Under the pieces are notes generated by a model. That model was not told where the DNA came from and did not search any database. It saw only the letters and a list, made by a program, of their open reading frames with translations. Shown in pieces: positions 1-64,000 of a stretch of DNA of 64,000 nucleotides. The translations under genes were made by a program, and so were the position numbers. The stretch spans positions 1,185,887 to 1,249,886 of the forward strand of contig OZ246394.1 of NCBI GenBank assembly GCA_965230895.1, written 5' to 3'. The DNA comes from an uncultured Gammaproteobacteria bacterium. Lineage in GTDB: Bacteria > Patescibacteriota > Microgenomatia > Levybacterales > UBA12049. Position 1 is the stretch's first letter. The number at the start of each line of letters is the position of its first letter.

Positions 1-356
1 ATAAAAACAAATGATCCTTGCATTACAGCCAGCGTCGCTCCACCAAATGTTTTACCCAACATAATATGTAATCGCGGAACAGGAGCAACAAGTGTTTCTT
101 TTAAAAAACCAAATTGTTTATCCCAAATAACTTGAATGCCAGCAAAAATTGCGGTAAATAAAATACTCATTGAGATAATTCCCGGACCAAGGAATTGAAA
201 GTAATTTCCCTGCCCTGCTTTTTGAAAGACAGGGCCCAATCCGAAACCTAATGCAAAAAGAAATAGGATTGGTTGTCCGAGAGATCCAATCATTCGAGAA
301 CGAGAACGGAAGTACCGCTTTAATTCTCTCAGCCATAATATATAAATTGCATTCAT
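1..356 (-). CDS. ABC-2 type transporter permease (5' part; gene runs off left edge)
   Basis: Minus-strand ATG at 356-354 gives MNAIYILWLRELKRYFRSRSRMIGSLGQPILFLFALGFGLGP..., a hydrophobic ABC-2 permease-like N-terminus 5 nt after the ATPase stop. The track ORF 118..423 is in a different, implausible frame. Confidence 0.55.
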   Translation of the reverse strand, partial: MNAIYILWLRELKRYFRSRSRMIGSLGQPILFLFALGFGLGPVFQKAGQGNYFQFLGPGIISMSILFTAIFAGIQVIWDKQFGFLKETLVAPVPRLHIMLGKTFGGATLAVMQGSFVF

Positions 357-361
357 AATGT

Positions 362-1159
362 TTATCTTGCTCGTATGAAAGGTCTATTACGTAAACGATC
401 AACTGCACTTGCTGATTCTTCACGAATACTATTACCGGTCAATTTAAGAAACGCTTCTTCAAGACTTTTTTTACCAGTTTTCTCTAAGAGTTGTTTGAGT
501 GTGCCTTCAGTGAGGATATGTCCATGATCCATGATTGCAATCCGTTCTGCATACTCTTCTGCTTCTTCAAGATAATGCGTCGTAAAGAAAATTGTTATTC
601 CCTCTTTCTCGCTAAGATTCTTTATGTAGTGCCACATAAGATTTCTTGTTTGTGGATCAAGCCCTTGAGTTGGTTCATCAAGAAAAAATATTTTAGGATG
701 ATGAAGTAAACCTCGAGCAATTTCCAAGCGACGCTTCATACCACCAGAAAACGTTTTTACTAAGCTATCTTTTCTGTCCCACAGTTCGACTAATGTTAAT
801 AAATCCTGAATATCTTTCTTATATTTTTCTTTTTTTATGTTATATAAGACAGCATGAAACTCCATATTTTCATACGCTGTTAACTCATCTTCAAGACTTG
901 GATCCTGGAAGACAATCCCAAACGATTTACGTACTGCATCTTGATTAGTTAATGCATCATGTCCATTAATGAGTATTTCACCTGAGGTTGGTAAAAGTAA
1001 TGTTGTAAGCATTTTGATAGTCGTACTCTTACCAGCGCCATTTGGTCCGAGGAAAGCAAAAATTTGACCTTTTGGAACGGAGAATGATACATCGTTTACG
1101 GCTGTAAAATCTTTAAAGCGTTTCGTAAGATTTTTAACTGAGATTATTTCTTCTGACAT
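362..1159 (-). CDS. ABC transporter ATP-binding protein
   Basis: Walker A GPNGAGKST, ABC signature LSGGMKRRLEIARGL, Walker B FFLDEPT. Confidence 0.9.
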   Translation of the reverse strand: MSEEIISVKNLTKRFKDFTAVNDVSFSVPKGQIFAFLGPNGAGKSTTIKMLTTLLLPTSGEILINGHDALTNQDAVRKSFGIVFQDPSLEDELTAYENMEFHAVLYNIKKEKYKKDIQDLLTLVELWDRKDSLVKTFSGGMKRRLEIARGLLHHPKIFFLDEPTQGLDPQTRNLMWHYIKNLSEKEGITIFFTTHYLEEAEEYAERIAIMDHGHILTEGTLKQLLEKTGKKSLEEAFLKLTGNSIREESASAVDRLRNRPFIRAR

Positions 1160-1273
1160 AGATTAAGTATATACCTTTTACCGTAAGTTTCTTCCCTTAA
1201 TTTTTGCTTAACAAAAATAGGATAGGAGAAGCAAATTCTCACCTCTCCTATCCCTTAGTTTCAATGTGTAAGC

Positions 1274-1504
1274 TTAGGGTTGCTGCTTGACGTTTACATC
1301 AACCTTGTCTGGCACATTAACTTGTGTTCCAGCATTCATACCTGCATTAAGGTATGGTAAACCGTAATAAATAAGTGCAAGAACAAAAAGTATTAAAAGA
1401 ATGATTCCAACTAGAAAGCCACTGCCATTTCCATTTGATTCAACTGGCTGCTGTGCTGACTGTTGCGCTGGTGGGTTATTAATGACTGTTGCCATAGATA
1501 TCAC
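1274..1504 (-). CDS. small membrane protein (hypothetical)
   Basis: 76 aa with Q-rich N-terminus and one strong TM helix (GFLVGIILLILFVLALIYYGL). Confidence 0.35.
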   Translation of the reverse strand: MISMATVINNPPAQQSAQQPVESNGNGSGFLVGIILLILFVLALIYYGLPYLNAGMNAGTQVNVPDKVDVNVKQQP

Positions 1505-1636
1505 CTCCTTTAGGTATAGTTATTTTAAATTGTTGAGGTAAGCTAAAAGTGAAATAAATGTAAGAATAAGGCTAGAATAAATAGAAATAGCTTCAAAAAC
1601 CTTTTCTTTTTTGTGTAAGTACGCTAGACTAATTTC

Positions 1637-2185
1637 ATGGCACAATTACAAACAGCGACTTTCGCAAATGGATGCTTTTGGTGTACTGAAGCTGTATTTC
1701 AGCGACTAAAGGGAGTAGCATCAGTACAATCAGGTTATTCAGGTGGAACAACTAAAAATCCATCGTATTATGAAGTGGCTTCTGGAGAAACCGGTCACGC
1801 GGAATCCCTTCAAATCGAATATGACCCTGATATAATCTCCTATGAAACTCTTTTGCATATCTTTTTTGCAACCCATGATCCAACAACATTAAACCGTCAA
1901 GGGAACGACGTAGGGACACAATATCGCTCTGAGATTTTTTATCATAATGATGAACAGAAAGAAGTTGCAGAAAAAGTAAAAAAAGAATTAGATGAATCAG
2001 GTGCGTATAAAGAGCCTATTGTTACAGCTATTTCAGGATATTCTTCTTTCTTTCCTGCAGAAGATGAACATAAAAATTATTATGAGAATAACCCTAATGC
2101 GCCATATTGTAGAATAATTATTGATCCGAAAATCCATAAGTTATTAGAGAAATATTCAAAAGAGGTTAAGGAGGAATATAAGTAA
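1637..2185 (+). CDS. msrA: peptide methionine sulfoxide reductase MsrA
   Basis: N-terminal GCFWCTEAVF active-site motif typical of MsrA; 182 aa. Confidence 0.9.
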   Translation: MAQLQTATFANGCFWCTEAVFQRLKGVASVQSGYSGGTTKNPSYYEVASGETGHAESLQIEYDPDIISYETLLHIFFATHDPTTLNRQGNDVGTQYRSEIFYHNDEQKEVAEKVKKELDESGAYKEPIVTAISGYSSFFPAEDEHKNYYENNPNAPYCRIIIDPKIHKLLEKYSKEVKEEYK

Positions 2186-2187
2186 TA

Positions 2188-2640
2188 TTATTTTCTTCTT
2201 GGAGCTCGAAAAACTTCTCTTGGAACAGTAATCGGATTTACAACCCATGGACCCTCGGGTGATCGTGTAATAAGGCCAGTATAGACATTCCCTCTAAACC
2301 CAGCACCCCTTGCGATCCCTTCTACTATCCGAGTTGCTATTGCTAACTGTTCTTCTTTTGCTTCATTACTGACAGGGTTTCCAGCACATTCTTCATGACC
2401 AAAAATACCTATTCCAGAAGAATCATGCAATTGTGTCGATATTAATAATTTCTTTCTAATCTGTACAAGGTTATTCCTCTGACCATCAACACCAGCAACA
2501 ATATAGCCTTCAATACCGGGTTCTGTAATCGTATCGATATAGTCAGCTCCAGTTTTATCTCGGAGGAAATCTGCTGCCGGAACTTGTGTGCGTCCGTCCA
2601 TACAATTAAACGCAGTTGAAAAAGTTTCTTTTGTGCTCAT
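2188..2640 (-). CDS. small beta-carbonic-anhydrase-like protein (CxDxR...HxxC)
   Basis: NCMDGR and GHEECAG motifs resemble beta-CA zinc ligands, but at 150 aa it is shorter than canonical beta-CA. Confidence 0.3.
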   Translation of the reverse strand: MSTKETFSTAFNCMDGRTQVPAADFLRDKTGADYIDTITEPGIEGYIVAGVDGQRNNLVQIRKKLLISTQLHDSSGIGIFGHEECAGNPVSNEAKEEQLAIATRIVEGIARGAGFRGNVYTGLITRSPEGPWVVNPITVPREVFRAPRRK

Positions 2641-2681
2641 GACAAGAGCTCATTATAATAGTTTAGCCTGAGAAGTCAATA

Positions 2682-3653
2682 CTATGAGGATAAATTAATC
2701 CTATTATTTTCAATAACAATAAACCCCTCTTTCTTCATTTCAGAAATAATACTATTAATAAGTGCATTATCCTCTTCTGAAAAATCTTCCTTAAGGAGGG
2801 CCCCTATATCTTGCAACGGAATTTCTCTCTTCTTTATAAGAAGTTTTACGATTTTCCCTCTGTAGTACCTCCGCGAACCTTTAAATGTTGATTGTTTGGG
2901 AATATCTATTTTTTCTTTTTTTAACATCAAACTACTGTAGTCCATCAATGCCTGATTCCAATCATAAGCCCTCCCTTGCGGAACGAGAGTCTCTGCTATC
3001 GCAGCAATTTCTTTGTCACTAACCTTATCTATTTTTGATTTCGTTGCATCTGCTAAATGAATCATTCTTTGATTCTTCAATAATTGGGTTAAAATAACTT
3101 TTTTAACATTAATATCCACAACAGCTACTTGTTGATCAAAAGCAAAACACATGATAGCCCGTGCCGTGTATTGCCCAATCCCTGGAAGAGATAATAATTC
3201 TTTTTCATCGTTAGGAAAAATTCCATTAAATCGATCAACAACTACTTGTGCAGTTTTCTTCAGATTTAATGCGCGCCGATTATAACCAAGCCCTGACCAA
3301 TGTTTTAAGACGTCTGAAACAGGCGCCTTTGCCAAATCTTGAATTGTTGGAAATGCTTCAAACCATGCTTCATATTTTGGAATAACCCGATTCACTTGTG
3401 TTTGTTGCAACATAATTTCAGAAACAAGAATTCGGTACGGGTCACGAGTTTTTCTCCATGGCAAATCCCGTTGATTTGCAGTGTACCATGTAAGAATCTT
3501 CTCTTGAAATGTTTTGATTTGAGGATTAGAAAGTTTCAATTTATAAAAGTCCCATTTTATCTCGAACTTCACGAACCGTTGCTTGTGCGATTGATTTTGC
3601 CTTTTCATTACCTTCCTGAATAATTCGATCAACCTCGTGAGGATTCTCTTCAA
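2682..3653 (-). CDS. HhH-GPD DNA glycosylase (MutY/Nth-like, no Fe-S Cys cluster)
   Basis: DLPWRKTRDPYRILVSEIMLQQTQV and LPGIGQYTARAI HhH-GPD motifs. The track ORF overlaps the trpS 3' end by about 110 nt; the real start is probably internal, e.g. TTG near 3539. Confidence 0.7.
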   Translation of the reverse strand: MKRILTRLIELFRKVMKRQNQSHKQRFVKFEIKWDFYKLKLSNPQIKTFQEKILTWYTANQRDLPWRKTRDPYRILVSEIMLQQTQVNRVIPKYEAWFEAFPTIQDLAKAPVSDVLKHWSGLGYNRRALNLKKTAQVVVDRFNGIFPNDEKELLSLPGIGQYTARAIMCFAFDQQVAVVDINVKKVILTQLLKNQRMIHLADATKSKIDKVSDKEIAAIAETLVPQGRAYDWNQALMDYSSLMLKKEKIDIPKQSTFKGSRRYYRGKIVKLLIKKREIPLQDIGALLKEDFSEEDNALINSIISEMKKEGFIVIENNRINLSS

Positions 3654-4572
3654 AATATTTTCGCTTTTCTTGGAATGGTTGTAAGTCTTTATAAATAGTT
3701 TCTGCTAATTCTTGTTTCATTTCGCCATATCGAATTCTTTTCTCACGATAATCTTCTACATATTTAATAAAGCGATCCTTTTCTGCAAATAATTTGAAAA
3801 TTGTAAATAAACTTCCTACACCACCTTCAGTCGGAATTGCACCACCATTGGTTCCACTATCTGTTGGTATCTTTGCAACTTTTTTCTTAATGATTTCTAA
3901 ATCATCAACTAAGTTTATATAACTTCCTTCTATTGATTTGCCCATTTTCCCTTCTCCCAAAAGTGATGGAACATACTCACCTTCTGTTTTAAAACGCTTT
4001 GGCTCTGGGAAATCCGTGCCATATTCCTGATTCATTTTTCTTGCAATTTCACGAGTCACTTCTATATGCGGTTCTTGATCAATTCCTACGGGAACACTAT
4101 CAGCTTTATAAATAAGGATGTCTGCAGCCATCAGAATTGGATAATTAAGAAGTGCCATTGTTGCTGAGTCAGGATGCTGTTTTACTTTATCCTTAAAAGT
4201 TGGCAAATGCTGCATCCGAGCGATTGTCTGTACACTAGAGAAATAAAATGCTAATTCAGCATGCGGACTTTCTGATTGTTGAAATAAGGTACTTTTTTCT
4301 GGATCAAGTCCTGCAGCAAGATAATCCATAATTATCTCTCTTCGATCTTTACGTAATTCTTCAACATTGTACGGAGTTGTTAATGCATGGAGATCTGCCA
4401 CCATGTATAGTGTCTCGTAATCTGGATCCTCTTGAAGAGCAAGCATTCCTTTTATCGCACCCAAATAGTTACCTAAATGAAGGCGTCCAGTAGCACGAAT
4501 TCCTGATAAAACACGTTTCTTATTCATGAGAGTATTGTACCATGTTTGACTCTTCAAAGCATACATACGCAT
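3541..4572 (-). CDS. trpS: tryptophan--tRNA ligase
   Basis: HIGH motif HLGNYLG, KMSKS-type motif KMGKS, class I aaRS, 343 aa. Confidence 0.95.
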   Translation of the reverse strand: MRMYALKSQTWYNTLMNKKRVLSGIRATGRLHLGNYLGAIKGMLALQEDPDYETLYMVADLHALTTPYNVEELRKDRREIIMDYLAAGLDPEKSTLFQQSESPHAELAFYFSSVQTIARMQHLPTFKDKVKQHPDSATMALLNYPILMAADILIYKADSVPVGIDQEPHIEVTREIARKMNQEYGTDFPEPKRFKTEGEYVPSLLGEGKMGKSIEGSYINLVDDLEIIKKKVAKIPTDSGTNGGAIPTEGGVGSLFTIFKLFAEKDRFIKYVEDYREKRIRYGEMKQELAETIYKDLQPFQEKRKYFEENPHEVDRIIQEGNEKAKSIAQATVREVRDKMGLL

Positions 4573-4576
4573 AATC

Positions 4577-5578
4577 TTGTATAATGCATTTATGCATAAT
4601 TGTAATTTACCAGAAAAATTTCTTGAACGAATAGGAATGCTTTATTCTGAAAAAGATCTGCCAAATGTTCTTAAAGCATTTGAAGAGCGGCCGATCCCAT
4701 CATTTCGTGTTAATACATTACGCGCTAAAACAACTGACGTCAAGCAAAAACTTGAAGCTCAGGGATTTGATCTTGAACAAGTACGTTGGTACGGAGACGC
4801 GTTTTTACTCAGAAATAAATCCGTACGAGAGTTAACCGAGTCAGATGTATATACAGCAGGAAATATTTATATCCAAAATCTTTCAAGTATGATTCCAGCA
4901 CTTGCACTTGATCCAAAGCCTGATGAAAGGATTCTTGATATTGCTGCCGCACCTGGAAGTAAAACGACACAAATTGCAGATCTTATGCAGAACAATGGAG
5001 AGATTGTTGCAAATGACCTGAGCCGAAAAAGAATTTTTAAGCTCAAAGATAATCTTGAACAATATGGAGTAACAAATACAAAAATTGAAAACCATGCAGG
5101 TGAAACATTTTGGAAACGTTACCCTGAAGTATTCAAGAAGACTCTAGTCGATGTTCCTTGCAGTATGGAAGGAAGAATTTTGTGTAGTGATCCAAAATCA
5201 TATCAAGATTGGTCACCAAAGAAGATTAAACAGCTTGCACTTTTACAAAAATATTTGCTCCGCTCAGCAATTTCGGCAACTGATGTTGGAGGAACAATCA
5301 TTTATTCCACTTGTACATTGTCTCCCGAAGAAAATGAAGATGTTATTGAATGGGTCATCAAAAGAGTTAATGGTAATACTACCAATGCTGTCAGTGTAGA
5401 AAAAATAGAAATTCCAAATATATCACTTACTCCAGCATTAGACTCTTGGAAGAAGCGAACGTTTGAGCATGCAAAACATACATCAAGAGTAACTCCAAGC
5501 GCTACCATGGAAGGATTCTTTATCGCGAAAATTAAAAAGCACAAATCTACTGTTCCAGGCATGGAAATCTTCCATTAA
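4577..5578 (+). CDS. rRNA m5C methyltransferase, RsmB/RsmF (NOL1/NOP2/Sun) family
   Basis: DIAAAPGSKT SAM motif, PCSMEGR and YSTCT catalytic motifs. A TATAAT at 4580-4585 lies inside the annotated N-terminus, so the real start is likely ATG at 4592. Confidence 0.8.
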   Translation: MYNAFMHNCNLPEKFLERIGMLYSEKDLPNVLKAFEERPIPSFRVNTLRAKTTDVKQKLEAQGFDLEQVRWYGDAFLLRNKSVRELTESDVYTAGNIYIQNLSSMIPALALDPKPDERILDIAAAPGSKTTQIADLMQNNGEIVANDLSRKRIFKLKDNLEQYGVTNTKIENHAGETFWKRYPEVFKKTLVDVPCSMEGRILCSDPKSYQDWSPKKIKQLALLQKYLLRSAISATDVGGTIIYSTCTLSPEENEDVIEWVIKRVNGNTTNAVSVEKIEIPNISLTPALDSWKKRTFEHAKHTSRVTPSATMEGFFIAKIKKHKSTVPGMEIFH

Positions 5579-5589
5579 TCCTTAAATTT

Positions 5590-6576
5590 TTGTGGCTTTT
5601 TAAACTTCTGTGGTATAGAATAGGATTGATGAAGAGAGTTATTTGGGCTATCGTTTTTATCGGTCTTCTTGCTTTGGGCTATGTAAATCGTACCGCAATA
5701 GTTGCAACAGCGGAAGCAATTGTTTCGCAATCTCCATGCGCTGTCCCACGAACATATAGTATTGGAGAAGTTGATCCACGTTTTAAAATTTCAAAAGAAA
5801 ACTTTTTAGCTGCAACGCAAGAAGCTGCAGGAGTTTGGAAGAATGCTGACGAAGAACCTCTGTTTAAGTATGATCCAGAATCTAAGCTTACAATAAGTTT
5901 AACGTATGACGAACGACAATTTCTTAATTCACAGATTAACGATCTCAATACGCAAGTCGATGAACAGAAAGACACACTTAAGCCAGAAATTGCTGAATAT
6001 GAGACACGGGCAAGCCAATTTAAGCAAAGAAATGCAGCTTTAAATAATCGGATTTCTTATTGGAATGATCAAGGCGGCGCACCAGAAGATGAGTACAATA
6101 AACTTCTTCAAGAACAACGATCACTACAACAAGAAGCAAAAGAACTGCAATCAATGGCGGAAACACTTAATCAATCTACAGATCAATATAATACACAGAT
6201 TCAAGAGTTAGACCAAAAAGTTGATGCATATAATCACACGCTTGAACAGAAGCCGGAAGAGGGAATTTATATCCGAGAAGGTCGTGATGAGAGAATCATT
6301 ATTTACTTCAATAACTCACGTCAGGAATTGATTCATACGCTCGCGCATGAAATGGGCCATGCACTTGGGATGCCGCACGTTGATACGACAGAATCTATCA
6401 TGTATCCCAAGACTACTGAAGTTATTGATCCCTCACCTGAGGATATAACGGCGTTAGCAGAAGTGTGCCGAAAAAGAAGCATTGTCGAAACAATGGGAAA
6501 AAATTTATCACTTTTAGCTGGAGATATACAGGACTTTGCGACAACCACGATAACTAAACTTCAATCAACTAATTAA
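5590..6576 (+). CDS. membrane-anchored zinc metalloprotease, matrixin/metzincin-like
   Basis: HEMGHALGMPH (HExxHxxGxxH) motif; N-terminal TM; central coiled-coil region. Confidence 0.65.
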   Translation: MWLFKLLWYRIGLMKRVIWAIVFIGLLALGYVNRTAIVATAEAIVSQSPCAVPRTYSIGEVDPRFKISKENFLAATQEAAGVWKNADEEPLFKYDPESKLTISLTYDERQFLNSQINDLNTQVDEQKDTLKPEIAEYETRASQFKQRNAALNNRISYWNDQGGAPEDEYNKLLQEQRSLQQEAKELQSMAETLNQSTDQYNTQIQELDQKVDAYNHTLEQKPEEGIYIREGRDERIIIYFNNSRQELIHTLAHEMGHALGMPHVDTTESIMYPKTTEVIDPSPEDITALAEVCRKRSIVETMGKNLSLLAGDIQDFATTTITKLQSTN

Positions 6577-6787
6577 CTATTGAGGCCTTATAGCCAGTCT
6601 TATTAATTACTTTGAGTATTTCTTCAGTCTTTATCTTTTGTGGGTCAAAAGTGACAGAGGTCCTTTCTTTTGCATAGTTCGTTCTAGATTCTTTAATGCC
6701 TTCAGTATCTTCAAGCATTCCATCGATATTAATAACGCAGCTAGCGCAATCTAAATCTTCAACTTTAAAAGTAACAGTTTTTATCAT
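6569..6787 (-). CDS. copZ: heavy-metal-associated (HMA) copper chaperone CopZ-like
   Basis: 72 aa with CASC metal-binding CxxC motif in HMA context. Confidence 0.8.
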   Translation of the reverse strand: MIKTVTFKVEDLDCASCVINIDGMLEDTEGIKESRTNYAKERTSVTFDPQKIKTEEILKVINKTGYKASIVN

Positions 6788-7812
6788 TAAATAACGTTAA
6801 TTGTACCTCTATACATTCCCATACTACACATAAATGAAATTTGTCCTGTTTTTTGAGGAGCTGTAAATGTTACGGTTTGAGAAGTACCCATTGGTACAAT
6901 TTTTTCTACTCCAAGTTCAGGAATTGTAAATGCTTGTGCACAATTATTGCTATCTTGATTCTCAAGATGGATCGTGACAGCAGCTCCTGCATTTACAGAG
7001 AAGTTATGTGGCGTGTACCCTGCTGAACTAATAACAATATTTGTATCATTGGTAGGCGCAGGGATATTTCTCTCACTTGTGCAAAAGCTTAATGTACACC
7101 AAACGTTCTTTGCCATCCCATCTATCGTATAATTACTTCCAGTCAAGGCAATTGCATTATTAAAATTGAATAAAGCAAATGATAAGAGAATAACTGCAGC
7201 GAATTTTGTAATCAATTCCGTTGTCGAAGATGTTACCTTACTTGTAAAGTAGCCAAGCAAAAAGAATATAGGAGATGTTCCTAAAACAAAAGCAAAAAGA
7301 ATAAGTGCTCCTGTAAGTGGATTACCTGATCCAATACTCAGAGCCATCATGGCCTGTGTTGCACCACATGGAATAAATACTGTAAAAGCTCCAATAATAG
7401 CTGGCGCAAAAATATTTTTACTTTTTGTTTCCTTACGAATTAACTTCGTTAAAAAATATGGGGGTTGAATTACAAAATAACGAAATATCGGATGAACCTT
7501 TAAAAGATTCAGTGCTGTACCTAACATAAATATCGCTACAACTACCTGAAGAGCAATTTGTAAATTTAAACTGAATTGAAGTGTGGATCCAAGCCAACCA
7601 AGAAGAAATCCAAGAATTGTATATGCAGTAAGCTTCGACAGAAGAAACCAGAGTATTGGTTGCATTGTACCGCTCACAGCTTTCTCTGTAAGATGTGATT
7701 CATGTCGCTGTGCAATAGTAGCAGCAAGGAGGCCGCCCTGAACGGCCATACACGAGAGTCCTCCAGCAAGTAGTCCTGTTAAAAAAATTCCAATTAATTG
7801 TCCAGTCTCCAT
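6787..7812 (-). CDS. polytopic membrane protein (DsbD_2-like TM region) with C-terminal cupredoxin-like domain; putative metal transporter
   Basis: N-terminal GLLAGGLSCMAVQGGLL TM motif and about 7 TM helices; C-terminal soluble domain with ...NNCAQAF...FMCSMGMY. Immediately downstream of copZ, sharing start/stop overlap. Confidence 0.4.
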   Translation of the reverse strand: METGQLIGIFLTGLLAGGLSCMAVQGGLLAATIAQRHESHLTEKAVSGTMQPILWFLLSKLTAYTILGFLLGWLGSTLQFSLNLQIALQVVVAIFMLGTALNLLKVHPIFRYFVIQPPYFLTKLIRKETKSKNIFAPAIIGAFTVFIPCGATQAMMALSIGSGNPLTGALILFAFVLGTSPIFFLLGYFTSKVTSSTTELITKFAAVILLSFALFNFNNAIALTGSNYTIDGMAKNVWCTLSFCTSERNIPAPTNDTNIVISSAGYTPHNFSVNAGAAVTIHLENQDSNNCAQAFTIPELGVEKIVPMGTSQTVTFTAPQKTGQISFMCSMGMYRGTINVI

Positions 7813-7935
7813 GGCAGATATACATTATAATACATTTCTTTCTTTCAGAGCAAAATTCGTGTTCAGTTACATTTTCTCTTACCTATTTCTAGATTATTTC
7901 TAATATAGTATTTAACTGAGAAGCGTATCCTAATC

Positions 7936-8577
7936 TTGTTTCGCTTACATGTACATTACTACTGCGCCATGAAGGAGGGTAACATGGATAAAGGTAGAAT
8001 AGCAACTGGAGATTGGAAGACTTTCCTTACGTTAAAGGACGAAAGTCTGTTGCTTGTTATTCGGAAACATCCATATGTTGTTGTCTTTCCTATCTTATTT
8101 TTACTCCTTATAACTGTTTTTTGTATCGGTAGTGCGTATCTTTTATTTGAGAGAGTCCTTTCCTCATTACCACTTTTTATAACCTCAAGCTTTTTACTGA
8201 TAAGTTTATCGTTTGGAATTCTTGCAAAACTCATTATTGACTGGTATTTCCATATTTATCTTCTAACAAATAGAAAAATTCTGGAATTTCGATATACTCC
8301 TCTCACCTCATATGTCGTAAATGATGTAATGTTAGACAGAGTTTTTTGTACAGAAATTGACTTCCAAACAAATGGCTTTATAGAAGATCTTATTGATCTT
8401 GGAGATATCATCATTACGTTTGATAGACCGACACATCAAGAAGAATTTATTATGAAAGATATTCGAGAATGTCATGAGGTTGGAAACTTTTTAACACAGC
8501 AACTCCTTGATGGTAGCCAAAAGAATGAGCCAATTGTTCCGATTTGGTTCCAGGGACATAGTTGGGGAAAAAGGTAA
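7936..8577 (+). CDS. membrane protein with two TM helices plus bacterial PH-like domain (YdbS/bPH_2-like), paralog 1
   Basis: Architecture shared with 35502..36332 and 42057..42617; real start probably at MDKGRIATG (about 7981). Confidence 0.4.
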   Translation: MFRLHVHYYCAMKEGNMDKGRIATGDWKTFLTLKDESLLLVIRKHPYVVVFPILFLLLITVFCIGSAYLLFERVLSSLPLFITSSFLLISLSFGILAKLIIDWYFHIYLLTNRKILEFRYTPLTSYVVNDVMLDRVFCTEIDFQTNGFIEDLIDLGDIIITFDRPTHQEEFIMKDIRECHEVGNFLTQQLLDGSQKNEPIVPIWFQGHSWGKR

Positions 8578-8804
8578 GGAGGTTTATGGAGATACTGAAA
8601 ATTATTATTTTTTCTTGCTATGTATTTCTTATTGGAGTCATCGTATTTTTTAATTGGCTATATTCTGTAAGGACAATTCGTGCTAACAAAAAGATCGGAT
8701 TATATGTCCCACAATATATTAAGCTCATTATTCGTATTAGCAATGTCTTTGCTTTAATAACGATTGCTCTTATCGGTTTTTTCCTCATGACTAAAAACTT
8801 CTAA
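8562..8804 (+). CDS. small membrane protein (hypothetical)
   Basis: 80 aa, two hydrophobic helices; 16 nt overlap with the upstream gene. Confidence 0.3.
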   Translation: MGKKVRRFMEILKIIIFSCYVFLIGVIVFFNWLYSVRTIRANKKIGLYVPQYIKLIIRISNVFALITIALIGFFLMTKNF

Positions 8805-8869
8805 ACTAATCGGCATTGGAGCAAAGTTAGTAACTATTGCTCGAAACTTTAAAATGATATACTTAAAAA

Positions 8870-9604
8870 ATGAACAAAAAGAAAAGCTTTTATCTTTATT
8901 GCTTCTCACCGTTAGTTATGCTCACTACTTTCTTAATTGAGATCTGTGCAGCCTTGTATACACTTTTCCGCTATAAATTGGACAGAATAGCTCAACTGAT
9001 TATTGCGATGCTTGGATTCCTTTCACTTTTCCAGCTTGCTGAATATATGGTTTGCGAAGGTGCATTTATGCTTTCGAGTCTTGATTGGGCTAGACTCGGA
9101 TATGCTTCAATCACGATTCTTCCCCCACTAGGAATACACATGGGTCTTCAAATTGCAAAGAAGAAGAATAGCGCACTGCTAGCAGCTGCTTATGGAAGCG
9201 CAGCAATTTTTGCTACATTTTTCTTATTTGTAGGACATGGTATGCAATCACAACAATGTCTTGGGAACTACGTCATCTTCAGTATTGCACCCTATGCAGC
9301 AATTCCATACGGAATATATTATTACGGATGGCTTGTAACAGGAGTCCTCTTGGCTTGGCATGGACGAACTCGTATTGCAAACGGGAATCATAAGAAAGCG
9401 CTTGCTTGGCTCGTTTTTGGTTACCTTTCATTCATGGTTCCAACGACTGTTGCAAATATGATTAACCCAGCGACAATTGCAGCAATACCAAGTATTATGT
9501 GCGGATTTGCGATAATAATGGCTTTGACATTATTATTTAAAGTTTCACCTCTTGTTCTTGAAGAGAAGGATAAAGCTCAAAAAGCCTCACTCTCTACGAA
9601 GTAA
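8870..9604 (+). CDS. polytopic membrane protein (hypothetical)
   Basis: 244 aa with about 7 predicted TM helices and no recognisable motif. Confidence 0.4.
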   Translation: MNKKKSFYLYCFSPLVMLTTFLIEICAALYTLFRYKLDRIAQLIIAMLGFLSLFQLAEYMVCEGAFMLSSLDWARLGYASITILPPLGIHMGLQIAKKKNSALLAAAYGSAAIFATFFLFVGHGMQSQQCLGNYVIFSIAPYAAIPYGIYYYGWLVTGVLLAWHGRTRIANGNHKKALAWLVFGYLSFMVPTTVANMINPATIAAIPSIMCGFAIIMALTLLFKVSPLVLEEKDKAQKASLSTK

Positions 9605-9608
9605 TATT

Positions 9609-11993
9609 CTATAGTCTCGCTCTGGTAGCAATTTCGGTTTCGATAACGTCGACTGATCTTCCATACTTCAATCGTGATAGTTCTCGCACCAACTCTGCTA
9701 CTCGAGGATTTTCCATAGCCTTCTCTTTCTCAACATCCTTGGTCGTATCAAGTGAGAATGGACGAACAGGCTCACCATTTACGATCGTTCGCATATAACA
9801 ATTATATTTATCTACATTAATTAAATCCTGTTCACTGAAGATCGGTTGGAACTCATGCTGAAGATAATTTGCATCAGTTACACCAATACGGAAAGATGCG
9901 ATTGTACCAACGTTACCAAAGATAGCATTTTTAATTTCTTCTTCCATCTGTCCGATAAACTGATTTGCCACAATAAGATTCAAACGATACTTTCGAGCCT
10001 CGGAAAGAATTTGCGCAAAATCTGGCGTCGCAAAGTTTTGGAACTCGTCGACATAGAGGAAGAAGTCTTTACGATCTTCCTTATTTACAATATCTTGTCG
10101 AGACATCGCAGCAACGAGAATTTTAGGAACTAAAATTAACCCAAGAAAGCTCGCATTTTCTTCACCAATCTTACCTTTAGAAAGATTGATAAGAAGAATC
10201 TTTTGTTCATCCATAACCTTTCGGAAATTGAACGCACTATCAGACTGCCCAATGATATTACGAATCATTTTGTTGGTAACGAAACGTCCAAACTTTGATG
10301 TAATATAATCCAAGACTTCAGATTTGTGGAAGTCAGACGTCTGAGCAATCTGGTCTGTCCAATAGCGTCTAATAATCGGATCTTCAACCTTTGGCAATAA
10401 CTCTTGAACGAAGTTCTGATCTGTTAAGACACGCATAACCTCGATAAAGGTACTTCCCTTTTCATACATAACAGTAAGCATCGCGTTACGAACAGCATGC
10501 TCAAATCGTGGACCGATGATACCAGTTTTGTTAGGATCAAAAAGCTTATACATCAAACCAATGATTGAATTTACAACAAAATGTTTTTGTTGTTCAGTTT
10601 CTGCTTCAAGCATGTTAAAGCCCATCGGACGATCGGTGTCTGAAGGATCAAAAAGAATAACATCTTCTGCACGCTTTGGCGGCATCATTTTCATGATATC
10701 TTCAACTAAATCTCCGTGCGGATCAATAACAGCACAACCTTCACCATTCATAATGTCCTGCATAATCATGCTTTTAAGAAATTCTGTTTTACCTGTACCT
10801 GTTTTTCCAATAATATATGTGTGTCTGCGCCTATCATCCCGTTCAACAAAAACATTTCGGGATATTCCCCGGAACGTACTGCGTCCCAGAAACAGACCCG
10901 TTGTTGGGAGATTTGATGGTGCAGCAGAACGTTTTGCATTAAGCCAATGAATACCTGGAGTTGAGATAGATTTGTTTGGGAAATGATAAATACTTGCAAG
11001 CTCTTCTGTCGTCAGAACAGAAGTCTGCCGAAACATTGGGAAATATCGATAGATGAAATCATTCATAAATAACCCTTTGTGGAATAATTCGCGCTTCTTG
11101 AACGCATTGCTTCCATTAAATTGGCCAAATGCCCCAAAGATATTTGAAAGATGAGCTTTTGCTGCAGCTTCTGTCTTTGCACACACAACAATACGAATGG
11201 TTGTATGAAAGCCTGCCTTACTTAATTTATTTTCGACAGCTTCCATTTCTTTCGCGTCTGTCTTATAACTAGCTTTTTCTGGATTAGATTCATTCTTTTT
11301 AAGACCTGCTAGATATGTTCTGCCTGCTTTCACCCATTTTGCATCTGCAGGTTTAATTAAAATTTGTATTGCTGCACCTTCGCCTTCTTGCATCTTGGCA
11401 AGAACTGATGTGATCGAAGACATAGGATCAACTGCAAGATCTTTGTATACCTTTATTGGCATGTAATCACTTGATTTTAAGTCTGTGTAAAGGAAAGCAA
11501 CTTTACCATCATCAGAAAAGATATTATATTCGGTACCAATTACGCCACCATCACGTTGTTTTGCAGCAGGATCATTAACAGGGACGATATCGGCTTCAGG
11601 ATATGCACCATTTATCTGTTTCTCGACGAAGTCACGATACTTTTGAGGAACATGGACGTAATATCGGATATCTCCGGGAAGACCAACAATCTCAAATGAA
11701 AGATGAGGTTGTGGTTTGAAGTTTTCAAATTTCCCACTTCCACGAATCGACGTAAGACTTGCAAACATTTGCTGAGCTGCATCAATCTTTGTATCATTAT
11801 CGCGTGGAACTGTCACTTGTAACAAGACTGAATTGAGAGAATCTGCTTCCCGAGTATGATGTCTTAAGTATAAAACGACTGCCCAATACAAAGCCCAAAA
11901 GAATCCAGCAAGAAACCCAAGCAATAAGACAATTCCGACAAGGGATGCCATAGCAACAAAGATATTATCGACTGTTAATACTGGTAATTCCAT
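9609..11993 (-). CDS. type IV secretion coupling-protein-like ATPase (VirD4/TraG/TraD family, membrane anchored)
   Basis: N-terminal TM helices; Walker A IIGKTGTGKT; Walker B-like FLYVDEFQNF; 794 aa. Fits the TraG/TraD-type P-loop NTPase architecture. Confidence 0.55.
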   Translation of the reverse strand: MELPVLTVDNIFVAMASLVGIVLLLGFLAGFFWALYWAVVLYLRHHTREADSLNSVLLQVTVPRDNDTKIDAAQQMFASLTSIRGSGKFENFKPQPHLSFEIVGLPGDIRYYVHVPQKYRDFVEKQINGAYPEADIVPVNDPAAKQRDGGVIGTEYNIFSDDGKVAFLYTDLKSSDYMPIKVYKDLAVDPMSSITSVLAKMQEGEGAAIQILIKPADAKWVKAGRTYLAGLKKNESNPEKASYKTDAKEMEAVENKLSKAGFHTTIRIVVCAKTEAAAKAHLSNIFGAFGQFNGSNAFKKRELFHKGLFMNDFIYRYFPMFRQTSVLTTEELASIYHFPNKSISTPGIHWLNAKRSAAPSNLPTTGLFLGRSTFRGISRNVFVERDDRRRHTYIIGKTGTGKTEFLKSMIMQDIMNGEGCAVIDPHGDLVEDIMKMMPPKRAEDVILFDPSDTDRPMGFNMLEAETEQQKHFVVNSIIGLMYKLFDPNKTGIIGPRFEHAVRNAMLTVMYEKGSTFIEVMRVLTDQNFVQELLPKVEDPIIRRYWTDQIAQTSDFHKSEVLDYITSKFGRFVTNKMIRNIIGQSDSAFNFRKVMDEQKILLINLSKGKIGEENASFLGLILVPKILVAAMSRQDIVNKEDRKDFFLYVDEFQNFATPDFAQILSEARKYRLNLIVANQFIGQMEEEIKNAIFGNVGTIASFRIGVTDANYLQHEFQPIFSEQDLINVDKYNCYMRTIVNGEPVRPFSLDTTKDVEKEKAMENPRVAELVRELSRLKYGRSVDVIETEIATRARL

Positions 11994-11997
11994 ATAT

Positions 11998-12618
11998 TTA
12001 ATTCCAAAATTTTATCAATTTATTTTCTTGTTTCTCTTCTTTTGTTTTCCCATGGGTTGGGTCTAGCTTTCTCCACACGTACATAACAAGCTCTGCTAAC
12101 CAATGTTTTGAATCGTTAAGTTTTGGATGTTGCTTCTCTTCAGCAACAGCCTGCTCAAAAGTCATTGGTAGTGATTTTACATTAAACACATTTTCATCAA
12201 TCGGTATACCTGGGCCGGAATGAGTCACTCCAGCCGCTTTTACTGCTTCGGACAGTTTCGGTTTATCAAGATCAGGTGTCTTTTCAATAATATTTTCGAC
12301 ACTTGATTCAACCTTCAGCTCCGGAGTTGTAGGTTGAACTTCAACTCGCTTGATTTCGGCAGTATTTTGAACAGGCTTAGTTGAAACTTCCTGTCTTGCT
12401 GGTTGGACATCTGCCTGATCTTCTGAAGATGCCACCGATACTGGACCTTGCTCCGGATGAACAGAAATTGCCTGTGGCGGAGTAGGAATTGATTGTATCA
12501 CAGGTTCAGATGGGGACATAGTTCCTGCCGAAATTGTTGGTGCAGGAGGTTGACCCCGGCCAGATATCATTGCCTGAGCACTTGGAGTACTCTGGACAGG
12601 AGATGTACTTGGATCCAT
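11998..12618 (-). CDS. Pro/Ser/Thr-rich low-complexity protein (hypothetical)
   Basis: 206 aa, immediately downstream of the coupling ATPase (4 nt gap); N-terminal PSTSPVQSTPSAQ low complexity. Confidence 0.35.
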   Translation of the reverse strand: MDPSTSPVQSTPSAQAMISGRGQPPAPTISAGTMSPSEPVIQSIPTPPQAISVHPEQGPVSVASSEDQADVQPARQEVSTKPVQNTAEIKRVEVQPTTPELKVESSVENIIEKTPDLDKPKLSEAVKAAGVTHSGPGIPIDENVFNVKSLPMTFEQAVAEEKQHPKLNDSKHWLAELVMYVWRKLDPTHGKTKEEKQENKLIKFWN

Positions 12619-12675
12619 ATATAAATCTTAACACGTTAAGGCTATGGTAGCAATGAAATGAACCTAACAAAAACG

Positions 12676-12819
12676 TTACAAGACTATCTCACCTGGTTTC
12701 CACCCACACTCAGGACATGCAGTTAACTCCCCACACTGAATTTGAGAGACAGCATGATCATCAGCCTCCCATTTACATTGTCTACAAATAATTTTATAGC
12801 AAAGCTTACAATCTTCCAT
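12676..12819 (-). CDS. small zinc-ribbon protein (47 aa), not in ORF track
   Basis: Minus-strand ORF MEDCKLCYKIICRQCKWEADDHAVSQIQCGELTACPECGWKPGEIVL; CxxC...CxxC-type. Its ATG lies 1 nt after the stop of the 461-aa gene (TAATATG), suggesting coupling. Confidence 0.4.
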   Translation of the reverse strand: MEDCKLCYKIICRQCKWEADDHAVSQIQCGELTACPECGWKPGEIVL

Positions 12820-12820
12820 A

Positions 12821-14206
12821 TTAATCACAACTTATCCCAGATTCCTCAGCATATGCTTCTTTTGTCAAACCACACCCTGGGCAACTATTCCCGACTGGCC
12901 CATCAGCTTTAAATGAACATTTAGGGCAGGAGAACCACTCTTGTCCTTCAGGTGCTTTCTTTCCAAATTGGGAAACGCTATTCAACATTGCATTCACATT
13001 GTTTCCACCAATCTTTACACCTGCAGATTTACCACAACCAACTTCTCTCTCTTCAGCTTGCTCATGCCCATGACGTTGGGCAAGTGTAGCCATATATCTG
13101 TAAGCATCTTCATGCAGTTTTTTATTTTTTGATTCAAAGATAACATGCTCTTCTCCATCTATATGCATAGTAGCTCGTTCTGAGCTTAATAGCATGATAT
13201 TGTAAGCACGAGCTATTGCTTCAGGATCAAAAGCATCCTTCGTAATTTGATCAAGGAGATAGAGTTTGTATGGTAAATATAATTTGTCTAATTTTTGCCA
13301 TTCTTCTTCTTCCATTGCACCAACATCTTCGGCAAAATATTTCTGAAAAACAGTATCTATAGTTTGGCCTTCTTGCTCCGGAATTATCAACGGATTCTCC
13401 AGATACCATGCATCTAATGGTATTTGCTTTCCAGTCGTTTGTTCACGTTCAGCTTTCCGCTCAAAGAAATGAGGATCCAGTCGTTGTGCAATTGAGACAT
13501 AATCAGTTGTATCAACAGAAGATGCATATCGAACATAATTAATAATTCGATCTCCAGTTTCAGGATCTATTGCAGATTGATACCCGTCAATAAAATTATG
13601 CATATAAGGGCTATCAGCTACTTCGCTTGGTGCAGAAATAACCATAAGTGTAGTACCAACAGGTGTTTGAGGATCAGTTAAAGTATCTTGAATTCTTAAA
13701 AACCCGTCTATCTCAGCTTTTTCACGAACGAGATCATTTGAGCCATTTCGTTCACGGTAAACTCTTCCTCTTTCTAAAACATTTTCATATGGTTCAGGAA
13801 ATGCTTCATATCTGACTTTCTTTTCTGAGTCTATTGTAAGTGTTAATCGGCTTTCTTTGGTATTGTGCCGTTCACGAAGTGCAGTCGTAATATTGTTAAA
13901 TTCTTCATTGCGGAAGCTTTCTTTCTCCTCTTCAGAACGTGCTCTTTCAAATCCCCATCGCGCAAGTACAGGATTATAGTTGTCCAATGTTCCAGAACGG
14001 TCTTCAGGAAGATTTAATGCTTTATTCCATCTTTTCTGGAGGCTTTTAACTCCTTCCAATTCACTTTCAGCGTTTTGAGCAAGGACTGCATCTATTCTGG
14101 AAATCGTAGCATCAGCTTTTGCAGTGACCAAACGTGATGTATAAGCTTTCCGTTGAGGGAATCTAAATTCCTCGGCATATGAACGTCTCGACATTCTTTC
14201 TTGCAT
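12821..14206 (-). CDS. uncharacterised 461-aa protein with C-terminal double zinc-ribbon (CPKC...CPGC)
   Basis: Long ORF with no recognisable catalytic motif; C-terminal Cys pairs. Preceded by a cobalamin-riboswitch-like element and a terminator hairpin. Confidence 0.6.
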   Translation of the reverse strand: MQERMSRRSYAEEFRFPQRKAYTSRLVTAKADATISRIDAVLAQNAESELEGVKSLQKRWNKALNLPEDRSGTLDNYNPVLARWGFERARSEEEKESFRNEEFNNITTALRERHNTKESRLTLTIDSEKKVRYEAFPEPYENVLERGRVYRERNGSNDLVREKAEIDGFLRIQDTLTDPQTPVGTTLMVISAPSEVADSPYMHNFIDGYQSAIDPETGDRIINYVRYASSVDTTDYVSIAQRLDPHFFERKAEREQTTGKQIPLDAWYLENPLIIPEQEGQTIDTVFQKYFAEDVGAMEEEEWQKLDKLYLPYKLYLLDQITKDAFDPEAIARAYNIMLLSSERATMHIDGEEHVIFESKNKKLHEDAYRYMATLAQRHGHEQAEEREVGCGKSAGVKIGGNNVNAMLNSVSQFGKKAPEGQEWFSCPKCSFKADGPVGNSCPGCGLTKEAYAEESGISCD

Positions 14207-14236
14207 AAAAAAACTCCTCGCTTCGGAGGAGTTGCA
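14207..14236 (-). terminator. rho-independent terminator / riboswitch expression platform abutting ATG of orf461
   Basis: Minus strand reads CTCCTCCGAAGCGAGGAG followed by UUUUUUU, then the ATG directly. Confidence 0.6.
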
Positions 14237-14344
14237 TGAAAAACTGCTTCTGCTCCGGAAGACTTAAAGGGGCTCTGGCTCGATTTGAAAACAAACCTTA
14301 CAGTTGCGGCACAGCTTAGGATTTTCACCTAATTCACCCACCAA
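14237..14344 (-). promoter_or_regulatory. cobalamin-riboswitch-like element B (compact variant)
   Basis: Minus strand AGGUGAAAAUCCUAAGCUGUGCCGCAACUGUAA (core at 14298-14329) matches the GGUGnnAAnUCC...GCUG...CGCAnCnGUnA core of cobalamin riboswitches. It is followed by AGCCAGAGCCCC (B12-box-like) and then a terminator. Confidence 0.5.
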
Positions 14345-14886
14345 TTATTTCTTAATCCATTTAATCTCTTTTTGTTTTTCCTGATGATTAATATATCGCG
14401 CGAGTGTAAATAACAAGTCAGAAAGACGGTTGAGGTAAATAAGAATTGCCTGATCAACTTCTTCCTTTTCAGCCAAAGTAACGACTCTTCTCTCTGCACG
14501 TCGTGCAAATGTCCTTGCAACATGAATGAGTGAGCCTGATTTACTACCTCCAGGCAGAATAAAATTCTTTAGCTCAGGAAGTTTCTTTGTTAATGAATCA
14601 ATCAAAATTTCAAACTCCTGTGGACGCTTTTCCAAACCAATCACAGGAATCGGATATGGAGTTGCAAGTGTAGATCCGATTGCAAAAAGATCATGCTGAA
14701 TTGATTCAAGCTCTTTTGCAACCATTCTATACCTGCTCTTTGGAAGGAACGCCAATGTTTGCCCTAAAACACTATTTAATTCATCGACTGCGGCATAAGT
14801 CTCAACCCGTTCATGGGATTTCGCTACACGAGTTCCATCAAAAAGTGATGTTGTCCCTTTATCTCCTGTTCTTGTATAAATTGGCA
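14345..14886 (-). CDS. pduO: ATP:cob(I)alamin adenosyltransferase, PduO-type
   Basis: MPIYTRTGDKGTTSL N-terminal signature of PduO/MMAB family. The track ORF (to 14920) is over-extended through the upstream terminator; real ATG at 14886-14884. Confidence 0.85.
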
Positions 14887-14913
14887 TAAAAAAATCCTTC
14901 CGTGCAGAAGGAT
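14887..14913 (-). terminator. rho-independent terminator / expression platform abutting pduO ATG
   Basis: Minus strand AUCCUUCUGCACGGAAGGAU followed by UUUUUUU, then ATG. Confidence 0.6.
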
Positions 14914-15009
14914 TTCTCAAAAGCTCCTGCGCGGGATAAAATGTTTTCTGACTATCACAGTTGCGGCACAGCCATGGAATTTCACCATGATTTCCTCTTT
15001 AATTGTCTC
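14914..15009 (-). promoter_or_regulatory. cobalamin-riboswitch-like element A (compact variant)
   Basis: Minus strand AAAGAGGAAAUCAUGGUGAAAUUCCAUGGCUGUGCCGCAACUGUGA (core at 14955-14986) followed by CCCGCGCAGGAGC (B12-box-like). About 30 nt are near-identical to element B. Confidence 0.5.
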
Positions 15010-17466
15010 TTAGCATTCAGAATAACCACATGCGTAGCATTTCTTGCAACCTTCTTCGTAAGCGAAACTTCCTGATCCACATTCTGGGCAAATATCAAAG
15101 AGCGATGTTGAAGAACTTGATGCTTCCATTCCTGTTTGTGGAAGTGCAAGTTGGTTTACAACAACTTCTTCTTCGCCCGTTACAACTGCATCTGCTTTGA
15201 TAGGTGTTGTGACACCGTTAGCATGGCCGTTTCCATTCCCGTTTGCAAGAACTGCTTGTGCAGGTGTGTACGAAGCTTTATCTTCAACCTTGCCATTAAC
15301 TCTAAATTCACAATGTCGTGCAAGAACTTTAGAAATAGCATCAGGCAATGAACGAACTCTGTTCTCACCAAATCCACTCGATCGTGAACCTCCGATGCCA
15401 GCCAATTCTGACACAATCTCGCGGACCCGCTCCCGGGCAGGAACCGGACTGTGGATACGTAACACAAAGGATACCATCCGGCCGAGCGCGTCCGCGAGGG
15501 CCATTAAATCAGAACCGCTTTTCCCGTGATTGATGAAGACTTCAAAGAGGTCGCCCTTTTCGTCCTGATTGATGGTGACATATAATTTACCAGTTGGACT
15601 ATCAGCTTTGTATGTAACTCCAGTCAACATCATTGGTCTTGGGACACGTGGAGTTACTGGAACAACTGGTTCTTGTACTACTGGAACTTCGACTTTCGCT
15701 TCTTTCTTTTCTTCTCGCTGCAGAACTCCGGTTCGTGATCCATCTCGGAAATAGGTAACCCCTTTAAGACCATTATCATATGCTGACATATAGAGATTTT
15801 TAACATCTTCGACAGTATGATGACTTGGTGCATTTACAGTCTTTGATATTGATGAATCAATATATTCTTGCGCAACTGTTTGGATCTTTACATGATCTTC
15901 AGGTGATAAATCATTTGCTCCTACAAAATAATCTGGTCTTTCAGCATCAGGATGCGATTCCTTCCATTCGCCATACAATCCGTGATAAACCATTTGCTTA
16001 CCCAAGCGACCGTTATGTGAGTATTCAAATTCATAGACTGGTTCTACGCCACTTGAAACTGCTGCGATAAGACTTGTTGTGCCTGTTGGAGCAATTGTCA
16101 AAAGTACAGCATTTCGGATTCCCTGCTTGTAGATCTTCTCGCGAATTTCTTCTGGTAATGCTTGAATATGATATCCCTGGAGATATTTATCTCGATCATA
16201 CTTCAAGAATGAACCTTTTTCTTTTGCTATATCCGCTGACGCAATATATGCATTGTCTCGAAGTGCTGCAAAGATCTTCTTTGACACTTCTTCTGACTCT
16301 TTTGATCCGTAGCGGATCTTCATCTTGATGAAGGTATCTGCAATTCCCATGATTCCCAATCCAGTTCGGCGAATATCTTTTGCAACTTTTTCGTTTTCTT
16401 TAAAGAAGTAATAGGTATCGTCGATAACATTGTCGAGGAAACGCATCGCAACTTGGACGTCTTTACCAAACGCTTCATAATCAAACCAACCTGCTTGATC
16501 ATTCTTAAGATCAGCATCTTTTACATACGCGGCCAAATTCATCGCACCTAAGTTACAAACTGCCCAACCTCCAAGTGGTTGTTCTCCGCAAGGGTTTGTT
16601 GCGAGTAATTTTTCGAAATACCAAGTGTTTGATCTTTTGTTAGAACGATCTAAGAAGTGAAGACCTGGCTCAGCAGATTTCCATGCAGCTGTACAAATAA
16701 GATCCCAAAGTTCTTTTGCTTGTACTGTCTTGTAAACTTTAACTTTACCGCCATTTGCTTTCCAACTTCGGAGGTCCCCGTCCCAATCTTTATCATAATT
16801 TGGATCACTCAAATCTGGGTAAACAAGATCCCATGGCTTATCAGCTTTGACTGCCTCCATAAATTCATCTGAAACACAGACGGAAAGGTTTGCTCCATTG
16901 ATCTTTGTTAAATCTTCTTTAACAGTGATGAATTCTTCAATATCTGGATGCCAGTCCCAAAGCATAAGCATTGTAGCTCCACGTCGTGATCCGCCTTGTT
17001 GCACAATATCATGTGTTGCTACAGAGAAAAGGGTCGCCCAGTTGATAGGTCCTGATGAAGTTCCATTTACTTTCTTAACGCGTGATCCTCGTGGTCGAAG
17101 TGATGAAAGATTAAGGCCAACTCCGCCTGCTCGTGATTGAATTTCGATGAGTTGCCCGAGTGATTCGAGGATTCCATGTCGTGAATCTTTTGGACTTGGG
17201 ATAACGAAACAATTGAAGTAAGTAACTTGGTATCCAGTACCAGCTCCTGAAAGGATACGTCCACCTGGAACAAATTTGAAATCCTCAAGGACTCGATAGA
17301 ATTCACCTTCCCATTTTGCTTGCTTAGATTTTTTCTCTTGTGCAGCGATACCTTTTGCAACTCTTCTCCACATTTCTTCAGGTGTGTTTTCAAGAAGTTC
17401 TCCTTCTACACCTTTAAGAGCATATCTATCTAAAAATACTTTTTGTCTTACGCCTTCAAATTTCAT
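15010..17466 (-). CDS. nrdJ: adenosylcobalamin-dependent ribonucleotide reductase, class II
   Basis: 818 aa with RNR catalytic-core motifs (CGEQPLGGWAVCNLGAMNL) and a C-terminal Cys-rich zinc-ribbon tail; ATGA overlap with nrdR. Confidence 0.9.
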   Translation of the reverse strand: MKFEGVRQKVFLDRYALKGVEGELLENTPEEMWRRVAKGIAAQEKKSKQAKWEGEFYRVLEDFKFVPGGRILSGAGTGYQVTYFNCFVIPSPKDSRHGILESLGQLIEIQSRAGGVGLNLSSLRPRGSRVKKVNGTSSGPINWATLFSVATHDIVQQGGSRRGATMLMLWDWHPDIEEFITVKEDLTKINGANLSVCVSDEFMEAVKADKPWDLVYPDLSDPNYDKDWDGDLRSWKANGGKVKVYKTVQAKELWDLICTAAWKSAEPGLHFLDRSNKRSNTWYFEKLLATNPCGEQPLGGWAVCNLGAMNLAAYVKDADLKNDQAGWFDYEAFGKDVQVAMRFLDNVIDDTYYFFKENEKVAKDIRRTGLGIMGIADTFIKMKIRYGSKESEEVSKKIFAALRDNAYIASADIAKEKGSFLKYDRDKYLQGYHIQALPEEIREKIYKQGIRNAVLLTIAPTGTTSLIAAVSSGVEPVYEFEYSHNGRLGKQMVYHGLYGEWKESHPDAERPDYFVGANDLSPEDHVKIQTVAQEYIDSSISKTVNAPSHHTVEDVKNLYMSAYDNGLKGVTYFRDGSRTGVLQREEKKEAKVEVPVVQEPVVPVTPRVPRPMMLTGVTYKADSPTGKLYVTINQDEKGDLFEVFINHGKSGSDLMALADALGRMVSFVLRIHSPVPARERVREIVSELAGIGGSRSSGFGENRVRSLPDAISKVLARHCEFRVNGKVEDKASYTPAQAVLANGNGNGHANGVTTPIKADAVVTGEEEVVVNQLALPQTGMEASSSSTSLFDICPECGSGSFAYEEGCKKCYACGYSEC

Positions 17467-17942
17467 AATGTTGGTTTAGTTATTTTTCTTTTTGCCACAG
17501 ATAATTCTTTAACTTCTTTTTCAAAGTCTCCGGCTTCAACAAAGCGCTTAAATACACTCGCAAAACGAATATACGCAACTTTGTCTAACTGCTTTAATCG
17601 GGAGGCAACTATTTCGCCGATTAGTTCACTCTTAACCTCAAGTGAGCCCATTGTTCGTAGCTCACGGCTTACTTCATTGATGATTTTTTCAATCACACTC
17701 GCCGGAACTACGGTTTTCTCACATGATTTTAAAAGTCCAGTTTTTAATTTTTCCCGGTTAAATTGCTCTCTGCGTCCGTCCCGTTTGATTACAATTAGTT
17801 GTACATGCTCGACTCGTTCATAAGTCGTAAATCGCTTGCAACATGCCAGGCAAGCTCTTCTCCTTCGAATCGTGTCCATGTCCGAGCTATCACGTGTCTC
17901 TACAACCTCTGAATCCTTGCTTCCACAGTACGGGCAGTGCAT
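17463..17942 (-). CDS. nrdR: transcriptional repressor NrdR
   Basis: MHCPYCGSKDSEVVETRDS zinc-ribbon N-terminus plus ATP-cone; 159 aa. Confidence 0.9.
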   Translation of the reverse strand: MHCPYCGSKDSEVVETRDSSDMDTIRRRRACLACCKRFTTYERVEHVQLIVIKRDGRREQFNREKLKTGLLKSCEKTVVPASVIEKIINEVSRELRTMGSLEVKSELIGEIVASRLKQLDKVAYIRFASVFKRFVEAGDFEKEVKELSVAKRKITKPTL

Positions 17943-18155
17943 ATAACCTTTCTATTGAAGTGAATCTTATATGCCTCTAAGATCGGCTCTTCAATAACAT
18001 ATCTAGTGCTATAAAAACGATACACCACTACATCTATAGCGTCAACTATAAAGAACTGTATCAAAATAATCACTAGCTTCAACTGTATACATTTATATCA
18101 TCGTTTTCTTACACTGAATTTAAGGGAAAATAAAGAATGTTGATTTTGCTTATTT

Positions 18156-18695
18156 TTAATTGTTGAGGAGTGCTGCTGATAATGAAGATATTTGCTCTGC
18201 TCGTTGCTTTGCTTGGTTATATTTTTCTTGATCTTGAGAACGCAACGATTGCTCAAGCTCTTTTAACGCCAAACTATGCCTTTTGGTTGCTTTATTAATT
18301 CGCTCAGACAGTTCTTTAATGTTCATTCCCTCTTTCTGTGCTGCTTTCGCCTGAGTAATTGCATCCTCCAGATGCTGTTGTCCACTTGCTAGGGTTCCAC
18401 TAGCAAGTTCCGGATCATTTTTTTGCGTTATTAAAATATGTGTTGCTGCAAATTGCTTATCTGCCTGTAATAAGGCAAAATCAGCTTTTTCTAAAGGTTT
18501 TCCTTTAAAAAAGCTAACTAAATTATCTCGTGTTACTTTAAGAAAGTATAATGGATGATCAGGCAATAAACCCGTATATACTTCATCATATGCTGCAGAA
18601 TTAGAGGACACTTCTTCTGCAGAAACAGACGTCGTTGCAGTTTGAGAAATAAAAATGATAAGTAGACAACTTATTATGTATTTTAGATTTTTCAT
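18156..18695 (-). CDS. secreted coiled-coil protein (hypothetical)
   Basis: Signal peptide MKNLKYIISCLLIIFISQTATTSVSA; Q/A/K-rich helical remainder. Confidence 0.4.
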   Translation of the reverse strand: MKNLKYIISCLLIIFISQTATTSVSAEEVSSNSAAYDEVYTGLLPDHPLYFLKVTRDNLVSFFKGKPLEKADFALLQADKQFAATHILITQKNDPELASGTLASGQQHLEDAITQAKAAQKEGMNIKELSERINKATKRHSLALKELEQSLRSQDQEKYNQAKQRAEQISSLSAALLNN

Positions 18696-18698
18696 ATG

Positions 18699-19298
18699 TT
18701 ATTTTACCTTTAGTGCTTGTAAAACAAGTTCTAAACTTTCTTCTTGGTTATGCGAAAAACTATTGACCATTAAGTCATAATATTTCTTATCCCAGTAAAT
18801 CCAATTTTGGTCATTATTAACATATAATCTCCTCCATTTTGCAAGATTACCATGTTCACGATCTCGGACATCCATTTTTGCTTCTTCAACAGAGATATTT
18901 TTTCTATTTACCAAACGGTCTATGCGAACATCTTGTTTGTCTTCACCGTCTTCTTCGCAAATGACACCGATCTTAAATACATTAGGTATATCTTGAGCAA
19001 AAAAACCAGCTAAATGACTTTGAACCACTGCATGCTTGTCACTGCGTATCATCTCTTTTAACTTGTCGTCAAACCATAACTCATGACTATCTGGACGAGC
19101 ATTTACATCAACTTCATTTCCATGCAATTCTTCTTTGTAGAACTTTTCAACGAGTGCTCCTCCTTCCCAGAAGCTCCAACCCAGGTGATCTGCTATTTTT
19201 TGTGCCAATGTCGTAGCCCCAGTGGCAATGCGGCCTGAAACAGTAATAAGTCTAATATCAGGTATATCAACAGGTTTTATCATAAGATGTAAAAACAA
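18699..19298 (-). CDS. cytidylate-kinase-like family protein (degenerate P-loop)
   Basis: ITVSGRIATGATTLAQKIA P-loop-like segment without the canonical lysine; overall weak similarity to the (d)CMP kinase-like fold. Confidence 0.3.
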   Translation of the reverse strand: MFLHLMIKPVDIPDIRLITVSGRIATGATTLAQKIADHLGWSFWEGGALVEKFYKEELHGNEVDVNARPDSHELWFDDKLKEMIRSDKHAVVQSHLAGFFAQDIPNVFKIGVICEEDGEDKQDVRIDRLVNRKNISVEEAKMDVRDREHGNLAKWRRLYVNNDQNWIYWDKKYYDLMVNSFSHNQEESLELVLQALKVK

Positions 19299-19376
19299 AA
19301 ATCAAAACTTAAAAATAAGAGATGAATAGTATTATACTATACATCTTTGCTACTTATAACTTCTGATTTTAGTGTT

Positions 19377-20447
19377 TTATTGTTGTGGGGCAGTTTGAGG
19401 AGCAGATTTTCGTCCAACCATGATTGTTTCTTCAACTAATCGATTCGCATAGCCATATTCGTTGTCGTACCATACAACAACTTTCAACATGTTGCCACCA
19501 ACAATTTGCGTTAGCGATAAGTCAACAATACTTGAATGAGAATTACCGATAATGTCACTTGAGACAAGTGGATCTTCGGTTACTGCAAGAATTCCTTTGT
19601 AAGCAGGGTTTTCTGATTCCTGTCTGAAGATTTGGTTCACTTCGTCCTTGGTTGTATCTTTATTAAGAAGGAATGTAATATCAGAAAGTGAACCGACAGG
19701 AACTGGGACACGGAAAGAAACACCAGCAAAATTACCCTTTAAAGCAGGAAGCGCTTCTGTTGCAGCTATTGTTGCACCTGTGGAAGTCGGAATAATATTT
19801 AATCCAGCAGCACGAGCTCTTCGATAATCCTTATGCCCTCCATCATGAAGTCGCTGATCAGATGTGTATCCATGAATTGTTGTCATCATTGCTTTCTGAA
19901 TACCAAAATGATCCTGAATAATCTTTGATGGTGGTGTAATACAATTAGTAGTACATGAAGCATTACTAATGACTTGTTCTCCTGTGTACTTACTATCATT
20001 TACAGAAATAACATATGTTGGAATTGGCTCTCCATCTTTTGCAGGTGCTGATAATACTGCAGCTTTTGCACCAGCAGCAATATGCGCCTTAATCTTCTCC
20101 ATTGAGGTAAATGCTCCAGTAGATTCAATAACAACATCAACATTATGTTTTCCCCATGGAAGCAGTGTTGGGTCTTTTTGTGAATAGACAGGAATTTCTT
20201 TTCCTCCTACAATCAAATGTCCAAGAAAATCTTTTTGTGTTTCATCTGTATTTGGACGAACACTTACTTCTTGAGGAAGTAATCCATACACACTATCGTA
20301 TTTGAGGAGATACATCCAACCTTTAATATCTGTAGAATGACCAGCGTTAATAGCAGCTATTTCAATGTCTTCATTATGCCATTGGAGGATGACCCTGTGA
20401 GCGATACGTCCTATTCTTCCGTATCCATTAATCGCGACTCGAACCAT
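19377..20447 (-). CDS. gap: glyceraldehyde-3-phosphate dehydrogenase
   Basis: MVRVAINGYGRIGR NAD-binding motif; active site SCTTNC. Confidence 0.95.
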   Translation of the reverse strand: MVRVAINGYGRIGRIAHRVILQWHNEDIEIAAINAGHSTDIKGWMYLLKYDSVYGLLPQEVSVRPNTDETQKDFLGHLIVGGKEIPVYSQKDPTLLPWGKHNVDVVIESTGAFTSMEKIKAHIAAGAKAAVLSAPAKDGEPIPTYVISVNDSKYTGEQVISNASCTTNCITPPSKIIQDHFGIQKAMMTTIHGYTSDQRLHDGGHKDYRRARAAGLNIIPTSTGATIAATEALPALKGNFAGVSFRVPVPVGSLSDITFLLNKDTTKDEVNQIFRQESENPAYKGILAVTEDPLVSSDIIGNSHSSIVDLSLTQIVGGNMLKVVVWYDNEYGYANRLVEETIMVGRKSAPQTAPQQ

Positions 20448-20491
20448 ATAATATAGTATTATATAATCGACAAAAAATTACAATGGATCAT

Positions 20492-21388
20492 TCAGGATCT
20501 TTTTGTATACTTCTTCTTTCGTACTGCTAAGATAAAAATAATTATTCCTGTAACTAAAACAACAGCCTGCACACCCAAAACAATTGCCCCTACAGTATTT
20601 GTTGCGAACGTGTATCCTTCTGTATTTTTAGCATTTGAAAGCATGGTGTATGCATAGACAACAAATCCTTTTTTGTCGGTCATTTTCACTATTGGCGTGA
20701 CAATCGCTGGATCCGTTGTATATGTATGCACCGGGTTCTTTTGATTACTCTTTCCCCCTTCCCCAAAATCCCAAGCATATGCTGAAATTTCTGTAGAGGG
20801 TCTATTTTTGACACTTGCTTCAAATGCAATTGGCGCCTTCATATTTATTTCCTGGGATTCATTTCTGAATGTCTTCTGATTTGCAAGAACCGCTGGTTCA
20901 GGCAAAACATATGTATCGTTTGGAAAGACATTTAGCTGCACAATTTCAATAACTTGGGGTTTTGCGACAGAATCATCATTAAAGTCAGCATAAATTGTTA
21001 CCACTTTTGAACCGATGGTTTTATATGTGTGTTTTACTTCTGTACCTGTTGCTGTTGTTCCATCTCCCATATCCCATTTATAGGTAATTTTATTGAGAAC
21101 ATCATCTGCATAGACTTGTCTTAAAACGGGTGTATCGATGAGAAACGATATTTCTTTATTAACAGCATAACGGTCTACGGAAAGATCTTCTGGAACGACG
21201 AAACTCGTTGGGGCGACAGTTTCTTTACGTACAGGATTCATATCAGGAAATTTACCATCGATTCTTAGAAATGGAATTAAACCTTCTGCATGAGCACTCA
21301 CTTGCTGAACCGATGCACAAAAGAAAAATAAAAGGAGCAGTAACACTTTTCGCATATATCTATAGTACCAAAAAGGCGGATATTTCAC
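20492..21388 (-). CDS. secreted protein with C-terminal TM anchor (hypothetical)
   Basis: Signal peptide ending ...QQVSAHAEG; C-terminal hydrophobic anchor followed by KKKYTKRS. Confidence 0.4.
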   Translation of the reverse strand: MKYPPFWYYRYMRKVLLLLLFFFCASVQQVSAHAEGLIPFLRIDGKFPDMNPVRKETVAPTSFVVPEDLSVDRYAVNKEISFLIDTPVLRQVYADDVLNKITYKWDMGDGTTATGTEVKHTYKTIGSKVVTIYADFNDDSVAKPQVIEIVQLNVFPNDTYVLPEPAVLANQKTFRNESQEINMKAPIAFEASVKNRPSTEISAYAWDFGEGGKSNQKNPVHTYTTDPAIVTPIVKMTDKKGFVVYAYTMLSNAKNTEGYTFATNTVGAIVLGVQAVVLVTGIIIFILAVRKKKYTKRS

Positions 21389-21419
21389 CGCCTTTTCAAT
21401 TTGCTTTTAGTAAGAAACA

Positions 21420-22055
21420 TTAGTTCTTCTTCTTTTTACGTGTTTGATACAACGCTACTGAAGAGAGAGCAATAGCTGCTACACTAAGGACAAAAGAAAC
21501 TTTTGTTGGAAAACCTTCCTTACGAATATCTTGTTCCTCATCTTTCGGCGCTTGCGCTAGGTCATCAATGATGTTTGTCTGAGAATATGGACCTTTGTCG
21601 CCGCCCTCATCATCATGTCCTTTTGCTTTTGGATCTTGATCCCATGAAACAACAGTACCATCTTCATATGTTTGGTACGCTTTCCAAGCAACTGTTGTTG
21701 GCGACGCTGGGACTTGCGCACTGAACATAAATTCATCTCGCTGTCCTGCAGGAACTGTTCCACCAGTCCAAGTAATTTCAGTTACTTTTGCATCTTCCCC
21801 TTCGCCAGTTTTTTTGACATCAATTGTCCAACCAGGTTTCACGTTTGGCGTAACATATTTCAATCCATCTGGGATAACCAAACGAATTTCTGTCGTTGGA
21901 ATATCTTTTTCAACTGGGACACCAACGGTAAAGGTTTGAAATGCTGCAGCACCAACTTCATTTGGCTTTACTGTAACATGAGCAAATGCAGGTGTTGCAC
22001 TGAGCATTAAAGTTGAAATAACAATTGTACTAATTACGATTTTTTTGATTTGCAT
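21420..22055 (-). CDS. YcnI-like (DUF1775) copper-binding protein, membrane anchored
   Basis: After signal peptide the mature N-terminus is HVTVKPNEV (YcnI His-first signature); C-terminal TM then KKKKN. The track ORF N-terminal extension is probably not translated. Confidence 0.55.
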   Translation of the reverse strand: MQIKKIVISTIVISTLMLSATPAFAHVTVKPNEVGAAAFQTFTVGVPVEKDIPTTEIRLVIPDGLKYVTPNVKPGWTIDVKKTGEGEDAKVTEITWTGGTVPAGQRDEFMFSAQVPASPTTVAWKAYQTYEDGTVVSWDQDPKAKGHDDEGGDKGPYSQTNIIDDLAQAPKDEEQDIRKEGFPTKVSFVLSVAAIALSSVALYQTRKKKKN

Positions 22056-22116
22056 AAATATCACCTCCTTCCTATGAGGGATTACATACGAGGTATGTAT
22101 TACTAAAAGCTTGGGA

Positions 22117-22545
22117 TTAGAAACCTCGCGGAGGAGCGCGAGTAGATAGGAGAACAAAGGATGGATTCACAACAAAACTTGGAACAATTTCCTTTCTCTT
22201 ATAAAGAAGAGATACCAACGGACTGATAATAAAGAAAACAATTACTGTCGCAACTTGTGGCATACAACAAGGATGTTGCTCTAGTGATTGAGATTGATGA
22301 TGCATTTGCATCATCGGAATAAATGGAACAACATGCAAAAGTGCAAATACGAGTAAGATGGTTACTGCAAAATATTTTTGTTGTAACTTGGGGAGAAACA
22401 AAAGAAGTAAAGGCAGAACCAAAAGAATAATTGGGAGAATACTTATTGTATGGTGGTGGCCACTACCCGAGAGGAGAAAAACACTACTAACAACGAAATA
22501 AACAAAAAGGAGAAGCCAATGAGATTGTAGTATCTTTACGTTCAT
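22117..22545 (-). CDS. His-rich small polytopic membrane protein (hypothetical)
   Basis: 142 aa with about 4 TM helices; HHH and MQMHHQ His clusters suggest metal binding. Confidence 0.35.
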   Translation of the reverse strand: MNVKILQSHWLLLFVYFVVSSVFLLSGSGHHHTISILPIILLVLPLLLLFLPKLQQKYFAVTILLVFALLHVVPFIPMMQMHHQSQSLEQHPCCMPQVATVIVFFIISPLVSLLYKRKEIVPSFVVNPSFVLLSTRAPPRGF

Positions 22546-23081
22546 TTAGTTTTTTTCTTTCGACTGAGAACAAGCCCCACAATTATAACAACCGCTGCGA
22601 CTAAAATAATATACTTTACGTTTTGGTTTTCGTCTCCTGTTCTTTCGGAAACAGCCGACGCTTCTCGCTCCACTCGAATATCCCAATTTAAGTTGAATGG
22701 TTCAAAATCGTCTTGAGTTATTGGAGTTCCTGAAACTGAAACTGTATAAATTCCCTTTTGCGGAAATGTGTAATAGACGCTTACATCCTCAAGGCTTGGA
22801 CTTGAAGAATTTTGAAATAATGATTGTGAATTTAACTCTTGACCGTTTTGCTTAACAGAAAAAATACAATTACATTTTGCTGGAGAAAAAGCATTTTTAG
22901 TATCTTTAAATTCGAAAAAAAATCCACTCTCTTGTCCAGCTATCGGATCATCTTCAGGATTGATATGAATTACTGCACCAATAGATCCATCCGTTTTTAA
23001 AACATGTGCGAGTGCATTTTGTAACGGGAACATCAAAGAAAAAATACTCAAAAAACTCACTAGTAAAAATACTTTTTTCAT
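22542..23081 (-). CDS. secreted/anchored protein with N-terminal His after signal peptide (possible Cu-binding)
   Basis: Signal peptide ...NALAHVLKTDGS; C-terminal TM then RKKKTK; 4 nt overlaps with both neighbours (operon). Confidence 0.4.
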   Translation of the reverse strand: MKKVFLLVSFLSIFSLMFPLQNALAHVLKTDGSIGAVIHINPEDDPIAGQESGFFFEFKDTKNAFSPAKCNCIFSVKQNGQELNSQSLFQNSSSPSLEDVSVYYTFPQKGIYTVSVSGTPITQDDFEPFNLNWDIRVEREASAVSERTGDENQNVKYIILVAAVVIIVGLVLSRKKKTK

Positions 23082-23090
23082 AATAAAAAT

Positions 23091-24656
23091 TTATTTTACG
23101 TCTATCGTATAGTCCGCAACAATCCGCTGTCCATCAGGATTAAATTCTGCAAAGACTCGATAGACTCCAGGACGAATTGGATCAGTTAATGTCATCGGCA
23201 TGAATGTCACTTCTGGACCACCATTTGCATTTGGCCCAAACGAAACGCCTAATGGATGCACATGTAAGTAAGCGTAACTTGCTTGATGGATCATAACCAA
23301 ATGGCCAAATGCTCCAAGATATGGCTTTAATGTTCGAACCGGTTTTTTGGTTTGAGCATCTTTTACTGTAAACGTCATTGTCTGATTGCCAAGCATCATA
23401 TCTTTTGCATTAAGCGCCTTATCCATTGATAATGTTATTTCATATTTACCAAAGTTTTTTGTCGTATTTGTATCAACTTTTTGTTCTGAACGCTGAGCTA
23501 GTATTTGATCAGTCGATCCGACATTCATACTAAAACCAACCTGTTGCTCGACTGCTCCGACAGGTTGATATGACAGATATGCACGATAGACTCCAGGCTT
23601 TGGAAAAGTAGTTGTTATAGTAAATGTATTGCCATTTCGTTGCGGATGAATATGCTCAAAATAATTTAATTCATCATTAACGACAACTAAGTGCGCTTCT
23701 TTTTCATAAATCTTTTTATAAAGATTTACTGGACTACCATTCGTTGCGTTATACAGTACAAACTTTAATTCTGTATTTTGATTTGGAAGAATCTGTTCTG
23801 GTTTTTCTAATCCAACTGTGTAGCGTAATGTTTTATCTCCTTGCATACTAGCAAGCAATGGACTTTCTATCCCCGATGATTGTTGCTGTTCAAGTTGTTG
23901 TAAATGTTTCGAATGGAGGCCAAAAGAAACTGCTCCTTGTTGCGGAAAGAAAACAAAATATCCTCCGAGAACAATTACTGAAACAAGTATCATAGATGCA
24001 TAATTAAACTGCGGATTGAGCGAGAATTTCTTTTGCAGAAAAGCATCGACGCGCAATGCCTCGAGGAAAAAGAGAAATGCCAACGCTACAAAAGTAATCA
24101 TTGGGATTAAAGAAGATATTTCTTGATAATGCGTTCCTAAAAGGAGCATATGAATAAGCACAAGTATTCCAGCAACGTACACAAACCGTTGGAGAATTTT
24201 CCAACGAGGAAATGTCATCTTTTTAATAACAGCATCAAATGAAGTAATTGCCTGAAAAAATAAAATGATTAACGCAATAAAGCTACTACTCAACGCTAAT
24301 ACATAATTTGTTGTGAGGAATGAAATTCCTGTAAAACCACCGAGTTGTCCAAAAAAGGCAATAACGCCATGCAGTGCAGCAAAATAAAATGAAGAGACAC
24401 CGAGTGCACGACGCGCTTTGAGGTATTGCTTGCCCCAGGAAAAATCAGGGAACATGTAGACAAACGGACCAGCAAGAAGCGCAAAATACAGGTACGTGAC
24501 AGAGACTAGTCCATAGATTTGATTGAGGCGAATTGTCTGTAATTGTCCGTCAGGAATTGTAGTGACAATAATTACATTAAGAGTAAACGAAAGGACGACA
24601 CTAAAAACTAAAATATAAAATCGAATATTACGAAATAAATCACTCATGAAGCTCAT
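23091..24656 (-). CDS. ferric-reductase-like (MsrQ/YedZ-type) heme-binding TM domain fused to two extracytoplasmic beta-sandwich repeats (YtkA/CopC-like?)
   Basis: N-terminal 6-TM region with conserved His in TM helices (ALHGVIAFFG, LIHMLLLGTHY). Two C-terminal repeats share HxHP and PGVYR motifs. Confidence 0.45.
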   Translation of the reverse strand: MSFMSDLFRNIRFYILVFSVVLSFTLNVIIVTTIPDGQLQTIRLNQIYGLVSVTYLYFALLAGPFVYMFPDFSWGKQYLKARRALGVSSFYFAALHGVIAFFGQLGGFTGISFLTTNYVLALSSSFIALIILFFQAITSFDAVIKKMTFPRWKILQRFVYVAGILVLIHMLLLGTHYQEISSLIPMITFVALAFLFFLEALRVDAFLQKKFSLNPQFNYASMILVSVIVLGGYFVFFPQQGAVSFGLHSKHLQQLEQQQSSGIESPLLASMQGDKTLRYTVGLEKPEQILPNQNTELKFVLYNATNGSPVNLYKKIYEKEAHLVVVNDELNYFEHIHPQRNGNTFTITTTFPKPGVYRAYLSYQPVGAVEQQVGFSMNVGSTDQILAQRSEQKVDTNTTKNFGKYEITLSMDKALNAKDMMLGNQTMTFTVKDAQTKKPVRTLKPYLGAFGHLVMIHQASYAYLHVHPLGVSFGPNANGGPEVTFMPMTLTDPIRPGVYRVFAEFNPDGQRIVADYTIDVK

Positions 24657-25839
24657 TCAATCATACAAAAACTCCTCATTAATGCAAAGCATGAATGCTA
24701 TAATACAAGCACTTCCTATGCAAAAATTGATTCGGACAGTCTGCGCAGCGATTTTTACAATCGTTTTTCTCCTTACAGCGCTCCCCGTTCATGCGCAAAC
24801 TGCACCGCCAGATTCTAAACCAAAAGAAGAAGTAAGTAAAGCAAAAGTGCTGAAAGTTCTCGAAGAGGGACAAAAAGATATTGGTGGACAAAAGCAACTC
24901 TATCAGAAAGTTGAGATACAGTTCTTAGACGGAGCAGAAAAAGATAAAAAACTCACAATAACACATGGAGACATCACAACAATACGTGAAGAGCAAAAAG
25001 TAAAGCAAGACCAAACGGTTGTCGTCCTTAAAACATCATCGCCACAAACAACGCTTTATCAAATTGTTGATACGTATCGTTTGACTAGCTTAATTCCAAT
25101 CGTTGTTTTCTTCCTTTTATTAGTCATAGCAATAAGTAGATGGAAGGGACTTGGCTCGTTGATTGGATTGGCAATTAGTTTCTTAGTCATTGTCAATTTC
25201 ATCGTTCCAAATATTTTGGCAGGAGATGATCCTTTAACAACGAGTATCGTTGGCTCCCTTTTCATCATGGTTACTACTATTTATATATCGCATGGGTTTA
25301 ATCAAAAAACACATATCGCATTGATGGCAACATGCATTTCTTTAGTCCTTACGGGCGTTCTTGCATATATATTTGTAAATGCCACTTCATTAACAGGACT
25401 TGGGAGCGAAGATGCAACAAGTTTGATCTATGGACCAACCAGCAATATTAACTTCCAAGGATTATTACTCGGCGGGATTATCATCGGTACACTTGGAGTC
25501 CTCGATGATATAACTACCGGATTGTCTTCGGCGATGCAAGAACTTGCGAGAGCAAATCCAAAATTTCAATTCAAACAGCTCTTTGGAAGTGGGCTCCGTA
25601 TTGGAAGTGACCATATTGCATCCTTGGTAAATACACTTGCGCTTGCATATGCTGGTGCAGGATTGCCACTCTTCTTATTTATAGTTCTTAATCCAAGCAA
25701 TCAGCCACTTTGGTTTATTCTTAATAGTGAAATGCTCGTCGAAGAAATCATTAGAACATTGGCAGGGAGTATCGGACTTATTTTGGCAGTACCGTTAACA
25801 GCTATTCTTGCAGCATGGGCATTTCAAAGGAAAACCTGA
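24646..25839 (+). CDS. YibE/F family membrane protein
   Basis: Multi-TM protein with GVLDDITTGLSSAMQE motif typical of YibE/F; start likely at an internal Met (divergent 10 nt overlap with the neighbour). Confidence 0.65.
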   Translation: MKLIQSYKNSSLMQSMNAIIQALPMQKLIRTVCAAIFTIVFLLTALPVHAQTAPPDSKPKEEVSKAKVLKVLEEGQKDIGGQKQLYQKVEIQFLDGAEKDKKLTITHGDITTIREEQKVKQDQTVVVLKTSSPQTTLYQIVDTYRLTSLIPIVVFFLLLVIAISRWKGLGSLIGLAISFLVIVNFIVPNILAGDDPLTTSIVGSLFIMVTTIYISHGFNQKTHIALMATCISLVLTGVLAYIFVNATSLTGLGSEDATSLIYGPTSNINFQGLLLGGIIIGTLGVLDDITTGLSSAMQELARANPKFQFKQLFGSGLRIGSDHIASLVNTLALAYAGAGLPLFLFIVLNPSNQPLWFILNSEMLVEEIIRTLAGSIGLILAVPLTAILAAWAFQRKT

Positions 25840-25898
25840 CAATACAAATGTCCCAAAAATGTCCAGCAATCCTTACATAGCATTTTTATAATAGGAAC

Positions 25899-27191
25899 AT
25901 GTCTTCACACAACCCTTGGCAAAGAGCAAAAAAACAATTAACAAAAACAAGTGAACATTTAAAACTTGACCCACTTCTTCTAGCACATCTCATTGAACCC
26001 GAAAAAGTAATTGAAGTATCACTTCCTTTAAAGAGAGATAATGGCGAAGTGCAAACAATAAAGGGTTACCGTGTACAACATAATAGTCATCATGGGCCAT
26101 ATAAAGGCGGGCTTCGTTTTCATCCCGACGTTTCAATGGACGAAGTGAAGGCACTCGCCTTCTGGATGACAGTTAAAACAGCGCTTATTGATATTCCATT
26201 TGGCGGTGGGAAAGGCGGAATTACCGTCGATCCGAAAACACTTTCTGAATCCGAGCTTGAACGACTAACAAGAATCTTTACCCGTAGACTTTCTCATGCA
26301 ATCGGTCCTGATAAAGATATCCCTGCACCTGATGTAAATACAAATGGCAAAATTATGTCGTGGATTGTAGATGAGTACAGCAAAATTGTTGGAAAACATA
26401 CTCCAGGTGTTGTGACTGGAAAACCAATTGAGCATGGTGGTTCCGAAGGAAGAACTGAAGCAACTGGACTCGGTGGATGTTATGCCCTTTTAGAGATAGT
26501 AAAACGCGAAAAACTTGACCCATCAAAATTAACTGTAGCTGTTCAAGGTTTTGGAAATGTTGGATATTATGCTGCATATTTCCTCCAGAAGAATGGCTTT
26601 AAAGTAGTTGCTCTCTCGGATTCAAAAGGTGGAATCTATATCCCAAATGGATTAGCAGATATCGAACAAATTGAGCGGTGTAAAAAAGAAAAAGGGTACC
26701 TTGCAGGATGTTATTGTGTCGGATCTGTTTGTGATATTCGTTATAAAGATAAAGTAAAAGGACAAGATATTTCTCCAAGTGACATCCTCGAATTACCAGT
26801 AGACATCATAGTCCCCTCTGCTTTAGAGAATGTTATAACAAAAGATAATGCTTATCGTATTAAAGCAAATATTATTTTAGAAATGGCGAATGGTCCGACA
26901 ACAACTGAAGCAGATGAGATACTTCAAGCAAACAACAAAATAGTTATTCCGGATATTCTTGCAAATTCTGGTGGTGTTGCGGTAAGTTATTTTGAATGGT
27001 ATCAAAATATCCATAATGAACAATGGACAAAAGAAAAAGTTTTCAAACAGTTAGAAGAAAAAATGAGAAAAGCAGTTGATGAAGTATACGAGACGGCAAA
27101 CAAAAGCAATGTTTCCCTCCGAGATGCAGCATATCTCGTCGCCATCAAACGCCTCGATAAAACCTGGAGAAAGAATAATCAAGTTAATTAA
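25899..27191 (+). CDS. gdhA: glutamate dehydrogenase (Glu/Leu/Phe/Val dehydrogenase family)
   Basis: KGGLRFHPDV and PFGGGKGGI catalytic-region motifs; 430 aa. Confidence 0.9.
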   Translation: MSSHNPWQRAKKQLTKTSEHLKLDPLLLAHLIEPEKVIEVSLPLKRDNGEVQTIKGYRVQHNSHHGPYKGGLRFHPDVSMDEVKALAFWMTVKTALIDIPFGGGKGGITVDPKTLSESELERLTRIFTRRLSHAIGPDKDIPAPDVNTNGKIMSWIVDEYSKIVGKHTPGVVTGKPIEHGGSEGRTEATGLGGCYALLEIVKREKLDPSKLTVAVQGFGNVGYYAAYFLQKNGFKVVALSDSKGGIYIPNGLADIEQIERCKKEKGYLAGCYCVGSVCDIRYKDKVKGQDISPSDILELPVDIIVPSALENVITKDNAYRIKANIILEMANGPTTTEADEILQANNKIVIPDILANSGGVAVSYFEWYQNIHNEQWTKEKVFKQLEEKMRKAVDEVYETANKSNVSLRDAAYLVAIKRLDKTWRKNNQVN

Positions 27192-27320
27192 ATTACTATA
27201 TTCACAGTATGCGTATCGGAGTGTATAATAGAGAAGTCTTCTCATTTAAAAATTGATTCACATGAATGTAGTTGACAACTCTGCCCCAATTGTAATTCAA
27301 TAAAGAAAGAGGCTACCACT

Positions 27321-28334
27321 ATGAACATCCCAACAGTGACCCACAACGGGCTATCATTTATTAACTTAAGTAAACCAACAGCCGAACAGCTTCAATTTTT
27401 GAATAAGAATTTCGGATTTAGCTTGTTGAACCTTGAAGACTATCTTTATAAAACTCAGATTCCAAAGATTGAAGTAGATAAGGATTATACCCTCTTTGTG
27501 ATGGACGTCCCTCACTACCCACAATCTCGGTCAAAACCGCAAACTACGACACAAAAGAACGCAGCATTAACAAACGTATTATCAAATCGTGTCGCTTTAC
27601 CGTCATTCACAAAAGGTGGAAAAAGAAAGAGGATTAATATTGGTGAAGTCGATTTCTTTATCGGAAAGGATTACTTAGTTATCCTACACGACGAAAGAAC
27701 TCCACAAATTGATGACATCTTCGAGATGTGCAAAATTTCATCAAAGCATCGAGAAGATCTCATGGCAAAAGGCGCAAATTACCTTTTTTATCGTATCGCG
27801 GACATACTCATTGATTCTTCTTTCGCATACGCAGAAGATATCGCAAGTACAATCGATTACATTGATCGACAGCTTGAAGAAACAAGAGGTAATGCTTTAA
27901 TTGAAGACATTTCCATCACAAGACGCAATATTGTCGTCTTCGAAACAATGATTAAACCACTTCTTCCTATCTTTGCTGACCTGGAAAAAGGAAGATATTC
28001 CCAATTAAATGGAACAATGGCTGATTATTGGTCCAACCTTTTAGACCATTTGCAAAAGATTTGGGAACGACTTGAAGATAACAAAGAATTGATTGCAGGC
28101 ATTTCAAGCAGTAATGAGTCCATCCTTTCAAATAGGAACAACGAATTAGTTAAATTCCTCACAGTAATTACATCAATTTCATTTCCGTTTGTTATTGTAA
28201 ATAATCTCTATTCTATGAACGTAAATGGCCTTCCGTATTCAGATCAACCGTGGATTGTAGTAGTACTTTTCTTCCTTATTTTTGCAGGAGGAATCTCAAT
28301 TATTACCTACTTCAAATACAAAGACTGGTTATAA
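27321..28334 (+). CDS. corA: CorA-family divalent cation transporter (variant SMN motif)
   Basis: Cytoplasmic N-domain plus two C-terminal TM helices with YSMNVNGLP in place of the YGMN signature. Confidence 0.55.
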   Translation: MNIPTVTHNGLSFINLSKPTAEQLQFLNKNFGFSLLNLEDYLYKTQIPKIEVDKDYTLFVMDVPHYPQSRSKPQTTTQKNAALTNVLSNRVALPSFTKGGKRKRINIGEVDFFIGKDYLVILHDERTPQIDDIFEMCKISSKHREDLMAKGANYLFYRIADILIDSSFAYAEDIASTIDYIDRQLEETRGNALIEDISITRRNIVVFETMIKPLLPIFADLEKGRYSQLNGTMADYWSNLLDHLQKIWERLEDNKELIAGISSSNESILSNRNNELVKFLTVITSISFPFVIVNNLYSMNVNGLPYSDQPWIVVVLFFLIFAGGISIITYFKYKDWL

Positions 28335-28337
28335 ATC

Positions 28338-28366
28338 CTGAAATAGTCAGGATTTTTTTTCCTTTG
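28338..28366 (+). terminator. rho-independent terminator after corA
   Basis: AATCCTGAAATAGTCAGGATT hairpin followed by T8. Confidence 0.6.
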
Positions 28367-29018
28367 CCTTCTTTCTAAATTCTTTAATCTTCCCTTTATA
28401 GAAAAAATATAACAAACCCAAACCAAGAAGAAATCCAATAATGACCATAGGACTTTCTGACGTTGAGATCTTATTGTATGCTGTCTCGCCGACATAATAT
28501 CCAATCGCGCTTGGAATAAGAGAAAGTAACGTTGCCAGGAAAAATTTTCCAAAGCTTAACTTCGTAAGACCAGCAAGATAACTAATAAAGTCCATCACAG
28601 GACCTGTGGTTAAACGAACCAAAATAAATCCCCAGAGTTCTGTTTTATCATCCAATTTCCCTTCCCATTTATTGAGCTCTTGCAAAGGAACAAATCTTTT
28701 GACGAGTGGCTCACGGAACTTTCTTGCAAGCAGAAAGGCGATAACCGCACCTGAAAGAAGTCCCATTGTACTGTAGAAAAATACCCAGAACCATCCTAAT
28801 ATCGGAATCAAAGTAAATGCCAGAATTCCTGCTGGAATTGGTGGGATCACAACGCCAATCAATCGCCATACTATTAAAATGGCGGGAGCAAGAATAGGAT
28901 GCGCGATAGTAAATTGAAGTATTGGTTCCTGATATGTTGGAAGGAAGAAAATAAGCAGGATACAGAAAAGTATACTCAATCCCCCAGTCATCCAACCTAA
29001 TAACTCATGACTTTTCAT
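28347..29018 (-). CDS. DedA/SNARE-associated (TVP38/TMEM64) family membrane protein
   Basis: VRLTTGPVMDFISYLAGLTKLSFGKF motif characteristic of DedA family. Confidence 0.7.
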   Translation of the reverse strand: MKSHELLGWMTGGLSILFCILLIFFLPTYQEPILQFTIAHPILAPAILIVWRLIGVVIPPIPAGILAFTLIPILGWFWVFFYSTMGLLSGAVIAFLLARKFREPLVKRFVPLQELNKWEGKLDDKTELWGFILVRLTTGPVMDFISYLAGLTKLSFGKFFLATLLSLIPSAIGYYVGETAYNKISTSESPMVIIGFLLGLGLLYFFYKGKIKEFRKKAKEKKS

Positions 29019-30043
29019 TAATCGGTAAACTCCTGACTATACATTTTGCCATAGATTCCACCATCGACGACCCCAATACCAATCTTTTTGAAGTTTGGAC
29101 TCAAAATATTTGCTCGATGGCCAGGACTATTCATTAACCCTTGCATTGCTAAATTCGTACTTGGAGCAAGTGCAAGATTTTCGCCTGCATATGAAAATGT
29201 TATTCCAGCATCTTCCATACGCTCAAATGGAGTTCTTCCATCAAGTGATTGATGAGAGAAATACCCTTGCGCAAACATATCTTGTGAATGAGCTCTGGCT
29301 ACATCTCGTAAATCGTTGTCAAATGACACGAGTTCCAGTCCAGCCTTCGTACGTTCTGTATTAACAAGTTTAAACATTTCTTGTTCTGCCTTTTCATCAT
29401 ATGTCCCATCTTTCACCTGAAAATGAAGTGTAACTCGCTTGTCACTTTCTGGTTCTACAGTGAGGAAGTTCAATGAGTCATTTAACGCTCCACCGAAGAG
29501 ATCATCAAGCTTTTTTTCAAAAAGAGATGTATTTGCAACTAATTTTGATCCAACATTGGATTCTTCGACTGCATTTTTGATGACAGGCGATGACGGAAAT
29601 GTGACGATGACGCTAAGGAGAAAGGAGAGAATTATGAATGCAGATACAAGCCCAGGCAAAATACCAAACCAATGATTTGCACCTTTAAGCCAATTGGTAA
29701 ATTTATTAATAGGGAGTCCTGGCAGATAGCGTATGCCACGCCGAACGAGGATTGTCAGTATAATCTCACTTGCCAGCGCCAGCACAAAAAAACCGATTGC
29801 ATTTGCTATGCCAATTGGTAAAGCAAAGAATGTTGTAAGGATCCAAGCTAAATGCTTATATAATTGAAGTGCCGCAACGAAAGAGATAATAAAGCTGACA
29901 AGATCTAAAGTCGCGAGAGTAAAACCCAAGGTATAGCCTTCATGTACATAAAATAGTATGATACAAAGGATTATAAAATCTAAAAAGTTAAATCCGCCTT
30001 GTAAAGACGGAAGCGACGAAAACAGTGCAGAAAGCAAATCCAT
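29018..30043 (-). CDS. CvpA-like membrane domain fused to CAP (SCP/PR-1, YkwD-like) domain protein
   Basis: N-terminal CvpA-like 4-TM region; C-terminal CAP motifs HSQDMFAQGYFSH...GENLA...GHRANIL. Start taken at MDLLSALF (the track ORF extends to 30133 and overlaps the PBP gene). Confidence 0.55.
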   Translation of the reverse strand: MDLLSALFSSLPSLQGGFNFLDFIILCIILFYVHEGYTLGFTLATLDLVSFIISFVAALQLYKHLAWILTTFFALPIGIANAIGFFVLALASEIILTILVRRGIRYLPGLPINKFTNWLKGANHWFGILPGLVSAFIILSFLLSVIVTFPSSPVIKNAVEESNVGSKLVANTSLFEKKLDDLFGGALNDSLNFLTVEPESDKRVTLHFQVKDGTYDEKAEQEMFKLVNTERTKAGLELVSFDNDLRDVARAHSQDMFAQGYFSHQSLDGRTPFERMEDAGITFSYAGENLALAPSTNLAMQGLMNSPGHRANILSPNFKKIGIGVVDGGIYGKMYSQEFTD

Positions 30044-30119
30044 AGATATACTTCTATTATACGCAATTTCTGCAAGAACCAAACAAGAAAATCTGCTAAA
30101 ATAAAAAAACGCTACTCCT

Positions 30120-32300
30120 ATGATCAAGGTCAAACGCTACAAAAAAACGATTAAGAAAGTACGAAAAATATCCTTTACCAAACGGACTATCTTTCTTTTT
30201 CTTATTCCTGGCCTCATTCTGTTAACCGGGTTGATCTTCTTTTATGCATATATCCTCAAGGATCTCCCGTCTCCAACAAAATTAAGTAATAACACTGCTT
30301 CATACTCAAGCCAGATCTATGATCGGAATGGGAAACTCCTTTACACACTTTACTCCGATAAAAATCAAACATTCGTACCCCTCGCGAAGATTCCAAAAGA
30401 TTTGCAAGAAGCAACAATTGCTATTGAAGATAAAGACTTTTATCGTCATGGCGCAGTAGATTTTCGTGGAATTAGTCGAGCTGCTTACTCAATTTTTGTA
30501 AATAAACAAATCCAAGGAGGATCAACACTTACACAACAATTGGTAAAAACAAGTCTTCTTTCCCCAGAACAGACATTACAACGTAAAGTAAAAGAAGTTA
30601 TTTTAGCCTTCGCAACTGAAATTATGTACTCAAAAGACGAAGTATTAGAAATGTACCTTAATCAAGTTCCATATGGTGGCACTCAATATGGTGTGGGGGC
30701 TGCGGCAATGACATTCTTTGGGAAAGATGTGAGTAAATTAACTTTGGCTGAGAATGCATATCTTGCAGGACTTCCAGAATCACCAAGTACACTCTCACCT
30801 TTCGGTTCGCATCCAGAAAGAGGCAAGCAAAGACAGCAAGAAGTACTACGGAGAATGCTCGCACAAGGATATATTACAAAAGCAGAATATGACAAAGCAT
30901 TAAAGCAAGAACTCAAATTCCAAAAGATTAGTAATCCAATTAAAGCACCACATTTTGTTTTCTATATTCGTGATCTTCTTATCAAAAAGTATGGACAGCA
31001 AGTCGTTGAACAAGGTGGGTTACAAATCAGAACGAGTCTTGATCTTAAGACGCAAGACTACGTCCAAGAAATTGTTACTGAAGAAGTCGCAGACTTAAAG
31101 CAATATAAAGTAGGAAACGGAGCAGCACTCGTAACAAATCCTGCAACAGGAGAAATCCTTGCAATGGTGGGAAGTAAAGATTACTTCGATCCAGAACATG
31201 GTAATGTAAATGCAACAATCGCAATGCTCCAACCAGGTTCTTCTATCAAACCAATCAATTATGCAGTTGGTTTAATCAATGGGTATTCTGCAGCAACACC
31301 ATTTGTTGACCAGCCAGTATGCTTTCCGCAGACAGGAGAAAAACCATATTGTCCGAGAAATTATGATGGAACATTCCGAGGAGTAGTTCAGATGCGATAT
31401 GCATTGGCAAATTCATTAAACATTCCTGCAGTACAGATGTTAAAGCTTAATGGGCTTGACTCTATGATCGCGACAGCAAGTGCAATGGGTATCACGACGT
31501 TTAAAGATCCGAGTCAGTATGGACTTTCACTAACACTTGGAGGAGGAGAAGTTATGATGACAGATATGGCAACAGCGTTTGGTGTCTTTGCAAATCAAGG
31601 ATATCGAATTGATCTTCACCCTATTTTGAAGATTACTGATCGAAAAGGAAAAGTTATTGAAGAATACAAACCACCAAAGAGTCCAATCTTTGGAAAAAAG
31701 GTCATCCCATCAGAGGTAAGCTTTATTATCTCAGACATTTTGGCTGATAATAATGCACGCACACCAGCATTTGGAGCAAATTCTGCACTTAAGATTGATA
31801 AGCAAAGAGTTTCTGTTAAAACCGGAACAACAAATGATTATCGAGATAACTGGACAATTGGATATACACCATCGTATGTTGTTGCTGTCTGGGTAGGAAA
31901 TAATGATCATTCACCAATGTCTGGAATTGTATCGGGTGTGACAGGAGCTGCGCCAATTTGGAATAAAGTTATGACGCATTTGCTTGAAGGAAAGAAACCT
32001 GAAATACCACAGAAACCACCAAATGTATATGGTAAATATATTTGTGTTGGAACCGGACAGATTGCTTCAGGAAGTGCTGCGGGATGCCAGACACGATATG
32101 AATATCTCATCAAAGGCACAGATGAAAAGAAAGTTGCTGTAAATAGACAAAAGGTATTTATCGATAAAGGCACCAATCAAATTGCGAAACCTGGACAAAC
32201 AGAAAATGTGGAGGAACGTGAAGAATCAATCATCACAGATCCATTGGGGAATAAATTCTGTATAAGTTGTGCAAAACCTACACCAGCACCAACACCGTAA
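30120..32300 (+). CDS. bifunctional penicillin-binding protein 1A (glycosyltransferase + transpeptidase)
   Basis: GT51 motif IAIEDKDFYRHGAVD; transpeptidase SxxK (SSIKP), SxN (SLN) and KTGTT motifs; N-terminal TM. Confidence 0.9.
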   Translation: MIKVKRYKKTIKKVRKISFTKRTIFLFLIPGLILLTGLIFFYAYILKDLPSPTKLSNNTASYSSQIYDRNGKLLYTLYSDKNQTFVPLAKIPKDLQEATIAIEDKDFYRHGAVDFRGISRAAYSIFVNKQIQGGSTLTQQLVKTSLLSPEQTLQRKVKEVILAFATEIMYSKDEVLEMYLNQVPYGGTQYGVGAAAMTFFGKDVSKLTLAENAYLAGLPESPSTLSPFGSHPERGKQRQQEVLRRMLAQGYITKAEYDKALKQELKFQKISNPIKAPHFVFYIRDLLIKKYGQQVVEQGGLQIRTSLDLKTQDYVQEIVTEEVADLKQYKVGNGAALVTNPATGEILAMVGSKDYFDPEHGNVNATIAMLQPGSSIKPINYAVGLINGYSAATPFVDQPVCFPQTGEKPYCPRNYDGTFRGVVQMRYALANSLNIPAVQMLKLNGLDSMIATASAMGITTFKDPSQYGLSLTLGGGEVMMTDMATAFGVFANQGYRIDLHPILKITDRKGKVIEEYKPPKSPIFGKKVIPSEVSFIISDILADNNARTPAFGANSALKIDKQRVSVKTGTTNDYRDNWTIGYTPSYVVAVWVGNNDHSPMSGIVSGVTGAAPIWNKVMTHLLEGKKPEIPQKPPNVYGKYICVGTGQIASGSAAGCQTRYEYLIKGTDEKKVAVNRQKVFIDKGTNQIAKPGQTENVEEREESIITDPLGNKFCISCAKPTPAPTP

Positions 32301-32461
32301 TGGCTAAAGAAAAAACTATCATTACAGAATCTGTTCCACCTCAGGAATTAACAAAATATAATCGTGAGTCAGGGAAAAAGACACTAATGCTTGTGAGTGT
32401 GTTAATAACGTTAATTGTTGTACTTACAATAGCTTTACTCTTGTTATTCAGATTCAGTTGA
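32299..32461 (+). CDS. small single-TM protein (hypothetical)
   Basis: ATG overlaps the PBP stop (TAATGG); MAKEKTIITES... followed by one TM helix. Confidence 0.3.
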
Positions 32462-33160
32462 ATGCAATGAAGAAGTTGCGTCCGTTAATTTCTGCTGTAA
32501 CAATTTATATTGTTGTTCTGGAGTTTCCAAATTAAAAAGAAAGCTTGTTGCAACAAAACGATTTGCACCCATTGCTGATGCTATCTCAATAGTCTCATCA
32601 TTAATTCCCCCATCCACTTCAATCGGCAAATATTCATTTCTTGCTCGTGCTTCCTTCACTTTTTTCAGTAATGATTCTTCAAATTTTTGCCCTGAAAATC
32701 CAGCTTGAATCGTCATAATAAGAAGTGAATCTAAATCCTCGAGATTTACTTTAATTGCATCAAGTGGTGTTTGTTTATCAAGAGCAAGTGAAACTTCTCC
32801 ATATAATTGCGCTTCTGCAACGAAAGTCTCTTGATCGGGCATCTTTTCAACTTGGCCAATGAATCGTTGAAATCCTGCATCTGCCCATTTTTTTATATGA
32901 GCCAGTGGATCTTCAACCATTAAATGGACTTCAAAAACCAACCCTTTATCGCCTACTTCTTGCCCTCGCAATCCACCAGGTAATTCTTTTGTATACTTTT
33001 TAAAAGGTTCAGGATCTGCAAAGGTTGTATTTTGTGCAAACTTTCCATCACAAACATCAATATGAATTGTTTTAACAAAAGGTTTTACCAATTCAATCTT
33101 TTTTTCAATGTCAGGCCATGCTTTATTTTCTGTTCCAGGACTTGGGATTATTTCGTACAT
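32444..33160 (-). CDS. rpe: ribulose-phosphate 3-epimerase
   Basis: HIDVCDGKF, HLMV and VDGGIN motifs of the Rpe TIM barrel. Confidence 0.85.
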   Translation of the reverse strand: MYEIIPSPGTENKAWPDIEKKIELVKPFVKTIHIDVCDGKFAQNTTFADPEPFKKYTKELPGGLRGQEVGDKGLVFEVHLMVEDPLAHIKKWADAGFQRFIGQVEKMPDQETFVAEAQLYGEVSLALDKQTPLDAIKVNLEDLDSLLIMTIQAGFSGQKFEESLLKKVKEARARNEYLPIEVDGGINDETIEIASAMGANRFVATSFLFNLETPEQQYKLLQQKLTDATSSLHSTESE

Positions 33161-33161
33161 A

Positions 33162-33662
33162 TTATTTTTCTATTGCTTTAATTTTTTCAATTCTTCGCAA
33201 ATGTCGATCCGCTATTGCGCCAGGAGTTTCTAACCAAAGTTTAATACCTTTTAAAATATCTTCTTCTTTCAAGAATCGAAATCCGATTGATAACATATTT
33301 GCGTTATTATGTTCTCGAGTTAACTGAAGAATTGCAAAAGGATCAGGATTTTGATCTCCTTCAATGTTTATCGGATCGGTAGCAACTGCAGGCGAATAAA
33401 ATAGCGCGCATCGAACATTATTAAACTTATTTGAGACAATTGCTTCACCTTGTCCTGATCCTCCAAAGACAATTCCTCTCGAATTTTCTGGATCATTCGA
33501 AACACTTTGTGCAGCCTTACCTATAAAATCTGGGTAGTCGTCATCTGGATTAAATTCATATGCTCCACAATCTTCGACATCATATCCAAGATCTGAAAGC
33601 ATCGCGTGGACTTTATTTTTTATTTCTAACCCTGCATGATCTGTCGCTAAGAAAACTTTCAT
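33162..33662 (-). CDS. rpiB: ribose-5-phosphate isomerase B
   Basis: MKVFLATDHAGLEIK RpiB/LacAB N-terminal signature; 166 aa. Confidence 0.9.
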   Translation of the reverse strand: MKVFLATDHAGLEIKNKVHAMLSDLGYDVEDCGAYEFNPDDDYPDFIGKAAQSVSNDPENSRGIVFGGSGQGEAIVSNKFNNVRCALFYSPAVATDPINIEGDQNPDPFAILQLTREHNNANMLSIGFRFLKEEDILKGIKLWLETPGAIADRHLRRIEKIKAIEK

Positions 33663-33724
33663 AGAAGATACTCTGATCCTATCATATTCAGAGAACCTTT
33701 TAAACTGTATGTTATAATAATAGT

Positions 33725-35449
33725 ATGCCCTTGAAAAAAATCTTCCTCATTTTTTCTGTTGTCGCAATATTTGTTGCACCATTTATTTATTCAAATATTG
33801 CATCCGCACAAGTTGACACCTCGGACGCAAATTTAGCAAATATATCGAAAGAACTTGCTGAATTAAATGATTCTTTAAATAAATCTGTTGCAGCGACAAA
33901 ACCATTACAATCTGAACTTGATGGCATTCAAAAACGAATGACATCTATACGGAGTCGGGTTGCAGCAGTCGAAACAGATTCACAACTCAAGAGGAAACAA
34001 ATTGATGCCGGATATAAAGATCTTGCTGAGAAAGAACAGCTAATCAATCAGACAATCCGAGACTTTTATGTAACAAGCTACTACGATTCCCCAATGTTAA
34101 TATTTTTCTCACTTGAAACTGCATCTGAAGTTACCCAAACACTTGCGTATCAGCGAGCAAAAACAAAACAAGACAAAGCAATGATCGCAAATATTGCACT
34201 GACAATCAGTGATTTAGAAAAAAAGAAGATCCAACTTGAAGCCGAAGAAAAGTTTCTTGTTAGTGCCAGAGCAAGTCTCAGTCAACAAAGTACAAAGCTA
34301 AATGAAGCAATTACAAATGCTCAAAATTACCAAAGCGAACTCAATGGAAAAATCGCAACACTGAATGCAAAACAGCAAGAAATCGTTAATGCAAAAAGTG
34401 GCGGTTTCACATTTAGTTTGAGTGATGGAGAATCTGCTGATGAATACCTTTCATCAGCAAAAGGATTCCGAGAATCTGCACCTGCAGGATCTTTCGCGAT
34501 ATTCTCTTTTGGTGCATATACACATAGAAATGGCATGAGTCAGTACGGAGCAAAAGCTCGTGCAGAACAAGGGCAATCAGTCGAAGATATTTTGAAAGCA
34601 TATTATCCAAACGCAACTTTAAAGAAAGATTATTCGGGAATGAGCTCTATCAATGTTGAAGGCACAGGATCTATCTCATTTGAAGATCAATATCTCCAGG
34701 GTATCTATGAAATGCCAGCAACATGGCACGTTAATGCATTGAAAGCGCAAGCAATTGCAGCTCGAACGTTTGCTGTTCGTTATACAAACAATGGACAAAA
34801 ATCAATTTGTACCACAGAAGCATGCCAAGTATTTAGAAATTCGCCAAAAGGTGGAGCATGGCAAACCGCAGTAAACGAGACAAAGGGATGGATACTCGTC
34901 GATGGCGGAGGAAATCCAGTTTCGACACAATATGCATCAACACATGGCGGATTTACAAATACAGCAGGCTGGGATACCACAGATAAAAGTGGCGGATCAA
35001 ACTTCATTGATAAAGCCTATGAGAAACTTGGTGGATCACCATGGCTTTATAAAGCTTGGTGGAGAGAGCACTACAGTAATTCTGGCGCAACTTGTGGCAG
35101 ATCAAATCCATGGCTTAATGCTCAAGAGATGGCAGATATTGTCAATGCTGCTGTCGCGATGAAGACGCCGGGAATAGATACTGGAAGAATTACCCCCGTA
35201 ACAACATCTTGCTGGGGTGGAAATCCATATAGTATGGATGAGCTACGAAACTTAACGTCTGGGAAAGGTGGTATCAGCGCTGCAACTAGTGTTTCTGTAT
35301 CTCAGGGAAATGGAAATACGAACAGCGTCACTATTAATGGAGTAACAATGAGTGGTAATGAATTTAAACAAGCCGTTGCACTTCGTGCCCCTGGTTATGT
35401 GAGAATTCCACAAAGTGGTTTCGCATTCTTCAACATTGAAAAGAAATAA
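33725..35449 (+). CDS. SpoIID/LytB-domain protein with N-terminal coiled-coil
   Basis: Signal/TM, long coiled-coil, then SpoIID-like motifs (GMSQYGAKARAEQGQSVEDILKAYYP). Confidence 0.65.
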   Translation: MPLKKIFLIFSVVAIFVAPFIYSNIASAQVDTSDANLANISKELAELNDSLNKSVAATKPLQSELDGIQKRMTSIRSRVAAVETDSQLKRKQIDAGYKDLAEKEQLINQTIRDFYVTSYYDSPMLIFFSLETASEVTQTLAYQRAKTKQDKAMIANIALTISDLEKKKIQLEAEEKFLVSARASLSQQSTKLNEAITNAQNYQSELNGKIATLNAKQQEIVNAKSGGFTFSLSDGESADEYLSSAKGFRESAPAGSFAIFSFGAYTHRNGMSQYGAKARAEQGQSVEDILKAYYPNATLKKDYSGMSSINVEGTGSISFEDQYLQGIYEMPATWHVNALKAQAIAARTFAVRYTNNGQKSICTTEACQVFRNSPKGGAWQTAVNETKGWILVDGGGNPVSTQYASTHGGFTNTAGWDTTDKSGGSNFIDKAYEKLGGSPWLYKAWWREHYSNSGATCGRSNPWLNAQEMADIVNAAVAMKTPGIDTGRITPVTTSCWGGNPYSMDELRNLTSGKGGISAATSVSVSQGNGNTNSVTINGVTMSGNEFKQAVALRAPGYVRIPQSGFAFFNIEKK

Positions 35450-35501
35450 TTTTTCAGTCTATTGGAATATGTACAGCTAAACACTGTATAATACAGCTAT
35501 T

Positions 35502-36332
<831 letters not shown>

Positions 36333-36576
36333 TATACTGAATATTTTTACATACTTCCAAGATGAAGGAATTTTTCTTATATTTAAAACACTTTTATTAG
36401 TATTGATTTTCGTTTATATAATTTTTTCTTTTATTGTTTTTAATAGAATTCGTGCGCTCAATCGAACTGTTTATATTACCGGTGGAAAAGCATCAGCAAC
36501 GTTACAATTCATTAGTTTAATTTCATTATTTGCAGCTCTATCGCTTTTTATTGCCACACTTGTTATAGTATAAACA

Positions 36577-38466
36577 ATGCCCGAATCCCAACACGCTGCC
36601 AAACCAAGCTTATCCTTTGCAAAACTTGTCGCAACGCCATCCGACCAGGCATGGTCTCAGGCATATAACGCTGGGAATTTGTTTGTTTGTTTGTCTTTAA
36701 CAAGAGAATTAGATGAAGAGAGTGACACACTACAAACTATTGGGAAAGATATGTTTAATGCCCTTCAATCAGAGTTCTTTTCTCTTGAAGATAAGCATTC
36801 AGAAGCAATTAAGGAAGCAATTGCAATAAGCTTGACTAAACTCCCAGAAACTATCCGAGCAAGTGTTGTTCTCGCAAATTTCAAAGAAGACATGCTTACT
36901 GTCTTTATCGCTGGCACAGGAAGTGTCGCGATGAAACGAGGTGAAAAAGTTGGAACACTTATCGAGAAGCATACGAGCGAACATCATGCTATTAATTATG
37001 CTGCTGGATATCTACAAAATAATGATACAATCGTTCTGCAAACAGGTCAGTTCGCACAAGGAATATCTTCTGAGACAGTAAAGAGTGCTTTGGAGCTAGA
37101 ATTGCCAAATGACGTTGTTGAATCGCTCTCTCCACAAGTGCACGAGCAAGATAATGGAGCACAAGCTGCAATCGTCATCAGATACAGTGGCCCCACATCT
37201 CACCAAGCAATTACAACAGATACGGAAGCTCCAGCAACTGATGATCAACCACCTGAGTTACCATCAGAAGAAGAATCAAAAGCAGAGGTAGCAGACGAAC
37301 CAACATTAGCAACTGCTGTTGCTGAAGATCAAATTGAACATGAGCAAGCAGATCCTACGCTAGCAGATGCCATAGAGAAAGAATCAGAAGTAGAGGATGA
37401 AGAAGATCATAAAAAAAGAAGTTTTGCATTAAAACTTCCCGATATACCTTTTGCAAAAAACATTTCGTTTCATCTTTCTCATCGACGAAAGGTCTTTCTC
37501 AGTGTCGCTGTGGTTATTTTTCTTCTTTTAGGAATTAGCATCTTCTTCACTTTCCAAAAGGAAAACGCCGAAAAACGCCAAGCGCTGTTTGCAGAAATTT
37601 ATCCAGTCGCGGAGCAATACTATGAAGAAGGACAAGGGCTTGAAAGCCTCAATAAGGATCGCAGTCGCGAAAGCTATTTAAAAGCAGAAGCAAAGATTAA
37701 AGAAGGTGAAGAAAAGATTGCTCAGGGAACTGATGAATATAAGCAGCTGGAAGATTTGAAAGCAAAAGTAGCTGCAGCGTTACAAGGTACACCTGCAACG
37801 CAACAAGCATCAAATCTACAGGAAGCAACTCCCCCAGCAAATTCATTCCTTGCTATAGAGAAAGCCAATGCTTCGGGCAAAGGATTTGGACAAGATACAG
37901 CAGCAGTGTATATGATTACATCGAATGTCATTACATCTTTTTCAAAAAGTAGTGGAAGTAAAAAAGATGTGATTGAGAATGATAGCGATTGGGCGACACC
38001 AAAAGCAGTAGTTCCATATCAAACAAATATTTATGTCCTTGACCAAAAGAACGGCGTCTTGAAATTTACACCAAGCGAAGATACGTTTACTAAATCTTCA
38101 TACTTTACAGGAACAAAACCAAACTTATCAAAAGCATCAGGAATGGCAATTGATGGTTCAATCTGGATAATCAGTACCGATGGAAAAATCCTTAAATATA
38201 CAAAAGGACAACAAGATACCTTTGGCATCTCTGGCATAGACAAGCCGTTAAACAACCCTACAAAGATATACACCGATACCAGCATCGATTCTGTATATAT
38301 ATTAGATAAAGGAAACAGTCGGATTGTACAGTTAGATAAAAAGGGCGCATTCCAGAAAGAATACCCTGCAGGTGTTATTGCAAATGCACAGGATTTTGAT
38401 GTTAATCAGAAGGATAATAAAATACTTATTCTCTCAGGCGATAAAGTCTGGGAACTCCCGTTATAA
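36577..38466 (+). CDS. large hypothetical protein with central TM helix and C-terminal beta-propeller-like repeats
   Basis: 629 aa; acidic linker; TM around FLSVAVVIFLLLGISIFF; C-terminal repeated IYVLD/VYILD motifs. Confidence 0.4.
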   Translation: MPESQHAAKPSLSFAKLVATPSDQAWSQAYNAGNLFVCLSLTRELDEESDTLQTIGKDMFNALQSEFFSLEDKHSEAIKEAIAISLTKLPETIRASVVLANFKEDMLTVFIAGTGSVAMKRGEKVGTLIEKHTSEHHAINYAAGYLQNNDTIVLQTGQFAQGISSETVKSALELELPNDVVESLSPQVHEQDNGAQAAIVIRYSGPTSHQAITTDTEAPATDDQPPELPSEEESKAEVADEPTLATAVAEDQIEHEQADPTLADAIEKESEVEDEEDHKKRSFALKLPDIPFAKNISFHLSHRRKVFLSVAVVIFLLLGISIFFTFQKENAEKRQALFAEIYPVAEQYYEEGQGLESLNKDRSRESYLKAEAKIKEGEEKIAQGTDEYKQLEDLKAKVAAALQGTPATQQASNLQEATPPANSFLAIEKANASGKGFGQDTAAVYMITSNVITSFSKSSGSKKDVIENDSDWATPKAVVPYQTNIYVLDQKNGVLKFTPSEDTFTKSSYFTGTKPNLSKASGMAIDGSIWIISTDGKILKYTKGQQDTFGISGIDKPLNNPTKIYTDTSIDSVYILDKGNSRIVQLDKKGAFQKEYPAGVIANAQDFDVNQKDNKILILSGDKVWELPL

Positions 38467-38509
38467 GACTTCCTCAGATTTAGCCTCCAGCCTGTGGTAA
38501 AATGAATAT

Positions 38510-38950
38510 ATGAAAATAGAAAACAATAAAGCATCATTTGATTATGTATTGCAAGATCGTTTAGAAGCTGGAATTAATCTTCTCGGAGCAGAAGTAAAAG
38601 CAGTAAAGCTTGGCCATGTTGACTTAGCAAGTAGCTTCGTTCGAATTATGAGGAATGAGGCATATCTCATCAATGCAAAGATTTTCCCATATAAATTTGC
38701 CCGTCCAGAAGCATACGATGAAAGACGGACACGAAAGCTTCTTTTGCATAAAAAACAGATTATTTCACTGAAATCCAAAATGGACGGTTCAGGCTTGACA
38801 CTTGTGCCTATTTCCCTATATACTACGCACAATCTGATTAAACTTGAAATTGCTTTAGCCAAAGCAAAGAAGAAGTTTGAGAAGAAAGAAGCGATTAAAA
38901 ATCGCGATATCGACCGAGATATCCAAGAAGCAATTCGAGGAAAATTGTAA
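38510..38950 (+). CDS. smpB: SsrA-binding protein SmpB
   Basis: Characteristic SmpB N-terminus (IENNKASFDYVLQDRLEAGINLLGAEVK); 146 aa. Confidence 0.9.
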   Translation: MKIENNKASFDYVLQDRLEAGINLLGAEVKAVKLGHVDLASSFVRIMRNEAYLINAKIFPYKFARPEAYDERRTRKLLLHKKQIISLKSKMDGSGLTLVPISLYTTHNLIKLEIALAKAKKKFEKKEAIKNRDIDRDIQEAIRGKL

Positions 38951-39013
38951 TCGATATTCGCTTTAACTCTTCGACTTTTGGGTGGCTTGTCCCCCGTAGC
39001 GCGAAGAGTGAAA

Positions 39014-39427
39014 GGGGATGAATCGATTCGACGGAAAAAGTTCTTTTAAAACTGCAAGCCGACTTTGATTACTAGTCGTAAAACAGAGTCAAAAAATAAA
39101 TGCTAAATCTAGCATTGAAGCCCTAAGAGCTGAAAGGGATGCAATTCTTGCTGAACTTAACAACTCTTTTGGTGGCCAAAAGGCTTACGCTCTCGCAGCT
39201 TAAGCTTTAAAGCCTGTTCGCATATGTCTTCCCTTTCCGGGACAGTGCGGGCATAAAAACAGGAGAGGAAAACCTTAAGGAGTTGACGCGCCCTTATTGT
39301 ATACCGTCTATACTTTGTTATTCCGGCCAACAGGACACGGCAAAGTGAATTTTAAGAGTTGGCTACGCTTGTAGAGGTTTTACTAAATTTTTTTCACACT
39401 CCGGTTCACTGCCGGACATCTCCACAT
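39014..39427 (+). ncRNA. ssrA: tmRNA (ssrA)
   Basis: 5' GGGGAUGAAUCGAUUCGACGG. Acceptor stem pairs with 3' CAUCUCC, giving a G3:U70 Ala identity pair; T-arm CCGGUUCACUGCCGG. Internal tag ORF ends ...GGQKAYALAA then TAA. Located immediately downstream of smpB. Confidence 0.8.
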
Positions 39428-39612
39428 TATTTGAAGGGCGAGAAGCGAGAAGAGACATTTTGTTTTTTATCTCTGGGAGAATTCGAAGGTTTATCCTTAA
39501 ACTGAGAGAACTCCTTAACAAATTCATCCGCAATTTCAGAAACTTCTTTTGCAAACTGATTATATATTTTCTTTTCTTGAATTTCCTTACTTTGCTTTTT
39601 CATAACTCTCTC

Positions 39613-40527
39613 CTATTTTAAGGTTAGCAACTTTATCAACTTTTTTCCATTCCCAGTATTGATGTCTTTTTCTATATCATCACTTACAACTTCCCAAATA
39701 TCATTCCAAAATGGATAATCTTGATGGAGAGTAACATTAAATCCGTATCCTTTAAGATCATCTCCAAATATAGCAAATCCATGATCAGGAAATCCATAAA
39801 TTAGGTAAGAAATGAGTAAATTACGGTATTTCTCACTTGTATTCTTTAAACTGTATTTTTCTAAAAATTCTGTTCCATATTTTTCGGCAACATCAAGTAC
39901 TCTATTACATCTGCTTAAATCCGTCGGATCTAACTGCGAAACGATTGGATGAAAAAGTTTTACAGAATTATCATAAGCAATTTTCATTGACTCTTTGACT
40001 GAAATAGTATTACCAGAATCTAATCTTATTTTCTTATAAAATTGTGAACTAGCAGAAGCAACAACTCCAACGATATAACTTGTCGGATTGGTAATATCCA
40101 AAGCTGAGATTGATTTTTCTTTATTCGGATGTTTTATTTGCATATCTAAAGGACCTAGTTGAGAGAGATCAGACATCACAAGCTCGTTTCCACCAATTGC
40201 AATTAAAGTCCCTGCACTTTTTGCCCAAAACGGAACTACGACAGTTACAAAATCAAATTTTTTGTGGAGCATATTAACGATCGTAGCGGCAGTATAAGGA
40301 TTCCCTCCTGTCGTATGAAGAACTAAATGAATTCTATTTTTGCCTTCAGCTATTTTTACTTTCTGTAGCTCTGTCTGAATTGCAAGAGTATCTGCAGTAT
40401 TCATAGAGTCAGATTGTGATGTAAGGTATAAGAGGAAATGATCCGTAACTTTTTCTTCTACTTTTTGAGAATCCTGTACATCTTCTTTGCCAGTGTTTTT
40501 AGATACAGCCATGGCTGAATTATACAC
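39613..40527 (-). CDS. ClpP/crotonase-fold serine protease (SDH / NfeD-like family)
   Basis: HTTGGNPYTA and WAKSAGTLIAIGG resemble the ClpP-type Ser/oxyanion segments. Confidence 0.55.
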   Translation of the reverse strand: MYNSAMAVSKNTGKEDVQDSQKVEEKVTDHFLLYLTSQSDSMNTADTLAIQTELQKVKIAEGKNRIHLVLHTTGGNPYTAATIVNMLHKKFDFVTVVVPFWAKSAGTLIAIGGNELVMSDLSQLGPLDMQIKHPNKEKSISALDITNPTSYIVGVVASASSQFYKKIRLDSGNTISVKESMKIAYDNSVKLFHPIVSQLDPTDLSRCNRVLDVAEKYGTEFLEKYSLKNTSEKYRNLLISYLIYGFPDHGFAIFGDDLKGYGFNVTLHQDYPFWNDIWEVVSDDIEKDINTGNGKKLIKLLTLK

Positions 40528-40566
40528 ACTATAAAAATAAATCTCAATGTAGAGCTTTCTTGATTA

Positions 40567-40896
40567 TTAAACTTGTGCAGTGAAGAGGTTAATTATTGAG
40601 AGAAGTACTCCAAACAATAGCGCCCAACCGAAATTATCGATCGTAAATCCTGGGACAATTGAACTAGCAAGAAGAACGACTAACGCATTAATCACAATCG
40701 TAAAAAGCCCCAGCGTTACAATTGTTAACGGTAACGTTAAAAGCAAAAGTAATGGCTTTACTAATACATTTAAAATACCGAGGACCACGGCAAAGACCAA
40801 TGCTGCGAAGAAATTATCGACATGCACCCCAGGAAGAAGATATGCTGCGATGAGAACAACAATTGCGCTGAGAAACCATCCAATTATGATATTCAT
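40567..40896 (-). CDS. DUF360 / phage-holin-4-like small membrane protein
   Basis: 109 aa; AAYLLPGVHVDNFFAALVFAVVLGILNVLVKP...TLGLFTIVINALVVLLAS pattern of YvlD/holin family 4. Confidence 0.5.
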   Translation of the reverse strand: MNIIIGWFLSAIVVLIAAYLLPGVHVDNFFAALVFAVVLGILNVLVKPLLLLLTLPLTIVTLGLFTIVINALVVLLASSIVPGFTIDNFGWALLFGVLLSIINLFTAQV

Positions 40897-40932
40897 GAAC
40901 CAATTATAATCTCTGCCAAATCGCTTTGCAAA

Positions 40933-41631
40933 TCACTCACCATGTGCAAAAGTGACTCCCCAGACATGTCTCACACCTGCCCTTTTGACTGTATTGGCAG
41001 CCTCTTTCAATGTCGCTCCTGATGTTACTACGTCATCCACAAGAAAAACTTGCGGATATTCTTTCATAATTCTTTCAAACTCTGCCTTTACCCTAAAAGC
41101 ACCTTTTATATTTTCCTGCCGTAATTCTTTGGACAACCCAACCTGTGTCTTCGTCTCTTTTACCCTTTCGAGACAATCAATAACTGGGATACCAAATCGC
41201 TCCGCAATACCTTTTGCCAGAAGATATGATTGATTGTATCCGCGTTTTCTTAATTTTTTCTTATGTAATGGTATTGGTACTAGAACACTTTTTATGTAGA
41301 GTAATGGATAAAATAATTCTTTTTGGATAACTCCTTCGCAAAGCAACTCCGAAATCATTTTCTGCATATCAGTTAAATATGGTGAATACTTAAAACTAAA
41401 GACAATCTTTTTGACAACGCCCTTATACACAACACTTGGGAAAACTCCATCAATGCTATATTTCGTTTTGCATACAGGATGCGTTAGACCATCCAAAGAT
41501 TCTCTTTGACATAATACGCAAACCATATTGTCAGTAAATGAAATATACGATAAACAGTTCGAACACAGATATCCACCAGAGGCTTTACATTGGATGCAAT
41601 GTTTGGGGAAAAGAAAATCAAAGAGTAACAC
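40933..41631 (-). CDS. comF: competence protein ComF (ComFC) family, zinc-finger + PRTase domain
   Basis: N-terminal CxxC...CxxC zinc finger; C-terminal PRTase motif VFLVDDVVTSGATL. Confidence 0.8.
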   Translation of the reverse strand: MLLFDFLFPKHCIQCKASGGYLCSNCLSYISFTDNMVCVLCQRESLDGLTHPVCKTKYSIDGVFPSVVYKGVVKKIVFSFKYSPYLTDMQKMISELLCEGVIQKELFYPLLYIKSVLVPIPLHKKKLRKRGYNQSYLLAKGIAERFGIPVIDCLERVKETKTQVGLSKELRQENIKGAFRVKAEFERIMKEYPQVFLVDDVVTSGATLKEAANTVKRAGVRHVWGVTFAHGE

Positions 41632-41673
41632 AATAAAATTGTATTACTAAAATAGAATTTTGTCTACCAAATG

Positions 41674-41760
41674 CGGAGGGAACAGGATTCGAACCTGCGG
41701 TAGGTGTAACCCCACGACTCCTTAGCAAGGAGTTACCATAAACCACTCGGACATCCCTCC
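41674..41760 (-). tRNA. tRNA-Ser (anticodon GCU), type II
   Basis: Manual fold: acceptor GGAGGGA/TCCCTCC, anticodon arm ACTCC-TTGCTAA-GGAGT, long variable arm, T-loop TTCGAAT; no encoded CCA. Confidence 0.8.
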
Positions 41761-41781
41761 TCGTAAGAATGAACTCTTTTG

Positions 41782-41868
41782 CGGAGGAGATGAGATTCGA
41801 ACTCATGGACCCTTTGACAGGTCGGAGGTTTAGTAAACCTCTGCACTCGGCCACTATGCGACTCCTCC
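41782..41868 (-). tRNA. type II Ser-like tRNA with anomalous anticodon loop UUACUAA (apparent anticodon ACU)
   Basis: Manual fold: acceptor GGAGGAG/CTCCTCC, discriminator G, D-arm almost identical to the Ser(UGA) gene, anticodon arm GAGGT-TTACTAA-ACCTC. Confidence 0.55.
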
Positions 41869-41887
41869 TCGTGCATTTACGATAATG

Positions 41888-41974
41888 CGGAGAGAGTGGG
41901 ATTCGAACCCACGGAAGGCTTGCACCCTCAGATGTTTTCAAGACATCCGCACTCGACCACTATGCGATCTCTCC
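41888..41974 (-). tRNA. tRNA-Ser (anticodon UGA), type II
   Basis: Acceptor GGAGAGA/TCTCTCC, anticodon arm GATGT-CTTGAAA-ACATC, long variable arm, T-loop TTCGAAT. Confidence 0.8.
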
Positions 41975-42056
41975 GTAAATTAACGCTTTATATAAACGTC
42001 GTCTGCCTATTATAGCATTTCTTGACTTCCTTTTTCTAATCAGTTAGAGTGAAAAT

Positions 42057-42617
42057 ATGCCTACTGCCCAAGAAAAAACCAAAGATCCTCAAAAAAATGA
42101 CGAGGAATTTTATGAGGAACATAATGTAAAAACGTTTATGTCCTGGCATGCTCCGGGAAGACCGTACAGAAAACGGTCCAGAGAATATTACATTAATAGT
42201 TTTCTCATAACTATGGCTCTGGAAATAATCCTTTTTCTCTTCTCACAATATCTTCTTATGCTCGTCGTTTTCTCTCTTGCGTTCCTCGCTTTTGCTTTGG
42301 CAATTGTTCCACCGCATAAATTTTATTACAGCATCAGCTCCGAAGGCATTCGAGTTGAAGATAATTATTTTATTTGGGAAGAACTTTACGACTTCTATTT
42401 TATGGAACGACAAGGCGTAGATGTACTCCACGTTCGAACAAAAGCATATTTCCCAGGAGAACTCACCATAGTTTTAGGTGATCTTCCTGTAGAACAGGTA
42501 CGAAAAGTCCTTCTTATGTTTCTTCCTTTCCGGGAATATGTCGAGCCGACATTTATGGAAAAAGCTGGCGATTGGTTAGAAAGAAATTTTCCACTGGAAC
42601 GATCTCCACAGCAATAA
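42057..42617 (+). CDS. membrane protein with two TM + bPH_2-like domain, paralog 3 (hypothetical)
   Basis: 186 aa; same architecture as 7936 and 35502 proteins; sits between two tRNA clusters. Confidence 0.4.
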   Translation: MPTAQEKTKDPQKNDEEFYEEHNVKTFMSWHAPGRPYRKRSREYYINSFLITMALEIILFLFSQYLLMLVVFSLAFLAFALAIVPPHKFYYSISSEGIRVEDNYFIWEELYDFYFMERQGVDVLHVRTKAYFPGELTIVLGDLPVEQVRKVLLMFLPFREYVEPTFMEKAGDWLERNFPLERSPQQ

Positions 42618-42670
42618 ATTCCATATCAGTTGCCTCGAAAACCTGTTTAAGGTAAAATACACTTTATTAT

Positions 42671-42744
42671 GCACCCGTAGCTCAGCTGGATAGAGCGCAA
42701 CATTGCGGATGTTGAGGTCGGAAGTTCGAATCTTCTCGGGTGTA
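42671..42744 (+). tRNA. tRNA-Arg-like (anticodon GCG)
   Basis: Sequence closely resembles bacterial tRNA-Arg (GCACCCGTAGCTCAGCTGGATAGAGC...); anticodon arm CAACA-TTGCGGA-TGTTG; G1:U72; discriminator A. Confidence 0.65.
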
Positions 42745-42755
42745 CTCAAATGGTT

Positions 42756-42845
42756 GGAGGGATCGCATAGTGGTCGAGTGCGGCGGTTTCGAAAACCGCT
42801 GTTCCGATTTTTTCGGAACCGAGGGTTCGAATCCCTCTCCCTCCG
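42756..42845 (+). tRNA. tRNA-Ser (anticodon CGA), type II
   Basis: Acceptor GGAGGGA/TCCCTCC, anticodon arm GCGGT-TTCGAAA-ACCGC, long variable arm. Confidence 0.8.
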
Positions 42846-42853
42846 CAACACGC

Positions 42854-43801
42854 TTATTTCTTCTTACTCGCTTTTCCAAATAACTGCAGTTCGAAGATAA
42901 AAGCGATCATAAGCGCAATTGCGGCAAGGACTATAACTTTAAAAAGACCTCTCGCAATTTTGTTCACATTCTTCTCTTCAAGCCGATGCATCAACGTACG
43001 AAGTCTTGCTCTCCACTCTTTCTTGTCGGTTTCACTCATATCTGATGTCTCGATATCCACTCGAGCCTTTTTTGCACGTTCTAGTGCGTCTTTTTGTGCA
43101 GGATCTTCTTCTTCATCTTCAGGAGCAACAGGAGTTTCAGGATCCTCTTCTTCAATAGATGGGACACCGTCTAAAAGCTCTGCTTTTTGTTCATCATTTA
43201 GTTTTGAATCCTGCAATAGTGACTCTCTATGCTCTTTTTTCAGTCCAGTCATTGCAGCTTTAACAGCTTGCATCTCTTCAGGAGTCAGCTGTTCTTTCCC
43301 TTTAATAAGCTTGTCGACAGCCAATCGTTGTTTTACAACTTCCTTATCTTCTTCGCTCAGATCAAGTTTATCGACGAGATCCTCAGGCTTAGAGGTAGGT
43401 TCTCCTTCTTCAGCTTCATCTGCAGAGAAATCGTCCTCAGGAGCAAGCACTTCACGAATCTTACCATCAGTCAGAGAGAGATCTTTCAATGATTGAGAAA
43501 AAGCCTCCCTGGCTTTTGCACTAACCGCTACATCTTGTTCATCTACCTCATCATTTTCATTCGAATCTGTAGCTTTAATAATTTCGTACACTTCGAGTTT
43601 TAATTCAGACTTATGCTCTTCCGAGATGTTTCCTTCTGCATCAATTGGAGTTTGTTTTACTTTCCACAAAAGCTCTTTTACATTTTCAGCAATATTTGCT
43701 GTAGCAAATGCATCTCGTCTTTCATGATCCGGGATCATGGCTTCATAGTGAGCTTGTTTTTCATGCTCGAGTTCTTGTTCGTGATTATCTCCTAATTCCA
43801 T
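42854..43801 (-). CDS. highly acidic coiled-coil protein with C-terminal TM anchor (hypothetical)
   Basis: 315 aa, E/D/K-rich; C-terminal LFKVIVLAAIALMIAFIF TM; SD-like AGGAAA upstream of the ATG. Confidence 0.5.
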   Translation of the reverse strand: MELGDNHEQELEHEKQAHYEAMIPDHERRDAFATANIAENVKELLWKVKQTPIDAEGNISEEHKSELKLEVYEIIKATDSNENDEVDEQDVAVSAKAREAFSQSLKDLSLTDGKIREVLAPEDDFSADEAEEGEPTSKPEDLVDKLDLSEEDKEVVKQRLAVDKLIKGKEQLTPEEMQAVKAAMTGLKKEHRESLLQDSKLNDEQKAELLDGVPSIEEEDPETPVAPEDEEEDPAQKDALERAKKARVDIETSDMSETDKKEWRARLRTLMHRLEEKNVNKIARGLFKVIVLAAIALMIAFIFELQLFGKASKKK

Positions 43802-43956
43802 ACATTTCCTTTCTTTATCCTCTATTATTTAGCCTGAATTGTCAAGTAGAACCTGACCTTGGCTTCATACGAAAGAATACGTTATAATTACAAAACGATT
43901 ATAGGAAAACTCTTCATTTTATACTTGATATTTTCCTTATAAAAAAATTACGATTT

Positions 43957-44043
43957 GGAGGAGTCGGATAGCGGTCTATTCCACACGCTTGGAAAGCGTG
44001 CGAGCGCAAGCTCACGCGGGTTCGAATCCCGCCTCCTCCGCCA
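43957..44043 (+). tRNA. tRNA-Ser (anticodon GGA), type II, CCA encoded
   Basis: Acceptor GGAGGAG/CTCCTCC, anticodon arm CACGC-TTGGAAA-GCGTG, long variable arm, 3' GCCA. Confidence 0.85.
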
Positions 44044-44108
44044 TCTATATTTTTGCTTCACTTTAAACACCAAACGGTACGGTTTGAAATTTTGTTATAA
44101 TTTAAGGA

Positions 44109-44552
44109 ATGCAAACTGATCGATTTCACCTTATTGGCGCCGTTTTTATTATTCTAGAAAAGGATGGTAAAGTCTTCCTCACTCGTAGACAAAATACAGG
44201 TTGGGAAGATGGTAAATATTCACTTACTGGTGGTCATTTAGACGGAGAAGAAACAGCAAAACAAGCAGCAATACGAGAAGCTAAAGAAGAATTAGGCGTT
44301 ACAATTGATCCAAACGATGTGCAGTTTGTGAACGTAAGTCATCTTATTACTAATAGTGAAAGAATCCACTTTACTTTTATTGCTAAGAGCTGGGAAGGGG
44401 AACCCCGAAATAATGAACCTGAGAAAGCTGACGATGGCCAATGGTTTGATATCGATAATTTACCTGAGAATATAATGGAAGTATCGAAGCAAACAATTAA
44501 TTGGTATAAAAATAATATCGTCTACACAGAATTCGGTTGGGATAATAAATAA
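44109..44552 (+). CDS. Nudix hydrolase
   Basis: Nudix box GGHLDGEETAKQAAIREAKEELGV. Confidence 0.8.
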   Translation: MQTDRFHLIGAVFIILEKDGKVFLTRRQNTGWEDGKYSLTGGHLDGEETAKQAAIREAKEELGVTIDPNDVQFVNVSHLITNSERIHFTFIAKSWEGEPRNNEPEKADDGQWFDIDNLPENIMEVSKQTINWYKNNIVYTEFGWDNK

Positions 44553-44627
44553 GTTCCAACATCGTCCCACTTGGCCCGCACCTCGGATACTATTGACATC
44601 GCAAGGTAAATCCATCACACTGAAATT

Positions 44628-46610
44628 ATGCGTAGTTCTGCCCTCGCTCGTTCGTTTGCGAAATTTTTCTTTTCTTTTATTCTTTCTGCCGGTGTAGGCC
44701 TTGCCTTCTTCTTCAGCTTCGCGAACTTTGCATCAGCACAGACTGTTACTCCAATCCCTACTGCAGTTACCCAGCCAGCTACCTATGATGAGTTCCGTAC
44801 ACCAAATGTGGATCCTGATGTCCCACGAAATCATCATACATATGTACAAGTTGTTGTTATTGATCTGCTATCAGCATTAATGTGCCAAATGATAGGTGTA
44901 GATCCTACATCTCCGACACAACAATGCTTAACCTTTAACCCTGTTACAAATAATTTAGGCTATGCAGACCAACAATTTGGACAGTCGTCCTCCCCACAAC
45001 TTGGAGGAGCAGTCGGAACCATGGCGACACTAATCGGTGGTATGTATACACCAACAGTCAGCTCTACACAATACATGAGTTATCTGTCTTCAAACTTCGG
45101 TATCGTTAAGACTGCAAATGCACAGGCACCAGCTGGAGGAGATTGTTCAAAGGATACTAATTTTGGATATGGATTCTGCGGATTACAGCCTATTTTTAAT
45201 TTATGGGTAGCAATGAGAGACTTCTCATATGCGCTACTGGTAATAGCCTTTATTTTCCTGGGTGTTGGTGTGATGCTGCGTTTTAAAGTCGACCCGAGGA
45301 CAGTAATGAATCTCCAGAACCAGATTCCAAGAGTCATTATCGCGATCCTTCTTATTACGTTTTCTTATGCGATTGCCGGTGGAATGGTTGACCTGATGTG
45401 GACGGTCACATACTCTGGCGTAAATATGATTGCAAGTACTACCCCCGATGCAAAAGTTAGAGAAGGTTGCGGCAACGAACCTGGGGACGGAGTTTCATTG
45501 ACAGAATCCGCCACAAATAACTTATTAGACAATCCTGTTAGTTTTGCGAATAGAATTTATTTACGTGATTGTAATGGCGTGGATAGCGGAATTGTAAATG
45601 TTTCAGGCCGCGTAACAGATGCATTCATTGCGCTGGCTATAAGCATCATCAAGGAGATCACTGGATGGAATATAGACAATCTTAATTGCGGCGTTATTAC
45701 AGGAAATATTGGTGATTGTCTTGTTGAAGCAGGACTATGGCTAACTGAGCTGATCATCACACTTATTATCTTGGTGACTATATTTATTGCTCTTTTCCGA
45801 CTATGGTTTGAACTTATAAAGGCTTATATTACCTTCTTTATTTTCGTAATTCTTGGTCCGATATGGATTGTGCTAGGACTTGTGCCGGGAAGACCTCTCG
45901 GCTTTGAGAAATGGTTCAGATTGATCTTTGCAAACCTTGCAGCGTTCCCACTTGTAGCTTTTATTCTTGTCTTCGCTCGAGTTGTTGTGGAGTCTGTACA
46001 AAAAGACCCAACAGTACCTGTTAATCCGACAGCAATCTTTGTTCCACCACTTGTAGGAAATCCTAATGCAAATGCATTCGGGGTACTCCTCGCTTTAGGG
46101 GCAATTCTTATCGCGCCAACCATCCCAGGCATGATCCGCGAAAGAATGAAGGTTGGACAAGGTAAGTTCGGTACGACAATTGCAGCAGGACTTGGTATTG
46201 CGACAGGAATTGCAGCAGCGCCTGCCACCAAGGCTTGGAAGAGTCTTAATAGAAGGAATTCAACAACAGGAGCTCCTGAGGGAACTTTGGCAGTATGGAA
46301 GCATCGAGCTGCCGGAAAGGTACCTGGTGTAAAAACCTTACGAGCACGAAATGCGGCAACAAGGCAACAATACGCTGCCGAGCAACAAGGACAAAATCTT
46401 TCAAGAAGAGAAGCACTCTTTAATACAGCAACAGAAGGTGGAGCAAGAAGACAACGTATTTTCGGAAGAGCAACTAATCAAGAACAACAAAGGATGTATA
46501 GCAAAACATCGGGAGAGGAGAGACAAAATCTTTTCAATCAAGCGTCATCCCAACAAAAGCAAAACCTTATCAACCAAGATCACGACGAGGCAAAGAAACA
46601 GAATAAATAA
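44628..46610 (+). CDS. polytopic membrane protein, putative T4SS VirB6/TrbL-like component
   Basis: Signal peptide, about 180-aa extracytoplasmic region, then about 6 TM helices and a C-terminal Q/N/R-rich hydrophilic tail. This is architecture only, with no sequence signature. Confidence 0.35.
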   Translation: MRSSALARSFAKFFFSFILSAGVGLAFFFSFANFASAQTVTPIPTAVTQPATYDEFRTPNVDPDVPRNHHTYVQVVVIDLLSALMCQMIGVDPTSPTQQCLTFNPVTNNLGYADQQFGQSSSPQLGGAVGTMATLIGGMYTPTVSSTQYMSYLSSNFGIVKTANAQAPAGGDCSKDTNFGYGFCGLQPIFNLWVAMRDFSYALLVIAFIFLGVGVMLRFKVDPRTVMNLQNQIPRVIIAILLITFSYAIAGGMVDLMWTVTYSGVNMIASTTPDAKVREGCGNEPGDGVSLTESATNNLLDNPVSFANRIYLRDCNGVDSGIVNVSGRVTDAFIALAISIIKEITGWNIDNLNCGVITGNIGDCLVEAGLWLTELIITLIILVTIFIALFRLWFELIKAYITFFIFVILGPIWIVLGLVPGRPLGFEKWFRLIFANLAAFPLVAFILVFARVVVESVQKDPTVPVNPTAIFVPPLVGNPNANAFGVLLALGAILIAPTIPGMIRERMKVGQGKFGTTIAAGLGIATGIAAAPATKAWKSLNRRNSTTGAPEGTLAVWKHRAAGKVPGVKTLRARNAATRQQYAAEQQGQNLSRREALFNTATEGGARRQRIFGRATNQEQQRMYSKTSGEERQNLFNQASSQQKQNLINQDHDEAKKQNK

Positions 46611-46637
46611 GAAGCCGAGAATATTAGAGAAGAAGAG

Positions 46638-49622
46638 TTAATACCCTCTAAAGACTGCATTAAGGAACATAGTCACAGAATCACTTAATCCTCCATCAGA
46701 TTTATGTTTGGTTAGATCCTGCCAGAGGCCACGAAGGAACATTCTGAATTCGGTAGTCTTGGAAAGATTCTTCAACCATTTGATATCTTCTTTCGAGAAG
46801 AAGTTCTTGGTTACAGCTCCAGCAGTAAGATTAAATTCATCACCAAGGAAGTCTGCCGGGATCGAGTTAATTGCATCGAGAACTGTCGTGAAATAGTGAA
46901 CATTATAATTTGGATCTTTACTATGCTTGTCTATGTGTGTCCATAAGTCTCCCCCAAGTTTCATTAGCGCCCATTGTTTGTATGCTTGCGTTGGTTTCTC
47001 TTGGAGCTTTGTATAGTCAATCTCATAGCGACCATCAGCACCGATAATCCACTTCCCTGGTTTATCTTTTCCATTTTCATCTTTTTCACATTTACGATAT
47101 TCAGGAATGTCCAATATTTGATGCCCAAAAAGTGCCTCTCCCAACGGCATTTCTCGGAACTCATACTTATCCTTGCCATTCTTATCTCGTCCCATGAAGA
47201 CTTGATCCCGGACAAGCATGCTGTAGTTTACTTCACCAAACGTGTCAAATAAATATCGGAGCGGTTTCAAGAAATCTTCCTGAATTTCTTTCTGGAATTC
47301 TTCCCTATTGAAACTCATATGGCGGGTGAGAGGATCATACTTAGAGAATTTATCAAACTTAATCTCCTTTGCGCCCATAAGTCCATCGTATACTTTTTGA
47401 GCACGAGCGACGTGGTTCGCGACGTAATTTGTCATCGCCCGCTCATGGAACTCCAATTGTCCGGCGACACGGTTAGCGCTTTTATATAAATCTTCAAGTT
47501 CTTTCCGCTTTGCATTATATTTTTCAACATCATTTTTAGACTCCTCTATTTCTTTTTCCAAACGTTTTCTCGCTGCAAGCTGCTCAAGTCGCGTTTCGTT
47601 CATATCTTCAAAGACTTCACGGAGTGCTTTTTTTCGAGTTTGCTTTTTTCCGTTACGATCAACAACTTCATTGCCATCTTTATCTTTTGAATTTGTATAG
47701 GCCTGAGACACGCGAATACCATTCATGAAGTCCAACATTACTCGCTTGAACATCGGAATTGTATACAGATTACCTGCGCCATTACCACGTGAATCGGTAA
47801 CCATCTTTCGACGATATCCTTCTGTTCCCGTAAGCTTCTTTGTCGAGTCATACGCTGAAAAACCAACGTCATTTCTTGTCGCAGCTCCAGAAAAACGTAG
47901 CCATGATTTGGCGAGAAGAAGCGCCATATCCAAACTCGCATTGTCGACCACCATTGCATCACCATGATCGAGGGCATGTTCGTCAACTGCATAGATATTC
48001 TGTTCTCCCGAAGTAAATGAATGCTGGTCTTGAAGCGAAATTTTGAGTGCCTCTCGTACCACTTTTTCTAGCATTCCACTGTAGGCCATAGCGCCAAAGT
48101 AGTTTGCAAACGCTGAAAATCCACCTTTCTTTTCACCGGTTTTTGGGTCAATCTGATATTCCACAGCGTTTCCCTCTTTGTCAAAAGCAGCATCAAAACC
48201 ATTTGCTTGATCACCTAGGAATACCATCATTTCATCACGGCTAACGCGAGTTTGTTTATGTTTGCTTTTTACAACATTCTTCATCGCTTGCTTCCATGTA
48301 TCCTTCTGGAAGAATATTGAATCTTCCCCCATGACATTCTGCAATTCTTTGAAATCAGCCAGATTATAGTAGGCAAGCAAAGCCGTCGTAAATGCTGCTC
48401 CGACTTTATCATCAGGTTGTTCTTTGTTGTAGTCAAGCGCAAACGTAGACATAAAGTATGTCATGCTTTTACCATAGGAGGATTTTGTAATCTTATTCTT
48501 ATAATACAACTCGTTCAATTTCTTCGTGAGGTCTCCACCGCTTGACATCACTGTCTGGTAGTTTAGATCATAGTTTCGGAGATACATGACAGACAGCACT
48601 TCTTTAAGCAATTGATCATAAAGCTCTGTATTCATATGATTATCTTCATCATTAAAGAAACGAGATTTTTCGTCGATGAGGTCGTCAAGGGTAACAGGGC
48701 GGTATTCTTTTGGAATTTTGACTGCATGAAAGAAATCCACTTCAGAATCTGGTTCTTTATCATCAGCATAGAAGACGATAATCGTACGCATCCATCGCAT
48801 AAAATTTGCGTTATTCACATGATATCTTCCTCTAAATTCACCTTTCTCATCTTTCCGTACTTCCATCTGCATGATTGGGTATCGTCCATTAATACCAAAT
48901 TCAGCAGAGTCGTTGTAACCGATTTGCCAACCAAGTTGCTCTAATCCTTGAGGAGTTTTACTATCGTATTCGTTTTTATTCTCGTCGTTGAATTCATCAT
49001 AAAGAACATATTTGCGGACATATTCATCACGATCGATGCCAAGTCCGTGCGTTTCATTTGTGAGGAGCACTCGTTTTCTATAGTCTTTGCGGCTCCCACC
49101 ATATCGTTCTACGTAACGATCGACCTCGGCCTGAATTTCATTTTCGGCCTTATCACTCAAGTTAAGCATTTCACGGGTTTTGGCAACTGCCGCATCACCT
49201 GTGTAACCCTGGCCGACGAGGATTTCCATGAGGTTGTTAATTTTCCCTCGGACAGCTCTCTTTTCAAGCTCTGTCATAGCTGTTTCATCCCAATCAAGTA
49301 TTTTTTTGAGGTTCTCAGCAACTTCTTTTTTTTGTTTATTCTCTTCATTTTCTACATCCCAACCAAATTCCTTCCAGCTATCCATTTTACGAAGTACTGT
49401 TCCTTGTTTTTTCTCGGCTTGTTCCGCTTCAACACCAGCATCTAAGCCTGCTTCAAACTCTCGGAGCTCTTCCTCAATCTCAGACCATCTTTTCGGAGAA
49501 ATTCTTTTTGCAGCTGCAACGGCCTCTTCTGCAGAGTTTTCGGCAACATCTACTCCACCTTCATTCATAGTTCTATTATATCGGCTTGCGGAGAAGCCAG
49601 TCAATTCACTGTGGTTTTCCAT
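46638..49622 (-). CDS. large (994 aa) soluble protein of unknown function
   Basis: Uninterrupted ORF with no TM and no recognisable catalytic motif; sits between the VirB6-like gene and the regulator. Confidence 0.5.
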   Translation of the reverse strand: MENHSELTGFSASRYNRTMNEGGVDVAENSAEEAVAAAKRISPKRWSEIEEELREFEAGLDAGVEAEQAEKKQGTVLRKMDSWKEFGWDVENEENKQKKEVAENLKKILDWDETAMTELEKRAVRGKINNLMEILVGQGYTGDAAVAKTREMLNLSDKAENEIQAEVDRYVERYGGSRKDYRKRVLLTNETHGLGIDRDEYVRKYVLYDEFNDENKNEYDSKTPQGLEQLGWQIGYNDSAEFGINGRYPIMQMEVRKDEKGEFRGRYHVNNANFMRWMRTIIVFYADDKEPDSEVDFFHAVKIPKEYRPVTLDDLIDEKSRFFNDEDNHMNTELYDQLLKEVLSVMYLRNYDLNYQTVMSSGGDLTKKLNELYYKNKITKSSYGKSMTYFMSTFALDYNKEQPDDKVGAAFTTALLAYYNLADFKELQNVMGEDSIFFQKDTWKQAMKNVVKSKHKQTRVSRDEMMVFLGDQANGFDAAFDKEGNAVEYQIDPKTGEKKGGFSAFANYFGAMAYSGMLEKVVREALKISLQDQHSFTSGEQNIYAVDEHALDHGDAMVVDNASLDMALLLAKSWLRFSGAATRNDVGFSAYDSTKKLTGTEGYRRKMVTDSRGNGAGNLYTIPMFKRVMLDFMNGIRVSQAYTNSKDKDGNEVVDRNGKKQTRKKALREVFEDMNETRLEQLAARKRLEKEIEESKNDVEKYNAKRKELEDLYKSANRVAGQLEFHERAMTNYVANHVARAQKVYDGLMGAKEIKFDKFSKYDPLTRHMSFNREEFQKEIQEDFLKPLRYLFDTFGEVNYSMLVRDQVFMGRDKNGKDKYEFREMPLGEALFGHQILDIPEYRKCEKDENGKDKPGKWIIGADGRYEIDYTKLQEKPTQAYKQWALMKLGGDLWTHIDKHSKDPNYNVHYFTTVLDAINSIPADFLGDEFNLTAGAVTKNFFSKEDIKWLKNLSKTTEFRMFLRGLWQDLTKHKSDGGLSDSVTMFLNAVFRGY

Positions 49623-49688
49623 AGTAGGCGCATTGTAAAAGAAGAAGGGAGAATGTACTTTATATTGAAATTACAAAATAATTACAAT

Positions 49689-51017
49689 TTAGCTTATAAA
49701 TTTGAAGCCACGGCCTTTAATTGTATGGAGATGTGTCGGATGATTTGCATCTTCCTCAATTTTTCGCCGTACACGAAAAATAAGCTGATCCACGGCCTGA
49801 TCCGTGATACCTGCTGTTGACTTCATGCTCGACCATACTACGTTAATAAGTTCTTCCCGGTCCACAACTCGATCCTCATTCTGTAGCAAGTAGGTCAGCA
49901 AACGAAACTCAGATGAGGTGAGCTGGTCAGAAAGAATTGTCGAACCCTTCTTAATAGTATTAGTATTTTGATCATAAATAATTTTCTTTGATGTACTATT
50001 TTCCGTACCAGAATCTGAAGCCACAAACGCCGAAAGGAGCGGGATCTGCACAATATTATCTTTTAATAACCCTATGTTTTGGAGATATGTACGGACTTCT
50101 TCCTCTTCAAAACTATTCTCTTGGATATCAGCTTGTTCTGCAGGAGAAAGTGACAACCATATCTCACGTAAAGCACTCTTTATAGTTTTCTGCGCTAATA
50201 GATACTTTTGGAGATCGTCAGGGATCTCGCCATAACCAAGTAACGACTCTACTGCAATTTTGGTCAATTTACCATGTCCACCAGTCAGCTTCAACACGGC
50301 ATCGAGAACAGATTTTTCAAGTTTTTTGCTGGAAACTTTCTCTACAAATGATAGGCGATGTTTCGAAAAGACTTCATCATATAAAGAGACATAGACAATC
50401 TTCCCTGCAACAAATTCATAATAATCTGCAAGAAGTGATGGCTCCAAAAGATCTTCCAAAGGCCGATTTACAGAAAATACAATTGAGAAATGATATTTTG
50501 CTCGATTCCTAAGAATTCTCAAGTTACTAAAGAATTCCACAGGTACAGTACGGATATATTCCTCAAAGCGACTAAAGAGGAAGACCGTGGTTAGCTTGCG
50601 TTCCAATGCAAGGTAATCGATTGCTTCTTTGAATCCTTGGAAAAGAACCAGTTCATCATTGAATTGTAAATGCTCACGGAACTTATCTCCAACAACCTGG
50701 TTCTCTGCCTTCAAGCCACGTTCGCGTAACGACTCAGTTAAATTGAGGAAGAGAAATTTCATAACATCAAAGAGTGGTCGTGTTTTAATCTCAGAAAAGT
50801 CTACGATGACGAAATGCGTATTCTTTTGAGCATCCTTCAGGTATTTTTGTCTGATCTTACTATTATTTGCCAACAGCCCGAGGATTGTTGAACGACTGAC
50901 ACCCGGCATTCCGACAACCTGGCAAGAATTACCTTCCTTAATATATTGGATAATTTTTGAGATTTCCTCTTCACGTGTTGTGTCTGGAAATTGTGCTTCA
51001 AAATATTCTTCTACCAT
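49689..51017 (-). CDS. AAA+/P-loop ATPase fused to C-terminal OmpR/PhoB-type winged-helix DNA-binding domain (putative regulator)
   Basis: N-terminal VVGMPGVSRSTILGLL P-loop-like segment with hhhhD-type Walker B candidates (FVIVDFSE, VFLFSRFEE). C-terminal LTSSEFRLLTYLLQNEDRVVDREELINVVW...DQLIFRVRRKIE...TIKGRGFKF matches the trans_reg_C signature. Confidence 0.6.
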   Translation of the reverse strand: MVEEYFEAQFPDTTREEEISKIIQYIKEGNSCQVVGMPGVSRSTILGLLANNSKIRQKYLKDAQKNTHFVIVDFSEIKTRPLFDVMKFLFLNLTESLRERGLKAENQVVGDKFREHLQFNDELVLFQGFKEAIDYLALERKLTTVFLFSRFEEYIRTVPVEFFSNLRILRNRAKYHFSIVFSVNRPLEDLLEPSLLADYYEFVAGKIVYVSLYDEVFSKHRLSFVEKVSSKKLEKSVLDAVLKLTGGHGKLTKIAVESLLGYGEIPDDLQKYLLAQKTIKSALREIWLSLSPAEQADIQENSFEEEEVRTYLQNIGLLKDNIVQIPLLSAFVASDSGTENSTSKKIIYDQNTNTIKKGSTILSDQLTSSEFRLLTYLLQNEDRVVDREELINVVWSSMKSTAGITDQAVDQLIFRVRRKIEEDANHPTHLHTIKGRGFKFIS

Positions 51018-51101
51018 ACTATGATTCTAATTTGTTTCAAGCCAATCTTCAAGTAAATTTCTATGCTTGCATAGCATGCAGTTCTTTAGTATCGTAGATT
51101 T

Positions 51102-51428
51102 ATGGACTACTTAGCACTTACCTTACCAGGGAATAGATCAATTGAACCACCTGCAGGAGCAAATTTGCCCACAGGAGGATTAGACACATTATCCAATGCT
51201 ATTAGCGTCGGAATTTCATGGATGATTATTATTGCAATCATCCTTTCCTTATTTTTTCTTGTAACAGGAGGTATTGCTTGGTCTTCATCTGGTGGAGATA
51301 AGGGCAAAATTGCAGCTGCAAGAGCAAGACTTACGTATGCTCTTGTTGGTTTACTCGTAGCAATTTCAGCGTTCTTCATAATTAATGTATTCGGAACCTT
51401 TTTGGGCGTTAAATTCTTTGGGAATTGA
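51102..51428 (+). CDS. VirB2/T4SS-pilin-like small hydrophobic protein, paralog 1
   Basis: Shares the TM-GGIAWSSSGGDKGKIAAARARLTYALVGLLVAISAFFI core with the next two genes; N-terminal region lacks a clear signal peptide. Confidence 0.45.
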   Translation: MDYLALTLPGNRSIEPPAGANLPTGGLDTLSNAISVGISWMIIIAIILSLFFLVTGGIAWSSSGGDKGKIAAARARLTYALVGLLVAISAFFIINVFGTFLGVKFFGN

Positions 51429-51467
51429 GATAATCTGATCTATTGACAAAGATTAAATTATTGTTCT

Positions 51468-51896
51468 ATGATGAATAAAGATAATATGAAAAAAGTTCTA
51501 ACAGCGATAGTTTCAGGAAGTGCAGCATACCTTGCAACAGCAGGATACGCATTAGCAGGAACAAGTGTTGATCCATGTGATGGTATCCAAAGTGGATTTG
51601 ATACGCTTTGCGGTCTTAGTGGAGATAATCTTGGAGCAATTATTGGTGCTGCTGTTACCTTCATCTTGATTGTTGCAGTTCTTATCGCTCTCTTCTTCCT
51701 TATCTTTGGAGGTATCCGATGGATCACATCAGGTGGAGATAAAGCAAAAGTAGAAAGTGCACGAGGCACTATTATCGCAGCAATCATTGGTTTAGTTATC
51801 GCTTTCTTAGCATTCTTCATCCTCTCACTCGCTTTGAGTTTCTTCGGCTTGAGTCTCTCAAACCTTCAACTCCCTACACTCGAAGGAATCAACTAA
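51468..51896 (+). CDS. VirB2/T4SS-pilin-like protein, paralog 2
   Basis: Signal peptide (real start probably MKKVLTAIV at 51486), two TM helices flanking GGIRWITSGGDKAKVESARG. Confidence 0.55.
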   Translation: MMNKDNMKKVLTAIVSGSAAYLATAGYALAGTSVDPCDGIQSGFDTLCGLSGDNLGAIIGAAVTFILIVAVLIALFFLIFGGIRWITSGGDKAKVESARGTIIAAIIGLVIAFLAFFILSLALSFFGLSLSNLQLPTLEGIN

Positions 51897-51973
51897 GATT
51901 CTCTTTACATTTACTCTAATTGATATTGTTATACCTCTTGCATTCTATTAAATATCTTTGCTAGGCTAATTAT

Positions 51974-52372
51974 ATGTTAAAGAAATTACTTGTATCAGCT
52001 CTAGCTGTAGTAACTTTATTTTTCGCTACGGCACCAGTCGCGCCTGTACATGCACAATTTCGGGATTGGGATCAAGGTTGTTTGAAAGATGGTGTAGCAT
52101 CACTTCGATGTATTCCATTTGTGTTTGGAAATATTGTAACAGCTCTTCTTATCTTTGTAGGGACAGTAGCTGTTATCTTGCTCGTTTATGCGGGCATTCG
52201 ATTTATCACATCAGGTGGAGACCCAAAGAAAGTTGCAGGGGCACGACAAATAATTACGTACGCCATAATTGGATTAGTACTTGTATTATCATCGTTCCTA
52301 ATAATTACACTCATCAGTTACACAACTGGCGTCGAATGTATCAGGACGTTTGGATTTGCTAACTGCAAATAG
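51974..52372 (+). CDS. VirB2/T4SS-pilin-like protein, paralog 3
   Basis: Signal peptide MLKKLLVSALAVVTLFFATAPVAPVHA; core AGIRFITSGGDPKKVAGARQIITYAIIGLVL. Confidence 0.55.
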   Translation: MLKKLLVSALAVVTLFFATAPVAPVHAQFRDWDQGCLKDGVASLRCIPFVFGNIVTALLIFVGTVAVILLVYAGIRFITSGGDPKKVAGARQIITYAIIGLVLVLSSFLIITLISYTTGVECIRTFGFANCK

Positions 52373-52601
52373 TTCCAAACTTTTCACACTTGAGGCTAAA
52401 CCACTACTCCTTTTGACATACTTTGTTGGGGTTGCAATCAAATTTTTCACGTTATACACTTTTAGCAACAGAAGACATCATTTCGAGTCTTTAATCGGGT
52501 ATTAGAGCATGCTATCCGAGACAGCAAAAGAAACTCAGTATTATCCATCATTTGCTTTGTTTATTTCGTTCACAGTGTGCTTAGAATTTATCTAACTATT
52601 T

Positions 52602-54002
52602 ATGGACCAACATCCTATACCACAAGACGTTACCGGATTTCAGTTTAAATTGATCGGCACAATGACTGTTAAGCAGTTCGGTTATGTTGCGGTGGGAGCA
52701 GTAATGGCAGTTGTCCTCTATTACCTACCTCTATCAGGTTTTTTTGCTGTTCTTTTTAAAGTATTTATGATCCCTATACTTGGAGCAAGTGGCGTTATTG
52801 TTGCTTTTGTACCAATAGACGGTCGACCGATAGATACTATGGCTACAAATTTTGTAAAAGCACTCTTTTCTCCAAATCAGTATATATATAAAAGACAAGG
52901 GAGAAAGATGAGCTTTTCAACAGTAACAGTAGTCAAGCCTGTGGCTGCAACGACGACAGCACAAACTGCAGCAACCCCAGTAAAGTCAGTGGGTTCAGCA
53001 AAAGATCTTGATGCTAAAGAAGAAAAATTAAGAGCATTCCTTATGAGTTCTCAAGGACGAGTTAAAAACGATCTTGATAAAAAGGAGGCATCGTTCCTTA
53101 AGACATTCGGACCCCCAGCTATTGCTGTACCAAATAAAGCACAGATTGGAGCAGCTCCTACACCAGCTATTCCAGTGAGACCTGCTGCACCAACATTACA
53201 GAAAGCTCAGGTGGCAAAACCGACAATAATACAACCACTGTCACAAATACAGAAAACTGCACCTTTGACACCAAAACCAGCAATTACGCCAGCTCAACCT
53301 GTTCAAAAACCAGTAATGGCTGCTCCTGCTCCACAAAAGGAAACACCAGAGACATTGGCACAGAAAGAACAAGTACTGACACAAGAACTTGCGCAAGCAA
53401 AGCAGGAAGAAGCTACACAAGTACAACCTGCTGCACATGATGCGGCTCATGCAAAGGTAGAAATACTTGCAAAGCAAATTGAAGATATCCATTCTCAAAA
53501 GCAGAAGCTTGAGACTGAACTTATGGCCTTGAGACAGCAGCTCACAGAACAAAAGAGTCAGCCAACACCAGTTCAACAGCCTGCGACTGTACCAGCTCCA
53601 GCTGCAAAACCAGCAATCCCAATCCAGGACCCGCATCTAGTCAAAGTTGTAGCCGCAGATGGAGCAGTAAAGAAGCATGATGTTCCACGAGTATCAGACA
53701 CACCAAATGTTGTTGTTGGTATTGTAAAAGATCCTCGAGGTAACATATTGTCAAATATACTTGTTGAGGTAAAAGATAGCGAAGGAAACCCGGTAAGAGC
53801 ATTTAAGACAAATCCTCTTGGACAGTTTGCTTCTGCAACACCTCTTAGTCCAGGAGTGTATACATTGGAGCTTGAAGATCCAAAGAAGCAACACAGTTTT
53901 GATGTTATTCAGATAACTGCGAATAATGAGATTATGCGTCCGATTGAAGTTATTTCTCATGATGCTCGAGAAGCATTGCGACAACAACTGTTCGCATCTT
54001 AA
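52602..54002 (+). CDS. membrane-anchored protein with Pro/Ala/Gln-rich linker, coiled-coil and C-terminal CarboxypepD_reg-like beta-sandwich
   Basis: Two N-terminal TM helices; PAxP-rich spacer; C-terminal VVGIVKDPRGNILSNILVEVKDSEGNPV...GVYTLELE pattern. Confidence 0.4.
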   Translation: MDQHPIPQDVTGFQFKLIGTMTVKQFGYVAVGAVMAVVLYYLPLSGFFAVLFKVFMIPILGASGVIVAFVPIDGRPIDTMATNFVKALFSPNQYIYKRQGRKMSFSTVTVVKPVAATTTAQTAATPVKSVGSAKDLDAKEEKLRAFLMSSQGRVKNDLDKKEASFLKTFGPPAIAVPNKAQIGAAPTPAIPVRPAAPTLQKAQVAKPTIIQPLSQIQKTAPLTPKPAITPAQPVQKPVMAAPAPQKETPETLAQKEQVLTQELAQAKQEEATQVQPAAHDAAHAKVEILAKQIEDIHSQKQKLETELMALRQQLTEQKSQPTPVQQPATVPAPAAKPAIPIQDPHLVKVVAADGAVKKHDVPRVSDTPNVVVGIVKDPRGNILSNILVEVKDSEGNPVRAFKTNPLGQFASATPLSPGVYTLELEDPKKQHSFDVIQITANNEIMRPIEVISHDAREALRQQLFAS

Positions 54003-54010
54003 TAAATACT

Positions 54011-54676
54011 ATGGCTGCCCAAAAAATACACGCAACAACACAAAAATTCACCGAGATCGTAGATTTTGGTGAAGACATTGTAATTCTCGAGGGAGGAAAT
54101 GCATGCATGATCATAGAGATCACTGCAAGTAACTTCGCGTTGCTTTCAAAAAGAGAACAAGATTCGAGAATCTTCTCATATGCAGGACTTTTAAATTCTC
54201 TTTCCTTCCCTATTCAAATTTTAATTCGTAACCGCCGTATGGACATCTCACAATACATTAACGAGCTTAATGAGGTGATTAAGAACACGAAGAATCCACA
54301 ATTGAAAGCATATGTCGAATATTACAGTGGCTTTGTTCAAGAAATGGTCACTGTTAATGTCGTTTTGAATAAGCAATTTTATATCGTAATCCCCTTCTCC
54401 TCGCTTGAAATGGGTGTAACTGGTGCGACACAAGCAACGCAAAAAGGACAAGCTCAAGTTGATGCTTTTACAACAGCTGCAAGAAAGGCATTACAAACAA
54501 AAGCAAACTCCCTCCTTGGGCAACTTCAGAAATTCGCAACTTCGGCAAGAGTACTGGAAAAAGAAGATTTGATAAAACTCTTTTACGAAATTTACAATGA
54601 GTCTACTGAAGTTGCCATGGATCAGATGGAAGAAGGGGCAGAAGCTTCAATCGTGAAAGGAGGAACACCACAATAA
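54011..54676 (+). CDS. hypothetical soluble protein immediately upstream of VirB4 (stop/start overlap)
   Basis: 221 aa, no TM; ATGA overlap with the VirB4 gene suggests translational coupling. Confidence 0.4.
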   Translation: MAAQKIHATTQKFTEIVDFGEDIVILEGGNACMIIEITASNFALLSKREQDSRIFSYAGLLNSLSFPIQILIRNRRMDISQYINELNEVIKNTKNPQLKAYVEYYSGFVQEMVTVNVVLNKQFYIVIPFSSLEMGVTGATQATQKGQAQVDAFTTAARKALQTKANSLLGQLQKFATSARVLEKEDLIKLFYEIYNESTEVAMDQMEEGAEASIVKGGTPQ

Positions 54677-56718
54677 TGAATTTGCCATTTGGAAAAAAAG
54701 CTAACCCAGCAGCTCCTACAGCTGCACCTGTTGCAGGACAAAAACCTGCAGTAGCGGCCGCAAAGCCAGGTGCTGCTCCAGCAAAAGGGAAAGCTCCTGC
54801 TGCGCCAGTTTCAAAAGGCATAGACACATTTGAAAAAGGTCTTACGTCTGTCGTGGACCTTATTGCCCCATCATCAGTAGAAGTTGATTTCCGGTATATT
54901 CGAGTTGGAGACAACTTCTATACTACGCTTTTTATTGCAGGATACCCACGTTATGTATCACCTGGTTGGCTTGAAGGCATTATCGATTACGATCATACAA
55001 TGGATATTGCGATGTTTTGCTATCCAACCTCCTCTTCTGATGTCCTCGCAGATTTGAAAAGAAAAATTGGAGAAATGCAGGCAACACTTGCGTCAGATGC
55101 TGAACAAGGAAAAGTTGCAGATCCGACAGTTGAAGCTGCTCTTGAAGATGCTTTGGGCCTCCAGGAAGAACTTGCAAAGGGCGTTGAAAGATTCTTCCAA
55201 TTTGGTTTTTATATTACCGTCTCAGATGGCGATATCACAAGGCTTCAGGAAACAATTAAAAATCTTCAAACAGCACTCAACGGGCTTTTGCTTACAGGAA
55301 AAATTGCAACGCTGCAAATGGAAGAAGGATTTAAATCATCACTTCCGATTGGACAAGACAGACTCTATATTACTCGTAATATGGATACCTCATCTTTGGC
55401 TTCGACCTTTCCATTTACCTCTGCTGTTTTGACGCAAAACAGAGGTGTTATGTACGGTGTGAACCAACAAAATGGATCGCTCATCATTTTTGATCGGTTC
55501 TCTTTGGAAAATGCAAACGAAGTTGTACTCGGAAAATCCGGTGCAGGAAAATCTTTTACGATTAAGCTTGAGATCATGCGGCAATTCATGCTTGGAGCCG
55601 AAGTTATTGTTATTGATCCTGAAGGAGAATATGAGACAATGACCCCTGCTCTTGGCGGTGAAGTTGTAGAGTTCTCATCAGGTTCGGCGATAAAAATTAA
55701 TCCGTTTGACCTCTCAGATATTTATGAAGAGGGAGAAAATGAACTTGGATTGAAGATTCTCTCACTACATGGTCTACTCAAAATTATTACAGGTGATCTT
55801 GATGCAGAACATGATGCGATTCTTGATCGTGCGCTTATTGAAACATATAAATCTAAAGGTATTACTACAGATCCTGCAACACAAAAGAAACAACCACCGT
55901 TAATGGAAGATTTATACAAAATCCTTCTTGGTATGGAAAATGAGCCAGCACGTGAGTTGGCATATACCCTTGAGAAGTTTATTAAAGGTAGTGCTTCTGG
56001 CATCTTCAATCAACAATCAAACTTTGAGATTAACAATCCGCTTACAGTTTTCTCTATTCGAAATCTCGAGGAAGCACTCCGTCCAGTGGCAATGCATATC
56101 ATTCTTGATTTCGTTTGGACCAAAGTTAAACGATCATTGAAAAAGCGTATTTTGATCCTTGATGAAGGTTGGTACATGATGAAGTATCAAGACTCAGCCT
56201 CATTCGTTTATTCAATTGCCAAACGTGCTCGTAAATACTTCCTTGGGATGACAACTGCCACACAGGATGTTGAAGACTTTTTGAAAAACGAATACGGAAA
56301 AGCTGTCCTTACCAACTCGTCTATTCAGGTGCTTCTCAAACAAGGTACAGCAGAAGTTGATATGATTACCGACACTTTCTACCTTTCAGAGGGAGAGAAA
56401 GCCTTACTGCTTTCTGCGGACGTAGGAGAAGGCCTTTTCTTTGCTGGACAGAATCACGTAGCAATGAAGGTTTTTGCGGCTCCTTTTGAACATGAACTCA
56501 TCACATCCAACCCAATGGAACTCCTTAAAAGACAGCAGGAGAAAGAGCGCGCAAATCTAGCAGAAGGTATTAAACCGGAAGCAGAGCCCGGCCAGACATC
56601 AGTAGAGAATCCTTCAGTAGCTCCTGCCACCGAACCTGGAATACCTTCGGTAGAAAATCCTGATATCCCCTCAACTCCGCCGCCAGGAACACCTCCAGGT
56701 GGGAATCCAAATGCTTAA
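54676..56718 (+). CDS. virB4: type IV secretion system ATPase VirB4/TrbE/CagE family (Gram-positive TraE/PrgJ-like)
   Basis: Walker A VVLGKSGAGKS, Walker B RILILDEGW; N-terminal domain YTTLFIAGYPRYVSPGWLEGII typical of VirB4. Confidence 0.85.
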   Translation: MNLPFGKKANPAAPTAAPVAGQKPAVAAAKPGAAPAKGKAPAAPVSKGIDTFEKGLTSVVDLIAPSSVEVDFRYIRVGDNFYTTLFIAGYPRYVSPGWLEGIIDYDHTMDIAMFCYPTSSSDVLADLKRKIGEMQATLASDAEQGKVADPTVEAALEDALGLQEELAKGVERFFQFGFYITVSDGDITRLQETIKNLQTALNGLLLTGKIATLQMEEGFKSSLPIGQDRLYITRNMDTSSLASTFPFTSAVLTQNRGVMYGVNQQNGSLIIFDRFSLENANEVVLGKSGAGKSFTIKLEIMRQFMLGAEVIVIDPEGEYETMTPALGGEVVEFSSGSAIKINPFDLSDIYEEGENELGLKILSLHGLLKIITGDLDAEHDAILDRALIETYKSKGITTDPATQKKQPPLMEDLYKILLGMENEPARELAYTLEKFIKGSASGIFNQQSNFEINNPLTVFSIRNLEEALRPVAMHIILDFVWTKVKRSLKKRILILDEGWYMMKYQDSASFVYSIAKRARKYFLGMTTATQDVEDFLKNEYGKAVLTNSSIQVLLKQGTAEVDMITDTFYLSEGEKALLLSADVGEGLFFAGQNHVAMKVFAAPFEHELITSNPMELLKRQQEKERANLAEGIKPEAEPGQTSVENPSVAPATEPGIPSVENPDIPSTPPPGTPPGGNPNA

Positions 56719-56764
56719 TACGCATTCGCTTATCTCATCTTCTGGTTTCTGATACTATTAATAT

Positions 56765-59533
56765 ATGGCCACTGATACCAAACCTAAAGACGAAGTAGAA
56801 AATGGACTAGTTGATCCTAAAAAAAAAGAACAACAAGAACAAGATCACGAATTTGAACTCCATCAAATAGCCCAAACCGCAAGTGGCAGAATACGTCGTT
56901 ATGGATTACGATTAAAGGCAGGACCAAAGCTCCATCAGGAAGTTAATGAATTAGCCGAAACTATTGAAAAAAGCATCACTTCACTCGCAAAGAAGGCACG
57001 ATCCGAAGACGCGCTACTTATTCAGGTTGAGGAAGAAATTCATAAAGTTGAGAAATATATTGATTCTGAAGCAAAGGCAGAGCACAAAAAAGAGAAAGAC
57101 GAAGAAGAGCGAGAAAAAAAAGAGAAGGAGGAAAAAGAACATCATGGAGGGCACGAGGAACATGAAGAGCATGATACAAGCCGCCACGAACAAGAAAAAC
57201 CTGCCAGCGCAAATAAAACGGTTGAGGAAAAAAGTCGAGATAAAGTAGAAGAACTAAAGGCTGAAATTGCAGCCGGAATAGCTGGAACTGCCGCGAGCAC
57301 AACCGTAGGATCTTCCCAAGCTTTTACTGATGAGCGCGCCAAACAACTCAAGGCAGAACAGGAAGCATATTTATCAGAAGCTGAAAAAGCAAGAATCGCA
57401 GCACTCCCCCCTGAAGAAAGAGCAAAAGTACGCTTAGAACAGATTAGAAATGGGACATACAAGAAACCTGAGATATCTGTGAAGCCTTCTGAAGGAGCTA
57501 AACCGAGAACAGATGCCGAAGCAGTTGAAGGATTTCATAAACAGCAACGCCCAGATGCAGCAAAAAAACGCCTCGAGCAATTGAGAGAAGAAGTACGATC
57601 ACAGAGAACTACCACCGGTGCACAAAAAAGCGTGAGAAAAATGGGGAGAAGCGCGCCTGCGCAAAGAAAACAATTAAGGACACAGACTCCTGGTTCAGTG
57701 ATACCAACTCGCCCCATGCCTCCACGACGAGTGCAAACAAGGATTTCTGCTGGGACAAGCCGACGAGGACCTGGGGGAAAAATAACTACAACATCAACTA
57801 CTGAGAGTATATTCTCTCATGACGACGGGAGAACATACGAAGACATTACCGAATTTAGAATGCGAAGGCCGATGCCTTCAACCATGACGACAGAGGCAGA
57901 AACACGTGGTGGATCATACGGACATGGTTCAGGTGGCTCACAAGGTGGCGGATCTGAGCATGGAGGTGACAGTGGCGGTGGCAGCGGAGGATCAGGTGGA
58001 GGAAACAACAGAGGTGGTTTAGGTCGAGCAAATCCTTTAAGAAATATTATGCGTGGAGGATTAGGTGGAGGACCAAAAGGATTAGCAAGCAAAGGACTTC
58101 AGGGATTAGCGAAAAACGGAACAAAGGTTGCTGCACAAGCCGCTCTGCGTAATCCTTATGTACTTGCTGCACTTGCAGTATTACTTATAGTTATTTTCCT
58201 TATATTATTTATCCTTGTACTTCTTGGTGATGCTGAAGAACAAAATCAGAAGAACGCATGCCAGGCTCCAGCCGAAACACTAAAAGCAACGATAACAGGA
58301 CCTGCAGCTGCAAATGCAGGCCAAGAACTAACATATGCAGTAAATATTACTGACACGGTTGCTGCACAAGATATTACAGTTGTAGCAACTATACCTCAAG
58401 GACAAACGTTCGTAAGATCAGATTGGGCAAAAAGCGTCGTCACAGGAAATACTGTAACCTGGAAGGCTGTGGAGAATCTCCCGCCAAACAGTTTAAGCCC
58501 CCCAAACTTTACTTTTAATATTACAGTTAGTCCAGGTGCAGCAAATACAAATTCTGTAATCATGGTTGATGCAACCCCTGTGAGAGCAGCCGCTATTGCT
58601 CCAGGCGGTGGTGGAGATCAACAGGCAGGAAGACAGAAAAGCACTGAAGAATTAAAGTCAATTTATGGTGCAGATCAGGCTGCGGTTGAAGCCAATCTTG
58701 TCACAATCAACTTTCAAGGAAAACAAGTTCAGGTACACAAACTTGTTCAAGGCGTATTTGAAAAAGTGAATAATGAAATAACAGCTGCAAATACCGGATA
58801 TGAATTTAGACAGGTTGGTACGTATGCATGGCGTACAAAGAATATTCCAGGTCAAAATTCTACAGAACTTTCAACACATAGTTTTGGGATAACCATGGAT
58901 ATTAATCCTGATACCAATCCTTACACTACGGCCAATACTCATGATATTCCGCAGCCAATCGTAGACATTTTCAAAAGAAACGGATTTATCTGGGGTGGTG
59001 ATTGGACGCCACAGCATGACTGGATGCATTTTGAATATGCTGGAGCACCAGGAGCAGTGCCAGGATCTGGAAATACTGGTGGCGGATGTAACCCAGGAGC
59101 TGGGGCACCAGTAAATGCAAATTATGTCCCTCCAAGTGCAGATACTTGTGGAGGTAAATATAAATTAACCAGTCCTCTTAAGATGAATTTTGGAGATCCA
59201 CAGTGTAATTTTAATAAAGACGCTTTATATTCACAATTAAAGACTGAGGATCCTGCAAATGCTGATGTTTGGTTTAACAAAGTCGTGCCTTGTGAAAGTG
59301 GATATAATCCAAATGCATATGCTGGTCCAAGTACGGGTACCCCCGACGCTGCAGGAGCATGGGGTCTATATCAAATGGGTAGTGCAAACCCGCCAGGTTC
59401 CCCACCTCCTGCACCTGGTAAAAATGGAATTAATGATCGTGGAGATGTACCGTGGACAATACAAACAACTAATGCGACTACATATGGTAAAAAAATTGCG
59501 AGACTTGGAGCATATTGGGCATGTGCTAGATAA
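56765..59533 (+). CDS. membrane-anchored cell-wall hydrolase with peptidase M15 (VanY-like) and lytic-transglycosylase-like domains (VirB1/PrgK-like)
   Basis: TM LAALAVLLIVIFLILFILVLL; DUF11-like segment; M15 zinc motifs STHSFGITMDIN and DWMHFEY; SLT-like CESGYNPNAY...GAWGLYQM. N-terminal half E/K/G-rich low complexity. Confidence 0.6.
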   Translation: MATDTKPKDEVENGLVDPKKKEQQEQDHEFELHQIAQTASGRIRRYGLRLKAGPKLHQEVNELAETIEKSITSLAKKARSEDALLIQVEEEIHKVEKYIDSEAKAEHKKEKDEEEREKKEKEEKEHHGGHEEHEEHDTSRHEQEKPASANKTVEEKSRDKVEELKAEIAAGIAGTAASTTVGSSQAFTDERAKQLKAEQEAYLSEAEKARIAALPPEERAKVRLEQIRNGTYKKPEISVKPSEGAKPRTDAEAVEGFHKQQRPDAAKKRLEQLREEVRSQRTTTGAQKSVRKMGRSAPAQRKQLRTQTPGSVIPTRPMPPRRVQTRISAGTSRRGPGGKITTTSTTESIFSHDDGRTYEDITEFRMRRPMPSTMTTEAETRGGSYGHGSGGSQGGGSEHGGDSGGGSGGSGGGNNRGGLGRANPLRNIMRGGLGGGPKGLASKGLQGLAKNGTKVAAQAALRNPYVLAALAVLLIVIFLILFILVLLGDAEEQNQKNACQAPAETLKATITGPAAANAGQELTYAVNITDTVAAQDITVVATIPQGQTFVRSDWAKSVVTGNTVTWKAVENLPPNSLSPPNFTFNITVSPGAANTNSVIMVDATPVRAAAIAPGGGGDQQAGRQKSTEELKSIYGADQAAVEANLVTINFQGKQVQVHKLVQGVFEKVNNEITAANTGYEFRQVGTYAWRTKNIPGQNSTELSTHSFGITMDINPDTNPYTTANTHDIPQPIVDIFKRNGFIWGGDWTPQHDWMHFEYAGAPGAVPGSGNTGGGCNPGAGAPVNANYVPPSADTCGGKYKLTSPLKMNFGDPQCNFNKDALYSQLKTEDPANADVWFNKVVPCESGYNPNAYAGPSTGTPDAAGAWGLYQMGSANPPGSPPPAPGKNGINDRGDVPWTIQTTNATTYGKKIARLGAYWACAR

Positions 59534-59559
59534 ATTAAAATTAGCAGTATAATAAGACT

Positions 59560-60129
59560 ATGAAAAGAAAGAAAGAAGACTATTTTGTTATTGGATTAGG
59601 TGTCGTACTTGTTGTCGTTATTTTTATGATAGCTTTTATAGTTGCAAAGGAAAATCAACAAAAGCCAGAAGAAAATATAAGCATTGTCCCAACAGATAGC
59701 CCAACAGCAGCACCAGTACCGACAAGACAAACAGACCAGCCAAATAGCAATCCACCTGTTCTCTATGATGATAATGCGCAAAATAAACTTGTGGCATATG
59801 TAAAGGCGAGACAGCCAATCTCAGATACAGATAAGCTAGCTAAAGCAAAAATGTTGGCATTACGTCCTGAAAATCAAATGTCGGGAGTTATTCATCAAAC
59901 GCAAAATATAAGAATTGACTACACCAGATCTGCAGATCTTTTCCAGGTTGAAATACTAACAACAAATGTACAAGATGCAAAAAATGAAGCTAATATATGG
60001 CTTCGAACTCAAGGATTAAGTCAAGACGGAATTTGCAAATTACCTATTGGCTTCTACCTTAACTACGATATCGCTAACGAATTAAGAGAAACGGGATATG
60101 TATTTAATCCTTTAGCAAATGGCTGTTAA
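59560..60129 (+). CDS. membrane-anchored extracytoplasmic protein, paralog A1 (ends FNPLANGC)
   Basis: N-terminal TM; domain shares SDTDKLAKAKM...ADLFQVEILTT...DGICKLPIGFYLNYD...FNPLAxGC with A2. Confidence 0.45.
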   Translation: MKRKKEDYFVIGLGVVLVVVIFMIAFIVAKENQQKPEENISIVPTDSPTAAPVPTRQTDQPNSNPPVLYDDNAQNKLVAYVKARQPISDTDKLAKAKMLALRPENQMSGVIHQTQNIRIDYTRSADLFQVEILTTNVQDAKNEANIWLRTQGLSQDGICKLPIGFYLNYDIANELRETGYVFNPLANGC

Positions 60130-60631
60130 TATGCAATTTATAAAAAGTAATAAAAAATTAGTTTTTTTTGTATTACTTTTACTAATAGTATTTCCTATAA
60201 GTTTATCTCTTTATCGACTTGAGCCTCAAAATAGCGAAAAGAAGACAAAGGAGACTCCTCCAATAAAGGAATCTGCTCAAGCTGTCGATCCAGAGAAAAG
60301 GCTTCTTGATTACATTCAAAATAGACGCCCTTTATCAGACTCAGATAAACAAGCTAAAAATACTATCATTCAAAGAGTTGATCAATCTGGGATTGCATTC
60401 AGATCTGACACAATATCAATCGAGTATATAAAGTCTGCAGATATGTTCCAAGTCGAAATATTATCAACGAAAACTGATGTTGCAAAAGAGGAAGCAGTAA
60501 ATTGGTTCAGGCAAAACGGTATGAGCAAAGACGGTTTATGTAATTTACCTATTAGCTTTTATCTCAATTATGAAGTCGCAAATACTAATTCGCAGGAAGA
60601 TACATTTAATCCACTCGCACCAGGTTGTTGA
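60119..60631 (+). CDS. membrane-anchored extracytoplasmic protein, paralog A2 (ends FNPLAPGC)
   Basis: Tandem duplicate of A1; 11 nt overlap. Confidence 0.45.
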   Translation: MAVNMQFIKSNKKLVFFVLLLLIVFPISLSLYRLEPQNSEKKTKETPPIKESAQAVDPEKRLLDYIQNRRPLSDSDKQAKNTIIQRVDQSGIAFRSDTISIEYIKSADMFQVEILSTKTDVAKEEAVNWFRQNGMSKDGLCNLPISFYLNYEVANTNSQEDTFNPLAPGC

Positions 60632-60679
60632 AAGTGTATGAACTTGCGCACTTACAAGTGAGCTTGATATGATGATTTT

Positions 60680-61354
60680 ATGAACGCTAATTTTTTGTCT
60701 AAATCGATCAATTTTATAAAAGGAAATAAAGCCATTGTAATAGCTGTAGCATTAGTTATTTTATTCATTTATATTTTAGTTGTTTCAATTACTGCAACAT
60801 CTTCACAAAAGAATCCAAGAGATCCAAACTCCCCTGATCCAACAAGAAGTTCATCTTCCGGAGGAGGACCAGTCCCAACAGCATCAAAGGATGTTTCCAT
60901 ATACGAGCCGAACACAGTTTGGCAACCCACAAGATTTTCAGAGAGTAGTATCCAAAACGTTTTAATTGAAAAAACACAATTAAACGATGGTTCGACAAAA
61001 TACAAATATCAATCTGAAGATCCAAAAAGACCCAATGAACTAATCGTTAAAGATAATGAAGTTATTTATCAACGAACTGTTATAAAGAACAAATACATAT
61101 ATAACTATACCAATACTCTTGGCGCTCCAGACTTTGTTTTTGAAAGTTCAAAATATTATGGTCCAAGTACAATGATTTATGTCTATCTTAAGAGCGGGAC
61201 AGCATTTGTAGCAGACGATAAGACAACAATTGTAAAAGAGCAATTATCTTTTAAACCAACTTCTTTTGAGCAATTTCGAGACAAATATGGAGACGATATT
61301 GCTGATTACAAGATTATACCAACACTTCCAGATGAAGATTTTGCACGACCATAG
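60680..61354 (+). CDS. membrane-anchored extracytoplasmic protein, paralog B1
   Basis: N-terminal TM, S/P/G-rich linker; shares DGS..Y...S..P.R...IVK......GP..YGP.T.IY.Y...GTA...F.P.S..EF pattern with B2. Confidence 0.45.
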   Translation: MNANFLSKSINFIKGNKAIVIAVALVILFIYILVVSITATSSQKNPRDPNSPDPTRSSSSGGGPVPTASKDVSIYEPNTVWQPTRFSESSIQNVLIEKTQLNDGSTKYKYQSEDPKRPNELIVKDNEVIYQRTVIKNKYIYNYTNTLGAPDFVFESSKYYGPSTMIYVYLKSGTAFVADDKTTIVKEQLSFKPTSFEQFRDKYGDDIADYKIIPTLPDEDFARP

Positions 61355-61360
61355 AATCAT

Positions 61361-61990
61361 ATGCTCATAAGATATATTATTGCCATTGTAATATCATTAA
61401 GTCTTCTTGTTATGCTGCCTATAATTGATATCCCCTCTTATGCCGCTGTAAAGGCATGTTTCTTAACCAAGATTGGACCCAATGCACCAGCAGACTTTAC
61501 GATGCCTCCAGGATGTGGAGGTGATATAAGTGGAGATGCCAAACAGCTTGCGCAACAAATATTAAATAATCCGAAGATAACTCTCTCTTCTCAAGCACGA
61601 CAAGACATCCAAGCAACAGTCGATGGTAAGCAAATACAGAATTCCGATTCGTGCAACAATGCTGTGAGTTTGAGTCCGGCCTTATTAAAACTTATTCTTC
61701 AAATAGCCCAAACGCATTCATACGACTTAAATTACATAATTACACAGCATGGATGCGATACTGCATATCATCCCAAAGGCAGGGCAATGGATATCGGTAA
61801 AGCCGATGGTCAAAGCAGTTGGCAAAACACACAGTTCCGCCAAGATGTCGCGAATCTTTTACCCGAAGGTGGAGGACTAGGCCAACAAGGTTGTCCTGCA
61901 AGTGCTGGTGTTTCAGGGAAAAATTCTATTCGTCAATTTGCTGATGCATGCACCCACCAGCACGTTGATGTGGGAGCAACAGCACAATAA
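61361..61990 (+). CDS. secreted small peptidase M15-like (Hedgehog/DD-peptidase fold) protein
   Basis: Signal/TM N-terminus; YHPKGRAMDIG (HxxGxAxD) and THQHVDV His motifs resemble LAS/M15 zinc ligands. Confidence 0.35.
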   Translation: MLIRYIIAIVISLSLLVMLPIIDIPSYAAVKACFLTKIGPNAPADFTMPPGCGGDISGDAKQLAQQILNNPKITLSSQARQDIQATVDGKQIQNSDSCNNAVSLSPALLKLILQIAQTHSYDLNYIITQHGCDTAYHPKGRAMDIGKADGQSSWQNTQFRQDVANLLPEGGGLGQQGCPASAGVSGKNSIRQFADACTHQHVDVGATAQ

Positions 61991-61992
61991 TC

Positions 61993-62646
61993 ATGAGAAA
62001 CTCTTCCAATGTATTTAACTCAATTCTTAAAGGTAATTTTGCATATATACTACTTGGCGGCGCGCTTATAATTCTTCTTCCGATTATCTTTGTCTTCAAT
62101 TCGTATTCTTCTGAAAATTTGAGTAAAGAAGAACCGACACCGACTGGTGAGTCTCAGCAATCAGCATCTGGAGGAAAAGCACCTGCAAACAGAATTTCAC
62201 CAACAAAAAATCCGACAGGCACTACAATCTCTGATGAAAAAAATGCAGTAGAATCAGGACCAGTTTCTTTTTCAAATCTGAGCGAAATTGCAAATGACGC
62301 ACAAAAGCAAACCCAAAGCGATGGATCAGTCATCTATACCTTTGAGTCGCTCCATCCAAATCGATCGGACATGATTATTGTAAAAAATGGATCAATTATT
62401 TTTTCTCGACATGCGGTCGTCGGAGTGGGAGCAAGTGATAAATATAAAAGCCTTTTAGAGAAGCAAGCAAAAACAATCCAAGGCCCAACATTTTACGGAC
62501 CAAATACTTTAATTTATTTCTATGAGAATGGCGGTACAGCACTTATTGCAAATCCTCAAACCGATACAACATATGAAGAATTTACATTTCAACCTCCAGT
62601 ATCACTTGCGGAATTCAATTCTACATATAAGAAATATACTCTATAG
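61993..62646 (+). CDS. membrane-anchored extracytoplasmic protein, paralog B2
   Basis: Paralog of B1 (see above). Confidence 0.45.
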   Translation: MRNSSNVFNSILKGNFAYILLGGALIILLPIIFVFNSYSSENLSKEEPTPTGESQQSASGGKAPANRISPTKNPTGTTISDEKNAVESGPVSFSNLSEIANDAQKQTQSDGSVIYTFESLHPNRSDMIIVKNGSIIFSRHAVVGVGASDKYKSLLEKQAKTIQGPTFYGPNTLIYFYENGGTALIANPQTDTTYEEFTFQPPVSLAEFNSTYKKYTL

Positions 62647-62654
62647 TTTGAAGA

Positions 62655-63764
62655 TTAACTTTGAACGCGGATTGGCATGATCATATGAAGGTACGATTCA
62701 TCACCTTGAACTTTAAATACACCAGGATTCAACGGTCCAATCATATCAAACGCTAAATCTTTTTCTTCAACATTTGAGAGAACATCTAAGAGATATCGTG
62801 CATTAAATGCAATTTCATTCTCTTCCCCATTTAATTTAGCATCAACACGAACAGTGTTTTCTCCTATAGCGGATGATCCTGAAGAAACAGTGATGTGGTC
62901 CGATGAAAGAGCAAGCTTAATGATATTTGCAGAATCTCGAGCAAAGACTGAACATATTTTTACGGCTTTTAATAATTCATCTTTATCGAAGGAAACACTG
63001 ACTGAGAAGTCTGACGGGATTATCTTTTCAAAATTAGGAAACTCCGCTTCAATTAATCTTCCAATTAAAATTGTATCCTCCTGTTCAAATAGTACCTGAT
63101 TATTTTGTTGCGAGACATACATGGATATATCTTTGTTTTCATCCTTCAGAGAAAGTAATTCTCGGAATACACGCGCTGGAATAATGAATGACGACGCTTC
63201 TGAAGCTTTATTCTCTGAAGTTTTATAATGACGTAGTGAGAGTCTATAACCATCGGTCGCTACAAGAAGAAATCCCTCAGCTTCTTTACGAACTAAGACA
63301 CCTGATAATGCAGGTCGTGTTGTATCAGGACTGGCAGAAAAAACGACTGACGAGAACTCTTTCTTAATATCTTTACCAGATAATGTTGCTAATATTTCTC
63401 CTCGTTCTTCATAAAGCTTAGGGAATTCTTCGCTACTGATTGTTTGAAAGGTACTCTTAGTTCGCTTTGTTTGAACTTCGAGCGTACTATCTTCAGAGGT
63501 TAAGGTTAATACTTCATCAGTTAGTGAATTAATAAGCTCTGTAAATAATTTTGCTGGTACTGTAGTTTCTCCCTCTTCTTCTATCTTCGCTGGACAATAA
63601 GTCTCAATACCTATTTCAAGATCAGTCGTACTTAGTTTTACTTTATCTCCTTTTGCTTCTATCAAAATATTCTGTAGAACGGGTAATTGGCTTTTAGAAG
63701 AGACTGCTTTATTAAGAAACGAAAGTTTATTTTGAAGGTTAGGGGTCAATATCTGTACTTTCAT
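62655..63764 (-). CDS. dnaN: DNA polymerase III beta subunit (sliding clamp)
   Basis: MKVQILTPNLQNKLSFLNKAVSSKSQLPVLQNILIEA... three-domain DnaN, 369 aa. Confidence 0.9.
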   Translation of the reverse strand: MKVQILTPNLQNKLSFLNKAVSSKSQLPVLQNILIEAKGDKVKLSTTDLEIGIETYCPAKIEEEGETTVPAKLFTELINSLTDEVLTLTSEDSTLEVQTKRTKSTFQTISSEEFPKLYEERGEILATLSGKDIKKEFSSVVFSASPDTTRPALSGVLVRKEAEGFLLVATDGYRLSLRHYKTSENKASEASSFIIPARVFRELLSLKDENKDISMYVSQQNNQVLFEQEDTILIGRLIEAEFPNFEKIIPSDFSVSVSFDKDELLKAVKICSVFARDSANIIKLALSSDHITVSSGSSAIGENTVRVDAKLNGEENEIAFNARYLLDVLSNVEEKDLAFDMIGPLNPGVFKVQGDESYLHMIMPIRVQS

Positions 63765-63795
63765 ATATATCTATTTGTTGTTGTAGTAGTGTATA

Positions 63796-64000
63796 TGGAA
63801 ATGTGGAAAAAAGCAATAAGCATCCATCTCATAAGATGTGAATCCCAAGTGGAAGTATAGACTTTGATGTTGTAAATAATAATGTTCTTTGTAGCTGATT
63901 CTATTCACATTTAGATGTGGACAACTTGTTGATGAAATTGGGGGTAAATTGTGGGTAAGTTTTTTATTTAAAGTATTCCCCAAGTTATCCCCGTAAAGAT
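63796..64000. promoter_or_regulatory. cluster of DnaA-box-like 9-mers (probable dnaA-dnaN intergenic / oriC region)
   Basis: TGTGGAAAA (63802), TGTGGACAA (63916), TGTGGGTAA (63951) and TTATCCCCG (63983) are each 1-2 mismatches from TTATCCACA/TGTGGATAA, in an AT-rich region upstream of dnaN. Confidence 0.45.

Follow-up and report, generated by a model that had tools for sequence, protein, structure and literature searches.

Tandem arrays of small VirB2-like genes are a published feature of the Patescibacteria. A recent survey counts 441 such arrays of 2-11 genes, situated beside virB4 and abundant in Microgenomatia, and places the T4SS genes near dnaA/dnaN (Quinonero-Coronel et al. 2025, PMC12102498). 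In Southlakia epibionticum, the only Patescibacteria species examined in this respect, two reports describe a series of pilins and the T4SS as essential for epibiotic growth (PMC10633639; PMC12857230). The host-interaction T4SSs of Bartonella and Anaplasma likewise contain tandem sets of diverged VirB2-type genes, regarded in the survey as a means of antigenic or host-range variation (PMC12102498). Two further groups of small hairpin proteins invite comparison. The VirB2/TrbC/TraA proteins, which include the Agrobacterium T-pilin and the F-pilin, are of ~100-140 aa, usually with a signal peptide, and have two hydrophobic helices, a short basic loop and a predicted N-out/C-out topology, with the gene placed just upstream of virB3 and virB4. 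The Mycoplasma ICEs, with a monoderm MPF-FATA-type system, encode a two-helix hairpin of ~80 aa upstream of an ICE membrane protein and VirB4; this is the "pilin-like conjugal transfer protein" of the NCBIfam family NF045849 (Mbov_0395 / MMCAP2_0565), which, going by locus-tag order, is apparently CDS15 of ICEA.

Here we analyze a window of 64,000 nucleotides from a genome of Candidatus Levyibacteriota, in which three such genes, termed p1, p2 and p3, stand in the following setting:

44628-46610, + strand: polytopic membrane protein of 660 aa, signal peptide present, syntenic in 20 loci
46638-49622, - strand: 994-aa soluble protein, syntenic in 13 loci
49689-51017, - strand: 442-aa regulator, divergent, with a C-terminal OmpR/PhoB-type winged helix (PF00486, E 1e-18)
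51102-51428, + strand: p1, 108-aa pilin-like hairpin protein without a signal peptide; AlphaFold2 (AF2) hairpin; PF18895 at 26.0 bits, 0.6 bit below the gathering threshold of 26.6 bits
51468-51896, + strand: p2, 142-aa pilin-like protein with a predicted Sec signal peptide, hairpin and variable C-tail; PF18895 at 40.3 bits, above threshold
51974-52372, + strand: p3, 132-aa pilin-like protein, assigned from PF18895 (37.1 bits, above threshold) and its position in arrays
52602-54002, + strand: 466-aa PrgI/VirB3-like membrane protein with a C-terminal CarboxypepD_reg-like beta-sandwich domain
54011-54676, + strand: 221-aa TrsD-like protein, its stop overlapping the VirB4 start; 74 related loci
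54676-56718, + strand: 680-aa VirB4-type ATPase of the monoderm CD1110 family (NF045971, 383.5 bits; cut-off 325)
56765-59533, + strand: 922-aa bitopic Peptidase_M15_4 cell-wall hydrolase (PF13539, E 2e-17), single TM at 469-487
59560-62646, + strand: five small bitopic proteins (189, 170, 224, 209 and 217 aa), one N-terminal TM each
62655-63764, - strand: dnaN with all three DNA_pol3_beta domains, marking an origin-proximal chromosomal position

An earlier, sequence-only reading had described p1, p2 and p3 as tandem paralogs of 108, 142 and 132 aa, and alignment together with profile-profile comparison bears this out at exactly these coordinates. The three are homologous two-helix hairpin proteins with pairwise identities of 40% (p1/p2) and 28% (p1/p3), and comparison of the p1-family and p2-family profiles with hhalign gives a probability of 99.8% (E 3e-29), placing their homology far above chance. 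They share the basic loop (G/A)GI(R/A)(W/F)..SGGD.xK...AR; from the form GGIxW quoted earlier, p3 departs at two positions (AGIRF). The search against Pfam T4SS_pilin (PF18895) recovers all three, p1 only marginally below threshold, and the domain is matched by 26/26 p1-family members (best E 2.6e-10), most of which carry a precomputed PF18895 assignment, and by all 535 p2 homologs. Thus, p1, p2 and p3 are genuine members of the T4SS pilin family.

The neighborhood supports the T4SS pilin reading proposed earlier, with the array directly upstream of the VirB3-like and VirB4 genes. The PrgI protein matches PF12666 over residues 5-96 (36.4 bits; cut-off 27), has TM peaks within 21-72 and occurs in 69 related loci. 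Matches of the TrsD-like protein are weak (NCBIfam TrsD, E 5e-4; VirB4 of Mycoplasma ICEs, over its N-terminal portion, E 7e-9). The VirB4 protein has a PF19044 TraG P-loop domain (E 1e-25) and 79 related loci, mostly in Levyibacteriota or Patescibacteria, MAGs of which are also its closest relatives. The order pilins-PrgI-TrsD-like-VirB4 is retained in relatives along with neighboring genes: the M15 hydrolase, a candidate VirB1 analogue, is syntenic in 32 loci, the OmpR/PhoB-type gene, a candidate regulator of the locus, adjoins the pilin array in 25, and dnaN flanks the T4SS locus in 53. The VirB4, PrgI, weakly matching TrsD-like and dnaN genes identify a chromosomal, origin-proximal, monoderm-type (MPF-FATA-related) T4SS. 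Among the small bitopic proteins, which have no Pfam match, the 189/170-aa and 224/217-aa members look like paralog pairs, judging from shared best matches and synteny. The 660-aa protein has a putative VirB6-like architecture; neither it nor the 994-aa protein matches a Pfam or NCBIfam family. The scanned genes of the cluster showed neither a relaxase nor a T4CP domain, and no VirB5, VirB7, VirB9 or VirB10 was seen near the locus. The remainder of the window holds housekeeping genes and tRNAs. A VirD4-like T4CP is encoded ~40 kb from the cluster, at 9609-11993.

These features are those of the arrays of S. epibionticum SEML1 and Nanosynbacter lyticus TM7x, namely PF18895 proteins in tandem divergent copies, with PrgI/VirB3, TrsD and VirB4 alongside, in a monoderm-type T4SS on the chromosome near dnaA/dnaN. 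As origin-proximal tandem sets of VirB2-like genes next to virB4 have already been published (Wang 2023; Quinonero-Coronel 2025), there is no new kind of system here, and the array is a well-supported but ordinary case of that arrangement. It differs in having three copies against six in S. epibionticum, and in resolving into three fixed orthogroups, a per-class resolution not found in the literature consulted on Patescibacteria arrays. The present analysis adds that these orthogroups are old and of fixed order, that the p1 orthogroup lacks a signal peptide, and that p2 is the only one to have been amplified. Our preferred reading, to which we assign a probability of roughly 70%, is that p1, p2 and p3 are three non-redundant PF18895 subunits of the chromosomal, origin-proximal, monoderm-type Patescibacteria T4SS of Candidatus Levyibacteriota, forming a VirB2-like filament or conduit.

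Querying PDB sequences with the profile of the p2 family gave chance matches only (E >= 0.5), and Foldseek searches of the PDB with the AF2 models of p1 and p2 found nothing at E <= 0.001 and only generic helical hairpins, a bare hairpin being too simple a structure for fold-based homology to be informative. The only pilin among the best 50 of 120 Foldseek hits, at rank 11, was CedA1 from the archaeal conjugation-type pilus of Aeropyrum pernix (PDB 8dfu), which resembles the array proteins in its helical hairpin, its dependence on VirB4 and its origin from a cell that lacks an outer membrane; the match itself falls short of significance (E 2.9, 8% identity, target TM-score 0.62). One could suppose from such generic hairpins, and from a two-TM basic-loop architecture common to many small membrane proteins, that these are unrelated holin-like proteins or Sec-secreted effectors that merely lie beside T4SS genes, the more so as the homologous TM7x array was formerly treated as putative effectors. 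However, the specific matches to PF18895 and NF045849, the strict PrgI/TrsD/VirB4 synteny over dozens of genomes and the failure of p2 to match any of 72,556 plasmids by tblastn make this extremely improbable.

Each of the three proteins has two strong hydrophobic segments around a 20-residue loop with four K/R (in p1, TM1 at ~37-56, the basic loop at 57-76 and TM2 at 77-99), and the AF2 models are helical hairpins (H52-87 and H92-131 in p2; H24-61 and H67-100 in p1) with a core pLDDT of ~90. The four K/R of the loop compare with 0-3 in the tails; the net charge of the N-tails is -2, -4 and 0 in p1, p2 and p3, respectively, and that of the short C-tails 0 to +1. Conserved Cys pairs, present in p2 and p3, are confined to the tails. 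The predicted topology has both tails outside and the basic SGGDKxK..AR loop in the cytoplasm, as in VirB2. VirB2/TraA-type pilins in the membrane pool keep their inter-helix loop cytoplasmic. The sequence-only reading had held that predicted cytoplasmic loops would tell against pilins; this was inverted, as such a loop is expected of these pilins and is predicted here by the positive-inside rule. Conservation is highest in the loop in p1 and p2, and equally high in loop and TM2 in p3; in all three families the tails vary most, together with the signal peptide in those proteins that have one.

Two clear signal peptides had also been claimed. The N-termini of p2 and p3 are signal-peptide-like, with putative cleavage between ..YALA and G in p2 and between VHA and Q in p3, predicted only from the character of the n, h and c regions and the -3/-1 rule. 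By inspection, such an N-terminus is missing in about half of the p3 orthologs. The true start of p2 is probably the ATG at 51486 (MKK...), which matches its orthologs.

The hairpin architecture is VirB2-like, and PF18895 and the context agree with a T4SS pilin. Direct homology to TrbC/VirB2 is not demonstrable with the tools used. The TrbC HMM (PF04956) gave only sub-threshold scores, 11.1 bits for p2 against a cut-off of 27.9, and appears at E <= 1 in 24 of 38 p2 orthologs (best 1e-4), alongside unrelated TM families. Comparison of the p2 or p1 family by hhalign with 30 Agrobacterium-type VirB2 sequences, an alignment seeded by an Agrobacterium VirB2 that is 99% identical to annotated virB2 in plasmids, gave a probability of 0.3%, a weak negative since this alignment is narrow (Neff ~3). 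Unlike the diderm VirB2/TrbC/TraA systems, the array has a monoderm host, p1 lacks a signal peptide, and the SGGDKxK..AR loop and tail cysteine pairs are specific to the array family.

A more consistent signal comes from the Mycoplasma ICE family. NF045849 scores 20.2, 21.4 and 23.3 bits with p1, p2 and p3, respectively, all below its equivalog cut-off of 40 bits, and a sub-threshold match recurs in 63 of 64 orthologs (38/38 for p2, 25/26 for p1; best E 2e-8 to 4e-8). The alignments span nearly the full 80 positions, and this is essentially the sole NCBIfam family matched consistently, which indicates that the array proteins are remote relatives and not members of the family, whose proteins lack the tails. 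This recurrent link bears on the origin of these pilins. It also lends substance to an explanation in which p1, p2 and p3 are integral-membrane parts of the translocon, as channel lining or VirB4-associated hairpins like CDS15, with no extracellular pilus. No conjugative pilus has been reported for the wall-less mycoplasmas, and one report presents their CDS13/CDS15 as VirB3-like (PMC12857230). According to the survey, pili are absent from Gram-positive T4SSs (PMC12102498). None of the Patescibacteria T4SSs has so far been observed to form a pilus, and pili are also missing from other monoderm T4SSs (PMC12102498; PMC12857230). VirB2 similarity, moreover, is undetectable by hhalign. On the other hand, a separate PrgI/VirB3-like gene is already there; the tails combine conserved cysteine pairs with the highest variability, as expected of exposed surfaces; a p2 copy number of 1 to 5 is unusual for a stoichiometric channel part; and NF045849 stays far under its cut-off, at 20-23 bits against 40. 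We consider this translocon-only role unlikely, if the most serious of the alternatives. The filament model, for its part, has against it this lack of observed pili, the absence of significant VirB2 similarity and of any PDB match, the generic Foldseek hairpins, the missing signal peptide of p1, and a nearest curated relative from wall-less Mycoplasma ICEs with no known pilus.

The arrangement of the array across Levyibacteriota is informative as to how the copies relate. p1, p2 and p3 form separate orthogroups in the fixed order p1-p2-p3; of the 49 loci whose sequence reaches 6 kb or more upstream of VirB4, 16 have exactly these three, and most others add p2 copies or a large pilin-domain protein. 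In nearly all arrays p3 is the pilin gene closest to the PrgI gene. The classes also differ in their cysteines: p1 has none, p2 a pair in the N-tail (Cys37/Cys48) conserved in 46-48 of 52 orthologs, and p3 four (C36 and C46 in the N-tail, C122 and C131 in the C-tail) conserved in 44-46 of 47. Purifying selection acts on all three, with dN/dS values of 0.07-0.23 that are rough as dS is near saturation in several comparisons. Within this genome the genes share no long stretch of DNA and no sign of gene conversion, the sole direct repeat being a 14-mer; a 17-nt identity of p2 and p3 at the ITSGGD codons is not reproduced elsewhere, the motif codons varying freely in other genomes. Recent duplication or gene conversion among them is rejected on this repeat and codon evidence, and the triplication is ancient. 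Copy-number variation among relatives, suggested earlier as worth looking for, does occur, and is lineage-specific and limited to p2, whose extra copies have their nearest relatives in the same locus.

These observations bear on the proposal, made in the sequence-only reading, that triplication allows antigenic variation. Such a system would consist of interchangeable alternative major pilins, differentially expressed or recombined so that the surface changes to suit host range or evasion. This has been proposed for the VirB2 arrays of Bartonella and Anaplasma, and the survey raises the same idea for those of Patescibacteria (PMC12102498). The copies are only 28-40% identical, their tails vary more than the core, p2 has been duplicated independently in several lineages, and p2 is closely preceded by a promoter-like site. 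Against this, the orthogroups are class-specific, in signal peptide and cysteine content alike, and of fixed order; each copy is under purifying selection; no inter-copy repeats or conversion tracts exist in this genome beyond the 17 nt at ITSGGD; and promoter-like sites are no commoner than in shuffled sequence, so that we claim no operon structure. In contrast to the Bartonella and Anaplasma arrays, the Levyibacteriota copies are ancient, class-specific and individually conserved, with amplification of p2 alone and in other genomes. Ancient, fixed-order orthogroups with no conversion signal favor fixed non-redundant roles, and a variation system seems to us highly unlikely. In one large CPR lineage, then, "pilin array" means a fixed set of three subunit classes and not an interchangeable pool, which narrows the structural and genetic hypotheses, for instance to a heteromeric filament or to a major pilin with minor pilins.

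On the preferred reading of three non-redundant filament or conduit subunits, p2 and p3 would be inserted into the membrane via a cleavable Sec signal peptide, and p1 by N-tail translocation without one. Subunits would then be pulled from the membrane by the VirB4 ATPase, for which the PrgI/VirB3-like protein would serve as anchor, and would polymerize into a VirB2-like filament or conduit crossing the wall at an opening made by the M15 hydrolase. In this structure the conserved loop would face the lumen, and the variable, disulfide-stabilized tails the exterior. As the sole amplifying copy and the one with the most variable tails, p2 is the best candidate for a major, host-facing subunit, with minor or initiating roles more probable for p1 and p3; this division is drawn solely from the copy-number and variability patterns. 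By analogy with S. epibionticum, the structure may mediate host-cell contact or exchange. We also put forward, as a doubtful conjecture, that the hairpin is an ancestral monoderm MPF-FATA component shared with Mycoplasma CDS15-like proteins and not a loan from diderm VirB2, and that three obligatory classes co-assemble into a heteromeric conduit; if true, this would make it the first T4SS filament of a monoderm to contain more than one pilin.

Lastly, p1 merits comment as a gene. Its lack of a signal peptide had raised the possibility that it is degenerate or uses an internal start. Its orthogroup, however, comprises ~30 relatives of 104-122 aa in which the signal peptide is absent throughout and the N-terminus MDYLALTLPGG is shared as an invariant motif; an in-frame TAG at 51087-51089 blocks upstream extension; and dN/dS is 0.10-0.22. 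A pseudogene or mis-started gene is rejected by the stop, the conserved N-terminus and the purifying selection. Antisense ORFs over p1 (51107-51379) and p2 (51458-51820) were put down to the hydrophobic coding strand and treated as artefacts. In place of p1, the public assemblies of this genome annotate a 90-aa antisense ORF, and array sizes in surveys may, with p1 called on the wrong strand, be too low.

The three small ORFs that the sequence-only reading placed at 51102-52372 are present at exactly these positions, all on the forward strand, and their homology is confirmed. They form a tandem array of pilin-like genes, numbered in array order:

51102-51428, forward strand: p1, 108 aa
51468-51896, forward strand: p2, 142 aa
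51974-52372, forward strand: p3, 132 aa

The intergenic gaps measure 39 nt (p1/p2) and 77 nt (p2/p3). p1 shows 40% identity to p2 and 28% to p3 in an alignment spanning the full hairpin core, with the invariant residues concentrated in the motif (G/A)GI(R/A)(W/F)..SGGD.xK...AR. Of the earlier proposed common motif, GGIxWxxSGGD, the core is conserved in all three, but p3 has AGIRF and is thus off at two positions. As profiles of the p1 and p2 orthologs match each other with 99.8% probability (E 3e-29), the similarity is, by sequence comparison, beyond chance.

The Pfam T4SS_pilin profile PF18895 recovers p2 and p3 with 40.3 and 37.1 bits and p1 with 26.0 bits, just under the cut-off of 26.6; it also matches all 26 p1 orthologs and all 38 p2 orthologs, arguing firmly for membership of all three paralogs. 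In each, a 20-residue loop lies between two strongly hydrophobic segments, and AlphaFold2 models of p2 and p1 are helical hairpins with a core pLDDT of ~90. The proposed T4SS-pilin family with a two-TM hairpin architecture is upheld by these Pfam matches and models. A VirB2/TrbC-like nature holds for the architecture, but not for sequence kinship: matches to TrbC/VirB2 (PF04956) are sub-threshold and intermixed with unrelated membrane families, and a profile comparison by hhalign with 30 aligned Agrobacterium-type VirB2 proteins, collected with a VirB2 query verified as 99% identical to annotated virB2 genes, gives 0.3% probability. PDB sequence searches and Foldseek were uninformative on this point, and these comparisons fail to establish any relationship to genuine VirB2/TrbC.

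The pilin array is embedded in a T4SS locus with the following genes:

44628-46610, forward strand: 660-aa polytopic membrane protein with a signal peptide
46638-49622, reverse strand: 994-aa soluble protein of no family
49689-51017, reverse strand: 442-aa protein with a C-terminal OmpR/PhoB winged-helix domain, divergent from the array
downstream of p3, forward strand: PrgI/VirB3-like protein with a C-terminal beta-sandwich domain
next, forward strand: TrsD-like protein, its stop overlapping the next start
next, forward strand: VirB4 ATPase, scoring above the monoderm CD1110 family cut-off
next, forward strand: 922-aa bitopic hydrolase with an M15 peptidoglycan peptidase domain
59560-62646, forward strand: five small bitopic proteins of 170-224 aa, each with one N-terminal TM
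beyond these, reverse strand: dnaN

We put the family assignment and T4SS context of p1-p3 at a probability of about 0.9. In Quinonero-Coronel et al. 2025 (PMC12102498), PF18895 is among the profiles used for VirB2-like pilins, which were found in 1,948 assemblies with 441 arrays of 2-11 genes, especially in Microgenomatia and Saccharimonadia and with a mean within-array identity of 25%; T4SS genes are there described as often near dnaA/dnaN, with relaxases mostly absent. Since tandem arrays of this type are on record for Patescibacteria (Wang et al. 2023; Quinonero-Coronel et al. 2025), the p1-p2-p3 array is an instance of an already described feature.

Of the NCBIfam families, just one is matched consistently: NF045849 (Mbov_0395 family pilin-like conjugal transfer protein), a family from Mycoplasma ICEs. 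It recovers p1, p2 and p3 themselves, every one of the 38 p2 orthologs and 25 of the 26 p1 orthologs. The best E-values (2e-8 to 4e-8) cover almost the whole 80-residue model, with scores below the equivalog cut-off. The TrsD-like and VirB4 proteins of the window also match the Mycoplasma ICE VirB4 model. These results point to a relationship of p1-p3 with a small hairpin protein that belongs to MPF-FATA-type systems of monoderms. This bears on the suggestion, made in the same survey (PMC12102498), that a diderm T4SS may be the source from which Patescibacteria acquired VirB2 by co-option. It also keeps in play a rival reading, namely that p1-p3 are parts of a membrane translocon and not pilus subunits. 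We give formation of an extracellular polymer even to slightly better than even odds. A 2025 review (PMC12857230) draws attention to these pilin arrays and to a monoderm pilus as a possibility still to be tested.

The inter-helix loop carries four K/R residues in each paralog, the mature N-tails have net charges of -2 (p1), -4 (p2) and 0 (p3), and the short C-tails of 0 to +1; from these charges, the positive-inside rule predicts a cytoplasmic loop with both tails outside. The conserved Cys pairs, confined to the tails, are consistent with this orientation. The sequence-only reading had regarded predicted cytoplasmic loops as evidence against a pilin. This inverts the expectation, because VirB2 and F-pilin in the membrane pool have precisely a cytoplasmic loop with both tails outside; in assembled pili the basic loop faces the lumen.

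For comparison across relatives, ORFs were called in 79 loci surrounding relatives of VirB4; an HMM built from p1, p2 and p3 was run against them, and each match was assigned to the paralog it fits best. MAGs bearing the title Candidatus Levyibacteriota or Patescibacteria supply the nearest VirB4 loci, with up to 93% identity; several other records carry plainly unreliable automatic names. p1, p2 and p3 constitute separate orthogroups with a fixed order, p1-p2-p3. Upstream of VirB4, 49 loci extend for 6 kb or more; exactly p1-p2-p3 is found in 16 of these, and three more have it preceded by a large (330-590 aa) pilin-domain protein that has no counterpart within the window; such a protein lies just upstream of p1 in L020 (5475-6545), L023 (2515-3684), L028 (1938-3083), L042 (4251-5675), L069 (2721-4073) and L077 (2479-4254). 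The copy nearest the PrgI gene is almost always p3. In several of these loci additional p2 copies, up to five, are nearest relatives of each other within the same genome and so arose by independent lineage-specific duplication. No pilin copy was detectable within 10 kb in 13 of the 49 loci, 12 of which have a VirB4 with at most 59% identity to that of the window (the exception, L037, has 72%).

The syntenic order runs from the 660-aa and 994-aa proteins (syntenic in 20 and 13 relatives, respectively) through the regulator and p1-p2-p3 to PrgI, TrsD, VirB4, hydrolase, bitopic proteins and dnaN. The 660-aa protein is a possible VirB6 analogue. The 442-aa winged-helix protein, whose N-terminal ~340 aa have no Pfam match above threshold, adjoins the array in 25 relatives, mostly divergently as here and on the same strand in several (e.g. 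L013, L042, L047), and is a likely regulator of the locus. The five bitopic proteins lack family matches; 189/170 and 224/217 behave like paralog pairs, and relatives keep the synteny of all but the 209-aa protein. By size and topology they resemble VirB8/PrgL-type components, reportedly hard to find in Patescibacteria.

The proposed antigenic variation is not borne out by the fixed-order orthogroups, by dN/dS of 0.07-0.23 for all three genes (Nei-Gojobori, five relatives; dS near saturation in several pairs), or by any evidence of recombination among the paralogs in this genome, where the sole repeat is a 14-mer. An identical 17-nt stretch encoding ITSGGD, ATCACATCAGGTGGAGA, occurs at 51723-51739 (p2) and 52205-52221 (p3). 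It was considered as a conversion tract, but is not seen elsewhere; since other genomes freely use different synonymous codons for this motif, we judge the identity coincidental.

Conservation peaks in the loop for p1 and p2, and equally in the loop and TM2 for p3; it is lowest throughout in the tails and signal peptides. p1 was earlier suspected of being degenerate, a view we reject given its low dN/dS and an ortholog family, called independently in many datasets, kept at 104-122 aa with a near-invariant N-terminus (MDYLALTLPGG, followed by conserved prolines and GG). These orthologs have neither signal peptide nor cysteine, and p1 itself is not extendable upstream because of an in-frame TAG four codons before its ATG. 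In profile alignments its N-terminus falls opposite the C-terminal half of the signal peptide of p2, so p1 may have lost the n/h region of a signal peptide that its ancestor carried. The N-terminus of p2 resembles a signal peptide and ends ALA|G; its Cys pair (C37, C48) is kept in 46-48 of 52 orthologs, and its tails are the most variable of the three. The true start of p2 is probably 51486, since orthologs begin at MKK. A sigma-70-like site, TTGACA-18-TATGAT (51443-51486; 11/12 consensus match), overlaps the first p2 ATG; p2 may have this candidate as its own promoter, the count of promoter-like sites overall not exceeding shuffled expectation. In p3 the signal-peptide-like N-terminus ends VHA|Q, and each tail carries two cysteines; these four are kept in 44-46 of 47 orthologs. 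Roughly half of the p3 orthologs (L020, L024, L025, L031, L032, L041, L051 and others) lack the signal peptide and start M..W..C yet retain the four cysteines, so a cleavable leader seems dispensable in this family. p1 and the leaderless p3 orthologs would need N-tail translocation, plausible for a short acidic tail of ~36 residues.

Of the sequence-only interpretation, family and architecture stand, but degenerate p1, antigenic variation and its refutation test do not. As the most likely mechanism we propose that p1, p2 and p3 would be non-redundant pilin-like subunits with tails out and loop in, p2 likely being the major, variable one; the VirB4/PrgI machine would extract and polymerise them into a filament or conduit crossing a wall opened by the M15 hydrolase.

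Public (Logan) assemblies of the same genome call, in place of p1, a 90-aa ORF on the opposite strand (51107-51379, reverse; L080 2640-2912, L081 328-600), so pilin counts from automated surveys may miss the p1 class. No entry of the protein collection is identical to p1; the best match has 78% identity.

A coupling-protein gene lies ~40 kb from the T4SS cluster:

9609-11993, reverse strand: VirD4/TrwB-type coupling-protein homolog, 794 aa (TrwB_AAD_bind, T4SS-DNA_transf)

This separation matches the published pattern that Patescibacteria coupling proteins (T4CPs) seldom adjoin virB4. The locus is chromosomal, as the remaining window genes are housekeeping ones (ribonucleotide reductase, class A PBP, glutamate dehydrogenase, tRNAs). 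A tRNA cluster at 41673-41974 (reverse), 42671-42846 (forward) and 43957-44043 (forward) comprises five tRNA-Ser and one tRNA-Arg; the latter has the anticodon GCG in place of the usual ACG, and one tRNA-Ser combines the unusual anticodon ACT with a UCN-type body and a regular 7-nt loop, TTACTAA.
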